In this document: positions 1 to 64,000 of the stretch, piece after piece
Position numbering within the stretch: position 1 is the first letter of the stretch
Layout: every line of letters starts with the position of its first letter
Assembly (NCBI GenBank): GCA_014905635.1
Contig: JABVCE010000004.1
Location: 186,001-250,000, forward strand
DNA: 64,000 nt
Direction: 5' to 3'
Source of the DNA: Scenedesmus sp. PABB004
Lineage: Eukaryota
Position numbers and translations under genes: made by a program
Notes under the pieces: model-generated
What the model was told of the DNA's origin: nothing
What the model saw: the letters and a program-made list of their open reading frames with translations, nothing else
Database searches by the model: none

Positions 1-596
1 GCGGCGGCCGGCAGGCGCGCCGAGGCCCGCGGCCGTGGGGCTGCGGCGGGGGGCGGCGCTGCGCACCACGTCGATGGCCACGATCGTCTGGTCGGCGCAG
101 ATGCTGAGCACGGCCCAGCTCACAAAGCCGAATGTGTAGTAAAACGAGTCGGCATCTGACCACTCGACGTTGTGAGCCACGTACAGCGACACGCCTGCGC
201 GCGAGCGGGGCCGGCGCTGCTGCCCGGGCGCGGCGCGGCGCAGCGCAGCGCGGCGCGCGGTCTGCAGGCCGCCAGCGGATGGGCCGCGCCGCGCGCCGCA
301 CCCTGGTCCGTGACAGCCAGGTCCAGCGACGCAATGCTGGTCGTGGAGGGCAAGCTCATGGGCGAGCTGAGCGTCACGACGCGCGCGCAGTCATTCTTGG
401 CTGTCGTCGCGCAGCTGCGCACGCCGCCAGCCGCGCCAACGAGGACGGTCGCGCCCTCGCCCTTCACCAGCGCCGTGACGGCGCCCATCCTGGGCCTGGC
501 CCAGGGGCTGCAGGCGTCGGGGCGGCCCAGCTCACACCTGGCGGGCGGGCGGCGGCGGCGGCGGCGGTGGGCGCGCACACGCGGGCGCGCCAGGCG

Positions 597-628
<32 letters not shown>

Positions 629-1599
629 GCGCGGGCGCGCGGGCGCGCCGCGCCGGGGGCATGGACGAGCCCCGCGCCGCGCCGCACCTCCAGAGCGTGC
701 CCTCGTTCAGCCCCGCAAACAGAAAGCCATCGGCCAGCACGAGCGCGTTGACGTCGGAGCCCGCCTCGTCCCACGCGCGGCAGCGATCGACCTCGTCCGG
801 CAGGCACTTCCAGATGGTCCCCCCCTCGAGGCCCGCCCACAGAACGCCGTGTCCGAGCGCGAGGGACAGCACGGCGGCGCCCGCCCTGTCCAGGGTCTGC
901 GGCCGACGGCGCGCGGCGGCGCTCGGCACGTGGCGCAGGCGGCGGCGGCGGCGGCGCAGCCCGCGCGCGGCCGCACGATGCAAGAGTCGACGGTGGGCGT
1001 GGCGTCGCACATCCAGATCACGCCGTCGCTGAGGCCCGCGTAGATGTGGTTGTTCGCGGTGTCGATCAGCAGAGTTTTGAAGGTTGTGCCGCTCGCGGCG
1101 GTGTTGATGAGCGTGCAGCGGTCGGGCTGCGTCGTGTCGCAGGAGAGCTGCGCGCGGGCGCGGCACAGCGGCGGAGTGGCGGCGCGTGGGCGGGCGCCCC
1201 TCCGCGCGCGCTTCGCCCCCGCCGCCCAGCACGCACCATGCCGTTGCCGGAGGTGACGATGGCGAGGCCGTAGCGCAGCACGGCCATCGGCCCTCCCGCG
1301 TTGGACGGCATTTTCTTCCACAGCTCGCAGCTGCCCGCCTGGCCCTGGCGGCAGCGGCTGAGCTCGGCCCTGCGGGTAAGCCGGGCGTTCATGGTGAACA
1401 CGTAGCCATCTCCAGTGGTCACGGCCGAGGTGCTCTCCTCATTCTTCTGCAGGAGGTCGCAGAACGCGGTGGTCTGGCCGTCGCAGTGGAAGCCCGACTC
1501 GGTCGCGGGCGTCGCCGCGGTCGTGCCGGAGAAGAGGAGGATCGCCGCAGCGCTCAGCACCACGACCATGGTCGCGGAGCGGGCGCCGGTCGGGCGCAT
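1..1599 (-). CDS. Putative secreted Cys-rich beta-propeller-like repeat protein (multi-exon; 3' end runs off the left edge)
   Basis: ATG at 1599 gives MRPTGARSATMVVVLSAAAILLFSGTTA (signal-peptide-like). Exons carry repeats such as HIYAGLSDGVIWMCDATPTVDSC, VLWAGLEGGTIWKCLPDEVDRC and FLFAGLNEGTLWRC|ELGRPDAC. The last visible exon (~66-194, VSLYVAHNVEWSDADSFYYTF...) is followed by another intron. Confidence 0.7.
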
Positions 1600-2348
1600 G
1601 GCGGCGGAGCGGCCGCACGGCCGCGGTGGGGCGGCGGCAAAAGCAGCGGCCACCGGTGACGCCGTCGCGGAGCGGCGAACCGGGGACGCGCGGGCCTGCG
1701 GACGGTGCGCAGCGACGCCGCGGAGTGAGTGTTGGAGGAGTAGTGTGACGCCGCGGATGCGGCCCGGGCGGCCGCGGCGCGCGTGGGCGCGTCGCGGAGC
1801 GCGGGCGCTACGTGTCGCCTGCTGGAGCACCTGGGCGTCGCGGCGGGCAGCTCGTCACTGCTATGGAACGTCCACGGTGGAGCAGCGGAGAGGGTGGCGC
1901 GGGTGTGGCGCGGGGGGCGGCGAGCAGCAGCCAGATGCAGCGCTGCGGGGTTTTGTGCTGTTGCCCCACCCGCAGCGCCCGCAGCCCCTCGACCGCCTGC
2001 ACCTGTGAAAAGCGCGAACATGCCGGCGGGAATGGGCGCGGCAGCGCTCTGGCCTGCTCTGGCCTGCCGTGCGATTCTGCCCGAGCTTCTCCATTCCGCC
2101 GAGCTTCTCCATCGGGATATCAAGGCGCCACCCGGCCCCAATAGCCACCCGGTGCACCCAGCTCTCAACGGTGCTGTGCGCGAGCCCGCCGGCCGCGGCA
2201 CCGCGCGGCGGCGGCGGCGCGCCAGGCGGGCGCCCGGCCGTCGCCGGTTCGCGGCGACGCGCCGTCCGGGCGGCCAGGCTGTCGTCCCCGACCTCGGCGC
2301 ACCGCCTCGGCGCCGCCCGCCGCGCGCGCGCGCCGCGCGCCCGCGGCC

Positions 2349-5300
2349 TCAGCGCGTGACGAGCGCCTGGGGCGCGTCAGGCAGCGCGCCGCCGAGCGTG
2401 AACGCGAGGCCGAGCGCCTGCGCGAGCACCGCAAACAGCAGCGCCGCGGGCGCGGTCGCGCGGATGAAGAGGCCCTCGCCCACGCCGGCCATGTTCATGA
2501 CGGCCTTGGCGCTGAGGATGTTGTTGATGCACAGCATGTTGCCGAGCGTCGCGCCCGCGGTCTGCACCGCGAGCATCGACGTCACCGGCATGCCCAGACG
2601 CTCCCCCGCGATAGCGCTGATGCCCCCAAACGTGAGGTTGCTGACCGTGGTCGACCCGCTGAAGAAGCTGCCGAGCGCGCCCAGGAACGCGGCGATCGCG
2701 AGGAAGCCCTTGCCCAGCCTGCGCGCGGCGGTGGCGGCGCGGCGCGGCGCGGGCGGGCGGGGGAGGCGGAGGGCGGGCGGCGGCGGGGCGCTCACGGACG
2801 GCGCGCGCGCGGCAGAGCGCGGCCGAGGCCCAGCGGGCGTGGGGCGGGCCGCGGCCTCCACGTGTGCCTGTGTCTGTGCGCACGCGAGCACGCAGGCGTG
2901 TCTGTGCACTCACGAGCACGCAAGCAACAAGGCACACCCACCAGGTGGCGAGGTAGAAGCCGATGTAGTACGCCGGCGACGCGGCGCCGCCGACGCGGAT
3001 GAGCTGCACCAGCACGAGCGCGCCGAGCGTGGCCACGGCGATGCCTGGCGCCCGGCGGCGGCGGCGGGGCGCGCGGGGCCCAGCGCGGTCGGCCGCGCGC
3101 GCGACGCGCGCGCCGGCGCGGCTCGGGGGACCGCGGCGGGCGGCGGGGCCGCGGCTGGGAGCGGCGGCGGCGGCGCGTGCGCTGCGGCGGCGCCGCACCC
3201 CCCACGCGCTGGAAGGCCTCCCGAAAGGGTGCGGTCCACTTGACCTGCATGTCGCGGCGGTGCACCGCCATGGTGACTAGGCTGGCGAGCACAAAGGGCA
3301 GCAGGAAGGGGACGTACAGCAGCTCGTACTTCCAGGACACCTGCGGCGCGGCACCGGCGACAGCGCTGTCATTGTTAACAAGGGTCCAGGGCAAGGGTCC
3401 AGGGCTCGGGCGGGCGAGCGGGCAAGCACACACAGCCTGCCACGCTGCCAGCTCGCGCGCGCGGCACGGCCCGCTGCCCGGCGGCGGCCGCGGAGCTCCT
3501 TGCCTGCGAGGTCAGGATCTGACGCAGCTGCACCACGAGCGACGCGGAGATGCCAAACACGCCAAAGTTCCCCAGGCGCAGCGCAAAGGACGGATTGATG
3601 CTGCGGGGCGGAGGGGCGGGGGGGGAGAGCCGGGTCAGCTTGCTGCGAGAACCCCGCGGCGGCGCCCGGCCGGCGCGCGCGGCGCGGCCGCGCGGAGGCC
3701 CCGCGCACCTCTGCAGCGTGCGCTTGATCGGCAGCGCCGGGATGCGCGTGAGGAGCAGCAGCAGCACGGTGAGCCACAGCGGCAGCGTGCGCAGCATGAG
3801 GTCGCGCGGGCGCATGCGCGGCGACACCGCGACCGCGGGGTCGAGCGGGTCCAGCGACATGCCGCCGCAGCTGCTCGCGCGCAGGCCGGCCGGCGGCGGC
3901 TCTGCCGCGCCCGGCGCGCCGCCGTCGGCGCCCGCCTTGCGCCGGCGCGGCGCGTCCGGGCCGCCGCCGCCGTCGCCGTCCCTGCCGCCAGCGGGCGGCG
4001 CCCCTCCCGCCTCCACGTCCTTGGCCGGCGCCCCGTCGTGGTGGTGGTGGTCGTGGTGGTGGCGGTCGAGCGCACCGGCCGCCGCCGCAGCAACCTCCTC
4101 GTCCAGCGCATCGCCATCGACCTGCGACGCGAAGCAGCGCCGCACCGGGTAGCTCGCGGGCGCGTTGGTGAGCGGAAAGGCCAGCGTCGCGACGGGCGGG
4201 TGCGGCACCGCGCCCACGCCGTCGACAAACCTGCAGCCAGCGGCGGCAGTGGGGGCACGGTGGGCGCAGGACGCGGGCGCGGGCAGAGCCACGCCGGCCC
4301 TCTGCCCAGCGCGCGGGCGGCGGCTCACGAGAAGGACGGCGCGGTGGTGCTGCACAGGCTCGCGGCGCTGAGCGCCGACGCGGCGCGGCTCCTGGCGCTG
4401 CTCGCGGCGCGCAGTTCGGCGCGCTTGCTGTGCCGGCTGGCGTCCGCGGCGCCGGCGGCCTCGCCGTCCGCCGCGGCGGCCGCCTTTGCTGCGAGCGGGT
4501 CCACGGGGCGCAGGCCGACCCGGAACCGCACGAGCACGCCGGTCAGCAGCACGCTCGCCAGGCCGCCTGGCGTGCGGCGGCGCGCAGGGCGGGGGTGGCG
4601 CGCGGCGCGCGGCGCGCGGCGCGCGGCGCATCGCTGGCGGCGGCCGCCGCCGCCGCGGGCGCTGCGCTGTGCGCCGTGCTGCGCGCCGCGCTGTGCGCAC
4701 CAATGAGGCTGGGGAACTCGTATGAGAAGAGGCTGATGGCGAGCGCGGGCGCGACGGCGCTGGCGATGGAGAGCAGGACGAAGACCCCGTTGCGCGCGAG
4801 CTCCCGCAGCGGCACCAGGAAGCTCGCGGCGAGCGGGACGATGACGAGGGCGCAGGCGCCCACCAGGATCGAGGCCTTGAGCCCGGTCAGCTGCAGGTTG
4901 GCGTCAGAGAGCTGGAGGTCCCCGAAGCCAAACCAGATCGGCGTCCCCACGGCGCCTGGCGCGGCGCGGCGCGGCGCGGGGGCGTGCTGAGCTCCGCGCT
5001 GCGGCGCTCTGTGCGGCCTGCGCCTCCCCCCTCCCTTTCCCGGCCGCGGCCTCACCAAACTGCGTCGCGAGCGTGTTGAAGATGAGCAGGCTGCACACGG
5101 TCGGGATGGGCGCGTGCCCCAGCGACGCCAGCATCGGCGCCGCGAGCGCGACGGGCGTGCCAAACCCGCTCGCGCCTGCGGAGGGCGGCGCGGCGCGGCG
5201 CAGCGCCGGGGCTGGTCGGGTGCGCTGCGGCGGCGCCGCCGCTCGCTGTGCCGGCGCGGGGCCGTGCCGCGGCCCAGGCTCTGCGCCGCCCGCGCGCCCG

Positions 5301-6218
5301 CGCCGCCGCGCCGCCCCGCCGCCTCGGGCGCCGCGGGCGCCGCACCCTCGACCAGGTACGCAAAGCAGAAGCCGATGAGCATCACCTCAGCCACGGGGTG
5401 CCCCGCTGAGAGGCTCTTAATCTGACCCATCATCCAGGGCAGGCACTGGCCAGCAGGCAGCGCACCAGGGCAGCACGTCGCGGCGGGCGCGGTGAGCGCG
5501 CACGCGGCGAGGGACGCGGTCAGCAGGCGGCCGCGGCGCGCCGCCGGCCCCGGCCCCGCGGCGGGCGCGGCGGGCCCAGCGCCCGCTGGGCACCATTGTT
5601 TCGTGCATGGTCTGGAAGAGCAGGATGGCCCCGGCGATGATGCTGAGCGGCGTGAGCGCCTCGAGCAGGCCCGCGAGCAGGCAGGCGGCGACCTCGACCG
5701 GGTCGGAGCTCAGGTACGCCAGGCTGCGGCGAGCGGGCGAGGCGAGCCAACGCGCGCAACGGCCGGGCGGCGCGCGGGTGAGGAGGGGCGGGGGGAGCGC
5801 GAGAGCCGCGGCCAGCGAGCCGGCGCGTGCCGGCGGCTCGGCGCACCGGATGAAGGCCAGCAGCGCGGCGGCCAGGGGCAGGCTGACGCTGGTGGGCAGC
5901 AGGATCTGCTTGACGACCGTCACCGCGATCAGCAGCAGGATCGGCAGCAGGCACAGCACGACCGCCGCGACCGGGCCCCTGCGCGGCCGGGCCGCGCGGC
6001 GTCACGCGCGCGGGGCCGGCGCGCGCGGCGGCGGGGGTGCTGTCAGGCGCGTCAGCTCTCACGCACCATGGCGTGGGAACCGGCTCCCCCAGCGCCGCGC
6101 GCAGCAGGCGCTCCGCCGGGCGGCCGAGCTGCTCCTCAGGCGCCGCCGCTGCCGCTGCCGCCGCGACCAGCCCGGCCAGCAGCAGACCGCGCACGGCCGC
6201 CACGCCGCCGCACGGCAT
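2349..6218 (-). CDS. L-lactate permease (LctP family), multi-exon
   Basis: Spliced exons give LctP signatures: IIAGAILLFQTM, LIGFCFAYLVEGASGFGTPVALAAPML, FNTLATQFGAVGTPIWFG, AFLGALGSFFSGSTTVSNLTFG, QTAGATLGNMLCINNI. TGA at 2349. Start codon uncertain (6218 or 6257). Confidence 0.9.
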
Positions 6219-6590
6219 GATGCCGCGCCGCGCCGCGCCCGCCGCAGCGGCAGGCATCGCGGCCGCGCGGTGCCGCCGCACGCGGCGGTATCCGGCCGCG
6301 CGGTGCCGCCGCCGCCGTGCCGCGGGCAGCCCGCTGGCGCACGTCGATCAACGTCGTGAGCGTGGAGTCATGGCGCGGGCGGCGCGTGGGTGGCCAGATG
6401 CTGCCCACAGAAAACCCTCGTCACGCGCCGCCCGCAGCTGCTGCGGCCCCAGAGCTCCCCGCGGCGCGCGGCTGTGCCGCACAGCTTTTCAGTTGCGATC
6501 GACGCTGCGGGAGACTGCGGGCGGCTGCGGCGGGCGTGGCGGTCACCCAGCGCGTTTGACGACCGCCGCGCGCCTCTCCCCCCGCGGCGC

Positions 6591-8924
6591 TCAGGCCGCG
6601 AGCAGCTGCGCGTTCACATGCAGCAGGCCCCCGTGTGGCACCTTGGCCAGCAGGCCGTCCTTGACCTGCGCGCGTGCCGCGGGGGCGGGCGGGGGTGAGA
6701 GCGTTGGCGGAGAGCGCCGCCGCGAGTGCCTGGCGCACCACCAGGCGGATGCCCTCGCCGTCGCCGCCGCCCACGAGGCAGGCGATGTCAGCAAGCGGGT
6801 CTCCCTCCACCAGGACGAGGTCGGCGGCCGCCCCCGGCACCACCTCGCCCAGCACGCCCTGCCGCGCGGCGCGTGAGCGCGGCGCGTGAGCGCGGCCCGC
6901 TGCGCCGCGGCGCTGCCGCCGCCGCCGCGCTGCCACGCGGGCGGGCGCCGCGCACCTCCTGCATGAACAGCTGCGCGCAGTTGAGCGTCGCCGCCGCGAC
7001 GAGCTCGGGCGCGGGGATGCCGGCCGCGGAGCGCAGGAGAAACTCTTCCGACTGGCACCTGCGCCCGCGGCGCGGGGTGGGGCGTGAGGCCCGACGCGCG
7101 GCGTCCAGCGGGGCGCGGGGCGGCGCGGCGGCGGCGCCCCGGGGCCTGGCGCGCGGCGCGGCGCGGCGCGCATGCGCGGGCGAGGGGGCGCGCCTGTGCA
7201 TCGCGCCGAGCAGGTCGCTGCCAAACGCCATGCGGACGCCCGCGTCCCGCGCGAGCGCCATGGACCGCTGCCCCTGCGGCGCGGGGGAACGCGGTCGGCT
7301 GCCAGCCGCCGCGCGCGGCGCGCGCGCCGCCTGCTCGCCCGCCGGCAGGCGCCCGCCGCGGCCAGCCCGCACCTGCTCCACCGCCGCGCCGACCTTGGCG
7401 ACCAGCGCGGCGGGCATGCCGCCGGCCTCGCCCTCGCGCGCGAGCGCCGCGTAGGTGACCGTGGTCGGCACCAGCCACGCGCCGCAGTTGGCCATCGTGG
7501 CCGCGGTGTCGGCGTCGAGCCAGTTGCCGTGCTCGATGCTGCGCGCGCCCGCGGCCAGCGCGCGCGCGATGGCCTTGGGCGTGTACGCGTGCGCAGCCAC
7601 GTACGTCCCCGCCGCGGCCGCCTCCTCGCAGATCGCGGTCAGCTCCTCCAGGCTGAACTGCGTGTTGGTCAGCCTGCAGCGCGGCGCGCCCGGGCGGCCA
7701 GGGCCAGGCGGGCACGGGCGGGGTGGTCCAGGGCCGGCTGCCCACAGGGGCGCCGGCGCCCCGGCGGCGCGCGCCGCACCTGTCCGTCGGCGACGCCACG
7801 CCGCCAGAGGCCATGACCTGCGGACGGCACCGCGAGTCGGGGCGCCGGCGGCAGCGGCGGCGCCCGCGGCGTGCCCCTCCCACGAGCAGCAGCCTGAGGG
7901 CAGCGCCCCGCGCCTCACCTTGATGAAGTGAGCCCCCTTGCGCAGCTCGTCCCGCGCGGCGGCGCGGCACGCGTCTGCGGCGCCGCGCGGCGCGGTGGGG
8001 TGTGGGGGCCGGCCGCCTGCCGGCCGCGTGCCTGGCGTGCGCGGCCTCGCGCGCGGGGCCAGCGAGCGCCGCCGCGCGCCGCGCGCTCGCCACGCACCAA
8101 CGCCGTCGCACACGCGCCCGATGCCTCGCAGCGCGGCGCCGCAGGCGCACACCTCCTCGCCGCGGCTGCGAAAATCGCCGTGGCCACCGGTCTGACTCAG
8201 CGCGTGGCCTGCGTCGGCAGGCGGTCGCCGCTCGGCCGCGGGCGCGCGCGGCGCGTCGCCGCTGCGCGCGCCGGCAGCGCTGCGTGCCCGCCGCCGCCGC
8301 CGCGGGCACGCCTGAGAAGAGGATGCGCGGCCCCAGCAGCGTGCCCTCCTCGACCGCCTGCGCCAGCCCCCAGTCCGCGCCGCCCGCGTCGCGCACGGTG
8401 GTGAACCCCCGGCGCAGCATGCCCTCGAGGATGTCCACGCTGCGCGCTGTGACGAGGCTCTCAGAGAGGCCGTACAGCCCCGCCAGGTCCGCGGTGGTCG
8501 CCGTGACGTGGACGTGCGCGTCGCAGAGCCCTGCCGCGCGCGGGGCGGTCAGCGGTGCGGCGGCCGCCGCCCCGCGCACCACTGCCGCCCGGGCAGGCCG
8601 GGCGCCGCGGCGGCCGGGCGCCGCGGCGGCCGGGCGCGCAGCCGCACCGGGCATCAGCGTGCGGCCGCCGCACGCAACGACCACGGCCCCCGGCGGCGGC
8701 AGCGGGCAGTCAATGCTGACAATCTTGCCTCGCTGCACGACGACGTGCCGCAGCGAGCTGAGCTGGCCCGCGCGCACGTCCAGGATACGGACGTTGCTCA
8801 GCACCAGCGCGCGCTCGCCCGCGCCCTCGGCGCGCCGCCGCTTGGCCAGCCTGAAGCTGTCGCGCGCGAGGCACGCGCCGCTGAGCACAGCGTCAGGCGG
8901 CGGCTCCAAGGAGAGCGGCTCCAT
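6591..8924 (-). CDS. Metal-dependent amidohydrolase (Xaa-Pro dipeptidase-like, amidohydrolase superfamily), multi-exon
   Basis: Motifs GRTLMP|GLCDAHVH, RGFTTVRDAGG, IK|VMASGGVASPTD, VAAHAY, SIEHGN, FGSDLLG, ADLVLVEGDPL. TGA at 6591. The frame stays open 5' of the ATG at 8924. Confidence 0.9.
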   Translation of the reverse strand: MEPLSLEPPPDAVLSGACLARDSFRLAKRRRAEGAGERALVLSNVRILDVRAGQLSSLRHVVVQRGKIVSIDCPLPPPGAVVVACGGRTLMPGAAARPAAAAPGRRGARPARAAVVRGAAAAAPLTAPRAAGLCDAHVHVTATTADLAGLYGLSESLVTARSVDILEGMLRRGFTTVRDAGGADWGLAQAVEEGTLLGPRILFSGVPAAAAAGTQRCRRAQRRRAARARGRAATACRRRPRAESDRWPRRFSQPRRGGVRLRRRAARHRARVRRRWCVASARRAAALAGPAREAAHARHAAGRRPAPTPHRAARRRRRVPRRRAGRAAQGGSLHQGEARGAALRLLLVGGARRGRRRCRRRPDSRCRPQVMASGGVASPTDRCGARRRGAGAPVGSRPWTTPPVPAWPWPPGRAALQADQHAVQPGGADRDLRGGGRGGDVRGCARVHAQGHRARAGRGRAQHRARQLARRRHRGHDGQLRRVAGADHGHLRGARARGRGRRHARRAGRQGRRGGGAGAGWPRRAPAGGRAGGARAARGGWQPTAFPRAAGAAVHGARAGRGRPHGVWQRPARRDAQARPLARACAPRRAARQAPGRRRRAAPRPAGRRASGLTPHPAPRAQVPVGRVSPALRGRHPRARARRGGDAQLRAAVHAGGARRPPAWQRGGGGSAAAQRAALTRRAHAPRGRACWARWCRGRPPTSSWWRETRLLTSPASWAAATARASAWWCARHSRRRSPPTLSPPPAPAARAQVKDGLLAKVPHGGLLHVNAQLLAA

Positions 8925-8943
8925 TGCACCCTCCGCGCAAGCT

Positions 8944-9657
8944 GCCTGCAGGCCCTGCTGGCGAGCGAGCTGCAGCCGCCGCAACGACCCCGGGGCCTCC
9001 TCTGCACGCAGCCGCCTCTGATCACACCTGAGGGCGTCAGGTGGAGAGCAGCAGCGCCCCGGCTGGCGGCGTCGCCTGCGGCAGCAGCGGCGGCGTGGGC
9101 TCGGCGCCGCTGGCGCGCTGATTGCTTGCCGGCGGCGTCAGCGCTGTCGCCGTCGATCACGGCAGCCTCCGCGATGCGCTTCTGGGTGCGCACGAGCCTG
9201 GCCGCTCCCACAGCGGCCAACAGAGTGTTGCTGGTGATGGCACGAACCCCGCGCACCTAGGGCTACCCTAGGCGCTGTGCTAGCTCCCAGAGACGCTTAC
9301 AGCCCTGATCTGCCGGCGCACGAAGCGCTGGACCCGCCGTTGCCCCGGGCGGACGGCGTTCGAGGCCTGCTGCGCCGCCGCTGCTGTCTCGCGTCAGCTG
9401 TGCTGTGCGCGCGTAGCGGGGGGCGATTCCTCTGCGGAGGCGTTCGTCTCTCGGTGACCGAGGGGTGGCCCTCGGTTGCGAGCGCACCGCCCCGTGCGTG
9501 AAAATGCGGCGGTTCCGGGGGAGGGCTTTCGCCGCGCGTCCCTGGCGCTCGCGGAGCGACCGACCCGACACCACCCCAGCGGCAACCAGGCGGTCATGGG
9601 CGCCCTGCCCGCTGGACAGCTGGGACGCCTGAAAGCGCGCCGCAGCCAGGCACCAGC
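8944..9657 (-). repeat. Left arm of ~710-bp inverted repeat (partner 10957-11666)
   Basis: Reverse complement matches 10957-11666 nearly exactly. Differences seen: a 1-bp indel, a 3-bp indel and a substitution. Mirror-image ORFs appear in the track (9263..9574- vs the end of 10680..11351+). Confidence 0.95.
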
Positions 9658-10123
9658 GCCAGGGCCAGCGTGGTCAAGGCCACCGGGCGCGCCGGCGGCG
9701 GGGCCGGGCGCGGGCGACGAGCTCTGGGCGGCGGAGGGCTGGCGTCGCTCGCGCTCGGCGGCGCGACTGGCGGCGCCGAGCGCAGCGGCGCGGGCGGGGG
9801 TGGCGGCGGCGGTGCGAGCAGCGGCGGGAGCGGCGGCGGGAGCGGCGCGGCCGGCGGCGGCGCGTGAGCCCCACCGAGCGGCGGCGCGGCGCCCGGAGTT
9901 GCGGCCGCGGCCCCGAGCGCGGGCGGGCGGCGCGTGTGTTTAACGTGAGCATGGGCCGCCGCGCGGGGAGCGTGCGCTGTGTGCGCTGCAGTCGGCGCGC
10001 AGCGTGCGCGGCGTGGCCCGTTTCGCGGGCCCCACGCTGGCTGGCGGCGGCCCGCCAGCCCCCGGGCGGCCGTGCACGGGGTGGGGAGGGCTGGGGGCGT
10101 GGTGTGGTGTCGTTTGGAGCGGT

Positions 10124-10128
10124 AAAAA
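10124..10128 (-). terminator. RNA Pol III oligo-dT terminator for tRNA-Leu (equivalents at 13086-13090 and 22195-22199)
   Basis: TTTTT on the minus strand ~35 nt downstream of the tRNA 3' end in all three copies. Confidence 0.7.
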
Positions 10129-10162
10129 CGTCGTTCACATGCCTGGAGCTCCAGGCGTGTCC

Positions 10163-10242
10163 TGACAAGAGTGGGATTTGAACCCACGCCCTTTCGGACA
10201 CGGACCTGAACCGTGCGCCTTGGACCGCTCGGCCATCTTGTC
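10163..10242 (-). tRNA. trnL-CAG: tRNA-Leu(CAG)
   Basis: GACAAGA TG GCCGAGCGGTCCAAGGC G CACGG TT-CAG-GT CCGTG TCCGAAAGGGC GTGGG TTCAAAT CCCAC TCTTGTC A. Complete cloverleaf, long variable arm, A and B boxes, discriminator A, no encoded CCA. Confidence 0.97.
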
Positions 10243-10956
10243 GCGCAGTGCTTTTCAGAGCAAGTATGTTGTATATGTATATGCAACATCAAACATCCAA
10301 ACCGCGCAGAACGCCACGGGATCACTCCCAAAACCAGCCCAGAAGCACCCCACGAGCCTGGCAGATTTTCCCCAAAATCTGCTTTTTGGCGATTTTTCCG
10401 CCCCGCCACAGAGCGCCCCCACAACACATGGAAACGCAGGCGCGCCGCACGCGCACTGCAGAAAGGGACAGGGACTGGCCGCACGGGGCCGCCCGCTGCG
10501 CTGTCAAGGCGGCAGAGCGCTCAAGCGGCGGGCGCGGCTGTGTCGCCTGGCTGCGGCGGGCGCGGCCGCGGCCGGGGGCGCTGCGATAGCCGGGGCGGTC
10601 TGCGGCCGCTCGCGGGACGCTGCAGCGCAGCGTTGCACCCACGCGGCGCTGCCAGGGGCCGACGAGCAGACACCAGAGAGTGAGTAAGTTGCAGTCGCTC
10701 CCCCGGCCCCGCGTGCACGCTCCGCACATGCGGAGCGTCCAGCCGGCGAGCGAGCTGCAAGCAGCTCCCCACGCGCCAGCTCCCCCCGAGCTCGATCCGG
10801 CACGCGCCTGGCTGGCCGCCGCGGCGGCCTCGTGCACCGAGGCTGCGCTTGCGTGGCAAGCAGCCGGCGGTCAGATGCGGGGGGGGGGGGAGCCGGCGGC
10901 GCCCAGCACGGCGTTCCTGCCAGACGTCGTCAGGCGGCCCAAACCGGCCGCCCCCG

Positions 10957-11666
10957 GCTGGTGCCTGGCTGCGGCGCGCTTTCAGGCGTCCCAGCTGTCC
11001 AGCGGGCAGGGCGCCCATGACCGCCTGGTTGCCGCTGGGGTGGTGTCGGGTCGGTCGCTCCGCGAGCGCCAGGGACGCGCGGCGAAAGCCCTCCCCCGGA
11101 ACCGCCGCATTTTCACGCACGGGGCGGTGCGCTCGCAACCGAGGGCCACCCCTCGGTCACCGAGAGACGAACGCCTCCGCAGAGGAATCGCCCCCCGCTA
11201 CGCGCGCACAGCACAGCTGACGCGAGACAGCAGCGGCGGCGCAGCAGGCCTCGAACGCCGTCCGCCCGGGGCGACGGCGGGTCCAGCGCTTCGTGCGCCG
11301 GCAGATCAGGGCTGTAAGCGTCTCTGGGAGCTAGCACAGCGCCTAGGGTAGCCCTAGGTGCGCGGGGTTCGTGCCATCACCAGCAACACTCTGTTGGCCG
11401 CTGTGGGAGCGGCCAGGCTCGTGCGCACCCAGAAGCGCATCGCGGAGGCTGCCGTGATCGACGGCGACAGCGCTGACGCCGCCGGCAAGCAATCAGCGCG
11501 CCAGCGGCGCCGAGCCCACGCCGCCGCTGCTGCCGCAGGCGACGCCGCCAGCCGGGGCGCTGCTGCTCTCCACCTGACGCCCTCAGGTGTGATCAGAGGC
11601 GGCTGCGTGCAGAGGCCCCGGGGTCGTTGCGCGGCTGCAGCTCGCTCGCCAGCAGGGCCTGCAGGC
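10957..11666 (+). repeat. Right arm of ~710-bp inverted repeat (partner 8944-9657)
   Basis: Direct sequence comparison. Its first ~100 bp are also present at the end of cassette copy 3. Confidence 0.95.
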
Positions 11667-12829
11667 GCGCCGCCACCCGCGGCGCCGCGCCTGCCGATCC
11701 CGCCGCAGGGGCATTTCAGCCAGAGGGCAAGCTGGAGCCGCCGGCCACCGTGCCTGGCCCTGCTGCGGCCCTGCAGCAGCAGGGTCCAGCGCAGGAGGCG
11801 CCGGGCGGGGGCCTTCCCTTGGCGGGGACGCCGCCGCTGGCGCCGCTGGGCGCCCTCACCCCACCGCTCGCCGCGCCGCTCGCCGCGCCGCTCGCCGCGG
11901 CGGCCGCTGTCACCGCCCCGACGGCGGCAGGCCCGGAGGCAATGGAGGAGGACGACGCGGGTGCGGCAAAGCCCGGGCCGGCAGCGCTCGCGGGAGAGGG
12001 AGGCGCGCCCGCGACCGCGAGCGCGTGGCCGGCGGGCGGCGGCGACAGTGGCGCGGCGCCCTCCCTGGCGCTCGACTTTGCCGCTGGCGGCGGCAAGCCC
12101 GTGGCCAGGACGCAGCGCCGGGCGCGCGGGCGCGGCGCCGGCCACGGCGCGGCGGCGGGCCGTGGCGCCGGCGGGCCGCGCTGGGCGCCGGAGAGCCTCG
12201 AGTGCGTGGGCGAGAGCTCCGACCCCACGGAGCAGCCGCACAGCAAGCAGGCGCGCGCGGCCGCCACCGCCGCCGGACCGTCGCAGGGCGCGGCCCCGGC
12301 GGCGGCGGCAGCTGCGGCGGCCGCTGGCGACGCTGCGGCGCCCGTCCTAGCGAGCGTGATCGCCAAGGCGACCGCCGCGGGCGCGCGCGCGCGGCAGCAG
12401 GCGCAGGCCGCGGCCACAGCGGCGGGCGGCCAGGCCCCCGCGCCCGCGGCAGAGCAGCAGCTGGCGCCGGGCGCGCCGCGCTTGCCGCAGCAGTGGCTGC
12501 CGCGCGACGGCGGCCTCAGCGCGGGCAGCAGCACCACGTGCAACATCTGCGCATCTGAGGCCTCCGACAGCGACGACGACTCAGTCACGGGGCCCTTTGC
12601 CGGCGGCGGCACCGCCGGCACGCAGAGCGGCGGCCCGGGCGGCAGGGGCGCGCCGGCGGCGGGGCCGGGCGCGGGCGACGAGCTCTGGGGCGGCGGAGGG
12701 CTGGCGTCGCTCGCGCTTGGCGGCGCGACTGGCGGCGCCGAGCGCAGCGGCGCGGGCGGGGGTGGCGGCGGCGGTGCGAGCGGCGGCGGGAGCGGCGGCG
12801 GGAGCGGCGCGGCCGGCGGCGGCGCGTGA
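11627..12829 (+). CDS. Hypothetical Ala/Gly/Pro-rich low-complexity protein (possibly chimeric or a gene remnant)
   Basis: Open frame with host-like codon style, first ATG only at 11942, TGA at 12827-12829, TGTAA poly(A)-type signal at 12901-12905. No recognisable domain. Its 3' end is duplicated at 9685-9867. Confidence 0.4.
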   Translation: MRGCSSLASRACRRAATRGAAPADPAAGAFQPEGKLEPPATVPGPAAALQQQGPAQEAPGGGLPLAGTPPLAPLGALTPPLAAPLAAPLAAAAAVTAPTAAGPEAMEEDDAGAAKPGPAALAGEGGAPATASAWPAGGGDSGAAPSLALDFAAGGGKPVARTQRRARGRGAGHGAAAGRGAGGPRWAPESLECVGESSDPTEQPHSKQARAAATAAGPSQGAAPAAAAAAAAAGDAAAPVLASVIAKATAAGARARQQAQAAATAAGGQAPAPAAEQQLAPGAPRLPQQWLPRDGGLSAGSSTTCNICASEASDSDDDSVTGPFAGGGTAGTQSGGPGGRGAPAAGPGAGDELWGGGGLASLALGGATGGAERSGAGGGGGGGASGGGSGGGSGAAGGGA

Positions 12830-13124
12830 GCCCCACCGAGCGGCGGCGCGGCGCCCGGAGTTGCGGCCGCGGCCCCGAGCGCGGGCGGGCGGCGCGTGTG
12901 TGTAACCTGCGCATGGGCCGCCGCGCGGGGAGCGTGCGCTGTGTGCGCCGCAGTCGGCGCGCAGCGTGCGCGGCGGGGCCCGTTCCGCGGGCCCCGCGCT
13001 GGCTGGCGGCGGCCCGCCAGCCCCCGGGCGGCCTTGCGCGGGGTGGGGAGGGCTGGGGGCGTGGTGTGGTGTCGTTTGGAGCGGTAAAAACGTCGTTCAC
13101 ATGCCTGGAGCTCCAGGCGTGTCC

Positions 13125-13204
13125 TGACAAGAGTGGGATTTGAACCCACGCCCTTTCGGACACGGACCTGAACCGTGCGCCTTGGACCGCTCGGCCATCT
13201 TGTC
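13125..13204 (-). tRNA. trnL-CAG: tRNA-Leu(CAG)
   Basis: Identical to 10163-10242. Confidence 0.97.
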
Positions 13205-13353
13205 GCGCAGTGCTTTTCAGAGCAAGTATGTTGTATATGTATATGCAACATCAAACATCCAAACCGCGCAGAACGCCACGGGATCACTCCCAAAACCAGC
13301 CCAGAAGCACCCCACGAGCCTGGCAGATTTTCCCCAAAATCTGCTTTTTGGCG

Positions 13354-14969
13354 TGCCGGCGCCGCCGCCCCCGCTGCGGCGCATGATCGCTGGCCTGGCC
13401 GCGCTGGGGCCGGTCATCCAGCTCGAGCCCACCCCTGCGGCTGGGCCCTGGTGCGCCGACGTGCCGGTCTTCGGCAACCCTCTGATCCGCGACGTGTACC
13501 CCTCGGGGCCGCGCGGCCTGCAGATCAGGCCGGTGCCGGAGGTCGGCGGCGGCCGCGCAGGCTACGCGCGCACGCTAGTGCGCTCGCTCGGCGACCTCGT
13601 GCGTGTGCAGCGCTGGGCGGCTGCCTGGCCGGAGGCGCTGGCCCACGACGCCAACGCGGAGCGGGCCGAGTGGGCCGACGTCCAGGCGCTGCTGGCTGCG
13701 GTGCCTGCGGGGTGGGAGGAGGCGGCGCGCGCTGCGCCCCTGCCGCCGCTGCCTCCGCGCGGCACGCGCATGATGCCGGCACGCCCGCCAGACCCCGCGG
13801 CCCTGTGGGCTGAGGCGGACCTGGTGCCGAGCCTAGGCTGGCGGCTGTACCAAGGGTCACGGGCGGTGCCCGTGCTGCTGACCAAGCTCACCGTCAAGCA
13901 GGCGACGCTGCTCCAACTCGCCATGCCGGGCGGCGTCGACACGCAGCGGCGCGACAAGCACGTCGCATTTGCGTGCCTGGCCCTGGGGCTGGCGCCGCCG
14001 ACGCAGCGCGCGCTGCCCCCGGCCGCGGGGCAGCAGCCGGCGGCGGCCCAGCCGGTCCCGGCGGCGGCCGCGCCGGACCCGGCGGCTGCCGTGGCGGCAG
14101 CCGCGGCGGCGGCTCCGCGGCTGCAGCAGCCGCGCTGGCCGGCCTGGACGGGGCCGCCGTCGACGCCGCGCCTCCCCCGGGAGCTGGCCCTCACCGCGTC
14201 GGTCAGGATCGCCCTGCGCAAGCTGTGGCGGCTGCGCTGGGACAACGCGGCGAAGGAGGTGTACTAGCGGCTCGCGCTCAACGGTCTCGCGACCGCTGAG
14301 CGCATGTCCCAGCCCGAGGTTGTCTGCCTCTGCGGCGTCGCCTGCCCCGGCCGCGCGCACCACTACTGGGAGTGTCCCATCGCGCAGGCAGTGGTGCGAG
14401 CCATGCTCGACTCGCTGCCCGCCGAGTGGTGCGCGCGCCCGGCCGATGGCGCGCCGCGCCTACGCCGCGAGCACGTTTGGCTCATGTTCGCGCCGCCGCC
14501 GGCGGCGCGGCGCGCCGGCGCGCGGCGGTTGCATTCAGGCGTGTGGCGCGTGGTGTGCCTGGCCGCGCTCGCGGCCATGGACACCGGCCGGCGCGCCGCC
14601 AACCTCGCGGCCCTCCAGGCCAAGAGGGAGGCGGACGCCCGGACGGCCGCACATGCCCGGCGTGCTGAGCGCGCCGCGGCTGCGGGCCAGCGCCTCATCT
14701 CCAGCTTGCTGCCCGCTGCGCCTCCCCCCGAGGCGCAGCAGCAGCGACAAGCGGCGGTGGCCGAGCGCGAGCGCGCGCAGCGGCTGCAGCAGGCCCAGCA
14801 AGCGGCGGTGGCGTCGTTCTGGGCCTGGCTTGCAGACTTTGTTGCGTGCCGCGCGGCCCCGCGACAGTGGTCTGCGCAGGTCCCTGCGCAGCACCCCTTC
14901 CTCTGCACCGTGCCGGACGACGCCGACCCACGGGCGGCGCCGCGCATCTGGCTGCAGGCCGGTGCATGA
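13354..14969 (+). pseudogene. LINE ORF2 C-terminal fragment (no endonuclease or RT core; premature stop)
   Basis: KLWRLRWDNAAKEVY*RLALNGLATAERM...CLCG...AHHYWECPIAQAV...WRVVCLAALAAM...FWAWLADF. In-frame TAG at 14265-14267 where Trp (TGG) is expected. Confidence 0.85.
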
Positions 14970-15455
14970 GGCTCTTTGTGTGTGTGCGGGCGTGTGTGTT
15001 TGGTGCTGCCCCGCTGACAGTTCTGTAGGCCGGTGTGTGTGGAGTCCCGGGGCACCGCCGGGATGGGCGTGCGTGCGACCGGGGTGGGGGGAGAAGGCGG
15101 CGTCGGTCGCGGGGGGCAGCGGCGGGGCGGGGGGCGCGCGGGGGTTGGTCCTCGCCGCGGTTATCCTGCCTTGTGCCACGGTCCGGCGCGCGATCGAGAC
15201 CAGCGGGCGGCGTGCAGGTGGGTTTGCTGGTGAGTTGCGCGCGCCTGGGCCGCGCCATGCTCGCTACACGCCCTGCGCCGGCTTGCCAGCATGCGATCCC
15301 GTCTGCGGGCTGCTCGGTTGGTCGCACTTGGAGGACACTGACACGTGCGGTGGCGAGGAGGGAGTTGGTCAGGCCCGCCAGGCGTTCCGAAGTGGGACGC
15401 TCAACCGCCCGGAGCGTACCGGGCCCCGCCATGTGACCAACAACAACAACAACAA
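13354..15455 (+). mobile_element. 5'-truncated non-LTR retrotransposon (L1/Tx1-like LINE), ~2.1 kb
   Basis: Absent from cassette copies 1 and 3. TSD TTTGGCG at 13347-13353 and 15456-15462. 3' tail (CAA)6 at 15438-15455. Encodes the C-terminal part of ORF2 with a zf-RVT-like CCHC region. Confidence 0.92.
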
Positions 15456-15807
15456 TTTGGCGATTTTTCCGCCCCGCCACAGAGCGCCCCCACAACACAG
15501 CTGGAAACGCAGGCGCGCCGCACGCGCACTGCAGAAAGGGACAGGGACTGGCCGCACGGGGCCGCCCGCTGCGCTGTCAAGGCGGCAGAGCGCTCAAGCG
15601 GCGGGCGCGGCTGTGTCGCCTGGCTGCGGCGGGCGCGGCGGTGGCAAGGAGGGCTGTCGCAGCGCCCGCTGCGACAGCCGGGGCGGTCTGCGGCCGCGCG
15701 CACGGGACGCTGCAGCGCAGCGTTGCACCCACGCGGCGCTGCCAGGGGGCGACGAGCTTTTGAGGTACCCAGAAGATGAGTTGCAGTCGCTCCCCCCACG
15801 CGCCTGC

Positions 15808-17848
15808 TCACGCCGCCGCCGCCTGGGGCGGCGCTGGCTCAGACGCTGGCTCCGCCGGCGCCGCCTCTGCGGCGGCCGCCGCCACCGCCTCCGCCTGCTT
15901 GGCCACCACCGCCGCCGCCATACCGCTGATGTGCAGGCTGCCGCGCGGCGGCGCTGCCAGCTGCAGCCGCCGCTCCAGCCGCAGCCCCTTGTCCACGGTG
16001 GCCGCGTCCGCCATGACGGCGTCCAGCACCTCCAGCCGCCGCGCCACCTCCTCCTCGCTCACGCCGCGCGCGCCGGCGGGGCCCCCGCCCGCCTCGCGCA
16101 GCGCCTGCTGCTCCGCCAGCACGTCCAGCGCGGCCTGGGCGCGGCAGGCGGCGGACGCCGCGGCGCGGCGCGGCGCTCGGCGCAGCGCGGCGCGGTCGCC
16201 TCGCAGCGAGCGCGCCGCGCCGAGCCGCGCCCGTCCCTCTGCGCGCCGCTCCTCGCGGCGGCCCACCTGCAGGTTGGGCGGCAGCGGCAGGTTGACCCAC
16301 TCGCTCGCCGCGACCTGCTGCAGGCTCGCGCGCTTGCGCACGTCCGGCTCCAGCATCGTGTCCAGCAGCGCCGCGAGCGGCTCCGATAGCTTGGCCGCGC
16401 GCGACGTCGCGTCGCGCCAGTGCACGCCCTGCAGCGCCTCCAGGCGGTACTGCTCCCGCATCGCCTCCAGCGGCGGCAGCCTGCGGCGGCGCGCCCGCGG
16501 CGGCGCCCGCGTGGGTGCGCGCGCGGGCGGCGCCGGCGCCAGTGCAGCCGCTGCTGCCGCTGCTGCTGCTGCGCGCCGCCGCCGCCGCCGCCGCCGCCGC
16601 CGTCGCTGCGCACCGCGCCGCGTATGCGTCGTAGTGCCAGGGCATGGTGTGGAGCAGCATGACCACCAGCAGCACGCCCGCGCTGTACACGTCGGCCATC
16701 ACGCCGTCGTAGCCCGCCGGCGGCGCGTCGCCCTCGGCGAAGAAGCCGCTCATGATCTCGGGGCTCATGTAGCCTTTGGGGGGGGGGGGTGAGGGTGTGC
16801 ATGTGCGTGTGCGTGTGCGTGTGCGTGTGAGTGAGTGTATGTGAGCACACAAGGGGGGGGGGGGGGGCACGAGGCGCTGGCGGCGCCGGGGCGCGCGGCG
16901 CGCCTCACCCGGCGTGCCCGCGAGCGTCGCAAACAGCGGCGCCTGCTTGTCCGCCCAGCTGTGCGCCTGCGCGGCGGCGGGCGGCGCGGCGGCGGGCGGC
17001 GGGCGGCGCGGCGGCGTGGCGGCGGCGGGCGGCGCGGCTGCGTGGCGGCGGCGGGCGGCGCGGCAGTGCGTGGCGGCGGCGGCGCCGGCGCCTTTGGAAT
17101 CGCACCAGTCCAAAGTCGCAGAGCTTGAGGAACGGCGGGCGGGTGGACGTGAGCAGCAAGTTGGCTGGCTTGACGTCGCGGTAGACCATGCGCCGCGCGT
17201 GGAGGCTGCCCAGCGCGTTGACGAGCTGGCGGAAGAAGTACCGCGCGGTGGGCTCGTCCATGCTGTGCCGCTCCAGGTAGTCAGACAGGCTGCCGCCTGC
17301 GCGGGCCGGCGGCGGACGCGGCGGACGCGGCGGACGCGGCGGACGCGGCGGACGCGGCGGGTGCGGCGCGTGTGCCTCGAGCCATGCGTGCCTGCGGGCC
17401 TGCGGCGCCCTGCGGGGCCTATGCACGGGGGGTGCGGCGGGCGCACCCGGCACGTATTCGGTGACGAACGCGAGGTGCCGGGTGGTCAGCACGACCTCGT
17501 ACGGGCGCACGATGTTGACGTGCCCCACGCCCAGCCGCGCGAGGCTGCGCGCCTCGCGGCCGACCATCGCGAGCCGCCAGCCCGGCGGCCCGCGCGGCAC
17601 GAGCTTCACCGCGACGAGGCAGCCGCGCGTCGAGTCGGTGGCGAGCCAGACGTCGCCCTCCGTGCCCTGTTCGTGCGCGCGCGCGCGTCAGGATGCGCCG
17701 CCAGCGGCGGCCGCGGCCGCCGCGCGTGCAGCTGGCGGCCGCCCCCGGCCGCGCGCACCTTGCCCACGCGCCGCACAAACTTGTACTGCGGCGGCATCCC
17801 CAGGGAGTGGCCGCAGAACTTGGCCAGGCAGGCCAGCAGGCAGTTCAT
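15808..17848 (-). CDS. Ser/Thr protein kinase, SnRK2/CAMK-like, multi-exon
   Basis: VGK|GTEGDVWLA, VAVKLV, ARYFFRQLV, VYRDVKPANLLL, LKLCDFGL, AGTP|GYMSPE, YDGVMADVYSAGV. Confidence 0.9.
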
Positions 17849-18313
17849 CGCCGCCGCGCCGCTCGGCCGCTGCCGCTGCCGGTGCCGCCGCTGCCGGTGC
17901 CTTTTCCGGTGCCGCTGGCGCGCTTGGCCACGGCGTCAGGTGGGCGCGCTGCAGCCGCTGGCCGGCCGCACGGGACACGCGAGCAGCCCCGGCGTTTGCG
18001 CAAGGAATTGTGCTGCGGTTGCGCGGCGCTTTCGGTCTGCGCGAGTCGAGGACGTGCGGCTTGGCCAGCGCGGGACGGGAACTGCGGGCGGCCCGCCGCG
18101 GGCGGCTCGACATTGGCCGGACTCGCGCGATGTTGTTTTTGCGGCGTCACAGCTGCCCGACGGACGCCCTCCCCTCCTGCCCGCGACCCGCTCCCGAGCT
18201 GCCGGTGCGACTCCCGCACGCGCCCCGCGCGACCGCGCGACCTGAGCTCGCAGCGGAGCAGCGGCGGCGGGCCGCCCGGCGCAGCGCGGCGCGCTCCAGG
18301 CGCCAAAGAAATA

Positions 18314-21300
18314 ATGGAAGACTACAATCCGGACGCGCTTGACGATCAGGAGCGCGATGGCGACGACGACGACGAGCAGGCGCGCCGCGGGGCGCGCCGC
18401 TGCGCAGAGCACGCGCAGCAGCAGCGGCGGCGAGCGCGGCCGCCCGCCCGCGCGCCCGCAGCGCGAGTGGGGCCGCGAGCGCATCATCGCGCTGATGGAC
18501 GCCGACGTGACCATGCTGCACGGGTACACCGACCCCGAAACGGTGCGCGCGGGCGGCGGCGGCGCTCAAACGCAGCGCAGCAGCTACTGCGCAGACAGCA
18601 GCGGCGCCCCGCGCGTGCCCACCCCGCCCCACGGCCGCGGCCGCGCGCCGGGGGCAGGGCGAGACGATGAGCTGCCTGTCGTGCGTGGTGCGTGAGGTGC
18701 TGGGCCTGATGGAGGGCCGCATCCGCACCGCGCCGAGCGACATGCTCGCCCTCCTCGCGTACGGCACGGTGCGTGGCCCGCCCCACCCGCCCACCCCCCG
18801 CCGCGCCGCGCTGCCGCCGCGTGAGCCCCGTCGCCGTGCGAGCCCCGTCTCGCCGCGCGAGCCCCGCCGCCGCGGGCGGGCGCCCGCAGAACGAGCGCAG
18901 CGAGGGCGCCGACCTGCGCGCGTTCGACCACGTGTGGGAGGTCGCGCCCCTGGACACGCCCAGCGCCACGACCATCCGCCGCCTGCGCGACTTCAGCGGT
19001 GCGCGGCGCGCCGCGGGCACGCCACGCGCGCCGCGCGGCGGCCGAGCCTCCGGCCCCCGCCCGCCCCCGCCCCGCCCCCGCCCGCGCGCCGACCCGGCCC
19101 GCCGGCCGCCCGCGGCCGACGGTGCCCAGACGTGGCGTTCCAGGCGTCGCCCGGCTGCGGCGACGCGGCCGCCAGCCCCGGCCGCGCGGCGGAGGACCTG
19201 AAGAGCGCCCTCTTTGCCGCCTGGGACCTGCTTAACCGGTGGGCCGGGTGGGGCTGCAGCCGCACTCGCGCGCCGCCGCCGCCGCCGCCGCCCGCCCGAG
19301 CGCCAGGTGCGGCGCGCGAGCGCCGCCGCCGCCGCGGCGCGTGCGCAGGGGCAGCTCGTCGGCCAAGGGCCGCGGCCCCGCGACCATCCTGATCTTCACC
19401 AACAACAGCGACCCCCTCGCCGGCGCGGGGCCGTCGGGCGCCCACGTGCGGTGAGGGCGCCGCGCCTGCGCCCGCGCCCGCGCCGCCGCGCCGTGCTGCC
19501 CACGCGCCCGCCCGCGCGCCCGCCCGCGCTGCGCGCCCACCCGCGCCGCCCGCGCGCCCGCCCGCGCCGCGCGCCGCGCCGCGCGCGCCAGAGAGCAGCT
19601 GTTTGCACGCGCGCGCGAGCTCGGCGCGCTCGGCGCCGCCGTCGAGCTGGTCCCGCTGCGGCGCGCGTTTGAAAACGCGCCCTTCTGGCGGCCGCTGCTG
19701 GCAGACGCGGCCGCGGCGGCGCGCGGCGCGTGGGCGGGCGGCGACGGCGGCGCGGACGACGCGGCGGCGCGCACCGAGGAGGCGGCGGAGGAGCTGGAGG
19801 TGTGCCGCGCGGCGGCCCGGCGGCGTGCCGGGCCCTGCCCAGGGGGGGGGTCCATCGGGCCCTAGCCGGCGGGCCTCGGGCGCTGCCGACCGTACTGCCG
19901 TCCGCCCGGCTCGGCGCCGCGCCGCGCCCGCAGCACAAGCTGAACCGCGTGCGGGAGCTGGCGGAGCGCGTGGGCCGGCGGCGCCCGCTCGCGGCGCTGC
20001 GCTGGACGCTCGCGCCGGGGCTGGTCATCAGCGTGCAGCTCTTTGCGCTGGTGTCGCAGGCCAAGAAGCCGGCGGGGCGCGTGATCACGCGCGACGACGC
20101 CAAGCCCGTGGTCGGCACGTCCGCGCTGCTCGCGGCCGACACGGGGCACCTGCTCTCCTCCGCGGGGCACAAGGCGTTCCTGCCGAAAGACACCGGCCGC
20201 TTCCCGCGGGTGGGCTTCAGGGCCAACGCCCGCGCCCCCGGCACGCCCGCGCGGCGCCCGGCGCCCGGCGGCGCCCGCCGCCGCGGCGGCGTGCCCATGG
20301 CGGCGGCGCGCCGCGCCGCGCCCGCGCGCAGGTCGTGCTGACGCGGCTGGAGGAGCGCTCGCTGCGCGCGCTGCGGCCGCCGGGGCTGACGCTGCTGGGG
20401 TTCAAGCCCGCCGCCTGCCTCGCGGACTGGCACCAGCTCGCGACAGCCAGGCGCGAGCCGCGCGGCGCGGGACGCGAGCGCGCGGGCCGGGCCGCGCCTG
20501 CGAGCGCGAGCGCGCCGTCACGGCCCGCCCCGGCCGCGCCGCGCCGCGCCGCGCCGCGCCCAGGTTTGTGTACCCGGACGAGCGCTTCCTGCGGGGCAGC
20601 ACCGCCGCGTTCTCCGCGCTGCACAAGGCCTGCATGGGCCGCTCGCGTGAGCCGCCCCGGCCGCGGCGCGCCGCCGCCCCGGCCGCCCCAGCCGCGGCGC
20701 GCCCCCAGCCCCGCCGCGCCCGCGCCCGCGTCCGCCGCGCAGTTGGCGGGCCGCAGCTGGCGCTGTGCAGCCTGGTGACCAAGGCCAGCACCGTGCCGCA
20801 GCTCGTGGCGCTGCTGCCGCAGGAGGCGGAGACCGCGGTGGACCCTGACAGCGGCGAGGTGCGCCGCCGCCGGCAGGGGGCCGCCGCGGCGGCGGGTCTG
20901 GCCCGGCCGGCACCGCCGCCGCCGCTGCCGCGCCGGGGGGTCACCGGCCACCCCGCGCCGCGCGGCGCGGGGGGCGCTGCCGCGCAGGAGTGGCAGGCGG
21001 TGCCGCCAGGGTTCCACCTTATCCCGCTGCCCTTCCGCGACGACCTGCGCGCGCCGGAGCGCGACGCCGCGCTGCTCGCGCGCACGGTCGGGCGCGACGC
21101 GTCGGGCGCGCCGCCGCGCGCGCCGCCCGACACGGTCGCGGCGGCCGAGGCGCTGGTGTGCGCGCTGAGCCTGGACAGTGCGGACGAGGGGTTCACGACC
21201 GCCATCATCGCCAACCCCCAGCTGGCGCGCTACTACGGAGTGTTGGAGGTGGGCAGCGGGGGCGGGGGAGGAGGGTGCGCGGCGCGGCGCGGTGCGGCGC

Positions 21301-21897
21301 GGCGCGGCGCGGCGCGGCGCCTGACCGCCGCCGCCGCCGCCGCGCCACGTCGGATGCGCCCGGGCCTGGCGCCGCGGGTCAGGACCTCGCGCTCGGCGAC
21401 GCGCCGCGCGACGCCGCGCCCGACGAGACGCGGCCGAGCGTGGAGGACATTGACGCGCACGGCCCCACGCTGGTGCGTGGCCGCGCCGCGCCGCGCTGCG
21501 CGGCAGCGGCCCCGCGCACGCGCGCAGCGCCGGGGGCGCCCGCGGCGGCCGCGCGCTGCGCGGACTCTGACCCGCGGCCCCCACGCGCGCCGGCGGGGCG
21601 CAGGCTGCGTTCAACACCGCGGTCTGGGGCAGCGAGGACGGGCCGCCGCCGCCGCCGGAGAAGAAGGGCGCGAAGCGCAAGCCCGACGCGGCCGAGGCGG
21701 CGGGCGTGGCCGAGGCGTACGCGGCGCACGACTGGGCCGCCCTCGCGGCGGCGCCGCCGGGCAGCGCGGGGAGCCTGGCCAAGCTGACCAACGACATCCT
21801 CAAGACCTACCTCGCCTTCCACGGCCTGCCCAAGAGCGGCAACAAGGCAGACCTGGTCGCGCGCGTGAGCGCGCACCTCGCCGCCACGCCGCGCTGA
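18314..21897 (+). CDS. KU70: Ku70 (NHEJ DNA end-binding subunit), multi-exon
   Basis: vWA-like N-terminus (RERIIALMDA, DMLALLAYGT, ILIFTNNSDP), Ku core (GLTLLGFKP, YPDERFLRGSTAAFSAL, PPGFHLIPLPFRDDLR, IANPQLARYYGVLE) and C-terminal SAP domain (LTNDILKTYLAFHGLPKSGNKADLVARV). Confidence 0.92.
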
Positions 21898-21921
21898 CGC
21901 CGCGCGGCCGGGGCGGGCGCA

Positions 21922-23105
21922 GCCGGCGGCGGCGCGTGAGCCCCACCGAGCGGCGGTGCGGCGCCCGGAGTTGCGGCCGCGGCCCAAGCGCGGGCGGGCG
22001 GCGCTTGTGTTTAACGTGAGCATGGGCCGCCGCGCGGGGAGCGTGCGCTGTGTGCGCTGCAGTCGGCGCGCAGCGTGCGCGGCGGGGCCCGTTCCGCGGG
22101 CCCCGCGCTGGCTGGCGGCGGCCCGCCAGCCCCCGGGCGGCCTTGCGCGGGGTGGGGAGGGCTGGGGGCGTGGTGTGGTGTCGTTTGGAGCGGTAAAAAC
22201 GTCGTTCACATGCCTGGAGCTCCAGGCGTGTCCTGACAAGAGTGGGATTTGAACCCACGCCCTTTCGGACACGGACCTGAACCGTGCGCCTTGGACCGCT
22301 CGGCCATCTTGTCGCGCAGTGCTTTTCAGAGCAAGTATGTTGTATATGTATATGCAACATCAAACATCCAAACCGCGCAGAACGCCACGGGATCACTCCC
22401 AAAACCAGCCCAGAAGCACCCCACGAGCCTGGCAGATTTTCCCCAAAATCTGCTTTTTGGCGATTTTTCCGCCCCGCCACAGAGCGCCCCCACAACACAT
22501 GGAAACGCAGGCGCGCCGCACGCGCACTGCAGAAAGGGACAGGGACTGGCCGCACGGGGCCGCCCGCTGCGCTGTCAAGGCGGCAGAGCGCCCAAGCGGC
22601 GGGCGCGGCTGTGTCGCCTGGCTGCGGCGGGCGCGGCCGCGGCCGGGGGCGCTGCGATAGCCGGGGCGGTCTGCGGCCGCTCGCGAGACGCTGCAGCGCA
22701 GCGTTGCACCCACGCGGCGCTGCCAGGGGCCGACGAGCAGACACCAGAGAGTGAGTAAGTTGCAGTCGCTCCCCCGGCCCCGCGTGCACGCTCCGCACAT
22801 GCGGAGCGTCCAGCCGGCGAGCGAGCTGCAAGCAGCTCCCCATGCGCCAGCTCCCCCCGAGCTCGATCCGGCACGTGCCTGGCTGGCCGCCGCGGCGGCC
22901 TCGTGCACCGAGGCTGCGCTTGCGTGGCAAGCAGCCGGCGGTCAGATGCCGGGGGGGGGGGGGCGGCGGCGCCCAGCACGGCGTTCCTGCCAGATGTCCG
23001 CCCCCCGCTGGTCGCTGGCTGCGGCGCGCTTTCAGGCGCCCCAGCTGTCCAGCGGGCAGGGCGCCCATGACCGCCTGGTTGCCGCTGGGGGTGGTGTCGG
23101 GTCGG
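21922..23105. repeat. tRNA-Leu cassette, copy 3
   Basis: Near-identical to 9850-11054. Begins ~25 bp after the Ku70 stop codon. Confidence 0.95.
22234..22313 (-). tRNA. trnL-CAG: tRNA-Leu(CAG)
   Basis: Identical to 10163-10242. Confidence 0.97.
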
Positions 23106-23534
23106 GCCCTCCCGCCGAGAGCCCGGGACGCACCTGGCCGCGACCCGGCGACGGTCGCGCGGTGCGGCCGAACGCCCCGCCACCGAACCGCCGTCACTTG
23201 CGGGGCTGGTGCCGATTGCCACTGCCTCGCCCTTGCCCGTCACCACAGCTCACCGACCCGCCCGCTGCAGCGGCAGGACCCCGAACCGCGGGCGGCGTTC
23301 AAACGCAGCTGCCGCGCTGGTCCGCCGCGCCGCGCCCGGGCTCCGCCGCTCCACGAATCGCACTGGCAGCGCGCATTCTCTCACCCAGGATCGCGAGCCA
23401 GGCCGCACTGCCCGGCCCGCCAGCAGACGCGCCTGCCCGCTCGCGTTGCGCCGCGTTCGCCACCCCTCGGGCGCGCCTGGTGGTGACTCTCGGCCTGTAC
23501 GCCGTCGCGGAGCGGCCCGCGCCCGCGCCGCGCC

Positions 23535-26500
23535 ATGGCGCAGTGGGAGGACACCAAGGAAAACTACGTGCCTGTGAAGGCCGGCCGCAGCGCTGCGGTG
23601 CTCTCCACGCCTCAGGACGGCGCCAAGGGCGACTCTCAGCTCGACGCCGCGCGGCGGTGAGCAGCGGCGCGGCCGCGGCGGCGCGGCGGCAGCGGCCGGC
23701 GCTGCTCACGCCGGCCGCGGCGCGCGCTGCAGGGCCTTCCTGGCGGACATCGAGGCCGCGGAGGACGCCCTGCCCGCGTGGCTGAGGTACATCAAGTGGG
23801 CGCAGGAGCGCTTTGCGGCGCAGGGCAGCAAGGCGGAGCTGCAGGGCGTGCTCGAGGCGGCCACGAAGGCGCTGAGCGCGACCGACCGCTACAACGACGA
23901 CGTCCGCCTGCTGCGCATCTGGATCCAATACGTGCGCGCCGCGCGCCCCCGCCCGCCGCCGCACGCGGGGCGCCGCTGCGTGCGCCGGCGCGCCGCCCGC
24001 CGCTCGCAGACCGCCGCCGCGCCGTGCCGCCCGCCAGGCCGACTGCCTGCCCGACCCGAGCGACGTGTTCCTGCACCTCGAGGCCGCGGGCGTGGGGCGC
24101 GGCCACGCGCTGCTGTACGAGGCGTACGCGACCTTCCTGGAGCTGCGCGCCAACTATGGCCAGGCGGAGCTGGTGTACGAGGAGGGAATCAACAGGTGAC
24201 ACCCCCTTGAGTCGCGGCGCCGCGTGGGCCGCGCGGCGCGGCACGGCGGCACGGTGCACGCGCCCGAACCGCCGCGCCGCCGCCCGGCGCAGGCTGGCCA
24301 AGCCGGTGGACCGCCTGAAGCAGAAGCAGGCGGCCTTCCAGCAGCGCATGGTGTGCGGCGGCGCCCGCGCAGCGCGGGCTGCGCGAGGCCAGGCGGGACG
24401 CGTGCGCGCGGGCGCCAGCTTGGCGCCCCCTCCACCCCGCCACTCCCTCGCTCGCGCCGCCCCCTGCGCCGCCGCAGGCCAGGCGCATCCAGCGCCAGAC
24501 CAGCGAGGCGCTGCTGGGCATGGGCGCCGCCGGAGAGCCGGCGGCCGCGCCGGGCGGCGGCCGCGCGACGCTCGCGCCCATGCTGGCGCCGGCGGGCGCG
24601 CCGGCGCTGGACGAGAACGGCCGCCCGCTGCGCGCGGCTGGGCGCCCGGCGACGGGCCGCCGGCCGCACGCGCCGCCGTCGGTCGCCGCGGGCGTGCAGG
24701 CAGCGCGCGGCGCGGCGCCGGCGCGGCAGCCGGCCCCGGGCCTCTGGGGCGGCGCGGCAGCGGCCGCGCACGGCGGCGGCGGCGGCCTGCTTGGCCTGGG
24801 CAGCGCGGCGGCGGGCGCCGGCGCCGGCCAGCCTGCGCCGCCAGCGTTCGCGCCGCCCCAGCCAGGCGGCGCGGGCGGCGGCAACGCCGGCGCCGCGCCG
24901 CTCGCGGTGCTGGTGGACGACGAGTTTGGGCCGTCTGGCGCCGGCGCGGTGCCGTCTGCGTTCCCTGCTGCCTCTGCTGGCGCCGCGGCGGCGGTGCTGC
25001 CGGCCTACGCTGTCGGCCGCAAGGAGAACACGAGCGAGCCCGGCGCGTGGGCGGGCGCGACGCTGGGGCAGGCGCGCAGCCTCGCGCCGCCGCCGGCCAG
25101 CCGGCTCGAGGTGTTTGATGACGACGACGACGAGGGCGACGGCGGCGGCGGCGGCGGCGGCGCAGCGGCGCCGCCCACGCATGCTGGGAGCCTGCGGCAG
25201 CGGCTGGACGCGCCGGCGCGCGGCTCGGCGGCGCCGCCGCCCACCGCGGCGCTCGGCGCGCTGGGGCTGGGCGGCGCGGGCGGCAGGCAGCAGGCGCTGC
25301 AGGCGCAGCCGCCGCCGCAGCGGGTGCAGCCTGTCGGCCGCAGCGGCAGCGCCGCCAGGCCAGCCGAGCCCCACGGCTACGACGCCGCGCTCCTGGCGGG
25401 CCCGGGCGGGCAGGAGCTGTGCTTCGAGGAGGTCAGGGCGGCGGCCTACTGCGCCCGCAGGCAGGCGGGGCGGCAGCAGGAGCAGGAGCGGGGGCTGGAG
25501 CAGCAGCGGCTGCTGGAGCAGCCTCAGCCTCGGCCGCCGCAGCAGCCGCAGGCGCAGCAGCCTCAGTTGCAGCAGCAGGCGCGGCAACCAGCGGCGCAGC
25601 CGCAACAGGTGCCGCAACCGGCGCCGCAGCCGCAGCCGGCGCCGCAGCCGGCGCCGCAGCTGGCGCCGCAGCCGGCGCCAGCACCACAGCCGCAGCCGGC
25701 GCCAGTGCAGCAGCCGCAGCAGGCCGCGGAGCCCACGGTGACCATCAACACGCGCGCCGCGCTGGACTCGGTCAACTCCATGTTCAGCGCCGACCTGCCC
25801 ACCGCCACTTTGCCGCGCGCCGCCATCGCCGCGGCGGCCGCGTACGCGAGCTCGGCGGGCTGCGGCGGCGGCGGCGCGCCGCGCGGCGCCGCGGGGCCGC
25901 CGCTCGGCCGCAAGTCGCTGGGCGGCGGCGGCGGGTGCAGCGAGCCCACGGTCACGCTGCACACGCGGGCGGCGCTGGACGCAATGAACGGCATGTTTGG
26001 CGGCGCCGACGACACCGCCACGCTGCACGGCTTCAGCCTGCGCCAGGCGGCGCACCCGGGCGGCGCGCACCCCGGGGGCCGCGCGGGCGGAGGGCGGCCG
26101 GAGCCGACGGTGACCATCAACACGCGCGCCGCGCTGGACTACATGAACGACGTCTTTGGCGGCGCCGACGCGACGCAGCACGGCCTCGGCGGCCGCGCGC
26201 CGCGGGTGCGCGGGTGCAGGGGGAGGGCTGGTTGCGCTGCGCGCTGACGCGCCGCGCCGACGCGCCGCGCCGACGCTGCTGCCGCCCGCCCGCAGCGCGC
26301 CGGCGCGAGCCGGCTGTCCATGGCGGCGCCGGCGGGCGACCCCGCGCTGCTGGGGCTGTACGAGGACACCGAGTTTGTGGGCGGCCGGCTCGCGGCTGCC
26401 GGTGGCCCCGGCGGCGGCCCCGGCGGCGCGCTGGGGCTGTGCGAGGACACCGAGTTCATCACACGCCCCGTCGGCGGCGCGGGGCTCGGCGCGCTGGGGC

Positions 26501-27485
26501 TGTACGAGGACACCGAGTTTGTGGGCGGCCGGCTCGCGGCCGCCGGCGGCCCCGGCGGCGCCGGCGCGCTGGGGCTGGGGCTGTGCGAGGACACCGAGTT
26601 CATCACCCGCCCCGTCGGCGGCGGCGCCGGCGCCGGCGGCAGCGCGCCGTCAGTGCCGGCGCCGGCGCCGCCGGGCAGGTTCGGGCGCGGCGCCGCGCCG
26701 CGCCGCGCGCACGACGACGCGGGCGACAGCACGACGGGCCTGCTGCGGGTCAAGGAGAACCTGCCCGCGCCCGCGCCGGCCGCCGAGGCCGGCGCCTGCA
26801 GCGCGCCCAGCTCGCCGGGTGCGGCGCGCGCCGCGGCGCGCACGCGCGCTCGCCGCCGCGTCGCCCCGGCGGCTGAGGGCGGCTCGCGCCGTGCGCCGCC
26901 GCCGCGCCGCGCGCAGGCGTCGCCCGCCCGGGCCCCGCGTGGGGCGCCGCCACGCCCGGGCGTCCGCCGGCGGGCCCCGGCTCCGCCGCGCCCACGCCCG
27001 GCCGCGCGTCGGCGCCCGGCACGCCCGGCACGCCCTGGGCGGCGCAGCTTGAGGAGTTCGAGGTCATGGACAGCCCCGCCGCGCGGCGCGCGATGGCGGC
27101 GCGGCCGCCGCCGGCCGTGGCCAGCCCCGCCGCGTCGCTGCCCTCGCCCGGCCTGGTGCGGCGCGCGCGCGCGCGCGGCTGCCGCGCCGCGCCGCGCCGC
27201 GCCGCGCCCGCTCCAACGCGTGCGCGCCGCCGCCCCCGCCGCCACGCCGCGGCGCAGAGCCGGGAGAACGCGCCCAGCGCGTGCTGCGCCGGCGAGGGCG
27301 CCGCGCTGCAGCCGCGCAGCCTGGCCGACCGCGCCGTGCGCGCCGCCGCGCTGCGGCCGCTCTCCGAGGCGCGCGCGGGGCTGCTGGGCGTGGAGGTTGA
27401 GCCGGACGCCGCGCCGAGCGACGCCGGGCCGCGCGGCCGCGCGCTGCGGGCGCTGCCCTTCTCGCGCAGCCCCGACCGGGCCTGA
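23535..27485 (+). CDS. Spindle checkpoint protein of the MAD3/BUBR1/BUB1 family, no kinase domain visible, multi-exon
   Basis: MAQWEDTKENYVPVKAGR (KEN1), TPR domain (WLRYIKWA, RYNDDVRLLRIWIQY|AD, ALLYEAYATFLE, LAKPVDRL), KEN2 (RKENTSEPGAW), GLEBS (ELCFEEVRA), CD1-like and ABBA-like repeats. TGA at 27483-27485. Confidence 0.88.
26350..26622 (+). repeat. Coding tandem duplication (~144-bp unit x2, each with two LGL[YC]EDTEF motifs)
   Basis: ctggggctgtacgaggacaccgagtttgtgggcggccggctcgcggc... at 26350 and 26494. Confidence 0.9.
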
Positions 27486-27890
27486 TCGCCGCTGCCGCTG
27501 GAGCGGCGCGACCGCGCTGGCAGCGGCGGGCGAGGCGGTTGACTTTGGCGCCGCGCGCCGCCCGGCCCTCCGCAGCGCGCCCGCGCTGGACAGGGCGGCT
27601 GCATCTGCGGCGGCCGCGCTCGATCTGGCCGGGCGGGCTGTGTGGAGCCCTGGGTGCGCGGAGCCCTGGGAGTGGTCGCAACTGCCGGGCGTTCGCGCAG
27701 ACGGGCCACCCGCGCCGCACAGCCGCGCCCGCCACTGCAGCCCCTCACCCCGCACAGCACGCACGCGCACTCACGCAGCATGTAGAGGATGGAGCGCGCA
27801 CGCGAGGTCGCCCCGGCGGGCGCGCCGCGCTGGGGCACGCAGGTGCTGCGGACAGCCCAATTCTGAGCTGAGCGGGCAGAGGACGACGCC

Positions 27891-29465
27891 ATGTCCTCCG
27901 CGGGCGGCCCCAGCCCCTCGGGCGCGGGCAAGCCACCCTCCGCCGGAGCAGGCGCGCGGAAACTGTTCAAACGCCTCTGCTACGACGACAGCCTGGACGC
28001 CTCCGAGTTCACGGTGCGGCGCAGGCGGGTTCGCGGCGGGCGGGGCCAACAATGGCCAACAACGAATGCTGGGCCCACCAGGCCCCGCCAGCCCCCGCCA
28101 GCCCCCGGGGCCAACCCTCCGGGCGCCAGCGCCTCCTGGTCTCGCCCTGGACGCAGCTGCGGACGCAGCAGCGCCGGCGGCGCGCCGGGGCGCCGCGCGC
28201 TGAGCTAGCGCCGCTGCTGCTGAGGTCGCCCGCGGTCGCCGCCACGCGCCGCGTCCGTGACGCCGCCGCCGCCGCTGCCCGGCCGCAGGTGGGCCTGCTG
28301 GAGACGCGCGAGCAGGCGGAGCGCAAGAGCGGCGCCGAGGCGTGGAGCCTGCGCCTGCACAGCGCGGTCGTGGAGCTCCCGTTCGCCGAGTTCTGCCGCC
28401 GCTTTGCCGCGCGCGGCGACGGCGAGCCGCCGTTCCATCGCATCGCCTTCTTCAAGCAGCACGGCCTGATCGTGTGGTGCGCGGGGGCAGGGGCACGGGG
28501 GGGCCTGCCAGGCTGCGCGCGCACACGCCGCCAGGCTGCGCGAGCGGCGCGGCGCCGCCCACCCCCCACCGCGCCGCGCCGCGCCGCGCCTGCGCAGGGA
28601 GGCGGAGCACCTGCGCCCGCGGCCGCCCGGCGGCGAGGGGGGCACCACGCGCCGCCGCTGCCGCCCGTGCCGCTGGCCGGGAGCTTCTCGGGCTGCTCGC
28701 CGCCGTCCGGCGGCGGCGCGTCGGTCCGCTTTGGCGCGCCGACGCTGGCGGCGCCGGGCGGCGGCCTGCCGCCGCGCGGCTCGCACCCGCTCGACTGCGG
28801 CGGTTCCGGCACGTTGAGCGGCAGCTTGAGCGGCAGCGGGCCGCTCACGAGCATCCACTGGAAGCCGCACCGCAGCAGCGGCACCGACGCGGGCAGCCCC
28901 GCGAGCTGGGGCGGGCCGGGGCACTGGTCCGCCGCGGCCGCCGCGAGCGGCGGGCTGGGCGGGCACGGCAGCCTGCACGGCGCCTCGCCCAGCGCGACGT
29001 CGCCGCTGCTGGGCAGCAGCCCCTGCGCGCTCGCCGGCAGCTGGGCGGCCGGCGGCGCCCTCGGCGCGAGCCTGCGCGCCGCGAGCAGCAGCGGCGGCGG
29101 CGGCGCGCTGCTGCTCGGGCCCAGCCCGGGCGGCTCCTGCGGCAGCAGCTGGGCGGGCACCAGCCCGCTCGCGGCCGCGCTCGCGGCGGCCAGCGGGCTG
29201 GGCGCGTCGCCGCCGGGCGGCGGCGCCGGCCCCGGCGACGCGGCGGCGGCGGCGCCGCCGGCCGCCGAGGCGGCGCCGGAGCTGGCGGACTATTCAAACC
29301 TGCCCGAGGAGTGCTGGGTGGACGTCCTGCAGCGCCTCGGCGTGCGCGAGCTCTGCTTCTGCGCGCGCGTCAACAGGTGTGTGGGGGGCGCGGTGGCGGG
29401 CGGCCGGGCCGCGGGCGAGGCAGCTCGGGCGGGACCGGCGGTGGCGGCCGTGGCGCCACCGCTGA

Positions 29466-29524
<59 letters not shown>

Positions 29525-31702
29525 AGGGCGCTGCGCGGGCTGTCGGCGCGGCCGTTCCTGTGGTCCTCCGCTTACGGCCGGCTCTTTGGCGCGCCGCCGC
29601 CGGCCGACTGGTCGGCGCAGACGGTCAAGCGCCTGTGCCGGCGCTCGCAGCTGCGCGCGAGCCGCTGGCTCGAGGCCGCCGTGGAGGGGCGGCCGTGCGG
29701 CTTTGCCGGCACGTCCTGCCTGCAGCTCGACGACGCTAAGGTGGTCTCCGGCGACGGCTGCTGCGTGCGGTTGTGGGCGCACGAGACGGGGCGCCGCATC
29801 GCGACGCTGCGCGGCCACGCGGGTGCGGGCGGGGCGACCGCTGGCGCCGCGCGCCGCGGCCGGCCCCGCCTCGCCTGTGCCCCGCCTCACCCGCGTTGCT
29901 GCTCGCCTCCGCCCCTGCCCCGCGCCCCTGCCGCGCCGCGCCGCGCCAGGCCGCGTGACGGCGGTCGCCTTTGACGACGAATTCATCCTCAGCGGCTGCA
30001 GCCAGGGCGGCGTCAAGCTCTGGGGCATGGTGCGCCCCGGCTGCGCCGTACGGCGCACCAGCGGCGCGCGGCCTTGGCTGTAGCGCGGCGCGCCGCGCTC
30101 GCGCTGAGCCCGTGCCGCGCCGCCGCCGCCGCCGCCCAGGACGACCTGAAGCTGGCAAAGGCGCTGCGGCACCACACGCAGCCGATCAGCGCCACGGCGC
30201 TGCTGGGCGGGCTGCCCATCTCTGCGAGCGCCGACGGCGCCGTCGCGGTGTGGGAGCCCGCCGCGCCCAACACGCCCCTCGCGCTCATGCACGCGGGCGG
30301 GCCCCTGCACGCCATGCAGCTGCGCCATGACCGGGGTGCGCGCCCGCGGGCGCGGGGGCGCCGGCCGCGGTGCCGGCCGCGGCGCCGGCGCCGTGCCGGG
30401 CCCGCCTGCGCGCCGGCGCTCAGTGGCCCGACCCGTCTCGCGCGCCGCCCCCGCAGGCCAGCTCATAACCGCCGGCGCTGCGCTCTGTGTGTGGGACATG
30501 GCGACGAGCGCGCTGCTGTCCACGCTGCGCGCCCCGCCGCTGCCGGCCGGCGACCTCAGCAGCAGCAGCAGCGCCGCCAGCCTCGCCGGCGCGGGCGGCC
30601 CGGGCGCGCCGGGCGCCGGAGGCGGCGGCGGTGGCGACGAGCTGGACGCCGACGCGGTGGACGGCGTGCTGCTGCACGATGCATGGGCGGCGGGCGGCGG
30701 GAGCGACGACAGCGACGACAGCGATGACAGCGACGACAGCGACGACGCCGACAGCGTTGGCGGCAGCGACCAGGACGCGGGCCGGGGCCGCGGCGGCCGC
30801 GGCGGCGGGCGCCCACGGCGGCAGCGGCGGCGGCAAGCCGTTCACGTCGGTCGCGTGCGCTGAAAACCTGGTGGCAGCAGGTGGGGGCGTGCGGGCTGCG
30901 GGGGAGGCCGGCCGCGCGGCAGGCAGCGCGCACCGCAGGCCGCACACCGCCGACCGCCGCCGGTCGCGCCCGCCGCCGCAGGCCGCGCCGGCTCGGTGCT
31001 GCTGTGGGACCTGCGCACGCAGGACCCGATCGCGCGCTCGCGCCCGCCGGCGCGCGGCGCGGCACGGCGCCGCCGTGCGTGGGTGTGCAGCTCGACGACT
31101 GGCGCCTCGTGACCGGCTGGTCGGGCGCCGACCCGCTCACCGGCGGCGGCGGCGCCCGGGGCGCGGTGTGGTGGCGCAGCAGCGTCGACGACATGCACAG
31201 CGTCGCGGCGGGCCTCGACGCGGGCGCGTGCGGGCACAGCCTGCAGGTGTATGACATCCGCGCCGCGCCCACGTTCCGCGCGGCGCGCCGCCGCCGCCGC
31301 CGCCCGCGGCGGGCCCGTCGTGCGCGGGCGGCGGCGCGCGGGCTGTGGGGCGGCGCGCCGCTGATGTGCCTCGCCGTGCCGGCGCGCGTGACGTGCTTCC
31401 AGTACCACGGCCCGCACATGCTGGTCGGCCAGGAGGGCAGCGACTGCGTGCTGCTCTCGTTCGAGCCGCCCGCCGCCGCCGCGGCGCGCAGCGCAGCGGC
31501 GTGGGGCTTTGCCGCGCCCGGCGGCGGCGGCGGCGGCGCGCCGGGCGGCGCGGCCTACGGCTCCAGCCCGGCGCGCGGCGCGCGGCGGCTGGGAGGGCGA
31601 GGGCGAGGGGGGCGGCCGCGGGCGGGGCGGGGCAAGAAGGGCGGCGCCAAGGCGAGTGCCGCCAAACGCCAGGGGCGCTACCCGAAGCGTGCGACGCGCT
31701 GA
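27891..31702 (+). CDS. F-box/WD40 protein with N-terminal MJ1316 (DUF504)-like domain, multi-exon
   Basis: Exons 1-2: ARKLFKRLCYDDSLDASEFT|VGLLE...VELPFAEF...PPFHRIAFFKQHGLIVW. F-box: YSNLPEECWVDVLQRLGVRELCFCARVNR. WD40: CLQLDDAKVVSGDG..VRLW, LRGHA|GRVTAVAFDDEFILSG..VKLW. Has 1-bp frameshifts in G/C runs. Confidence 0.85.
29466..29523 (+). repeat. (GCC)n microsatellite in an intron
   Basis: ~19 perfect GCC units immediately before the 3' splice site. Confidence 0.9.
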
Positions 31703-31918
31703 CGGGGCGCGGCGCACGGCGCGTGGCGCGGCGCGGCGGCGTGTGTTGTCATTGTGTGAGGCGCGGGGCTCCGTTGGGCGTGTGCGGGGGTGTGTGGCAG
31801 AGGGCGGGAGGGGGGGGGGGTGATTGTGTGAGGGGGGGGGGTCGCGTCTCGGTGATCATGGCGGCGGCGCGGCGTGGCGGGCCGTGTGGCGCAGCGCCGC
31901 GCCCGATTGCGCCGCGCC

Positions 31919-32418
31919 CGAGCAACAGGCGCCGCCGGACGGCGGCGCCGCCGCTACAGCAGCGCTCGCGGCCGCTTCGGCCCTCCGCCGCTTCCGCGGC
32001 GGAGGGCCTGGACCTGGACGACGCCGGCCCGATGCCCAGGCCCCAGGTCGTGCTCGTGGGCGCGACGGTGAGCGACGGTGATGTGGAGCTCGCGCTGTCG
32101 CGGGGGTGGGTGGACGAGCCGGTCCTGGTGCGCGTGGGCGAGGCGGGGCGCGTGCCGGCGGGCCTCCGCCACCGCGCGGTCGTGGTCGCCAGCCCCGAGG
32201 CGCGCCTGGGCGGCCTCGTGGGCAGCCTGCGCCGCGACCTCGGCGGCTCGCTCGCCGCGGCCGACGCGGCCGCGCGCGGCCGACGCGGCCGCGGCGGCGC
32301 GCGCGGGCGGCGCCGCGCCCGGCGACGCGCCGGGCGCGCGGCCGGTGCGCGTGATTGTGTTTGCGCCCAGCGAGGCCGAGGCGCGCGGCGCGGCGGAGCC
32401 GCTGCGCGCGGCGCTGTG
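31919..32418 (+). pseudogene. Duplicated internal exon fragment of the downstream DEAD-box helicase
   Basis: Near-identical to ~35355-35820 (EGLDLDDAGPMP[RK]PQVVLVGAT...EPLRAAL). Flanked by imperfect ~95-bp direct repeats at ~31825-31916 and ~32419-32517. Confidence 0.8.
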
Positions 32419-32963
32419 TGTGTGGGGGGGGGGCGTCTCGGTGATCAGGGCGGCGGCGCGGCGGGGGGGGCGGGGGGGGGGGGGGGGTTGGCGCAGCGCC
32501 GCGCCCGATTGCGCGCGCGGCACCTGCCCGTGCGGGGTGCGGGCAGGGCAGGGCGGAGCGGATCTCGGGGCCCCCATCCGGGGCCGCAGCTGCAGCAGCA
32601 GCGGACTGCCGGCACTGGGCGACGGCGGCGCACGGGCGGCGACGGGGCGCGTCGCGGCGCCCACTCACGTCGTCGTGAGTGGGTTTTTTCCCGGGCGGCA
32701 TGGGCGGTTGACAGACAGACCTCTGCCACAGGACCGGCGCGCTGCAGACAGCCGCGGGCGACCGACGGGGCGCGTGGATGCGGCGCGTGTAAGCTTTTGA
32801 CCGGGCGGCGACTCACTCACACACGGCGGCGGGCGTCCCAGCAGCACCGCCAGCGCCCGCAGCGCCGCACCGCCCCGCACGCGCCGCTGCTGCTGCCGGC
32901 GCTGCGCGCCGCCGCCGATCTCGCGAGCAGAGCCCAGCGACCTCGCCTAAGGAGCGTGGCACC

Positions 32964-35900
32964 ATGCTGCGGCGCATGGGTGCCGCGCCCGCCCGGCAGC
33001 GGCCCGTGGCGTGGGCAAGGCCGGGTGCGGCCTCGCTCCACCGGCCTGGCCCGAGCGCCCTGGCCGCGGCGCGCGGGCGTGGGCGGCAGCGGCGAGCCAG
33101 GTGCGAGAGTAGCACGCCGGGGCGGCCCTGGCGCGCGCCGCACGGCCTGCGCGCGGGCGGCGGGCCGCCGCCGCCGCTGCTGTGGCGGTGGCGCGCCGCG
33201 TGCATGCGCGCGGCGCCGGGGCCGCCGCCGGCCGCCGCCCAGGCCGCGGCCTTGCACACGCCGCAGGTGCCGTGCCTCTGACGGCGGCAGCGCCGCGCCA
33301 CGCGAGCCGCTCGACAGCAGCGACGGCGACGGCGCGGCGCCCGCGGGCGGCTGGCAGGCGGCGGCGGGCCTGCCGTGGGACGAGGCGCCGCGGCCGCCGC
33401 CGGCCGACTATGCGACGATCCCGGAGCGCCTGGGCGGCATGGACGCGAACCAGCTGCAGACGGCCCTGGGCGTGGCCATCGCGGCCGAGGACTACGCCCT
33501 TGCCGGCCAGTGAGCGCGGCGCGCCCGCCGCAGCACGCGCCGCACGCGCCGCACGCGCCGCCGCCACCGCGCACCGCCCACGCGCCCCCCGCCCGCGCGC
33601 GCGCCCGCGCCGCGCCCCAGGATCAAGGAGCGGCTGCAGGCCAAGCTCGCGGACAGCGGCTCGGCGGCGAGCGGGCAGCCGATGGACTGGACCGCGCTCG
33701 GCGTGGAGCCCTGGCTCGCGGAGCGCGCGGAGCGGCTCGGGCTCATGTTCCCCACAGGCGCGGCGCGCGCCGCCGCCGGCGCCGCCGTCCACGCCGCCGC
33801 CCGCGCGGCCGCGCCGTCCGCCGCCGCCCGCCCGCCCCGCCCGCCCGCGCCTCTCTCAGCGTCCGCCCGCCGCCGCGCCGGCCGCGCCGGCCGCGCCGCG
33901 CGCGCAGAGGTGCAGCGCCGCGCCGCGCCCGTCATCCTGAGCGGCGCCGACGCGGTCGTGGCGAGCGAGACGGGGTCGGGCAAGACGGCCGCCTTCCTCC
34001 TGCCCGCGCTCTGCAGGCGCGCGGGGCGCGGGGCGCGCTCGTGGGCGGCCGCCGCCGGCCGACCGACTGACGACCCCGCCCTGCTGCGTTGTGCCGCGTG
34101 TGCCGAGCTGTGGTCTCCCCCCCCCCCCCACACACACACACGCACACACGCGCAGGCTGGATTACCCGCCGCTGCTCTTCCCGGACGACCTGGAGGGCCC
34201 GCAGCTGCTGCTGCTAGTCCCGTCGTTCGAGCTGGGCGTGCAGGTGCGACCCGAGCAGCGCGCGCGGCCGGCGCAGCGCGCGCGGCGCGCCGCCGCTCCG
34301 CGCGGCGCGACCCGCCCCACTCCGCCCGCGCGCCGCTCTGCCGCGCCGCCAGGCGTGCCTGCTGCTCTTCCGGCTGTGGGGCGGCAACATCAGCAGCCGC
34401 ACGCCGGGCGACCCGGGCAACATGTTCAGCTACACCGGGCCCCCGGGCATCAAGGCGCGCCCGCCCCCGCCTGCCCCCGCGCGCCCGCCCCGCACGCGCG
34501 CGCCGTGGCGTGCGCGCCGTGGCGCGCGCGGCGGCGGCCGGCCGCGCGCGCGCCAGGCAGACGCGCGCGCCGCCGCGCCGCCGCGCGCCGCGCGCGTGGT
34601 GCAGGTGCGTGGCCTGCTGAACGACGAGGAGCTGCAGATGGCGGTCGCGGGGCGGTACCTCTCCGGCGTGCACGCGCTCGTCGCGACGCCCGACATGGCG
34701 CTCGCGCTGCTCAGCCTGCCGGACAGCCCGCTCAGCTTCCAGGCGCGCGCGCGCGCGCCGCCACGCCACGCCGCGCCGCGCACTCAGCCGGGCGAGTCGG
34801 CGCGGTGCCGCCGCGCCGCGCGCGCGGCCGCCCACACGCCCGCGCGTGCGCCGCCGCCCGTGCGCGCAGGACCTGCGGGCGATTGTGGTGGACGAGGTCG
34901 ACGCGCTGCTGGCGAGCTACCCGGCGAGCTTTGGGCAGCTCATGGACGCGGCGGTGGCGCGCCACGCGCCCGGCGCCGCGCCCAGCAGCGGCGAGGGCGG
35001 GCCCGGCGGCGAGCCGGGCGGCCCCGGCGGGCCGTCCGACCGCCTCGCGCAGCTGCAGGCGCTGCTCGGGCGGCAGCAGCTGGAGCAGCGCGCGGCGCGC
35101 ACGGCGCGCGCCGAGGGCGCGCCCGACGCGGCGAGCCTGGCGGCCGCGGCCGCGGCGGCGCGGCTGGAGGGCCTGCTGGCCGCGCCGGCGGCGGCGGGCG
35201 CGGCGGAGCAGCAGCAAGAGCAGGCGCAGGAGCCGCAGACGCAAGAGCAGCAGCAAGAGCAGCAGGCGGAGCAGCAGCAGGGAGAGCAGCAGCAGGCGGG
35301 GCAGCAGCAGCAGGCGCCGGGCGGCGCCGCCGCGGGCGCCGCCGCGGAGAGCCGCGAGCAGCAGGCGCCGCCGGACGGTGGCGCCGCCGCGGCAGCAGCG
35401 CTCGCGGCCGCGGCCGCGGCGGAGGGCCTGGACCTGGACGACGCCGGCCCGATGCCCAAGCCCCAGGTCGTGCTCGTGGGCGCGACGGTGAGCGACGGTG
35501 ATGTGGAGCTCGCGCTGTCGCGGGGGTGGGTGGACGAGCCGGTCCTGGTGCGCGTGGGCGAGGCGGGGCGCGTGCCGGCGGGCCTCCGCCACCGCGCGGT
35601 CGTGGTCGCCAGCCCCGAGGCGCGCCTGGGCGGCCTCGTGGGCAGCCTGCGCCGCGACCTCGGCGGCTCGCTCGCCGCGGCCGACGCGGCCGCGGCGGCG
35701 CGCGCGGCGCGCGCGCGCCGCCCGGCGACGCGCCGGGCGCGCGGCCGGTGCGCGTGATTGTGTTTGCGCCCAGCGAGGCCGAGGCGCGCGGCGCGGCGGA
35801 GCCGCTGCGCGCGGCGCTGTGGGGAGACCACATGCTCTCGGTTCTGTTGCCATCGACGGGCGCGGAGCCGGTCAAGGCGCTGCACGCGTTCCGCGACCGC

Positions 35901-36226
35901 GTGGCGAGCCTGCTGCTCGCGACGCCGAGCGCGGCGCGCGGGCTCGACCTGCCCGCGGTGAGCCACGTGTACGGCCTGGGCCTGCCCGGGAGCGCGGTGG
36001 AGTACGTGCACCGCGCGGGGCGCGCGGGCCGCATCGGCAGCACGTCGGGCGGCGAGAGCGTGAGCGTGGTCACGCGCGACGAGCTGGGGCAGCTGCGCGC
36101 GCTCGTGGAGGGCGAGCTGGGGCTGGCCCTGGAGGTCGACGAGCTCGACCGCCAGCCCGGGCTAGGCCTGCTCGGCGACGACTGGGCGGCCGCGCGGCAG
36201 GGCCTGCTGTCGGCGGACGGCGCCGA

Positions 36227-36258
<32 letters not shown>

Positions 36259-36347
36259 AGCCGAGCGGCGAGCCGGCGGGCCAGCCGGGCGAGGCGCAGG
36301 TCGAGGCGGCGCGCAAGGGCCTGGAGGACCTCTTCCGCCTGTTCTAA
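32964..36347 (+). CDS. DEAD-box-type RNA helicase with N-terminal UVR motif, probably organelle-targeted, multi-exon
   Basis: UVR: QLQTALGVAIAAEDYALAG|RIKERL. Q motif WTALGVEPWL...FPT|EVQ, motif I SETGSGKT, motif II DEVD, motif III GAT, motif V ARGLDL, motif VI YVHRAGRAGR. Start codon uncertain. Frameshift near 35700. Confidence 0.85.
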
Positions 36348-36548
36348 CGTCCTCAAGATGCTGATGCTGATGCTGATGCTTTTCTCATGCGCGGCGGCTG
36401 TGGCTGGCTGCGGCCGGTCGGATGCCGTCTTGAACGAAGAACACCGCACGCGCGCGCGGCCGGCGTGGGCGCCAGCTGGTTCACCTGGTATCCCTCTCCT
36501 GAGCTTGGCGGCTGCCCCGCCGCCCTCGTCAGCGCCGTGCGGGCTCGA

Positions 36549-39500
36549 TCACTCCGTGGCGCCGCCGCGCGCCGCCGCCGCGAGCACGCGGTCGCAGTAG
36601 TGCCGCGCGCGGAAGCGCTCCGCGACCTTGCCCACCTCGGCCGCCGCCACGCGCGGGTGCGTCGCCGCGAGCGCCTCGAGCACCTGGGCGCCGGGGGCGC
36701 GGCGCCAGCTCAGCACAGCTGAGCTGCGGGCGCAGCCCACAGCCCGCCGCGCGCTGCGGGGCTGCCCCGCGCCGCCGCCGCCGCGCCGTGCGCCGCCGCG
36801 CCTGGCAGGCCGCCTCTGCGACGAGCGCGTCGCCGTCGTCCATGTGGATCACCACGCCGGCGGCGAGGTAGCCCGCGTTGGTCGCGCAGTACCCCGGCCC
36901 CGCGGCGCGCACAAACGCGACGAGCGACGCGCACGCCGCGACGCGCACCTGCGCGCGAGGGGACGCCGCTGGGTGACCGGGCCGGCGGCGCGGCGCGGCG
37001 CAAGGATACACCTCGCGCTCCCCGCCCCTCCCCGCATGCCGCGGTTCGCCTTGCCTTGTTGGCGCTGTCGTCGAGGCGCTTCAGCAGCTCCGGGTACAAC
37101 GCCCGCCGCGCCTCGTCGTCCAGCGACGCGCCGACCTGGCGTCGGCCGGGGCGCGGCCGGCAGCGTCAGCCGGGCGCGGCGGCGCGGGCGCGGCGCGGCG
37201 CGACGCGGGCGCGCACCTGCTCCAGCAGCGCCTGCGTCACGTAGCAGGCCGTGTGGCGCAGGTCGGCGTACCAGTCGTCGTCGAGGCACTGGGCGAGCAG
37301 CGGCAGCAGCCCGCCCGCCGGCGCGGCCGCGGCGAGCAGCGCCTCAGGCGGCGCGAGGCGGCGCGCGAGCAGCGTCGCGAGCGCGGTGATGGCGGCGAAG
37401 CGCACTGCGGCGGCGGCCTGGCGGCGTTTGTGGCGGCCGTCGTGAGCGGGCGTGACCCGGCGAGCGGGCAGGCGCGCGGCGTCGACAGCGGCGCGGCGCG
37501 GACGCGCGCGCGCGCGCGCGCCGCGGCCCACCTTGCCGGCGCGCCACACGAGCGGCGGCACGAGCAGCGCGCGCAGCGCGAGCGCCGCGTTGCCGCCGCG
37601 CGCAAACGCGGCGCCCGTGGCTTTGCCCTCGAGCAGGCCGTCCAGAAGCCGCAGCAGCGCGAGGCGCAGCCCCGGGTCGCGGTCCGCGTCCGCGAGCAGC
37701 GGCGCGAGCACCTGCCGGCGCGGCGGCGGTCGTGGGAGCGGGCCGGGGCGCGGCGCCGGGCGATTCCCACGCGGCGCTGGCGCCGGGCAGCCAGCGCCCC
37801 AGCGCCCCAGCGCCGCACCTCAGCCACGGCCGGCAGCAGCTCCGCCAGCGCGTCGGGCCCCGCCGTGCGCAGCAGCGACATGACCGCCTGCAGGTTGGGG
37901 CTGCCCGCCGTCCAGCCGTCCGCGTCGGCCGCGAGCGCGCGGAGCAGCGCGCGCCCGTGCGCCGCCGCGAGCGCCCCCGCGTCGGCCAGCCCGCACGCGT
38001 CGGCGAGGCGCTGCAGCGCGGCCGCCGCCCGGTCCGCCGCGGCCGCCGCGTCGGCGTCGGCGCCGCCCGCCTCGGTGCCCGCCGCGGCGGCATTGCCATG
38101 GAGCTGCAGCAGCACGAGGTGCAGCGCCTGCCCGTGCTCTACCACGACCTCGGGCGGCGCCCAGGCGATGAGCGCGGACGCGAGCGAGAGCGCCTGCGCC
38201 TGCACGCCCGCGTGGTCGCTGTGCCGCAGCTCCTCGCCCGCGAGCGCGCCCACGAGCAGGCCCAGCAGGCGCGGGTCGCCCGCCTGGCGCGCCGCCGCCG
38301 CGGCGTGCACGAGGCACGAGCCGACGACGAGCGCGTTGGCGCGCGCGCCGGGGCCCGCCTTGGCGTCGGTCAGCGCGTCCACGAGCAGCGGCAGCCACGC
38401 GCCCGCCTGCGCGAGCGCGCCGAGCGCGCGCGCGCAGGCCGCAAGGCGCGCCACAATGTCGGGCTCCTCCTCGCCCATCGCGCCGATGAGCGCCGGCAGC
38501 AGCGCGCCGAGGTGCGGCGCAGCCGCGGGGCCCGCGAGCACGAGGACCGCGTGCAGCGTCCTGGGGGCGCGGCGCGCGCGTCAGGCGAGCGGCGGGCGCG
38601 GCGCGTGCGCGCATGGCGGCGGCGCGCGCGGCGACGCACCTCGCGGCCGCGCTGCGCAGGGTCGCTGTCCACTCCTTGAGCCCCGCCAGCACGCCCGGCA
38701 GCAGCTGCGGCAGCAGCGCGACGACCATGCGCCGGCACGGCTCGCCCGGCAGGCCGTCAAACGGCGGCGGCAGCTGCGCTGCGGCGACCGCCTCGGCGGA
38801 CGCCGCCAGGTCGGGCGCCGCCGCCGCCGCCGCCGCCGCCGCGCCGGGGCCGTCGGCGTCCATGGGCTCGCCGCCGCCGCTGTCGCCGGCGGCGGCGGCA
38901 GCGGGCAGCGCGAGCCACGCCGCGCCCGCCTGCTCCAGCGCCGCGAGCGCGGCCGCCGCGATGCCGTCCACCGGGTCGGACACGCCCAGCAGCAGCAGCG
39001 GCAGCAGCGCGGGCGCGTGCGTGCGGCACTGCGCGTGCGCGGCGTCGGCCGCGCCCGCGCCCGCCGCCTCGGCGCCGCCGTCGGCGGCGCGCGCGGCCGG
39101 CTGCGCCGCGCAGCCCAGCCAGGCCGCCAGCGCTGCATAGTAGGACTCCCGGACGGACGGCGAGTGGTCAAACGCGAGCGGACGCAGCGCCGGCGCCAGC
39201 GTGCCGCCGACGGCGCCCGCGGGAAGGCCCGACAGCACCAGGCTGCGCAGGCCCGCGAGCATCGCGAGGCGCACCTTGCTGTGCTGGTGCGCCAGGTTGG
39301 GGAGCAGCGACTGCGCGGCAGGCGCAGGCCGGCCGGCGCGGGCGCCACGCTCAGCGCGACGCCGCCAGCGCGCCCGCGCGCTCCCGCCGCCCCGCGGCCC
39401 GCGGCGCGCACCTGCAGCAGCCGCTCCGCCTGGTCCTCCAGCCTCCGGGGCGGCAGCCGCTCCGCGAGCGCGCCGAGCGCCGCCGCGGCGGCCCGCTTGG

Positions 39501-40472
39501 CGTCCGGGAAGGCGTCTTCCAGCCCCCGCGCCAGCAGCGCCGCGAGGTCGTCGGCCGCGGGCGCGAGCGCGCTGCGGCGGCGCGGCGCGGCGCGGCGCGG
39601 CGTGGGCGCACGCAGGGCGGGGCGCTCCGGTCCGAGGGCCAGGGTGCTCCGCGCCCGCGTGCGCCGCCGGCCGCGCTGACGCGCAGCGGCCGTCGCTGCG
39701 GCCCCGCCGCACCTCGCGCTGGCCTTGGCGATCACCGCCTGCAGCAGCTGCAGCCCCGCCAGCCGCACCTCCTCGGCGGGCTCCAGCACCGGCAGACCCC
39801 CATGCGCGTGCGCAGCGCCGGCAGCAGGCCCGGCAGCAGCGCGGTGGGGTCGGCGACCTGGCGCGCGCCCTCCAGCAGCAGCGTGAGCGCCGACAGGCGC
39901 ACCGACTCCACCGGGTCCGCCAGCAGGCCCGCCAGCGGGTGCGCCAGCGGCCCCGCAAGCAGCGCCTGCGCGGCGCGGGCGCGACGACGGCGGCGGGTTG
40001 GCGCGCCGCGGCTGCGTGGCGGCGCGGCGGCGCGCCGGCCGCGCCGCCGCTGGCGTGCCTGCAGCATCGCGGGGCTGGCCTTGGGCGCGGCGGCGTCGCC
40101 GCGCAGCAGCCGCGCCGACAGCGCCGCCATCGCGGCGCGGCGCGTGCCGCGGTCCGGGTCGGCCAGGCAGTTGAGCGTGCGCTGCAGGCCCGCCAGGTAG
40201 GTCTGCACCTCCTCTGCCGACACCCCCGCGGCGGCGGGGTCGTACGCGGGCGCCGGCCGCGGCCCCCCGCGCGCCGCCAGCGGCGCGTCGTCCGCCGCCG
40301 GCAGCGGCGCCGCGCCGTGCGCCTTGCTCGGCAGCACGCGCGTGCGCGTCGACACGCCGGGCAGGCCAAAGCCGGGGATGCCGGTCGCGGCCGCGCCGCT
40401 GCGCGGCGGCTGCAGCGGGCGCGCGTTGAGCTCGCGCCATATCTCGTCCACCGTCTTCTTGGGCGCCGCCAT
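36549..40472 (-). CDS. DNAAF5: Dynein axonemal assembly factor 5 (HEATR2)-like HEAT-repeat protein, multi-exon
   Basis: LNCLADPDRGTRRAA, LLADPVESVR, EPAEEVRLAGL, DAFPDAKRAA, LAHQHSKVR, LAFDHSPSVR, LLLLGVSD, YPELLKRLDDSANKVR, IHMDD. Confidence 0.82.
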
Positions 40473-41985
40473 GGCGCCGCGCTGCGCGCCTGCGCGGCGG
40501 CGCGCGGCGTGGCGCGTGCGCGTGCGGCCGGCGGCGGCGGCGGCTGGCTGCGGCGAGCGAGCGAGGCCGCCGGCCCGGCGGCGTGCGCGCGTGTGTGCCG
40601 ACGGCCGCGCCACGCGCACGTCCAGCTGCAGGCACGCCAGCTGTCCGGCAAAGGGAGGCAGGGAAATCCCGCCGCGCTGCCGGCGCGCCGCTCTCACCTG
40701 CGTGCGCTGCTGCGGCGCCGCGCCGCGCTGTGCGGTGGCCGGGCCGCGCCGAGCCGCGCTCCACCGACGCTGCCGGCCGACGTTAGATTCGTCACGCCCG
40801 GTCGGGCGGCGCCCCGGGGGCGCTGCACGCGAGGCGCGGGGGCCGCGACTGCTCCGCGCGCGCCAGTGGCCGCAGCGCCCGGAGGAGCGGCCGTGTCGCG
40901 TCTGCGCCGGTACGTGTGCGTAGCGGGACGTCTGTGCAGCGTCTCGGATGGCGCTGCAGACCTCCCGGGGCTCGGGTGGTGGAGCCCTGGCGGGTTGGCG
41001 CGCGGGTGCTGCTGCTCTCCCGCTGGCGTCCCGCCCCCACACCCGCACACTGCGCCCAGCTGCTGCCCGGGATGATCGGCGTGGGCGGCCGGGCACGCGC
41101 GGCCCGGGCGCGCACGCACGCACTCGCGCCGCCCGCGACGGGCGCTGCTGCTGCCGAGCGCGCCGCCGTTTGATCCCTGTCGCCGCCGCGCCGCTGCCAC
41201 CGGGCGATGACACCGAGCGATTCCAGCGGCCCTGCGCCGCCGGCTGGCCTGCGAGCGCTGGCCGGGGCGGGCGCTGCAGTCACGGGGCGCGTGCACTGCT
41301 GCCCGTCGGCGGCGGAGCAGCACGGTGCTGCGGCGCGACTGGTGGTGCTGCTGCGGCGAACGGCGGCACAGCACGTGCGCAGGCGTCGCCGGTGCGCTGC
41401 CTCGCGGCGCGGCGGAGTCCCAAGCGCCGGCGGTTGCAGGCTGTGCACGTGCAGCAGCGCGCGCCGCGGGGGCGCTCGCGCTGCCGCCCGTGCGGGGGCG
41501 GGGGCGCGGGCGCGGACGGGGGTGGGCCAGCGGCACGTGCCGGGTGCGCAGGCGCGCTGGCGGCGCTGGCGGAGGGCTGGCGGAGGGGCAAGGCGGCGGT
41601 CGCGGCGGGGCGCGGTCGGCGGCCTGCTCACGCTGGCGCCGCGCCAGGCCGGGGGACGGCAGCGCGGAGGCGGCGCCGCGGCGCCAGTTGGCGGCGCTGG
41701 GCCTGGGGCAACTCTGCGGCCCCGAATGAGGGCGTGCGCGGTTGCGCAAGGCATCCATCAGCAGCGCGCGGCGGTTGGGGGACCGCTGCGCCGCCACGGT
41801 TCAGCGCGCCGCCGGGCCCCAGCTGCTCGCCCACGACGCTCACCAGTTCGGCCAGGCCCGCACTCCCCTCAGCAGCCTGCTGGGCACGCCAGCGCGCCGA
41901 TCGGGCCGGCCATCACTGAGAACTCGGCCGGGGCGCCAGGGGTGAAACGGCGGCCCGCTGGGGCGGGCCGTGACCGCCCGGCACC

Positions 41986-44900
41986 ATGCTGACCAAGTTT
42001 GAGACCAAGAGCAACCGCGTGAAGGGCCTGTCCTTCCACCCCAAGCGGTGGGCATCGGCGCCCCGCATCCCTCCCCCCGTGCGCGCCGCGCCGCCCCCGC
42101 CCGGCCGCCTCACGCGTCCCCACGTGCGCGCAGGCCATGGATCCTGGCGTCGCTGCACAGCGGCGTCATCCAGGTGCGCCGCAGCGGCGGCGCGGGACGC
42201 GCGCGGCGGAGCCGCTGCTGCTGCTCGCGCCGGCGCCGCCGGGCCCCGCAGCAGCGGCTGCCCGCCGGGCCCTCGCCGCGGCGGCGTTCCTGGGCTTGCC
42301 GTCCGCTCAGAAACAGCAGCAGCAGCAGCAGCAGCCGGGGGCGCCGGCGCGAGCGGCGGCGCCCCAACCGCCGCGGCGGGCGGAGACAGCAGCAGCGGCG
42401 CGCCGCGCCGCGCCGCGCCGCGCCACGCGGCCCCACGCCGCCGCCGCGCTCGCCGCCGCGGCGCGCCGCAGCTGTGGGACTACCGCATGGGCACGCTGAT
42501 CGACCGCTTTGACGAGCACGACGGCCCCGTGCGCGGCATCCACTTCCACAAGACCCAGCCGCTCTTTGTGAGCGGCGGGGACGACTACAAGATCAAGGTC
42601 TGGAACTACAAGCTCCGCCGCTGCCTCTTCACGCTGCTGGGCCACCTCGACTACATCCGCACCGTGGCCTTCCACAGCGAGTACCCGTGGATCGTCTCCG
42701 CGAGCGACGACCAGACCATCCGCACCTGGAACTGGCAGTCGCGCACGTGCATCAGCGTGCTGACGGGGCACAACCACTACGTCATGTGCGCCCAGTTCCA
42801 CCCCAAGGACGACCTCATCGTCAGCGCGAGCCTCGACCAGACCGTGCGCGTGTGGGACATCAGCGGCCTGCGCAAGAAGAGCGTCGCGCCGAGCGGCGAC
42901 GAGATGCTGCGCCTGCCGCAGGTGACGGCGACCGCCGCGCAGCACGGCGGCGCGGCGGCGGCGCGCGCTGCTGGGGCTGGGGCGGGGCGGGGCGCGCGGC
43001 AGGCGCCGGCGGCAGGCAGCAGCAGCAGGCAGCGGCGGCGGCGGGCAGCGGCGGCGAGCAGCGGCGGCGGGCGCGGCGGCGCTGGCGCGCGCCGCGCTCG
43101 CGCCTCACGCCGCCGCGCGCTGCCGCCGCCCGCGCCCGCTGCGCCTGCCTCCTGCCGTGCTGTGCGTGCTGTGCTGTGCAGATGAACCTGCAGATGCAGG
43201 TCAACGCGGAGCTCTTTGGCAGCGGGGACGGCGTGGTCAAGTACGTGCTGGAGGGCCACGACCGCGGCGTCAACTGGGCGAGCTTCCACCCCACCCTGCC
43301 CCTCATCGTCAGCGGCGCCGACGACCGCCAGGTCAAGCTCTGGCGCTACAACGGTGAGGCGCCGCGGCCGGGCGGAGCCCCCCCCCCTGGAGGGCGACTG
43401 GGGGGCGGGGGGGGGGGGGGGGGGTGGGGGGGGGGGGGGGGGGGGGGCGATAGGGGGGCGACAAGGGCGGCGCAGCAGCAGGCGCAGCGGCGGCAGCCCC
43501 GCGCCGCCGCCGCGGTGCCGACTCCCTGCGCCGCGCCGCCGCGTGTGCCGCCGCGCGCAGAGAGCAAGGCGTGGGAGGTGGACACGCTGCGCGGGCACAC
43601 CAACAACGTGTCGTGCGTCATGTTCCACGCGCGGCAGGACCTCATCATCAGCAACAGCGAGGACAAGTCCATCCGCGCGTGGGACATGAGCAAGCGTACC
43701 GGCGTGCAGACGTTCCGGCGCGAGCACGACCGATTCTGGATCCTCGCGGCGCACCCCGAGATCAACCTCCTCGCCGCGGGGCACGACAGGCGCGCCGCGC
43801 GCCGGCTGGCGGCCGCGGCGCCCGCCGGGGGCCTGGCCGCCGCCGCCGCGCCCGCTCCCTCGCCCATCTCGCTCCCTCGCCCCCTCCCTCTCACCCTCAC
43901 TCACTCCCTCACTCCGTCCCTCACCCGCGCCCTCCCTCACTCCCTCACTCCCTCACTCACCCGCGCCCTCGCTCTCTCACCCCCCCCCCCCCCCCTCACC
44001 CGCGCCCTCCCTCACCCCCCCCCCCCACACACACACACTCACGCCCCGTCCCCACACCCCACCCCACCCCACACAGCGGCATGATCGTGTTCAAGCTCGA
44101 GCGCGAGCGCCCCGCGTACGGCAGCCACGGCTCGACCCTCTTCTACGTCAAGGACCGCTACCTGCGCTCGTACGACTACGCGAGCGGCCGCGACGCGCCG
44201 CTCATGGCGCTGCGCCGGCCGGCGGCGCCGGGCATGAACGCTGGGCCCCGCTCGCTGAGCTACAACCCCGCCGAGCACGCCGTGCTGCTCACGAGCGACG
44301 CGGAGGGCGGGAGCTACGAGCTCTACGCCATCCCAAAGGACGGCCGCGCCGACAGCGCGCCGGTGCGGGCGCGCGCGGCGCGGGGGCGGCGGCGCCGGGC
44401 ACGCCGGGGGCGGTGCCGGGCGTGGAGGGGCGCGCCGCACCGCGCGCCACGCGCCGCGCCACGCCGCGGCTCACCCACCCCCCCCCCCCCCCCGCCCCGC
44501 GCCCTGCGGCCGCCGCAGGAGGCGCGGCGCGGCCTGGGCGGCGCGGCGGTGTTCATCGCGCGCAACCGCTTTGCGGTGCTCGACAAGGCGGCGGGCCAGA
44601 TCCAGGCGCGCGGCACCCCCGCGCCCCCCGCGCCCTGCGCGCCGCCGGCACGCTGCCTCCCACCTGCCCCCTCACCTCCCTGCTCACCTCCCCCCTCACC
44701 TCACCTCCCCTGCCCTCACCTCCCCCCTCACCCCCCCTGCCCCCGCCTCCCTCCCGCCCGCTCGTCTCTGCCGCCCGTCTCCGCCGCCGCCGCCGCCGGC
44801 GCGCAGGTGCGCAACCTGCAGAACGAGGTGACCAAGAAGTGCGCCCCGCCGTGCGCCACGACCGACGCGATCTTCTACGCCGGCACCGGCCTCCTGCTCT

Positions 44901-47900
44901 GCCGCTCCGAGGACAAGGCGCGCGCCGCGCGCCGCGCGCCGCGCGCCGCGCCGCAGCCCGCGCCGCGCCTGTGCACCCAGCCTGCGCCTCCTCACCCCCC
45001 ACCCACTCTCTCACGCCCGCCCGCCCGCCCCGCACCCGCCCGCACCCGCCGCTCCAACCCCCTCAAAACCCAAAACCCCAAACCCGCCGCCGGTCGCGCG
45101 CGCACACACACACACACACACACGCGCAGATGACGCTGTTTGACGTGCAGCAGCGCCTCGTGCTCGGCGAGCTCTCCTGCCCGTACGTCAAGTATGTGGT
45201 GTGGAACGCCGACATGAGCGCCGTCGCGCTGCTCTCCAAGCACGCGATCGTCATCGCGGACAAGCGCCTCGGCAACGCGCAGACGGTGCACGAGACCATC
45301 CGCGTCAAGAGCGCGGCGTGGGACGAGTGCGGTGTGCTGCTCTACACGACGCTCAACCACATCAAGTACTGCCTGCCAAACGGCGACAGCGGTGCGTGTG
45401 GGGTGTGAGGGTGTGTGGTGGTGGTGGGGGGAGGGGGGCTGGACGGCCGCGCGGCGCGGCGCCGCGCGCGCGGCGCGCGCCGCGCGGCGCGCGCAGGCTG
45501 CGCGCGGCGGACGGAGGTGGAGGCGCTGGCGCGGGCGCGGGCGCTCCCCGGCCGCGCGCACCCACTCACGCACCCACTCACACCCCCCGCCGTGCTCGCG
45601 CGCCCGCCCTGCGCTCACCCCCCCCCCCCCCCAGGCATCATCCGCACGCTGGACGTGCCCCTCTACATCACGCGCGTGTCGGGCGGCACCATCCACGCAC
45701 TCGACCGCGACGGCAAGGCGCGCGCGGTGCAGGTGAACCGCCGCGCGCGCCGCGCGCGCCGCGCCACGCCGCCGCGGTCCTGGGCCCCGCTCGCTGAGCC
45801 CGCGCCGCTGCGCTGACCCCGCGCCGCTCCCCCGCCCCGCCTGCTGCGTGTCGCCTGGGCCAGGTGGACGTGACTGAGTACACGTTCAAGCTCGCGCTGC
45901 TGCAGCGCAAGTATGAGCAGGTGACCAGGGGCCGCCTGCGGGGCTGCCTACGGGGCTGCCTGCGGGGCTGCCTGCGGGCTGCCTGTGGGGCTGCCTGCGG
46001 GGCTACCTGCGGGGGCCCGCCCCGTGCGGTTTGGGCGGAGCAGGGCGGAGCAGGGCGGAGCAGGGCGGGCTGTTCTCGGTGGCTGGGGCCTCTCGGCCCC
46101 TCTGCGTCTTCTCGTCCGAGGCAGGAGGAGGAGGGATCAGAGGGGCCGGGAGGCCCAAGCCACCGCGCCGCCGCCGCCGCCTGCCCCTCCTCCACACCCC
46201 ACGTCCACCCCACACACACGCCCACACACACGCTACAACACACCCACCACCCGCCCACCCCGCACCCGCCCCGGCACCGCCAGGTCATCGCGATGATCAA
46301 GAGCAGCGCGCTGTGCGGCAGCGCCATCATCGCATACCTCCAGGCCAAGGGCTACCCGGAGGTGCGCCCGCCCCCCGGGGGCGCTGTGGCGCGGCGGGCG
46401 CTGGCAGCCGCGGCGCGGCCGCGGCGGCGGCTACGCGGCGGCGGCCACGCGGAGGCGCAGCCGCCGGCGGCCCGCGCCCCGCGGCCGGAGGGCCGGCCCT
46501 CGCCGCCACGCCCATGCCCCCGCCTGCCCTGCCCTGCCCTCTGCAGGTCGCGCTGCACTTTGTGACGGACGAGGCGACGCGGTTCAGCCTCGCGCTGCAG
46601 TGCGGCAACATCGAGGTCGCGCTCGCGGCGGCGCAGGCGCTGGACAGCAAGGACACCTGGTACAAGCTCGGTGCGCGCGCGCCACCGCGCGCCGCGCCAC
46701 GCGCGCGGTCACGCGCCCTCACGCTCTCGCGCGCGGCGGCGGCGGCGGCGCGCACGCCCCCTGCCCACGCCGCCGCCGGCGCTTCACCACCCCACGCCCT
46801 CATCACACGCACACATCCGACACATCCCACACACGCCCATGCGCGCGCGCCGCAGGCGTGGAGGCGCTGCGGCAGGGCAACTTCCAGATCGTGGAGTTCA
46901 GCTACCAGAAGACCAAGAGCTGGGAGCGCCTGGCCTTCCTCTACCTCATCACTGGCCACCTCGACCGCCTGCGCAAGATGGCCAAGATCGCGGAGATGCG
47001 CGGCGACGTCATGGGACGCTTCCACACCGCGCTCTTCCTCGGCGACGCGCGCGAGCAGGCGCGGCCGCCGCGGCGGCCGCGGCGGGGCTGGCGGCGGGGC
47101 TGGCGCGGCGCGGCATCGCGGGCTGTGGGGTGGCTGCGCGCGCCGCGCCGCGCCGCGCCGCGCGCGCTGACGGCGCCGCCGCGCCGCGCCGACGCGGCCG
47201 CGCAGGTCCGCATCCTCGAGGAGAGCGGGCAGCTGCCGCTCGCGTACGTCGCGGCGGCGAGCCACGGCTACGACGAGGACGCGGCACGCCTGCGTGAGGT
47301 GCGGCCGCGCCGCCGCCGCCGCCGCGACCGCGCGCGGCCCGGCGTCCCGCCCCTTGACGGCCCGCGCCGAGCCTCACATGCACCGCCCGCCGCGCGGCGC
47401 GCGCCGCAGATGCTGCCGGAGGACGCGGTGCCGCCGCTGCCGCCGGCGAGCGGGCTGCTGCTGCCGCCCGCGCCGCTGCTGAAGCAGGACAACTGGCCGC
47501 TGCTGACCGTCAGCAAGGGCTTCTTTGAGACCCTCGCGGCCAAGGGCGCCGCGGCCGGCGCGGGCGGCGCCGCCGGCGCTGCGGGCGGCGCCGCGGGCGC
47601 GGCCGCGGCGGCGGCGGGCATGGAGCTGGACGCGGAGGAGCTCGAGGGCGCGGGCTGGGGCGACGACCTCGACCTCGGCGGCGGCGACGGCGGCGCCGGC
47701 GACGACGGCGGCCTCGAGGGTGCGCCCGCAGCGCCGGGAATGCCGCCGGGCGGCGTGGTGCCGCCGCCGCCGCCACGGGAAAGCCCCGCCGCCGCGTTGA
47801 CGGCGCTGACCCTGCCGTCCCGCCGCCGCGCCGCGCCGCCGCGCCGCCGCGCGCGCAGGCCTGGGCGGCGGCGACGACGACGGCGAGGGCGGGTGGGAGA

Positions 47901-49559
47901 TGGAGGACCTGGAGCTGCCGCCAGACCTGGGCCTCGACGCCGGGGCCGCCGGCGCCGCGGGCGGCGCGGGCGCGCCGTTCGTGGCGCCCACGCCAGGTGC
48001 GCGCGGCGCTCGCGCCTCCGCCCGCGCGCCGCCCGCGCGCCGCCCGCGCGCCGCACGCCGCTCGCCGCCGACGCCCGCCGCCGCCGCCCCGCGCGCGCAG
48101 GCGTGCCCGCGGCGGCCAAGTGGCTGGAGCGGCGCAGCCAGCTCGCGGCGGAGCACGTCGCGGCGGGGCAGTTCCAGGACGCGATGTCGCTGCTCTACCG
48201 CCAGCTCGGCGTCGTCGCGTACGAGCCGCTGCGCCCGCACTTCATGGAGCTCTACGCCGCCAGCCACGCAGCGCTGCCCGGCCTGCAGGCGCGCGCGCCG
48301 CCGGGCGCCCGCGGCGGCGCCGGGCGCGCGCGGCGTCGCCGGGGCGCGCCGACGCTGACGCGCTGCCGCCGGGGCGGCGCCGCCGCCGGGGCGCGCGCGC
48401 GGGCGCCGCGGCGGCGCGCTGACGCCGACGCGCGCCCGCCGCGCCCGCCGCGCTTGCCGCGCCCGGCGCGCAGGGCGTGCCGCCGCTGCTGGTGGGGCTC
48501 GACCGCGCGTGGAGCCGCGACGCGCCGACGCAGCCGCCGAGCAGCCCCGCGCTGCTGTACAGCCTGGCGCACCTCGAGGAGAGCCTCAAGGCCGCGTACC
48601 GCCTCGTGACGGAGGGCAAGTTCAGCGACGCGCTGCGGGGCTTTGTGCGCATGCTGCAGGTCGTGCCGCTCATGGTCGTGGAGTCGCGCAAGGAGGTCGA
48701 CGAGGTGCGGCGCCGGCGCGGCGGGCGGCGGGGGCTTCGGGTTTGTGCTGCGCGGGCCGCCGGCTGCGCGAGCGGCTGGCTCCGCCAGCGGCTGGCTGGG
48801 GTGGGCCGCTGGCTGCCCCGCCGGCTGCCCCCCCCCCCCTACACCACACACACACCACACACACACCACACACACAACACACACTCAACGCCCACGCCGC
48901 CGCGTGTTGCTTGCCCAGGTCAAGGAGCTGGTCGGCATCTGCAAGGAGTACGTCATCGCGCTGCGCTGCGAGCTGAAGCGCAAGGAGCTGCGCGAGGACG
49001 ACGTCGCGCGCGCGGCCGAGCTCGCGGCCTACTTCACGCACTGCGCGCTGCAGCCCGTGCACACCGCGCTGAGCCTGCGCAGCGCGATGACGATCTTCTT
49101 CAAGCTCAAAAACCTCGCGACCTGCGCGCACTTCTGCCGCCGCCTGCTCGAGCTCAACCCGGGGCAGAAGGCGCGCCGCCGCGCCGCGCCGCGCCGCGGC
49201 GCGCTCACACGCGCCCGCGCTCGCGCCCGCGCCGCGCTCACGCCGCGCCCGCGCCCACGCCCACGCCCCGCGCCCGCGCGCGCCCCGCGCAGATGGCGCT
49301 GCAAGCGCGCCAGGTGCTCGCGGCGTGCGAGAAGGCGCCGGTGGACGAGGTGAAGGTCAACTACGACCCCCGCAACCCCTTTGACGTGTGCTGCCTCACC
49401 TTCACGCCCATCTACCGCGGCAGCAAGTTCGTGGAGGACCGCTACACGGGCGCGCGCTTCGCGCCCGAGTGCGAGGGCCAGGTCAGCCCGCTCGGCGACA
49501 TCGTGCGCATCGGCGCCGACGCGAGCGGGCTGCTCATCTCGCCCACGCAGGTGCGCTGA
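41986..49559 (+). CDS. COPA: Coatomer subunit alpha (21 exons)
   Basis: [56 protein letters not shown]...; C-terminus [11 protein letters not shown]...[16 protein letters not shown]. Confidence 0.98.
45934..46014 (+). repeat. Intronic 12-bp minisatellite (GCCTGCGGGGCT, ~7 copies)
   Basis: Degenerate tandem units in COPA intron 11, followed by (GGGCGGAGCA)x2-3. Confidence 0.8.
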
Positions 49560-50169
49560 CCCGACCCGCCACGGCGCGGCGGCGCGGGCCAGCGCCCGCT
49601 GGCGCGGTAACTGAGCTGCGCGTGCTGTGCGCTGCGGCGGCGCGCCGCGCCGCGCCGCTCTCCCTCTTTTTTGGTCGGCCGCGCCGCCCCAGCAGCGGCC
49701 GCCGCAGCGGCGGCGCCCGCCGATCGGCGCGCGCAGCGCGCCGCGATGCCGCGCCGCGCGCTTTCGCCCTGGCTGCCGCGGCTGCGCCGTACTGGGAGGC
49801 CAGGGGGTCGCCGCGGGCGCTGCTGGCGCGGCACGTAGCTCGTTTGTCGCATGCCGCTCCCGCGCGCCGCGCTGGGCCGGCGTGGCCGGCCGGGCGGGCG
49901 GCGTTCAGCTCGCGCGCGCTCTGGCGTGGACGCCCGCGCATGGCGCGGCGCCGTTGCCCCCGCATGCGCGCGGCGAAAGCCCTCGTTTGTCGCCGGCTGC
50001 TCTGTTCCCAGCGCCCCCGCGTGCCAGCCCGCCGCGGCGTCCCGGCGCCGCCACAGCCACGACTCTCCTGGTCCCCCGATCTTCGCAAGCAGCCCACGCG
50101 CGCCCAGTCAACCGCCGCCCAGCTTTCGGAGCCGGCCCCCGAGCAAGCGTTTCCCGGCCGCTGCCCGCC

Positions 50170-52945
50170 ATGCAGCTCACGCGGCGCGCCACGCGCGGCC
50201 GCGCCGCGCCCGCGGAGGCGCCGCGGCGCCCGGCGCGCGTGTGCGCGGTGCGGCCGCGCGCGGACTACATCAAGGGCAGCAGCACCGACGCCAAGCCGGC
50301 GCCCAAGGCGGGCGAGGAGGCCTCGGTGCCGGCCGGCCTGAAGCCCACGCCCGTCGTAGCGGGCGCGGTGGCCGCCCCGGCGCCCGCCGCGCCCGCGGCG
50401 GCCTCGGCGCCCGCGCCGGAGGCCAAGGCCGACGCGCTGGAGGACATGGTCGCGCTCAAGGCCGTCATCGACACGGCGAGCAAGGCGCAGCACATGTACG
50501 CCGAGTTCACGCAGGAGCAGGTGCGCTGTCGGCGCCGCGATGCCCGCGGCAACGAGGGGCGGGACGATCTGCGCCGCAGCGCCACCCCCCGCGCCGGCGC
50601 CTGCCCGGCGCGCCGCCCCCCGGCTGCTCCGCGAGCTCGCCGCCGGCCGGGGCGCCGCGCCGGGACGGAACGCGGCCGCGGCGGCGCGCGCCGGGCGGCG
50701 GCGGCGGGTTTCGCTGCCGCCCGGCCCGCGACGCCCCCCCCTGCGCGCCCGCCCGCGCGCCCGCCGGCCCTCCGCGCCGCGGGGTCCGCGCGCGCCGCGC
50801 CCTCCCGCCGCGCGTGCCGCGCGCGCCGCGGGCGCCGGCGCGCGGTCAACCGCGCGCGCCCGCGACCGCGACCGCGCCGCCGCCGCCGCGGCCAGGTCGA
50901 CCGCATCTTCAAGGCCAGCAGCCAGGCCGCGAGCGCGGCGCGCATCGACCTCGCGGTCATGGCGGTGGAGGAGACCAAGATGGGCCTCATGGAGGACAAG
51001 GTCATCAAGAACCACTTTGGTGCGGCTGCCGCTGCTGCTGCTGCCCCGCGCGGCCTGCATGCGCGGACAGCGCCGCTGCAGCGGCGGCGCGCCGCGCCCG
51101 GACTCGACCCGCGCGCCCGCGCCCGCGCCGGCGCGCAGCGTCCGAGTACATTTACAACAAGTACAAGGACACCAAGACCTGCGACGTCATCGAGGAGTCG
51201 GCGCAGGACGGCATCATGAAGGTCGCGGAGCCCATCGGCGTCATCGCAGGCGAGCGGCCGGGGCCGCAGGGGCGCGCGGTGGGCGCGCGGCGGGGCGGGC
51301 CAGGCGGCGCGGCGCTCACCAAGGCGCCGCCGCCGCGCAGGCATCGTGCCGACGACCAACCCCACGAGCACGGTCATCTTCAAGTGCCTCCTCGCGCTCA
51401 AGACGCGGTGCGCGCCACCCGCTGCGCCCGCGCCCGCGCGCCGGCCCGCTTTGCGCCTGCGCTGCCGCCTGACGCGCGCGCCCCCGCCGCGCCGCCGCGC
51501 AGCAACGCGATCGTGCTGTCGCCGCACGTGCGCGCGGCCAAGTGCTCCATCGAGGCGGCGCGCATCGTGCGCGACGCGGCCGAGGCGGCGGGCGCGCCGC
51601 CGGGGCTGATCCAGTGGATCGAGCACCCCAGCCTCGCGCTCGCGACGGCGCTGATGAAGCACCCCAAGATCAACCTCATCCTCGCCACGGGTGCGGCGCT
51701 GCCAGCGGCGCGGGGCGGGGCGGGGCGGGGCGGCGGGAGGCGCCCCGGGGGCGAGCCGCCGCGCGCTGGCGGGCGCCGCGGGCGGCGGCGCTGACGCGCG
51801 CCGGCCGCCGCGCCGTGCCGGCGGCGCGCAGGCGGGCCCGGCATGGTCAAGGCGGCGTACGAGAGCGGCCACCCCGCGGTCGGCGTGGGCGCGGGCAACA
51901 CGCCCGCCGTGATCGACGCGACCGCCGACATCCCCATGGCCGTGAGCAGCATCCTCATCAGCAAGACCTTTGACAACGGCGTCATCTGCGCGAGCGAGCA
52001 GAACATCGTCGCCGAGGACGCGGTGCGGCGCCGCGCACGCGCACGCGCGCGCGCGGGTTGACAGGAGTCAGTGGCGGTGGCTGCGCCGCCGCGCAGCGCT
52101 CGGCAGCGCTGCGCCAGCCGCCCGGCCGCCGCCGCCGCCGTGTCCAGCCCTGACGCCGCCTGCGCTGTGCCGCGTTGTCCCGCGCTCCGCCCCGCCAGGT
52201 GTACGACGAGGTCGTGCGTGAGCTGAAGCTGCGCGGCGCGTACTTCATGTCGCCCGCCGAGTGCAAGAAGGCGGGCGCGACGATCCTCAAGGACGGCCGC
52301 CTCAACGCCGACGTGGTCGGCCAGAAGGCCACCGCGCTCGCGCGCCTCTTCGGCTTCGAAGTCCCCGCCAACACCAAGGCGCGCGCGCTGCGCCGCCAGC
52401 CGCGCCGCCGCGCGCCGCCAGGCGCGTTGTGACGCTGAGGCCTGCCCGCCCGCCCGCCCGCCCGTGCGGCCCCGGCGTGCGCAGGTGCTGATCGGCGAGG
52501 CGAGCGTGATCGGGACGAGCGAGCCGATGAGCTACGAGAAGCTCTGCCCCGTGCTGGGTGCGGCACACGCGCACGCGCCGGCGCCCGCGCGCGCCCGCTG
52601 CCGCCGCAGCCGCCGCCGCCGCCGGCCCGCCCTCGACCTCGACCGCGCCGGCCCCGCTCCCCGCCCCGCTCCCCCTCGCGCGCCTGGCCAGGCCTGTACC
52701 GGGCCAAGGACTGGCCCGACGCGATCGCCAAGGCGCGGTCGCTCGTCGAGTTTGGCGGCCACGGGCACACGAGCTGCCTCTACACCAGCCCCATGAACAA
52801 GGAGGCCATCCACCAGTTCCAGAGCGCCATGGAGACCGTGCGCATCCTCATCAACTCGCCCGCCAGCCAGGGGTGCGCCCGCGCGGCGCTGGCTGCGGCG
52901 CGGCGCGGCGCGGGGCTGGCTGCGGCGGCGGCGCCGTCGCGTGGG

Positions 52946-52986
<41 letters not shown>

Positions 52987-55209
52987 GGCAGCCCGCCCTG
53001 CGCCGGCCTGACGCGCTCCGCGTTTGACACCCCCGCCCCCCCTCCCGCGCGCCCGCCCCGCCCCGCCCTGCCGCCCCGCCAGCGCGATCGGCGACTTGTA
53101 CAACTTCCACCTGGACCCCAGCCTCACGCTCGGGTGCGGGTCGTGGGGCAGCACGAGCGTTAGCGCCAACGTGGGCCCGCAGCACCTCATCAACGTCAAG
53201 ACCGTGGCCATGCGCCAGGAGAACATGCTCTGGTTCAAGGCGCCGCCTAAGATCTACTTCAAGCGCGGCTCCCTCGACCTCGCGCTGCAGGAGCTCGTCG
53301 GCCAGTGCGTGCCCGCCGCCGCACCCGCGCGCCCGCCTCCGCCCGCCGCGCAGCGCGCCCGCGCCCGCCGCGCAGCGCGCCCACCGTTCCGCGCCCGCCG
53401 CCGCGCCGCCGCCGTCCCGCGCGGCGCCGCCGCGCAGCAAGCGCGCGTTCATCGTGACCGACCCGCCGCTGTTTGAGATGGGCATCACCAACCAGCTCAT
53501 CAACAAGCTCATCCCGCTCGGCATCCAGCCCAAGACCTTCACCAACGTCGAGCCCGACCCCACGCTCGGCATGGTCGAGCGCGCGCTCGTGGAGCTGCGC
53601 AGCTTCAAGCCCGACCTCATCATTGCCATCGGCGGCGGCTCGCCCATGGTGCGGCCCCGCGCGGCGCGCGCGGCCTGCGCGCGCGGCGGCGTGTGGGGGC
53701 GGCGCCCGCGGGCAGCGCGAGCTGGGCCGACCCCGCGCACCACGCGCCGCCTTGCCTTAACAGGACGCGGCCAAGCTGATGTGGCTGATGTACGAGCACC
53801 CGGAGACGCGCTTCGAGGAGGTCGCCGCGCGCTTCATGGTGCGGCGCGCGCGCCCGCCTCCCGCCGCCGCAGCGCAGCCGCTGCGCAGCCGCCGCCGCCG
53901 CGTCTGCGCCCCGCGCGCGTCGTCGCCCCGCGCGCCCCGCTCCTGACCGCGCCGCCGCCGCCGCCCGTCCTGCGCCCCCCGCGCGTACGCGCGCGCAGGA
54001 CATCCGCAAGCGCATCAACGCCATCCCGGAGCTCGGCAAGCTCGCCAAGTTTGTGGCCATCCCCACCACGAGCGGCACGGGCAGCGAGGTCACGCCGTTT
54101 GCGGTGGTCACGGACGAGAAGACGGGCATCAAGTACCCGCTCGCTGACTACGCGCTGGTGCGGCGCCACACGCGCGCGCACACGCACGCCGCCGCGCTGC
54201 CCCTCACCTGGGGCTCCCAGCGCCCGCGAGCTGCCCCCGCGCCGCCCCCAGCAACCCCGCGCCGCGCCGCGCCGCGCGCGCGCGCGCGCAGACGCCCAAC
54301 ATGGCCATCTGCGACGCCAACCTGGTGGACAGCATGCCCCGCAAGCTCACCGCGTACGGCGGCCTCGACGCGCTCGTGCACGCGATCGAGAGCTACGTCA
54401 GCGTCTGCGCGACAGACTACACCAAGGGTGCGCCGCAACGACGCCGCGCCGCGCCGCGCCGCCGCAGCCGCGCGCCCGCCGCTGCCGTGAGCCGCCCGCC
54501 GCTGCCCGCACTCACCCGCTCTCCCGCGCCGCCGCGCTCTCGCACGCCCGCGGTGTGTGTCCTGCCCTTGTCCAGGCCTGTCGCTGCAGGCGATCCGCAT
54601 GGTGTTTGAGTACCTCCCCCGCAGCTACAAGGGCGGCGGCGGCGACCCGGTCGCGCGCGAGAAGCTGCACAACGCGGCCACGATCGCGGGCATGGCCTTT
54701 GCCAACGCCTTCCTCGGCGTGTGCCACTCCATGGCGCACAAGCTCGGCGGCACGCACCACATCGCGCACGGCCTCGCCAACGCGCTGCTCATCAGCCACG
54801 TCATCCGCTACAACGCGACCGACGCGCCCTTCAAGCAGGCGCGCCGGGGGGCCCGCGGCGGCGGGGGCACGCGCCCGCGCTGCGCGGCGGGGGGCTGCGC
54901 TTGCGCCGCGCGCGGGCGTCCGCGCGGCGCCGCCGCCCCCCCGGCTCGTGCGGCGCCCCGACCCGCGCTCCTCCCCCCCCCCCCTGGCGCGCTGCCGCGG
55001 CTGCGGCCGCAGACGTGCTTCCCCCAGTACGGCGTGCCCAAGGCGCTCGACCGCTACGCGGAGATCGCCGACACGCTCAACCTCGGCGGCGCGACCAAGC
55101 AGGAGAAGGTCCGGCGCCGCGCCGCGCCAGCCCTGGGCCCGCCCGCCTGCGCCGCGCGCGCCCTCGCACGCACCCCGCGCCCTCACACGCACGCACGCAC
55201 ACACGCACA

Positions 55210-55257
<48 letters not shown>

Positions 55258-55864
55258 CGCACGCACGCACGCACACACGCACGCACACACGCACGCACAC
55301 ACGCACGCACACACGCACGCACACACGCACGCACACACGCACGCACGCACGCTCCCCCCCCCCCCCCCCCGCCGCCGCCGCAGGTCATCCACCTGATCGA
55401 GGCGATCGAGAAGCTCAAGGCCGCGGTGGACGTGCCGCCCACGATCCGCGAGGCCGTCGGCGACGCGGCGGCCGAGGCGGAGTGGTACTTCATGTCCACC
55501 ACGCTCGACATGTCGTACCAGGCCTTTGACGACCAGTGCACCGGCGCAAACCCGCGGTGCGCGCGCGCCCGCGCGCCACGCGCCGCGGGTCACGAGCGCG
55601 CGCCCGCGCCCGCGCCGCCGTCGCGCCGCCATCGCGCCGCCGCCGCGCCGCCGCCCACTGCCCGCCGTCCGCTCTGCCGCGCCGCGCCCCCGGCCCGCCC
55701 TCACCAGGTACCCGCTGGTGAAGGACCTGCGCAAGATGTTTGAGGACGCGTGGTCCAAGCCCATCCTGCCGCTGACCGACCTCGAGTTTGTGTCGCCCTC
55801 GTCGTCGTGCCTCAAGAGCCGGCTCGAGAAGCCCCACTTCCCCGCCGGCCTCGGCGCGCGCTGA
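50170..55864 (+). CDS. adhE: Bifunctional acetaldehyde-CoA/alcohol dehydrogenase (AdhE; algal ADH1) with transit peptide, ~18 exons
   Basis: Arg/Ala-rich transit peptide, EDKVIKNHFA, PTTNPTST, SKTFDNGVICASEQ, LTLGCGSWG, IGGGSPMDAAK, IPTTSGTGSEVT, DALVHAIE, HSMAHKLGGTHHIAHGLAN, DDQCTGANPRYP. Confidence 0.97.
55185..55351 (+). repeat. (GCAC/ACAC)n microsatellite in an AdhE intron
   Basis: ~165 bp of CACG/CACA repeats. Confidence 0.9.
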
Positions 55865-57177
55865 GAGGCGGCGCGCCCGCGGGCGCGCCGGCTGGCGCGC
55901 GGCGCGCGTGCTGAGACGCGACCGCCGCGCGCCGCGGCGCGCCCGAGGGGAGGGGAGGCCCCCCTGGCCTGGCCCCCCTCCCCCTCCCTCCGTCCCTCCC
56001 TCCCCCCTGAGCTTTGCTGCATGGCCGCGCCCCGGCAGAACTGGGCGCGCGCGCTGCTGCTGATGTGTTACTGAGGCCGTGAGCTTGCTGGCCGCGCACT
56101 TGGCCCGTGAATCGGCGGGGCGGCGCGCGCGCCGCGGCCGGAACGACCCCCACGCCGCCTGCATGCTTTGGCGCCTCGCGCGCGACGCCGCAGCCCAGGC
56201 GGCGACGGGCTCAGCTCAGCTCGTGTGTGGCGTGTGTGGCGTGTGTGTGGATCGCTGGCTAGCCCTAGGTAGGCGTTCCTTGTTTGTCCGCGGCGCACTG
56301 TGTGTGAGCCTTGCTTGTCACCGTGTCACCTTGCAGCGCCCGCGGCGCGCGGCGCGCATCCAACCCTGTTTGCAGCGTGTGGTTCGTGACATCGACCGGC
56401 GGCGGTGGTGCGTGGGCATGCATGCGGCGGGCGGGGCAGGGCAGCAGGGGGCCCGCGCGGCGGGTCGCCACGCCTGGCGCCCCTGTACAAGCTAGCAGCG
56501 TGTCGTGATATCGTGCGGGGGCGGTGGTGTAACAGACTGGTGGGCACACAGCGCTCGTCCTCGCCCCGCGCACGCCTCGCCTCGCGCGCGCCGACGGAGT
56601 TCTTCTGACCCGCCAGCGGCGGAGGGGCTCGCTCGCCGGCCTGCCCGCCGGCTGGGCTGGGGGCCGCGCAGCTCGCACTGCTGGCTGCCAGGCTGCTGCG
56701 GTTGCGCACGCCAACAGGGGAGGAGTGAAAAGCGAACATGCGTCCCTCCCAACAAGTGGCCCAACCATCGAGTCAACAATCGGGTCAACAGTTGAGCCGG
56801 TGCACCTTTGCCCGCGCGCGCGGGCGGCATCTGGGCGCAGGGTTGGTGCCATCGGCACTGCTCTCCCCACGCGTCGCATGGGTTTGTTGGAGGGGGTTGG
56901 GGATGGCGCAACGCGAGCAAGTACAGGGACGAGCCATCACGCTGCGCAGGCAGCCAACGTGCGTTGTGTTGTGTTGAGAGTGAGTGTGTTGCTGAGAGAG
57001 TGTGTGTGTCAAGAGTGTTGTTGTTGAGAGTGCGCAGTGCCGCCATCCACCAGCTGCGGCGTGGGTGTAGACCTAGGCGCATCCGGCGCAGGCCGCCTGC
57101 AGGACGCCAACAACGGCGCACGAGGGCGGTCTCTGCAAACCGAACTGCAGGCCGCGTGCGTGGCTGGCCAGGGCAAG

Positions 57178-58357
57178 TCAGCTGCCACGCGGCGGCTGCG
57201 GGGGCGCCACCTGTGCGGGCTCCTGCTTCATTGACGCCGGCGGCTGCTGAGGCCGCGGCTCCCGCTTCTGCCTGTGCTGCTTCTGCAGCCGCTGCTGCTC
57301 CTGCAGCCGCTGCTGCTCCTGCGCCGCCGCCGCAGCCTGCTGCAGCTCCGCCTGCCGCTGCTCCTCCGCCGCGTCGAGGCCCCGCGCCAGCAGGCTGACC
57401 ATGGTCAGCGGCCGCGACCAGAAGGGAAACGACTTGACGATCGATGTCGCATTCTGGCGGTAGTCGAGCGTGTTGATCCACAGGAACGTGACCTGGCAAG
57501 GGGCGCGCGGGGCAGGATGTGGAGCAGTGAGCGTTGACCACGACGCTGCGCGCGCGATCGCCCAGCGCTCGCGCTCGCGGGCGACCGCGGCGGGACGGCC
57601 CCCCCGCAGGCCGCGCCCGCAGCGCACCGTGCGGTGCAGCTCGCGCAGGCGCATCACATGGTGCAGCAGCTCGGTCATCAGCCGCTCCAGCTCCTCGCTG
57701 CTCTCCAGCGTCAGCGTGCCCCCGCCCCCGGCGCTGCCGCCCCCCGCGCCGCCGCACGCGCTGACCGCCTGCCCGCCTTCCGCGCTCGGCGTGCCGGCGC
57801 CGTCCGCGGCGCCACGCTTGCCGCTGTCGGCGGGAGTGCTGCTGCCGAGGGCGCCCACAACCGTGGCGGCGCTGGCGCTGCTGCCGCTGCAGGGCGTGCT
57901 GCCTGCCGCGCCGTGCCGCGCGCCGCGCGCGGTGCCGCGAGACGGCAGGCCGCCTGGGGGCAGCGCCTCGGCCGCGAGGCTCTCGGCCGCAGCGCCCGCG
58001 CCGGCGGCGGCACCGGTGATGCACTGCATGCGCTGCACCAGCGCCTGCATGCGCGCAATGACCGGCGTGCTGCTCGCCTCATACTTTTGCCAGGCCACGC
58101 GCAGCGTGTGGCGCTGGTCCGGGCGCAGCGCCACGTGCTGCAGCACGTCCTGCCAGAATCCTGCGACGAGGGCACCGCGCGGCGCGCGCGCGCGGGGCGT
58201 CGCACATGCGTCGCCCGCCGCCTGCCGCCGCCCGCGCGTGCCCCGGACTCTGGCGGCACACGCGCACCTGGGGGCGGCTCCTGCTGCACCATCGTCTCCA
58301 TGTTAAGCACTCCCAGCTGCAGGTTCACCCGGTCTGCGGTGACGTGCTGTCGCGGCC

Positions 58358-58392
<35 letters not shown>

Positions 58393-59359
58393 AGCGGTGT
58401 GACGGCTGCACGGCCGGCCGCGTGGCACGGCGCGTGGCGACGCACCAGCAGCATGCCGATCTCGCCGTACTCATCCACCACGCGCTCCAGGGAGTCGGAC
58501 AGCAGCCCCGCACGCACGGGGTCGGCGTGCAGGTGGTGGCTCAGGCGCATGGTCAGGCCGCGCAGCAGCGCGGCGACGTCGGCCACGCCGAGCGCCGCAA
58601 ACTGAGCCACGCGCTCCGGCGTGATGGCTGCGCGGGAGGTGGCGGCGGCTGCTCACGGCGCGCACAGCGCGCGCGGCGCGCGCACGCGGCAGTGGACGGC
58701 GCCGGCCGCCGCGCCGCGCCTGCGCGCATGCAGCGCGTGGTGTAGGGCTCGTTGGCGGCGGCGGGCGTGCCGAGCCTCTGCAGGAGCTCATAGACCTTGA
58801 GGTCAGCCAGCAGCGAGTCAGCGACGCCCGCGGCCTCCGCGCCGTCGCCCTTGACCAGCAGCGCCGCCTGCGGCACGGCGCGACGCGGCGGAGCGCGGCG
58901 CTCGAGCGCGCCCTTCTGGCGAGCAGCACAGGCGAGCCGCTCGCGCTGGCGCGGCCGGCGGCGCAGCGTCACACCAGGGCGACGTAGTGCACGTTGTCTG
59001 CCTGCTCCGTCACCTGTTCGACGAGCACCTGAGCGGGGCGGCGCGGGACGGGCGGCAGCAGCGGCGCGCGGGACGGGCGGCAGCAGCGGCGCGCCGGGTG
59101 ACGGGAGCAATTCACCCGCACGACGCCGGGTGAAACGACCGCCGCCTGCCTAACGAGCGTCACGAGGGGGACGTGGCCGAGTCCCGCGGCCGCTGCGTTC
59201 GCTGCGGCGCGCCGGCGGCGTGCACACCTGCTCTCGCTCGCGGAGAGCCGCGTTGTCCTCGGCCAGCTGCTCGCGCACGCGCAGCTGTCGGTCGAGCTCC
59301 TGCTGCAAGCGGGCGACTTCTTGAGCCCGAGACTTCCGAATCCGCGCTGGCCGGTGCAT
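57178..59359 (-). CDS. Hypothetical protein with N-terminal basic/leucine-zipper-like segment (bZIP-like), multi-exon
   Basis: ARIRKSRAQEVARLQQELDRQLRVREQLAEDNAALREREQ|VL, later GFWQDVLQHVALRPDQ and TLDYRQNATSIVKSFPFW. Clear exon/intron pattern. Start codon uncertain. Confidence 0.6.
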
Positions 59360-59925
59360 CGCGCCTGCTGCGCCCGCTTCACATGGCTGCAGACGGCGTC
59401 GCGGCGCCTAGACTCACGGTGCCAGAGCTCGCCGCCGGCCGTGAAGCGCCGCCGGCCATGTGGACGAGTCGGTAAACGGTAAACGGCCGGCGACGAAACC
59501 GCAGAACCGCACGCCGCCGCTGGGGCGTCCCGGCGCGCCCCGGCGCGTACGTGACCGGGGCAAAGGCCTGCTGGGCGTGGGCCGCGTCCCTCCAGGGCAC
59601 CGACCGGGTGGGTGGGCGCCGCAGCACCGGTCACCGGCAGCAGCGCCGCGGAGGCCGTGCGGCAGCCACTCCAGCGACTTCCGGCGCCGCCCGACCGCCC
59701 GGTCACGCCCAGTGGCACCCGGCCGCGGCGCCCGACGCGTGAGCGGCTGCAGTCGTGCGCCGCAGGGGACCGGCGTCACTGCCGCCGACGCGCTCCCGGC
59801 GCCGCCGCCGCCGCCGCGCCGGCCGGCCGCCCGCCCGCCCTGCAGCCCAGTGCCGCACAGACCAGTGCTGCCGCCCCCGATCGTCGCCCGCCGGCCGGCG
59901 CTCCCTGCGTGAGGACAGCTCCCGC

Positions 59926-62685
59926 ATGCCGCCGGACCCGAAGGCGGGCGCGCCCGCCGTGAAGCGGGCGCCCTCATTCTTCTCCTACCTCGTCAAGGGC
60001 TCCGCCGCGCGCCTGGAGGCGCCCGACCTGCTGAGGCTGCGCAGCGAGGCCGAGGGCGGCCCGCGCGAGGACGGGAGCGCCCTGCCCCCGCTGCCGCCGC
60101 AGACGCTCAACAAGTGCGGCCTGGCGCCGCCTGGCCGCGCCCCCGCGGCCTGCCCCGGCCGCAGCGGCAGCGGCGCGGGGGGCACGGGCGCAGGCGTCAC
60201 CGCGGCGCCGCCGCCCGCTGCTGCTGCCGCTGCGCGCGGCAGGGTGTCGCGCGTGCTGCTGCCCATCTGCTTCCTCTGCGGCGTGCTGAACTACCTGGAT
60301 CGCACCAACCTCAACTTTGCGGCGCTGCAGCTCAACGCAGACCTCGGCTTCACGCCCACGGTGCGGCGGCGGCGGCCGCGCGGGCGCGGCGGCCGCGCGT
60401 GCGCGGCGCCGAGTGCCGCGCCGAGCCCCTCCCGCCGCCGCTCCCGCAGGACTATGGCCTCGGCGCGGGCTTCTTCTCGCTCGGTGCGCCGCCCTGCCGC
60501 GCACCGGGCCGCCGCCGCTCGACCCCCGCCGCCGCGCCTCCGCCGCGCCCCCTCCACGCACACGCGCGCGCGCGCCCACACGCCGCCCCGCCGCCGCCGC
60601 GCAGGGTACGGTGTGGCGCACGTGCCGAGCGCGTTTATGACGATGCGCTACGGCGCGCGCTGGTGGTACAGCAGCATCACCGTGGCCTGGGGCGTCGTCG
60701 CGACGTGCGGCGCGGTCATCCGCTCCCGCGCGGGCCTCTGCCTGCAGCGCTTCTTCCTCGGCGTCACAGAGGCCGGTGCGCGCGCCCGCCCGCCCGCGCG
60801 CCGCCCCGTCGCGGCGCCGCCGGCGACCGGCGCCGACGCGCGCCGCGCCATCGCCACACCTGCCGCGCCTGCCGCCTGCCGCGTGCCGCGCCGCGTCGGG
60901 CGCGACGCAGGTGCCATCCCGTCTGCGCTCTTCCTCATCGCCCAGTTCTACCCCAAAAACATGTGAGGGTTAGGGTTTACAATTCGCCCCACACCACCAC
61001 CACCACACCACCACACCGCCACCACACCACCGCCACCACCGCCACCACACCGCCACCACACCACCACCACACCACCACCGCCGCCCTCAACACCCACCCA
61101 CACATCCCACACACCCACCACCGCCTCCGCCCAGGCTGACCAAGCCCTACACCGCGGTCACGCTCGCCAACGTGCTGAGCGTCGTCATCGCCGCCCCCCT
61201 CGCGGCGGGGCTCATGTCGCTGGACGGCGTGGGCGGCCTGCGCGGCTGGGAGTGGTGCGCCGCACGCACGCGCCGCCCGCGCGCCGCCCGCGCGCCGCCC
61301 GCCGCCGGGCTGGCGCACGCCGCGCGCCGGCGGCGCTCCCGCGTAGCCCTCCCGAGACGCCGCGCTCACACACTCCCGACGGCCTCATCCTGCCTCCTCC
61401 CGCCGCCAGGCTGTTCATAATCGAGGGCATCCCCAGCGTGCTGCTGGGCTTTGCCATGATGGTGCGCCCCCTGGCCCCTGGCCCCAGCGCGGCCGCGGCA
61501 GCCGGCACGCGGGCGGGCGCGGCGCGGCGCGCCCCGCACGCCTGAGCGCGCAGCCGCGCGTCGCGTCGCGTCGCGTCGCGCCTGCGCCGCAGGCGCTCGT
61601 GCCGTCGCACCCGCTGTCGGCGTGGATGCTGAGCGTGGAGGAGCGCGAGGCGCTGCACGTGACGGTGCACGGCGGCCGCGCGCGCGCCGAGGCGGCGCTG
61701 TCGCCCGTGGTGTGGGGCCAGCTGGCGGGGCTCATCGCCGACGCGTGCCGCAAGCCCCTCATCTGGTTCTTCTCACTCACCGGCTTCCTCTGGGGTGCGG
61801 CCCACCCACGCGCACCGCCTCCCCTCGTCCCAGCGGGGCGGCCCCGCGCGCGCGCCGTCGCTCGCCTGCCAACCTTGAACCCTCCCTCGCCGCCCTTGCT
61901 GCTGCCGCGCGCGCTGCCGCGTGTTGCCGCCTCTCCCTCCCGCAGTGCTGTGCGTGTTCAGCTTGAACAGCTGGATGGCGATCATCATCAAAAACATGCT
62001 CGCCGGCACCGCGCTGACCGGGTCGACGAGCAGCGGCGGCTCGAGCGCGGTCAACACGCTGCACGCGACGCTGCTGAGCGCGATACCCTACTTCTGCGCC
62101 GGCCTGGCCATGGTCGCCAACGCCTGGAGCGCCAACCGCCTGCGTGAGCGCACGCTGCACGTCGCGCTGCCGTGCATCTTTGGCGGCGTCGTGCTCGCCT
62201 GCTTCGAGCCCCTCTACCGCGCCGCCTTTGTCGCGGGGTTTGTCGTCATCGTCATCGCCATCTCAAGCGCCTACAGCGGCCAGAGCGTCATGTTTGCGCG
62301 CGTCGCGGGTGCGGGGCCGCCGCGCTGCGCCGCGCCGCGCCGCGCGACGCCCACACGCTGCCCGCGCTCACGCCACGCTTGCGCCGCGCGCCCCACGCCG
62401 CGCCGCCTGCCCGGCGCAGACCTGCTGGACACGGAGCACGCGGGCGTGGGACTCGCGATCTTCAATGCCGTCGGCGCGGCGGGCGGGGGCTTTGCGGGGC
62501 CGTGGATCGTGGGCGCGTTTGTGCAGCGCAGGGGGAGCTTTGTGCAGGCGATGGTCTTCATGGGCATGTTCCTGCTCGCCGCGGGCCTGCTGCTCGCGGG
62601 GTACGCGCTGCTGTTCGAGCAGCGCCCGCGCTGGCAGGCCGCGCGCGCGCGCGCCGCGGCCAAGGCCGGCGCGGGCGCGGCGTGA
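59926..62685 (+). CDS. MFS transporter, anion:cation symporter (tartrate/nicotinate-like) family, multi-exon
   Basis: LLPICFLCGVLNYLDRTNLNFAALQLNADLG, YGLGAGFFSL|GYGVAHVPS, RFFLGVTEAG, GLRGWEW|LFIIEGIPS, GGFAGPWIVG. Confidence 0.92.
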
Positions 62686-63401
62686 ACCGGCGCGGCGCGC
62701 GCGGCGCGCGGGGGGCGGCGCACTGCCAGGCGGCGCAGCGCACTGCCTGCCAAATCCTTCCCTATCGCATGCGCGCGGCCGTGCGACCTGGGGTGAGCAG
62801 GTCAACTGCACGCGCCCAGGTTGACTTAGCCGGCAACACACTGCATTGTTGTTGGCTGCGCCCTCCCCGGCATTGATCGTTGGCGTGACTGCGTGCTGCA
62901 AGCGGCACAACTCCCTGCTGCTCGTTGGTCTGGCAGAGGCAGGAACCAAGCGGTTGGGTGCTCTGCCGAAGGACAATCTGTATCAATTTGCACTAACGCA
63001 CCATTCGTCGTCGCCGGGCGGCGCGGGCGCCGGCACGCCTGCTGCCCGCCGGCGCGGGGCGGAGGGCTGCCAGCGACGCGGCTGGCTGCGCGCGGCGGAG
63101 CGGCCGCCGCCGATGCGGCTGCCCGCGCGGCGCGCCCCACGCGCGGCGGCGGTTGCCCAGGGGGCGGGGGGGGGGGTGCAGTTGTTCCGGCGCCACACGG
63201 CGCGTGAGACCGAGGCTGGTTTGTGCGCGCGTGATGATGGCAGGGCAGCCGTGCTGCCCTGCCACGATGCCAACTTGCATATGTGGCTGCGATCGTGGCG
63301 GCTGGGCTGGGCGCCACCTGTCTTCTCTCTCTGTTTGGGCCCTGGTGGGGGCGGGGCGCGTGCGTTGCGCAAACCCATTATTTAAATACGGGTGAACCTC
63401 G

Positions 63402-64000
63402 TCACCGCCCCCAGAGCCTCCAGCCGCGCGCCTCGGGCGACATTGCGCTGCCGCCGCCGCTGCCGCCGTCGGCGCCCCCGCTCGCGGCCGGCCCGGCGGG
63501 CGGTGCGGGCTGGCGCTTGGATGCCTTGGCGAACGCCTCGCGGCACAGCAGCGACACGTCCGCCGCCTGCGGCTTGGTGATGCCGGGCCTGCGCACGCGC
63601 GGCCCCGGGCGGGGCGGCGGCCGCGCGTCGGCGTCGCCGCGACGCGGCGGCGCACAGCTCCTGTCGGCGTGCGCGCGCGCGGGCAGGCGCCGCCGGCCGG
63701 GCGCGGCGCGGCCGCCGTGGCTGGGCCCCGCCCCACCCCACCTCACCTTGCCGCGACGAGCCGCTCCACCATGGCCGGCGTGACCGCGGGGCAGACCTCC
63801 AGCACGCACGCGTACGCCGCGACGAGCGCGTCGGGCTGGCGGCTGTCCAGCAGCTCGCGCAGCGACGACAGCTGCCGCGTGCGCGCCGCCAGCTTGTCCG
63901 GCGCGACGTACGGCTCGAAGAACAGCTGCGCCCCGGCCGACGCAGGCGCGGCGCGGCGGGCGCGTCGGCGCGCGGCGGGCCAGGAGGCGCGCGGCGGGCC
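63402..64000 (-). CDS. SEC6: Exocyst component SEC6/EXOC3-like, 3' exons only
   Basis: LFFEPYVAPDKLAARTRQLSSLRELL...YACVLEVCPAVTPAMVERLVAAR|PGITKPQAADVSLLCREAF resembles the plant SEC6 C-terminus (from memory). TGA at 63402. Confidence 0.65.
   Translation of the reverse strand, partial: PAARLLARRAPTRPPRRACVGRGAAVLRAVRRAGQAGGAHAAAVVAARAAGQPPARRARRGVRVRAGGLPRGHAGHGGAARRGKVRWGGAGPSHGGRAAPGRRRLPARAHADRSCAPPRRGDADARPPPRPGPRVRRPGITKPQAADVSLLCREAFAKASKRQPAPPAGPAASGGADGGSGGGSAMSPEARGWRLWGR

What the first reader, a model, noticed from the sequence alone, without database searches (positions are those of the whole stretch)
27891..31702. MJ1316/DUF504 RNA-end-recognition-like domain fused to an F-box-WD40 ubiquitin-ligase adaptor
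Seen: exons 27891-28013 and 28289-28476 encode ARKLFKRLCYDDSLDASEFTVGLLE...VELPFAEF...PPFHRIAFFKQHGLIVW. This fits the MJ1316 pattern as I recall it (R[IL]xWD..LD...F.[IV]G...E.P...F...P.HRI.[YF]FK..G..VW). A Gly/Ser linker, an F-box, WD40 repeats and a basic tail follow. Known: MJ1316 is predicted to recognise 2',3'-cyclic-phosphate RNA ends and usually partners RNA repair or processing domains (e.g. the 2H phosphoesterase in LENG9), and F-box-WD40 proteins are SCF substrate receptors. Inference: a possible SCF adaptor coupling cleaved or damaged RNA (tRNA/rRNA) to protein ubiquitination. I know no description of this architecture.
Basis: partly seen in the sequence, partly recalled or inferred. 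Interest (0 to 1): 0.72.

Follow-up and report, generated by a model that had tools for sequence, protein, structure and literature searches.

The report
Algal F-box protein with RNA-end domain
A green-alga gene encodes a ubiquitin-ligase targeting subunit that also carries a domain predicted to recognise cut RNA ends; green algae conserve this combination, and I found no study of it.

Summary
Window 27891-31702 (+) is an eight-exon gene of about 936 codons in roughly 80% G+C DNA. It encodes an N-terminal MJ1316 (PF04457) domain, a low-complexity linker, an F-box, a helical linker, a seven-bladed WD40 propeller and a conserved basic tail ending RYPKRATR.

It is the ortholog of Tetradesmus obliquus OEZ86_001186. 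That protein passes Pfam's own thresholds for MJ1316, F-box and WD40.

The same layout occurs in 17 predicted proteins from 16 named green algae. These include Volvox, Chlamydomonas, Dunaliella and the basal streptophyte Chlorokybus. Full-length uninterrupted ORFs also lie on short contigs of relatives, which suggests one mRNA.

The N-domain is the most conserved part of the protein. The C-terminal two thirds fold like beta-TrCP/FBXW11, FBXW7 and Cdc4.

These could be assembly errors or a decaying copy.

The functional idea, that RNA 2',3'-cyclic-phosphate sensing is coupled to SCF ubiquitination, is plausible but untested. Even MJ1316's ligand is only a computational prediction.

I found no paper on this architecture, although databases already hold such proteins as uncharacterised entries. 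I rate it a new variant of a known kind, of moderate to high interest.

The parts
27891..28013 (+). Exon 1: start codon, short Ser/Gly/Pro-rich leader, and the first part of the MJ1316 domain (from about 27954, ARKLFKRLCYDDSLDASEFT).
   Evidence: sequence. An in-frame stop lies just upstream of the ATG. tblastn to P0003 residues 15-56 gives 51% identity. Donor is acg|GTGCGG.
28289..28476 (+). Exon 2: core of the MJ1316 domain (VGLLETREQAERKSGAEAWS..PPFHRIAFFKQHGLIVW; the W codon is completed by the first base of exon 3).
   Evidence: Pfam MJ1316 E 0.0065, 17.6 bits. 65-67% identical to P0002, P0003 and P0004. Local subfamily profile 89.7 bits for this ORF.
28598..29376 (+). Exon 3: EAEHL.. continuation, a frame change at the G6 run 28637-28642, a low-complexity linker with blocks shared with Tetradesmus (LPPVP.LGSSF.GCSPP; HWKP.R.SGTD..GSP.SWGGPGHWSAAAAA), and the first half of the F-box (from 29300).
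   Evidence: Alignments to P0003 and P0001. Pfam F-box E 0.0028, 18 bits, for the half present in this exon. G-run context.
29527..29822 (+). Exon 4: second half of the F-box, the helical linker (..KRLCRRSQLRASRWLEA..) and the first WD40 blade.
   Evidence: 74% identity to P0004 residues 680-771. Local F-box+linker profile 126 bits on the spliced model.
29950..30029 (+). Exon 5: WD40 repeat (RVTAVAFDDEFILSGCSQGGVKLWGM).
   Evidence: Pfam WD40 E 0.018. 74% identity to P0002.
30140..30335 (+). Exon 6: WD40 blades.
   Evidence: 54% identity to P0003 residues 425-513. Weak beta-propeller Pfam hits.
30457..30880 (+). Exon 7: a WD40 blade, a long Ser/Gly/acidic (DDS repeat) insertion loop, a frame change somewhere in about 30760-30800 (beside a 9-nt tandem repeat), then ..KPFTSVACAENLVAAG.
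   Evidence: Alignment to P0003 and P0008. No GT-AG intron of 40 nt or more can restore the frame (0 candidates). Tandem repeats at 30702-30746 and 30786-30831.
30982..31702 (+). Exon 8: the last WD40 blades with low-complexity loops, a frame change in about 31040-31066, the conserved basic tail (about 31631-31699, ..KRQGRYPKRATR) and the TGA stop at 31700-31702.
   Evidence: Alignments. The tail is conserved in 18 of 30 relatives by the strict pattern R[YF]PKR..[KR]$. Stop codon confirmed.

Best explanation
The locus is one nuclear gene of a chlorophycean green alga. Its closest relatives are Tetradesmus and Scenedesmus, at 53-72% identity.

The protein is an FBXW-type substrate receptor of an SCF (SKP1-CUL1-F-box) ubiquitin ligase with two conserved additions:
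- an N-terminal MJ1316 domain;
- a C-terminal basic tail, KK..[RK][YF]PKR.T[KR], that looks like a nuclear localisation signal.

Shown here:
- the domain identities;
- the seven-bladed beta-TrCP/FBXW7-like fold of the F-box/WD40 part;
- conservation of the whole layout from Chlorokybus to the Chlorophyceae;
- the N-domain being the most conserved segment.

Inferred:
- The F-box docks on SKP1-CUL1-RBX1, and the propeller holds a protein substrate.
- The MJ1316 domain binds a 2',3'-cyclic-phosphate RNA end, or a related cyclic-phosphate ligand.
- That binding brings or activates the ligase at cleaved RNA or RNP. Proteins sitting on the cut RNA are then ubiquitinated, for example a stalled ribosome, a nuclease, or a processing or repair factor.

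The window's copy has three frame disruptions. Most likely these are indel errors in G/C-rich runs of the assembly.
For: Architecture and orthology
- Exon 2 finds P0003 (Tetradesmus, 888 aa) and others with precomputed PF04457 plus F-box plus WD40.
- Pfam run here on P0003 gives MJ1316 35.1 bits (threshold 26.3), F-box-like 33.7 (24.3), F-box 31.9 (20.5) and WD40 43.9 (27).
- Chlorokybus P0152 gives MJ1316 37.9, F-box-like 25.1 and WD40 56.7 bits.
- The window model matches the 12-sequence full-length family profile in one stretch: profile 41-819 of 819, 736 bits.

Spread
- 30 of 273 stored proteins carry both the N-domain and the F-box/linker. 17 of these come from 16 named species.

One transcript
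- Full-length ORFs sit on short contigs: P0009 654 aa on 2864 nt, P0010 676 aa on 2646 nt, P0150 586 aa on 2960 nt and P0137 757 aa on 2843 nt.
- These ORFs read straight through the positions where the window has introns.

Selection
- Mean pairwise identity is 0.58 for the N-domain, 0.51 for the F-box and WD40 regions, and 0.18 for the linker.
- H and R of the family's HRI motif are invariant or nearly invariant in 20 sequences.

Fold
- In the AF2 model of P0009, the propeller has pLDDT 85-97 and 28 strands, which makes 7 blades.
- Foldseek's top hits are FBXW11-SKP1, beta-TrCP1, FBXW7 and Cdc4, E 8e-25 to 1e-18.
- By sequence, beta-TrCP1 scores E 1.7e-30 and FBXW7 7e-26.

N-domain identity
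- The N-domain model has pLDDT 91-97.
- The ESM Atlas neighbours of P0003 residues 30-125 are all PF04457 clusters: fungal stand-alone proteins, LENG9, PAP_central fusions, and bacterial Exo_endo_phos + 2_5_RNA_ligase2 fusions. Feature score is 0.87 and structural TM 0.57-0.62.

Ligand idea
Against: - RNA>p binding by MJ1316 is a computational prediction. The two references given for it in PMC6514570 are sequence-analysis papers, and no solved structure of the domain was found.
- At exon level the window's own Pfam scores are below threshold: MJ1316 17.6 and F-box 18 bits. I could not send the spliced protein to Pfam.
- Only 5 of 13 relatives scanned reach Pfam's MJ1316 threshold. P0005 (23.0), P0004 (21.1) and P0006 (18.0) are below it. 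P0150, P0155, P0171, P0209 and P0163 are not listed at E <= 1e-4, although all five hit the subfamily profile at 32-72 bits.
- The family has an invariant loop of its own, R.SG..AWS.R, modelled with lower confidence. It could mean a changed ligand.
- The window copy has three frame disruptions, so it may not be functional.
- No expression data exist for this organism.
- SKP1 binding, the substrate and any RNA link are untested.
Confidence: 0.45

Rival explanations
1. The architecture is as described, but the N-domain has been re-purposed. Either it senses a small molecule such as free 2',3'-cAMP/cGMP or ADP-ribose 1''-2'' cyclic phosphate, or it acts as a protein-protein, dimerisation or localisation module. 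In that case the ligase is not recruited to RNA ends.
For: - The family-specific invariant loop R.SG..AWS.R lies inside the domain.
- FBXW proteins such as beta-TrCP and FBXW7 have a dimerisation region N-terminal to the F-box (recalled).
- 2',3'-cAMP is an RNA-decay-derived stress signal in plants (PMC8968299, abstract in the search listing).
Against: - The domain keeps the family's HRI motif and matches almost the full Pfam profile, positions 4-74 of 75.
- Its nearest Atlas neighbours are ordinary MJ1316 proteins that are fused to RNA-end enzymes.
- It lies about 60-250 residues from the F-box across a disordered linker. That is unlike the D-domain of beta-TrCP.
Confidence: 0.25
2. The window's copy is a pseudogene. 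The three frame disruptions are real mutations, so this organism has lost the function, or keeps it in a paralog elsewhere.
For: - Three frame changes are needed to follow the orthologs.
- No intron can explain site 2.
- Sites 1 and 3 leave only about 30 nt between conserved blocks.
- Raphidocelis has two paralogs, P0005 and P0014, so redundancy is possible.
Against: - All three sites lie in G/C runs or short tandem repeats, which are typical sites of assembly indels.
- Protein conservation and GC3 of 0.88-1.00 continue in the shifted frame after every site.
- All splice sites are intact.
- The model aligns end to end with the family profile.
Confidence: 0.2
3. Gene-model artefact. Either the MJ1316 exons and the F-box/WD40 exons are separate genes, or the gene is really fused to the upstream Mad3/BUB1 gene, as in the deposited models P0002 and P0004.
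For: - In roughly 80% G+C DNA, open frames carry little weight.
- P0002 (Scenedesmus) and P0004 (EukProt) join Mad3/BUB1 to this protein.
- The upstream Mad3/BUB1 frame closes by 27485, at most about 400 nt before the ATG.
Against: - Relatives on short contigs start with Met just before the MJ1316 domain and run uninterrupted to the RYPKR tail. They have no Mad3 domain.
- The window has an in-frame stop just before the ATG at 27891.
- P0004 skips exon 1 and so breaks the MJ1316 domain: Pfam matches only profile 35-74, 21.1 bits.
- The N-domain plus F-box plus WD40 layout recurs in 16 named species.
Confidence: 0.04

Closest known systems
beta-TrCP1/FBXW1A and FBXW11 (SCF substrate receptors; PDB 1p22, 6wnx, 6m90)
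   Same: F-box, helical linker and seven-bladed WD40 propeller. These are the best natural PDB matches by sequence (E 1.7e-30) and by fold (E 8e-25).
   Different: Only 17-19% identity. beta-TrCP carries a dimerisation region at its N-terminus, not an MJ1316 domain. It lacks the RYPKR tail and the long low-complexity loops. Whether the algal propeller reads phosphodegrons was not tested.
FBXW7 / yeast Cdc4 (PDB 2ovr, 7t1z, 1nex, 3v7d)
   Same: FBXW-type receptor layout, with Foldseek E 6e-23 to 1e-18. One ortholog (Tetrabaena) is auto-named 'Cell division control protein 4'.
   Different: Those have eight blades (recalled), against seven in the model. They have no MJ1316 domain. The deposited name is automatic and is not evidence of orthology.
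LENG9-type proteins (zf-CCCH + AKAP7_NLS/2H phosphoesterase + MJ1316)
   Same: Same MJ1316 domain: structural TM 0.60 to the Atlas LENG9 clusters.
   Different: There the domain accompanies an enzyme that acts on RNA ends. Here it accompanies a ubiquitin-ligase adaptor with no RNA enzyme.
MJ1316 fusions to poly(A)-polymerase-like nucleotidyltransferases, to bacterial Exo_endo_phos + 2_5_RNA_ligase2 enzymes, and to C12orf65-like release factors
   Same: MJ1316 acts as an accessory module next to an effector domain (PMC6514570 passage).
   Different: In those proteins the effector acts on RNA or on the ribosome directly. An F-box/WD40 effector is not mentioned in the text I could read. Burroughs & Aravind 2016 could not be opened.
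RNA-binding E3 ubiquitin ligases (RING-type, with KH, CCCH or RRM domains; e.g. Roquin, MEX-3, ZNF598/Hel2). Recalled, not looked up here.
   Same: The logic of one polypeptide that reads RNA and directs ubiquitination.
   Different: Those are RING ligases that bind RNA sequence, structure or collided ribosomes. This is a cullin-RING substrate receptor with a predicted RNA-end reader.

Membership tests
MJ1316 / DUF504 (Pfam PF04457) | Match to the Pfam profile at or above the gathering score (26.3 bits) | tested here: inconclusive
   Window exon 2 alone scores 17.6 bits, E 0.0065, over profile 29-73 of 75. Exon 1 alone gives no hit. I could not submit the spliced protein. Among orthologs, 5 of 13 scanned pass: P0003 35.1, P0002 33.7, P0001 32.1, P0152 37.9 and P0139 32.0. 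P0005 (23.0), P0004 (21.1) and P0006 (18.0) are below threshold, and 5 others are not listed at E <= 1e-4. The window's spliced N-terminus scores 126.4 bits against the subfamily profile.
   The window has PPFHRIAFFKQHGLIVW. H is invariant, and P, R and I are nearly invariant, in 20 relatives.
MJ1316 / DUF504 (Pfam PF04457) | Same fold as other family members | tested here: met
   The Atlas structure search on P0003 residues 30-125 gives TM 0.57-0.62 (normalised by the query) to clusters in which 97-100% of members carry PF04457. Three rows meet the service's bar for naming the family. This is model against model. No solved structure was found.
MJ1316 / DUF504 (Pfam PF04457) | Binding of RNA 2',3'-cyclic phosphate ends | not testable with these tools
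   This is a predicted property even for the family itself (PMC6514570 passages).
F-box (PF00646 / PF12937), SKP1-binding module | Profile match at or above the gathering score | tested here: inconclusive
   In the window the F-box is split by intron 3. The first half alone gives F-box 18.0 bits (threshold 20.5) and F-box-like 15.4 bits (24.3). Orthologs pass: P0003 33.7/31.9, P0150 36.9/30.8, P0155 41.1/28.4, P0209 37.8/28.1 and P0152 25.1. The window's spliced model scores 126 bits against the family's F-box+linker profile.
F-box (PF00646 / PF12937), SKP1-binding module | Binding to SKP1 | not tested
   Inferred from the fold match to SKP1-bound FBXW11, beta-TrCP, FBXW7 and Cdc4 chains. No eukaryotic SKP1 sequence was available for a complex prediction.
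FBXW-type receptors (F-box + helical linker + WD40 propeller) | A closed WD40 beta-propeller directly after the F-box and linker helix | tested here: met
   The AF2 model of ortholog P0009 has helices at 211-282, then 28 strands (7 blades) at 285-598, with pLDDT mostly 85-97. Foldseek's top hits are FBXW11, beta-TrCP, FBXW7 and Cdc4. The window model aligns through all blades.
FBXW-type receptors (F-box + helical linker + WD40 propeller) | Phosphodegron-binding arginines on the top face of the propeller (beta-TrCP, FBXW7, Cdc4) | not tested
   I did not map these residues, because the numbering I recall is not reliable enough.

The most novel reading that the evidence does not exclude
The protein is a ligand-gated SCF receptor ancestral to green plants. 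In this reading, the MJ1316 domain senses 2',3'-cyclic-phosphate RNA ends or free 2',3'-cNMPs produced by RNA cleavage under stress. Binding switches on or relocates a nuclear SCF ligase that destroys specific proteins.

That would be an RNA-damage-to-proteolysis signalling route. Its logic is comparable to the plant hormone-sensing F-box receptors, but it reads a nucleic-acid breakdown product.
Probability: 0.15. Interest if true: 0.85.

Novelty: new variant of a known kind. Interest (0 to 1): 0.6.

Why it matters
SCF receptors are known to read protein marks, and in land plants small hormones. An F-box protein carrying a predicted reader of cut RNA ends would link RNA cleavage directly to cullin-RING ubiquitination. 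The cleavage could come from tRNA or rRNA processing, stress nucleases, toxins or stalled-ribosome cleavage.

The family is old, shared by Chlorokybus and the Chlorophyceae. Its N-domain is its best-conserved part.

It is also present in close relatives of the genetic model Chlamydomonas reinhardtii (C. incerta, C. schloesseri, Volvox carteri), so the idea can be tested directly.

It would also give the first functional handle on MJ1316. I found neither a solved structure nor an experimental ligand for that domain.

Tried and rejected
- RNA evidence: no RNA holder was listed for window 27700-31800, so no reads could be laid.
- Own genome: none is held for this window, so paralogs and assembly quality could not be checked.
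- Burroughs & Aravind 2016 (PMC5062991): not held. Whether it already lists this fusion stays open.
- Literature searches:
  - 'MJ1316' found 2 papers. I read passages of the relevant one only. PMC11980422 (amylolytic Lactobacillaceae) I judged unrelated from its title and abstract in the listing.
  - 'DUF504' found 1 paper on repeat annotation, judged unrelated from its title and abstract in the listing.
  - Five locus tags of orthologs found 0 papers.
  - F-box + cyclic phosphate + RNA repair + ubiquitin ligase found 1 paper, an unrelated fly review.
  - PF04457/IPR040459 found 31 papers; the 10 listed all concern a drug code.
  - LENG9 found 72 papers; nothing on the domain appeared in the 15 listed.
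- PDB by sequence for the N-domain: P0001 gave only His-tag artefacts. The A1 profile gave 0 hits at E <= 10.
- PDB by fold for the N-domain model: Foldseek's best was E 1.2. VIA-align wide's best was Z 4.2, with 0 chains at Z >= 5 of 48161. No clear relative was found, which does not show that the fold is new.
- The search for related loci with A1 in bacterial and archaeal genomes: 170 pattern matches, none confirmed.
- Complex prediction, N-domain against F-box/WD40 of P0009, to test intramolecular docking: no support and no verdict.
- Rfam on 23000-37000: 0 matches at the gathering score.
- Earlier scan notes: nothing for this genome and nothing on this architecture.
- Representatives search with the full-length profile: 197344 hits. 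After about 20 rows the 150 listed are swamped by giant WD40 proteins. Absence from land plants, trebouxiophytes or prasinophytes is therefore not shown.
- An in-frame intron 2 (28478-28597, with no frame change) was considered and rejected. Orthologs read VWEAE[HN]L after the domain, which needs the donor at 28476|GT followed by a shift at the G-run.
- An intron as the cause of frame change 2 was rejected: 0 GT-AG candidates.


Full report
**What is there.** The window is about 80% G+C throughout, so open reading frames in all six frames are the rule and carry little weight.

Reading the + strand from 27891 gives an ATG preceded by an in-frame stop. Eight exons follow, joined by seven GT-AG introns of 101-275 nt. 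Most donors are of the GTGCG type, and all acceptors are CAG.

In the frames used, GC3 is 0.95, against 0.75 and 0.67 at codon positions 1 and 2. The exons are 27891-28013, 28289-28476, 28598-29376, 29527-29822, 29950-30029, 30140-30335, 30457-30880 and 30982-31702.

The product is about 936 residues:
- a short Ser/Gly/Pro leader;
- a low-complexity linker of about 230 residues;
- an F-box split by intron 3;
- a helical linker;
- WD40 repeats with long low-complexity loops;
- a basic tail ending ..KRQGRYPKRATR.

**Is it more than chance?** Exon 2 alone hits Pfam MJ1316 (PF04457) at E 0.0065, 17.6 bits. That is below the 26.3-bit threshold because only profile positions 29-73 lie in this exon. 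Exon 1 alone gives nothing, and the first half of the F-box gives 18 bits.

I could not send a spliced sequence to Pfam, so I worked through relatives. A word-indexed search with exon 2 returned 7 proteins out of 21 candidates. Among them was Tetradesmus obliquus OEZ86_001186 (P0003, 888 aa). Run through Pfam here, P0003 passes every threshold: MJ1316 35.1 bits over residues 36-115 (profile 4-74 of 75), F-box-like 33.7, F-box 31.9 and WD40 43.9.

tblastn of P0003 on the window recovers all exons in order. The spliced model gives three further results:
- 126.4 bits against a profile of six chlorophycean N-domains, with only the two exon-bearing ORFs hitting among 740 six-frame ORFs;
- 126 bits against the family's F-box+linker profile;
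- 736 bits in a single stretch against the full-length family profile.

**Frame changes.** Following the orthologs requires three frame shifts.

With the donor at 28476|GT, exon 3 reads W-EAEHLRP.., matching VWEAE[HN]LK in relatives. The conserved ..HHAPPLPPVPLAGSFSGCSPP.. that follows is one base out of frame. The switch falls at the G6 run 28637-28642.

The second lies in about 30760-30800, beside a 9-nt tandem repeat. No GT-AG intron of 40 nt or more can repair it (0 candidates).

The third lies in about 31040-31066, within about 30 nt between two conserved blocks.

After each site, conservation and high GC3 continue in the new frame. All three sites are G/C runs or short repeats, so I think assembly indels are more likely than a dead gene. 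I could not check this: no sequencing run was listed and no genome is held.

**One gene or several?** Two deposited models (Scenedesmus P0002, EukProt P0004) fuse this protein to the upstream Mad3/BUB1 gene. The window has the same neighbour: Pfam Mad3_BUB1_I gives 57 and 41 bits at 23578-24207 and 23876-24196. The matching reading frame closes by 27485.

Several points argue against the fusion:
- The window has a stop just before its ATG.
- P0004 skips exon 1 and so truncates the MJ1316 domain.
- Several relatives are complete ORFs on short contigs. These are P0009 (654 aa on 2864 nt), P0010 (676 aa on 2646 nt), P0137 (757 aa on 2843 nt) and P0150 (586 aa on 2960 nt).
- Those ORFs start just before the MJ1316 domain, run uninterrupted to the RYPKR tail, and lack any Mad3 domain.

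Since the window gene has seven introns, such contigs are most simply spliced transcripts. This is an inference, because the library type of those records is not known to me.

No Pfam family hits any minus-strand ORF over the locus, and Rfam finds nothing there.

**Distribution.** Searches with P0003 found 162 hits, of which the top 16 rows are green-algal relatives. The N-domain profile found 27 hits, and every hit that carries an organism name is a green alga. The full-length profile found 197344 hits, heavily swamped by generic WD40 proteins.

I then re-scanned all 273 stored proteins locally. Thirty carry both the N-domain and the F-box/linker, and 18 of those also have the strict RYPKR-type tail.

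Seventeen of the 30 come from 16 named species:
- Tetradesmus obliquus and Scenedesmus sp.;
- Raphidocelis (two paralogs) and Monoraphidium;
- three Volvox species, Pleodorina and Tetrabaena;
- Chlamydomonas incerta, C. schloesseri, C. eustigma and Edaphochlamys;
- Sanguina and Dunaliella;
- the basal streptophyte Chlorokybus atmophyticus.

Chlorokybus P0152 scores MJ1316 37.9 bits, F-box-like 25.1 and WD40 56.7, with the tail ..KYPKRRTR.

The layout therefore most likely predates the chlorophyte-streptophyte split. Its absence from land plants or other green lineages is not shown.

Of 13 relatives scanned with Pfam, 5 reach the MJ1316 threshold. Three are below it. Five are not listed at E <= 1e-4, although they do match the subfamily profile.

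**Anatomy and conservation.** Mean pairwise identity among 12 full-length members is as follows:

| Region | Mean pairwise identity |
|---|---|
| N-domain | 0.58 |
| F-box + helix | 0.51 |
| Propeller | 0.51 |
| Tail | 0.50 |
| Linker | 0.18 |

Across 20 members, the invariant N-domain residues include the His of the HRI motif and a family-specific motif, R.SG..AWS.R.

The AlphaFold model of P0009 shows these parts:
- a compact alpha/beta N-domain, pLDDT 82-91 except in that loop;
- a disordered linker;
- F-box helices and a long linker helix;
- 28 strands, which make seven blades, at pLDDT mostly 85-97.

Foldseek places this model next to FBXW11-SKP1, beta-TrCP1, FBXW7 and Cdc4, at E 8e-25 to 1e-18. 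Sequence search agrees.

A second model shows the N-domain at pLDDT 91-97. It finds no convincing solved relative: Foldseek's best is E 1.2 and VIA's best is Z 4.2. No PDB sequence matches the profile either.

The ESM Atlas places the domain among PF04457 clusters by features (0.87) and by predicted structure (TM 0.57-0.62). Those clusters are stand-alone fungal and archaeal proteins, LENG9, poly(A)-polymerase fusions and bacterial phosphodiesterase fusions.

**How it most likely works.** What is shown: this is an FBXW-type receptor with a genuine, strongly conserved MJ1316 domain.

What is inferred:
- The F-box binds SKP1-CUL1.
- The propeller binds a protein.
- The MJ1316 domain binds a 2',3'-cyclic-phosphate RNA end and thereby targets or activates the ligase at cleaved RNA or RNP.
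- The basic tail acts as a nuclear localisation signal or a second RNA contact.

The ligand assignment comes from Burroughs & Aravind. Their 2019 paper (passages read) says the domain recognises 2'-3' cyclic ends, is fused to RNA-repair domains, and is also fused to C12orf65-like release factors. The references it gives for this are computational, and the 2016 source was not available.

I give the coupled RNA-end-to-ubiquitin reading about 0.45. A re-purposed N-domain (small-molecule sensor or protein module) gets about 0.25. A pseudogene at this particular locus gets about 0.2, which is compatible with either functional reading for the family. An artefactual gene model gets about 0.04.

**Comparison and novelty.** The protein works like beta-TrCP, FBXW7 or Cdc4 in its C-terminal two thirds. 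In its N-terminus it carries the accessory domain of LENG9-type RNA-end enzymes.

I found no text describing the two together. Predicted proteins with this layout are already in public databases as 'hypothetical' or 'F-box domain-containing' proteins, and in one case as 'MJ1316 RNA cyclic grou[p]..'.

I therefore rate the window gene as a new, unstudied variant of a known kind, an SCF receptor with a predicted RNA-end reader. It is not a categorically new system.

Interest is 0.6. The combination is unexpected and ancient, and it can be tested in Chlamydomonas-type models. Every functional step is still inference.

Noticed in passing
window 23578-27485 (+): The upstream neighbour is a Mad3/BUB1-type spindle-checkpoint gene (Pfam Mad3_BUB1_I, 57 and 41 bits). 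Its C-terminal part carries repeated [LM]YEDTEF[VI] motifs (about 26300-26650) and repeated EPTVTINTRAALD.MN.MFG blocks (about 25700-26100). The same head-to-tail neighbourhood is implied by the fused gene models P0002 (Scenedesmus) and P0004 (EukProt).
   Followed up: partly
window 20085-21894 (+): Ku70-like gene: Ku beta-barrel (E 2e-6) and a SAP domain (E 1e-8) in adjacent + strand ORFs.
   Followed up: no
window 33514-36344 (+): The downstream neighbour is a DEAD-box RNA helicase (DEAD E 7e-9; Helicase_C E 5e-13). Whether this adjacency to the MJ1316-F-box gene is conserved was not examined.
   Followed up: no
window 29466-29524: A perfect (GCC)n microsatellite of 19.7 copies lies inside intron 3. 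Translated in frame it gives the poly-Arg run seen in the long ORF.
   Followed up: no
window 31760-31835: Just after the stop codon, the presumed 3' UTR holds G/T-rich sequence with two long G runs.
   Followed up: no
P0008, P0016, P0136, P0138 and P0144 (relatives): Several deposited or assembled relatives lack the N-domain: Gonium, Haematococcus, Chlamydomonas sp. UWO 241, one transcript-derived ORF and one unnamed assembly record. They start inside or just before the F-box. These could be truncated models or real short isoforms.
   Followed up: no
N-domain of the family (window 28307-28339, ERKSGAEAWSL): The motif R.SG..AWS.R is invariant in 20 family members, yet it sits in the least confidently modelled loop of the domain. 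It is a candidate ligand-contact loop specific to this subfamily.
   Followed up: partly
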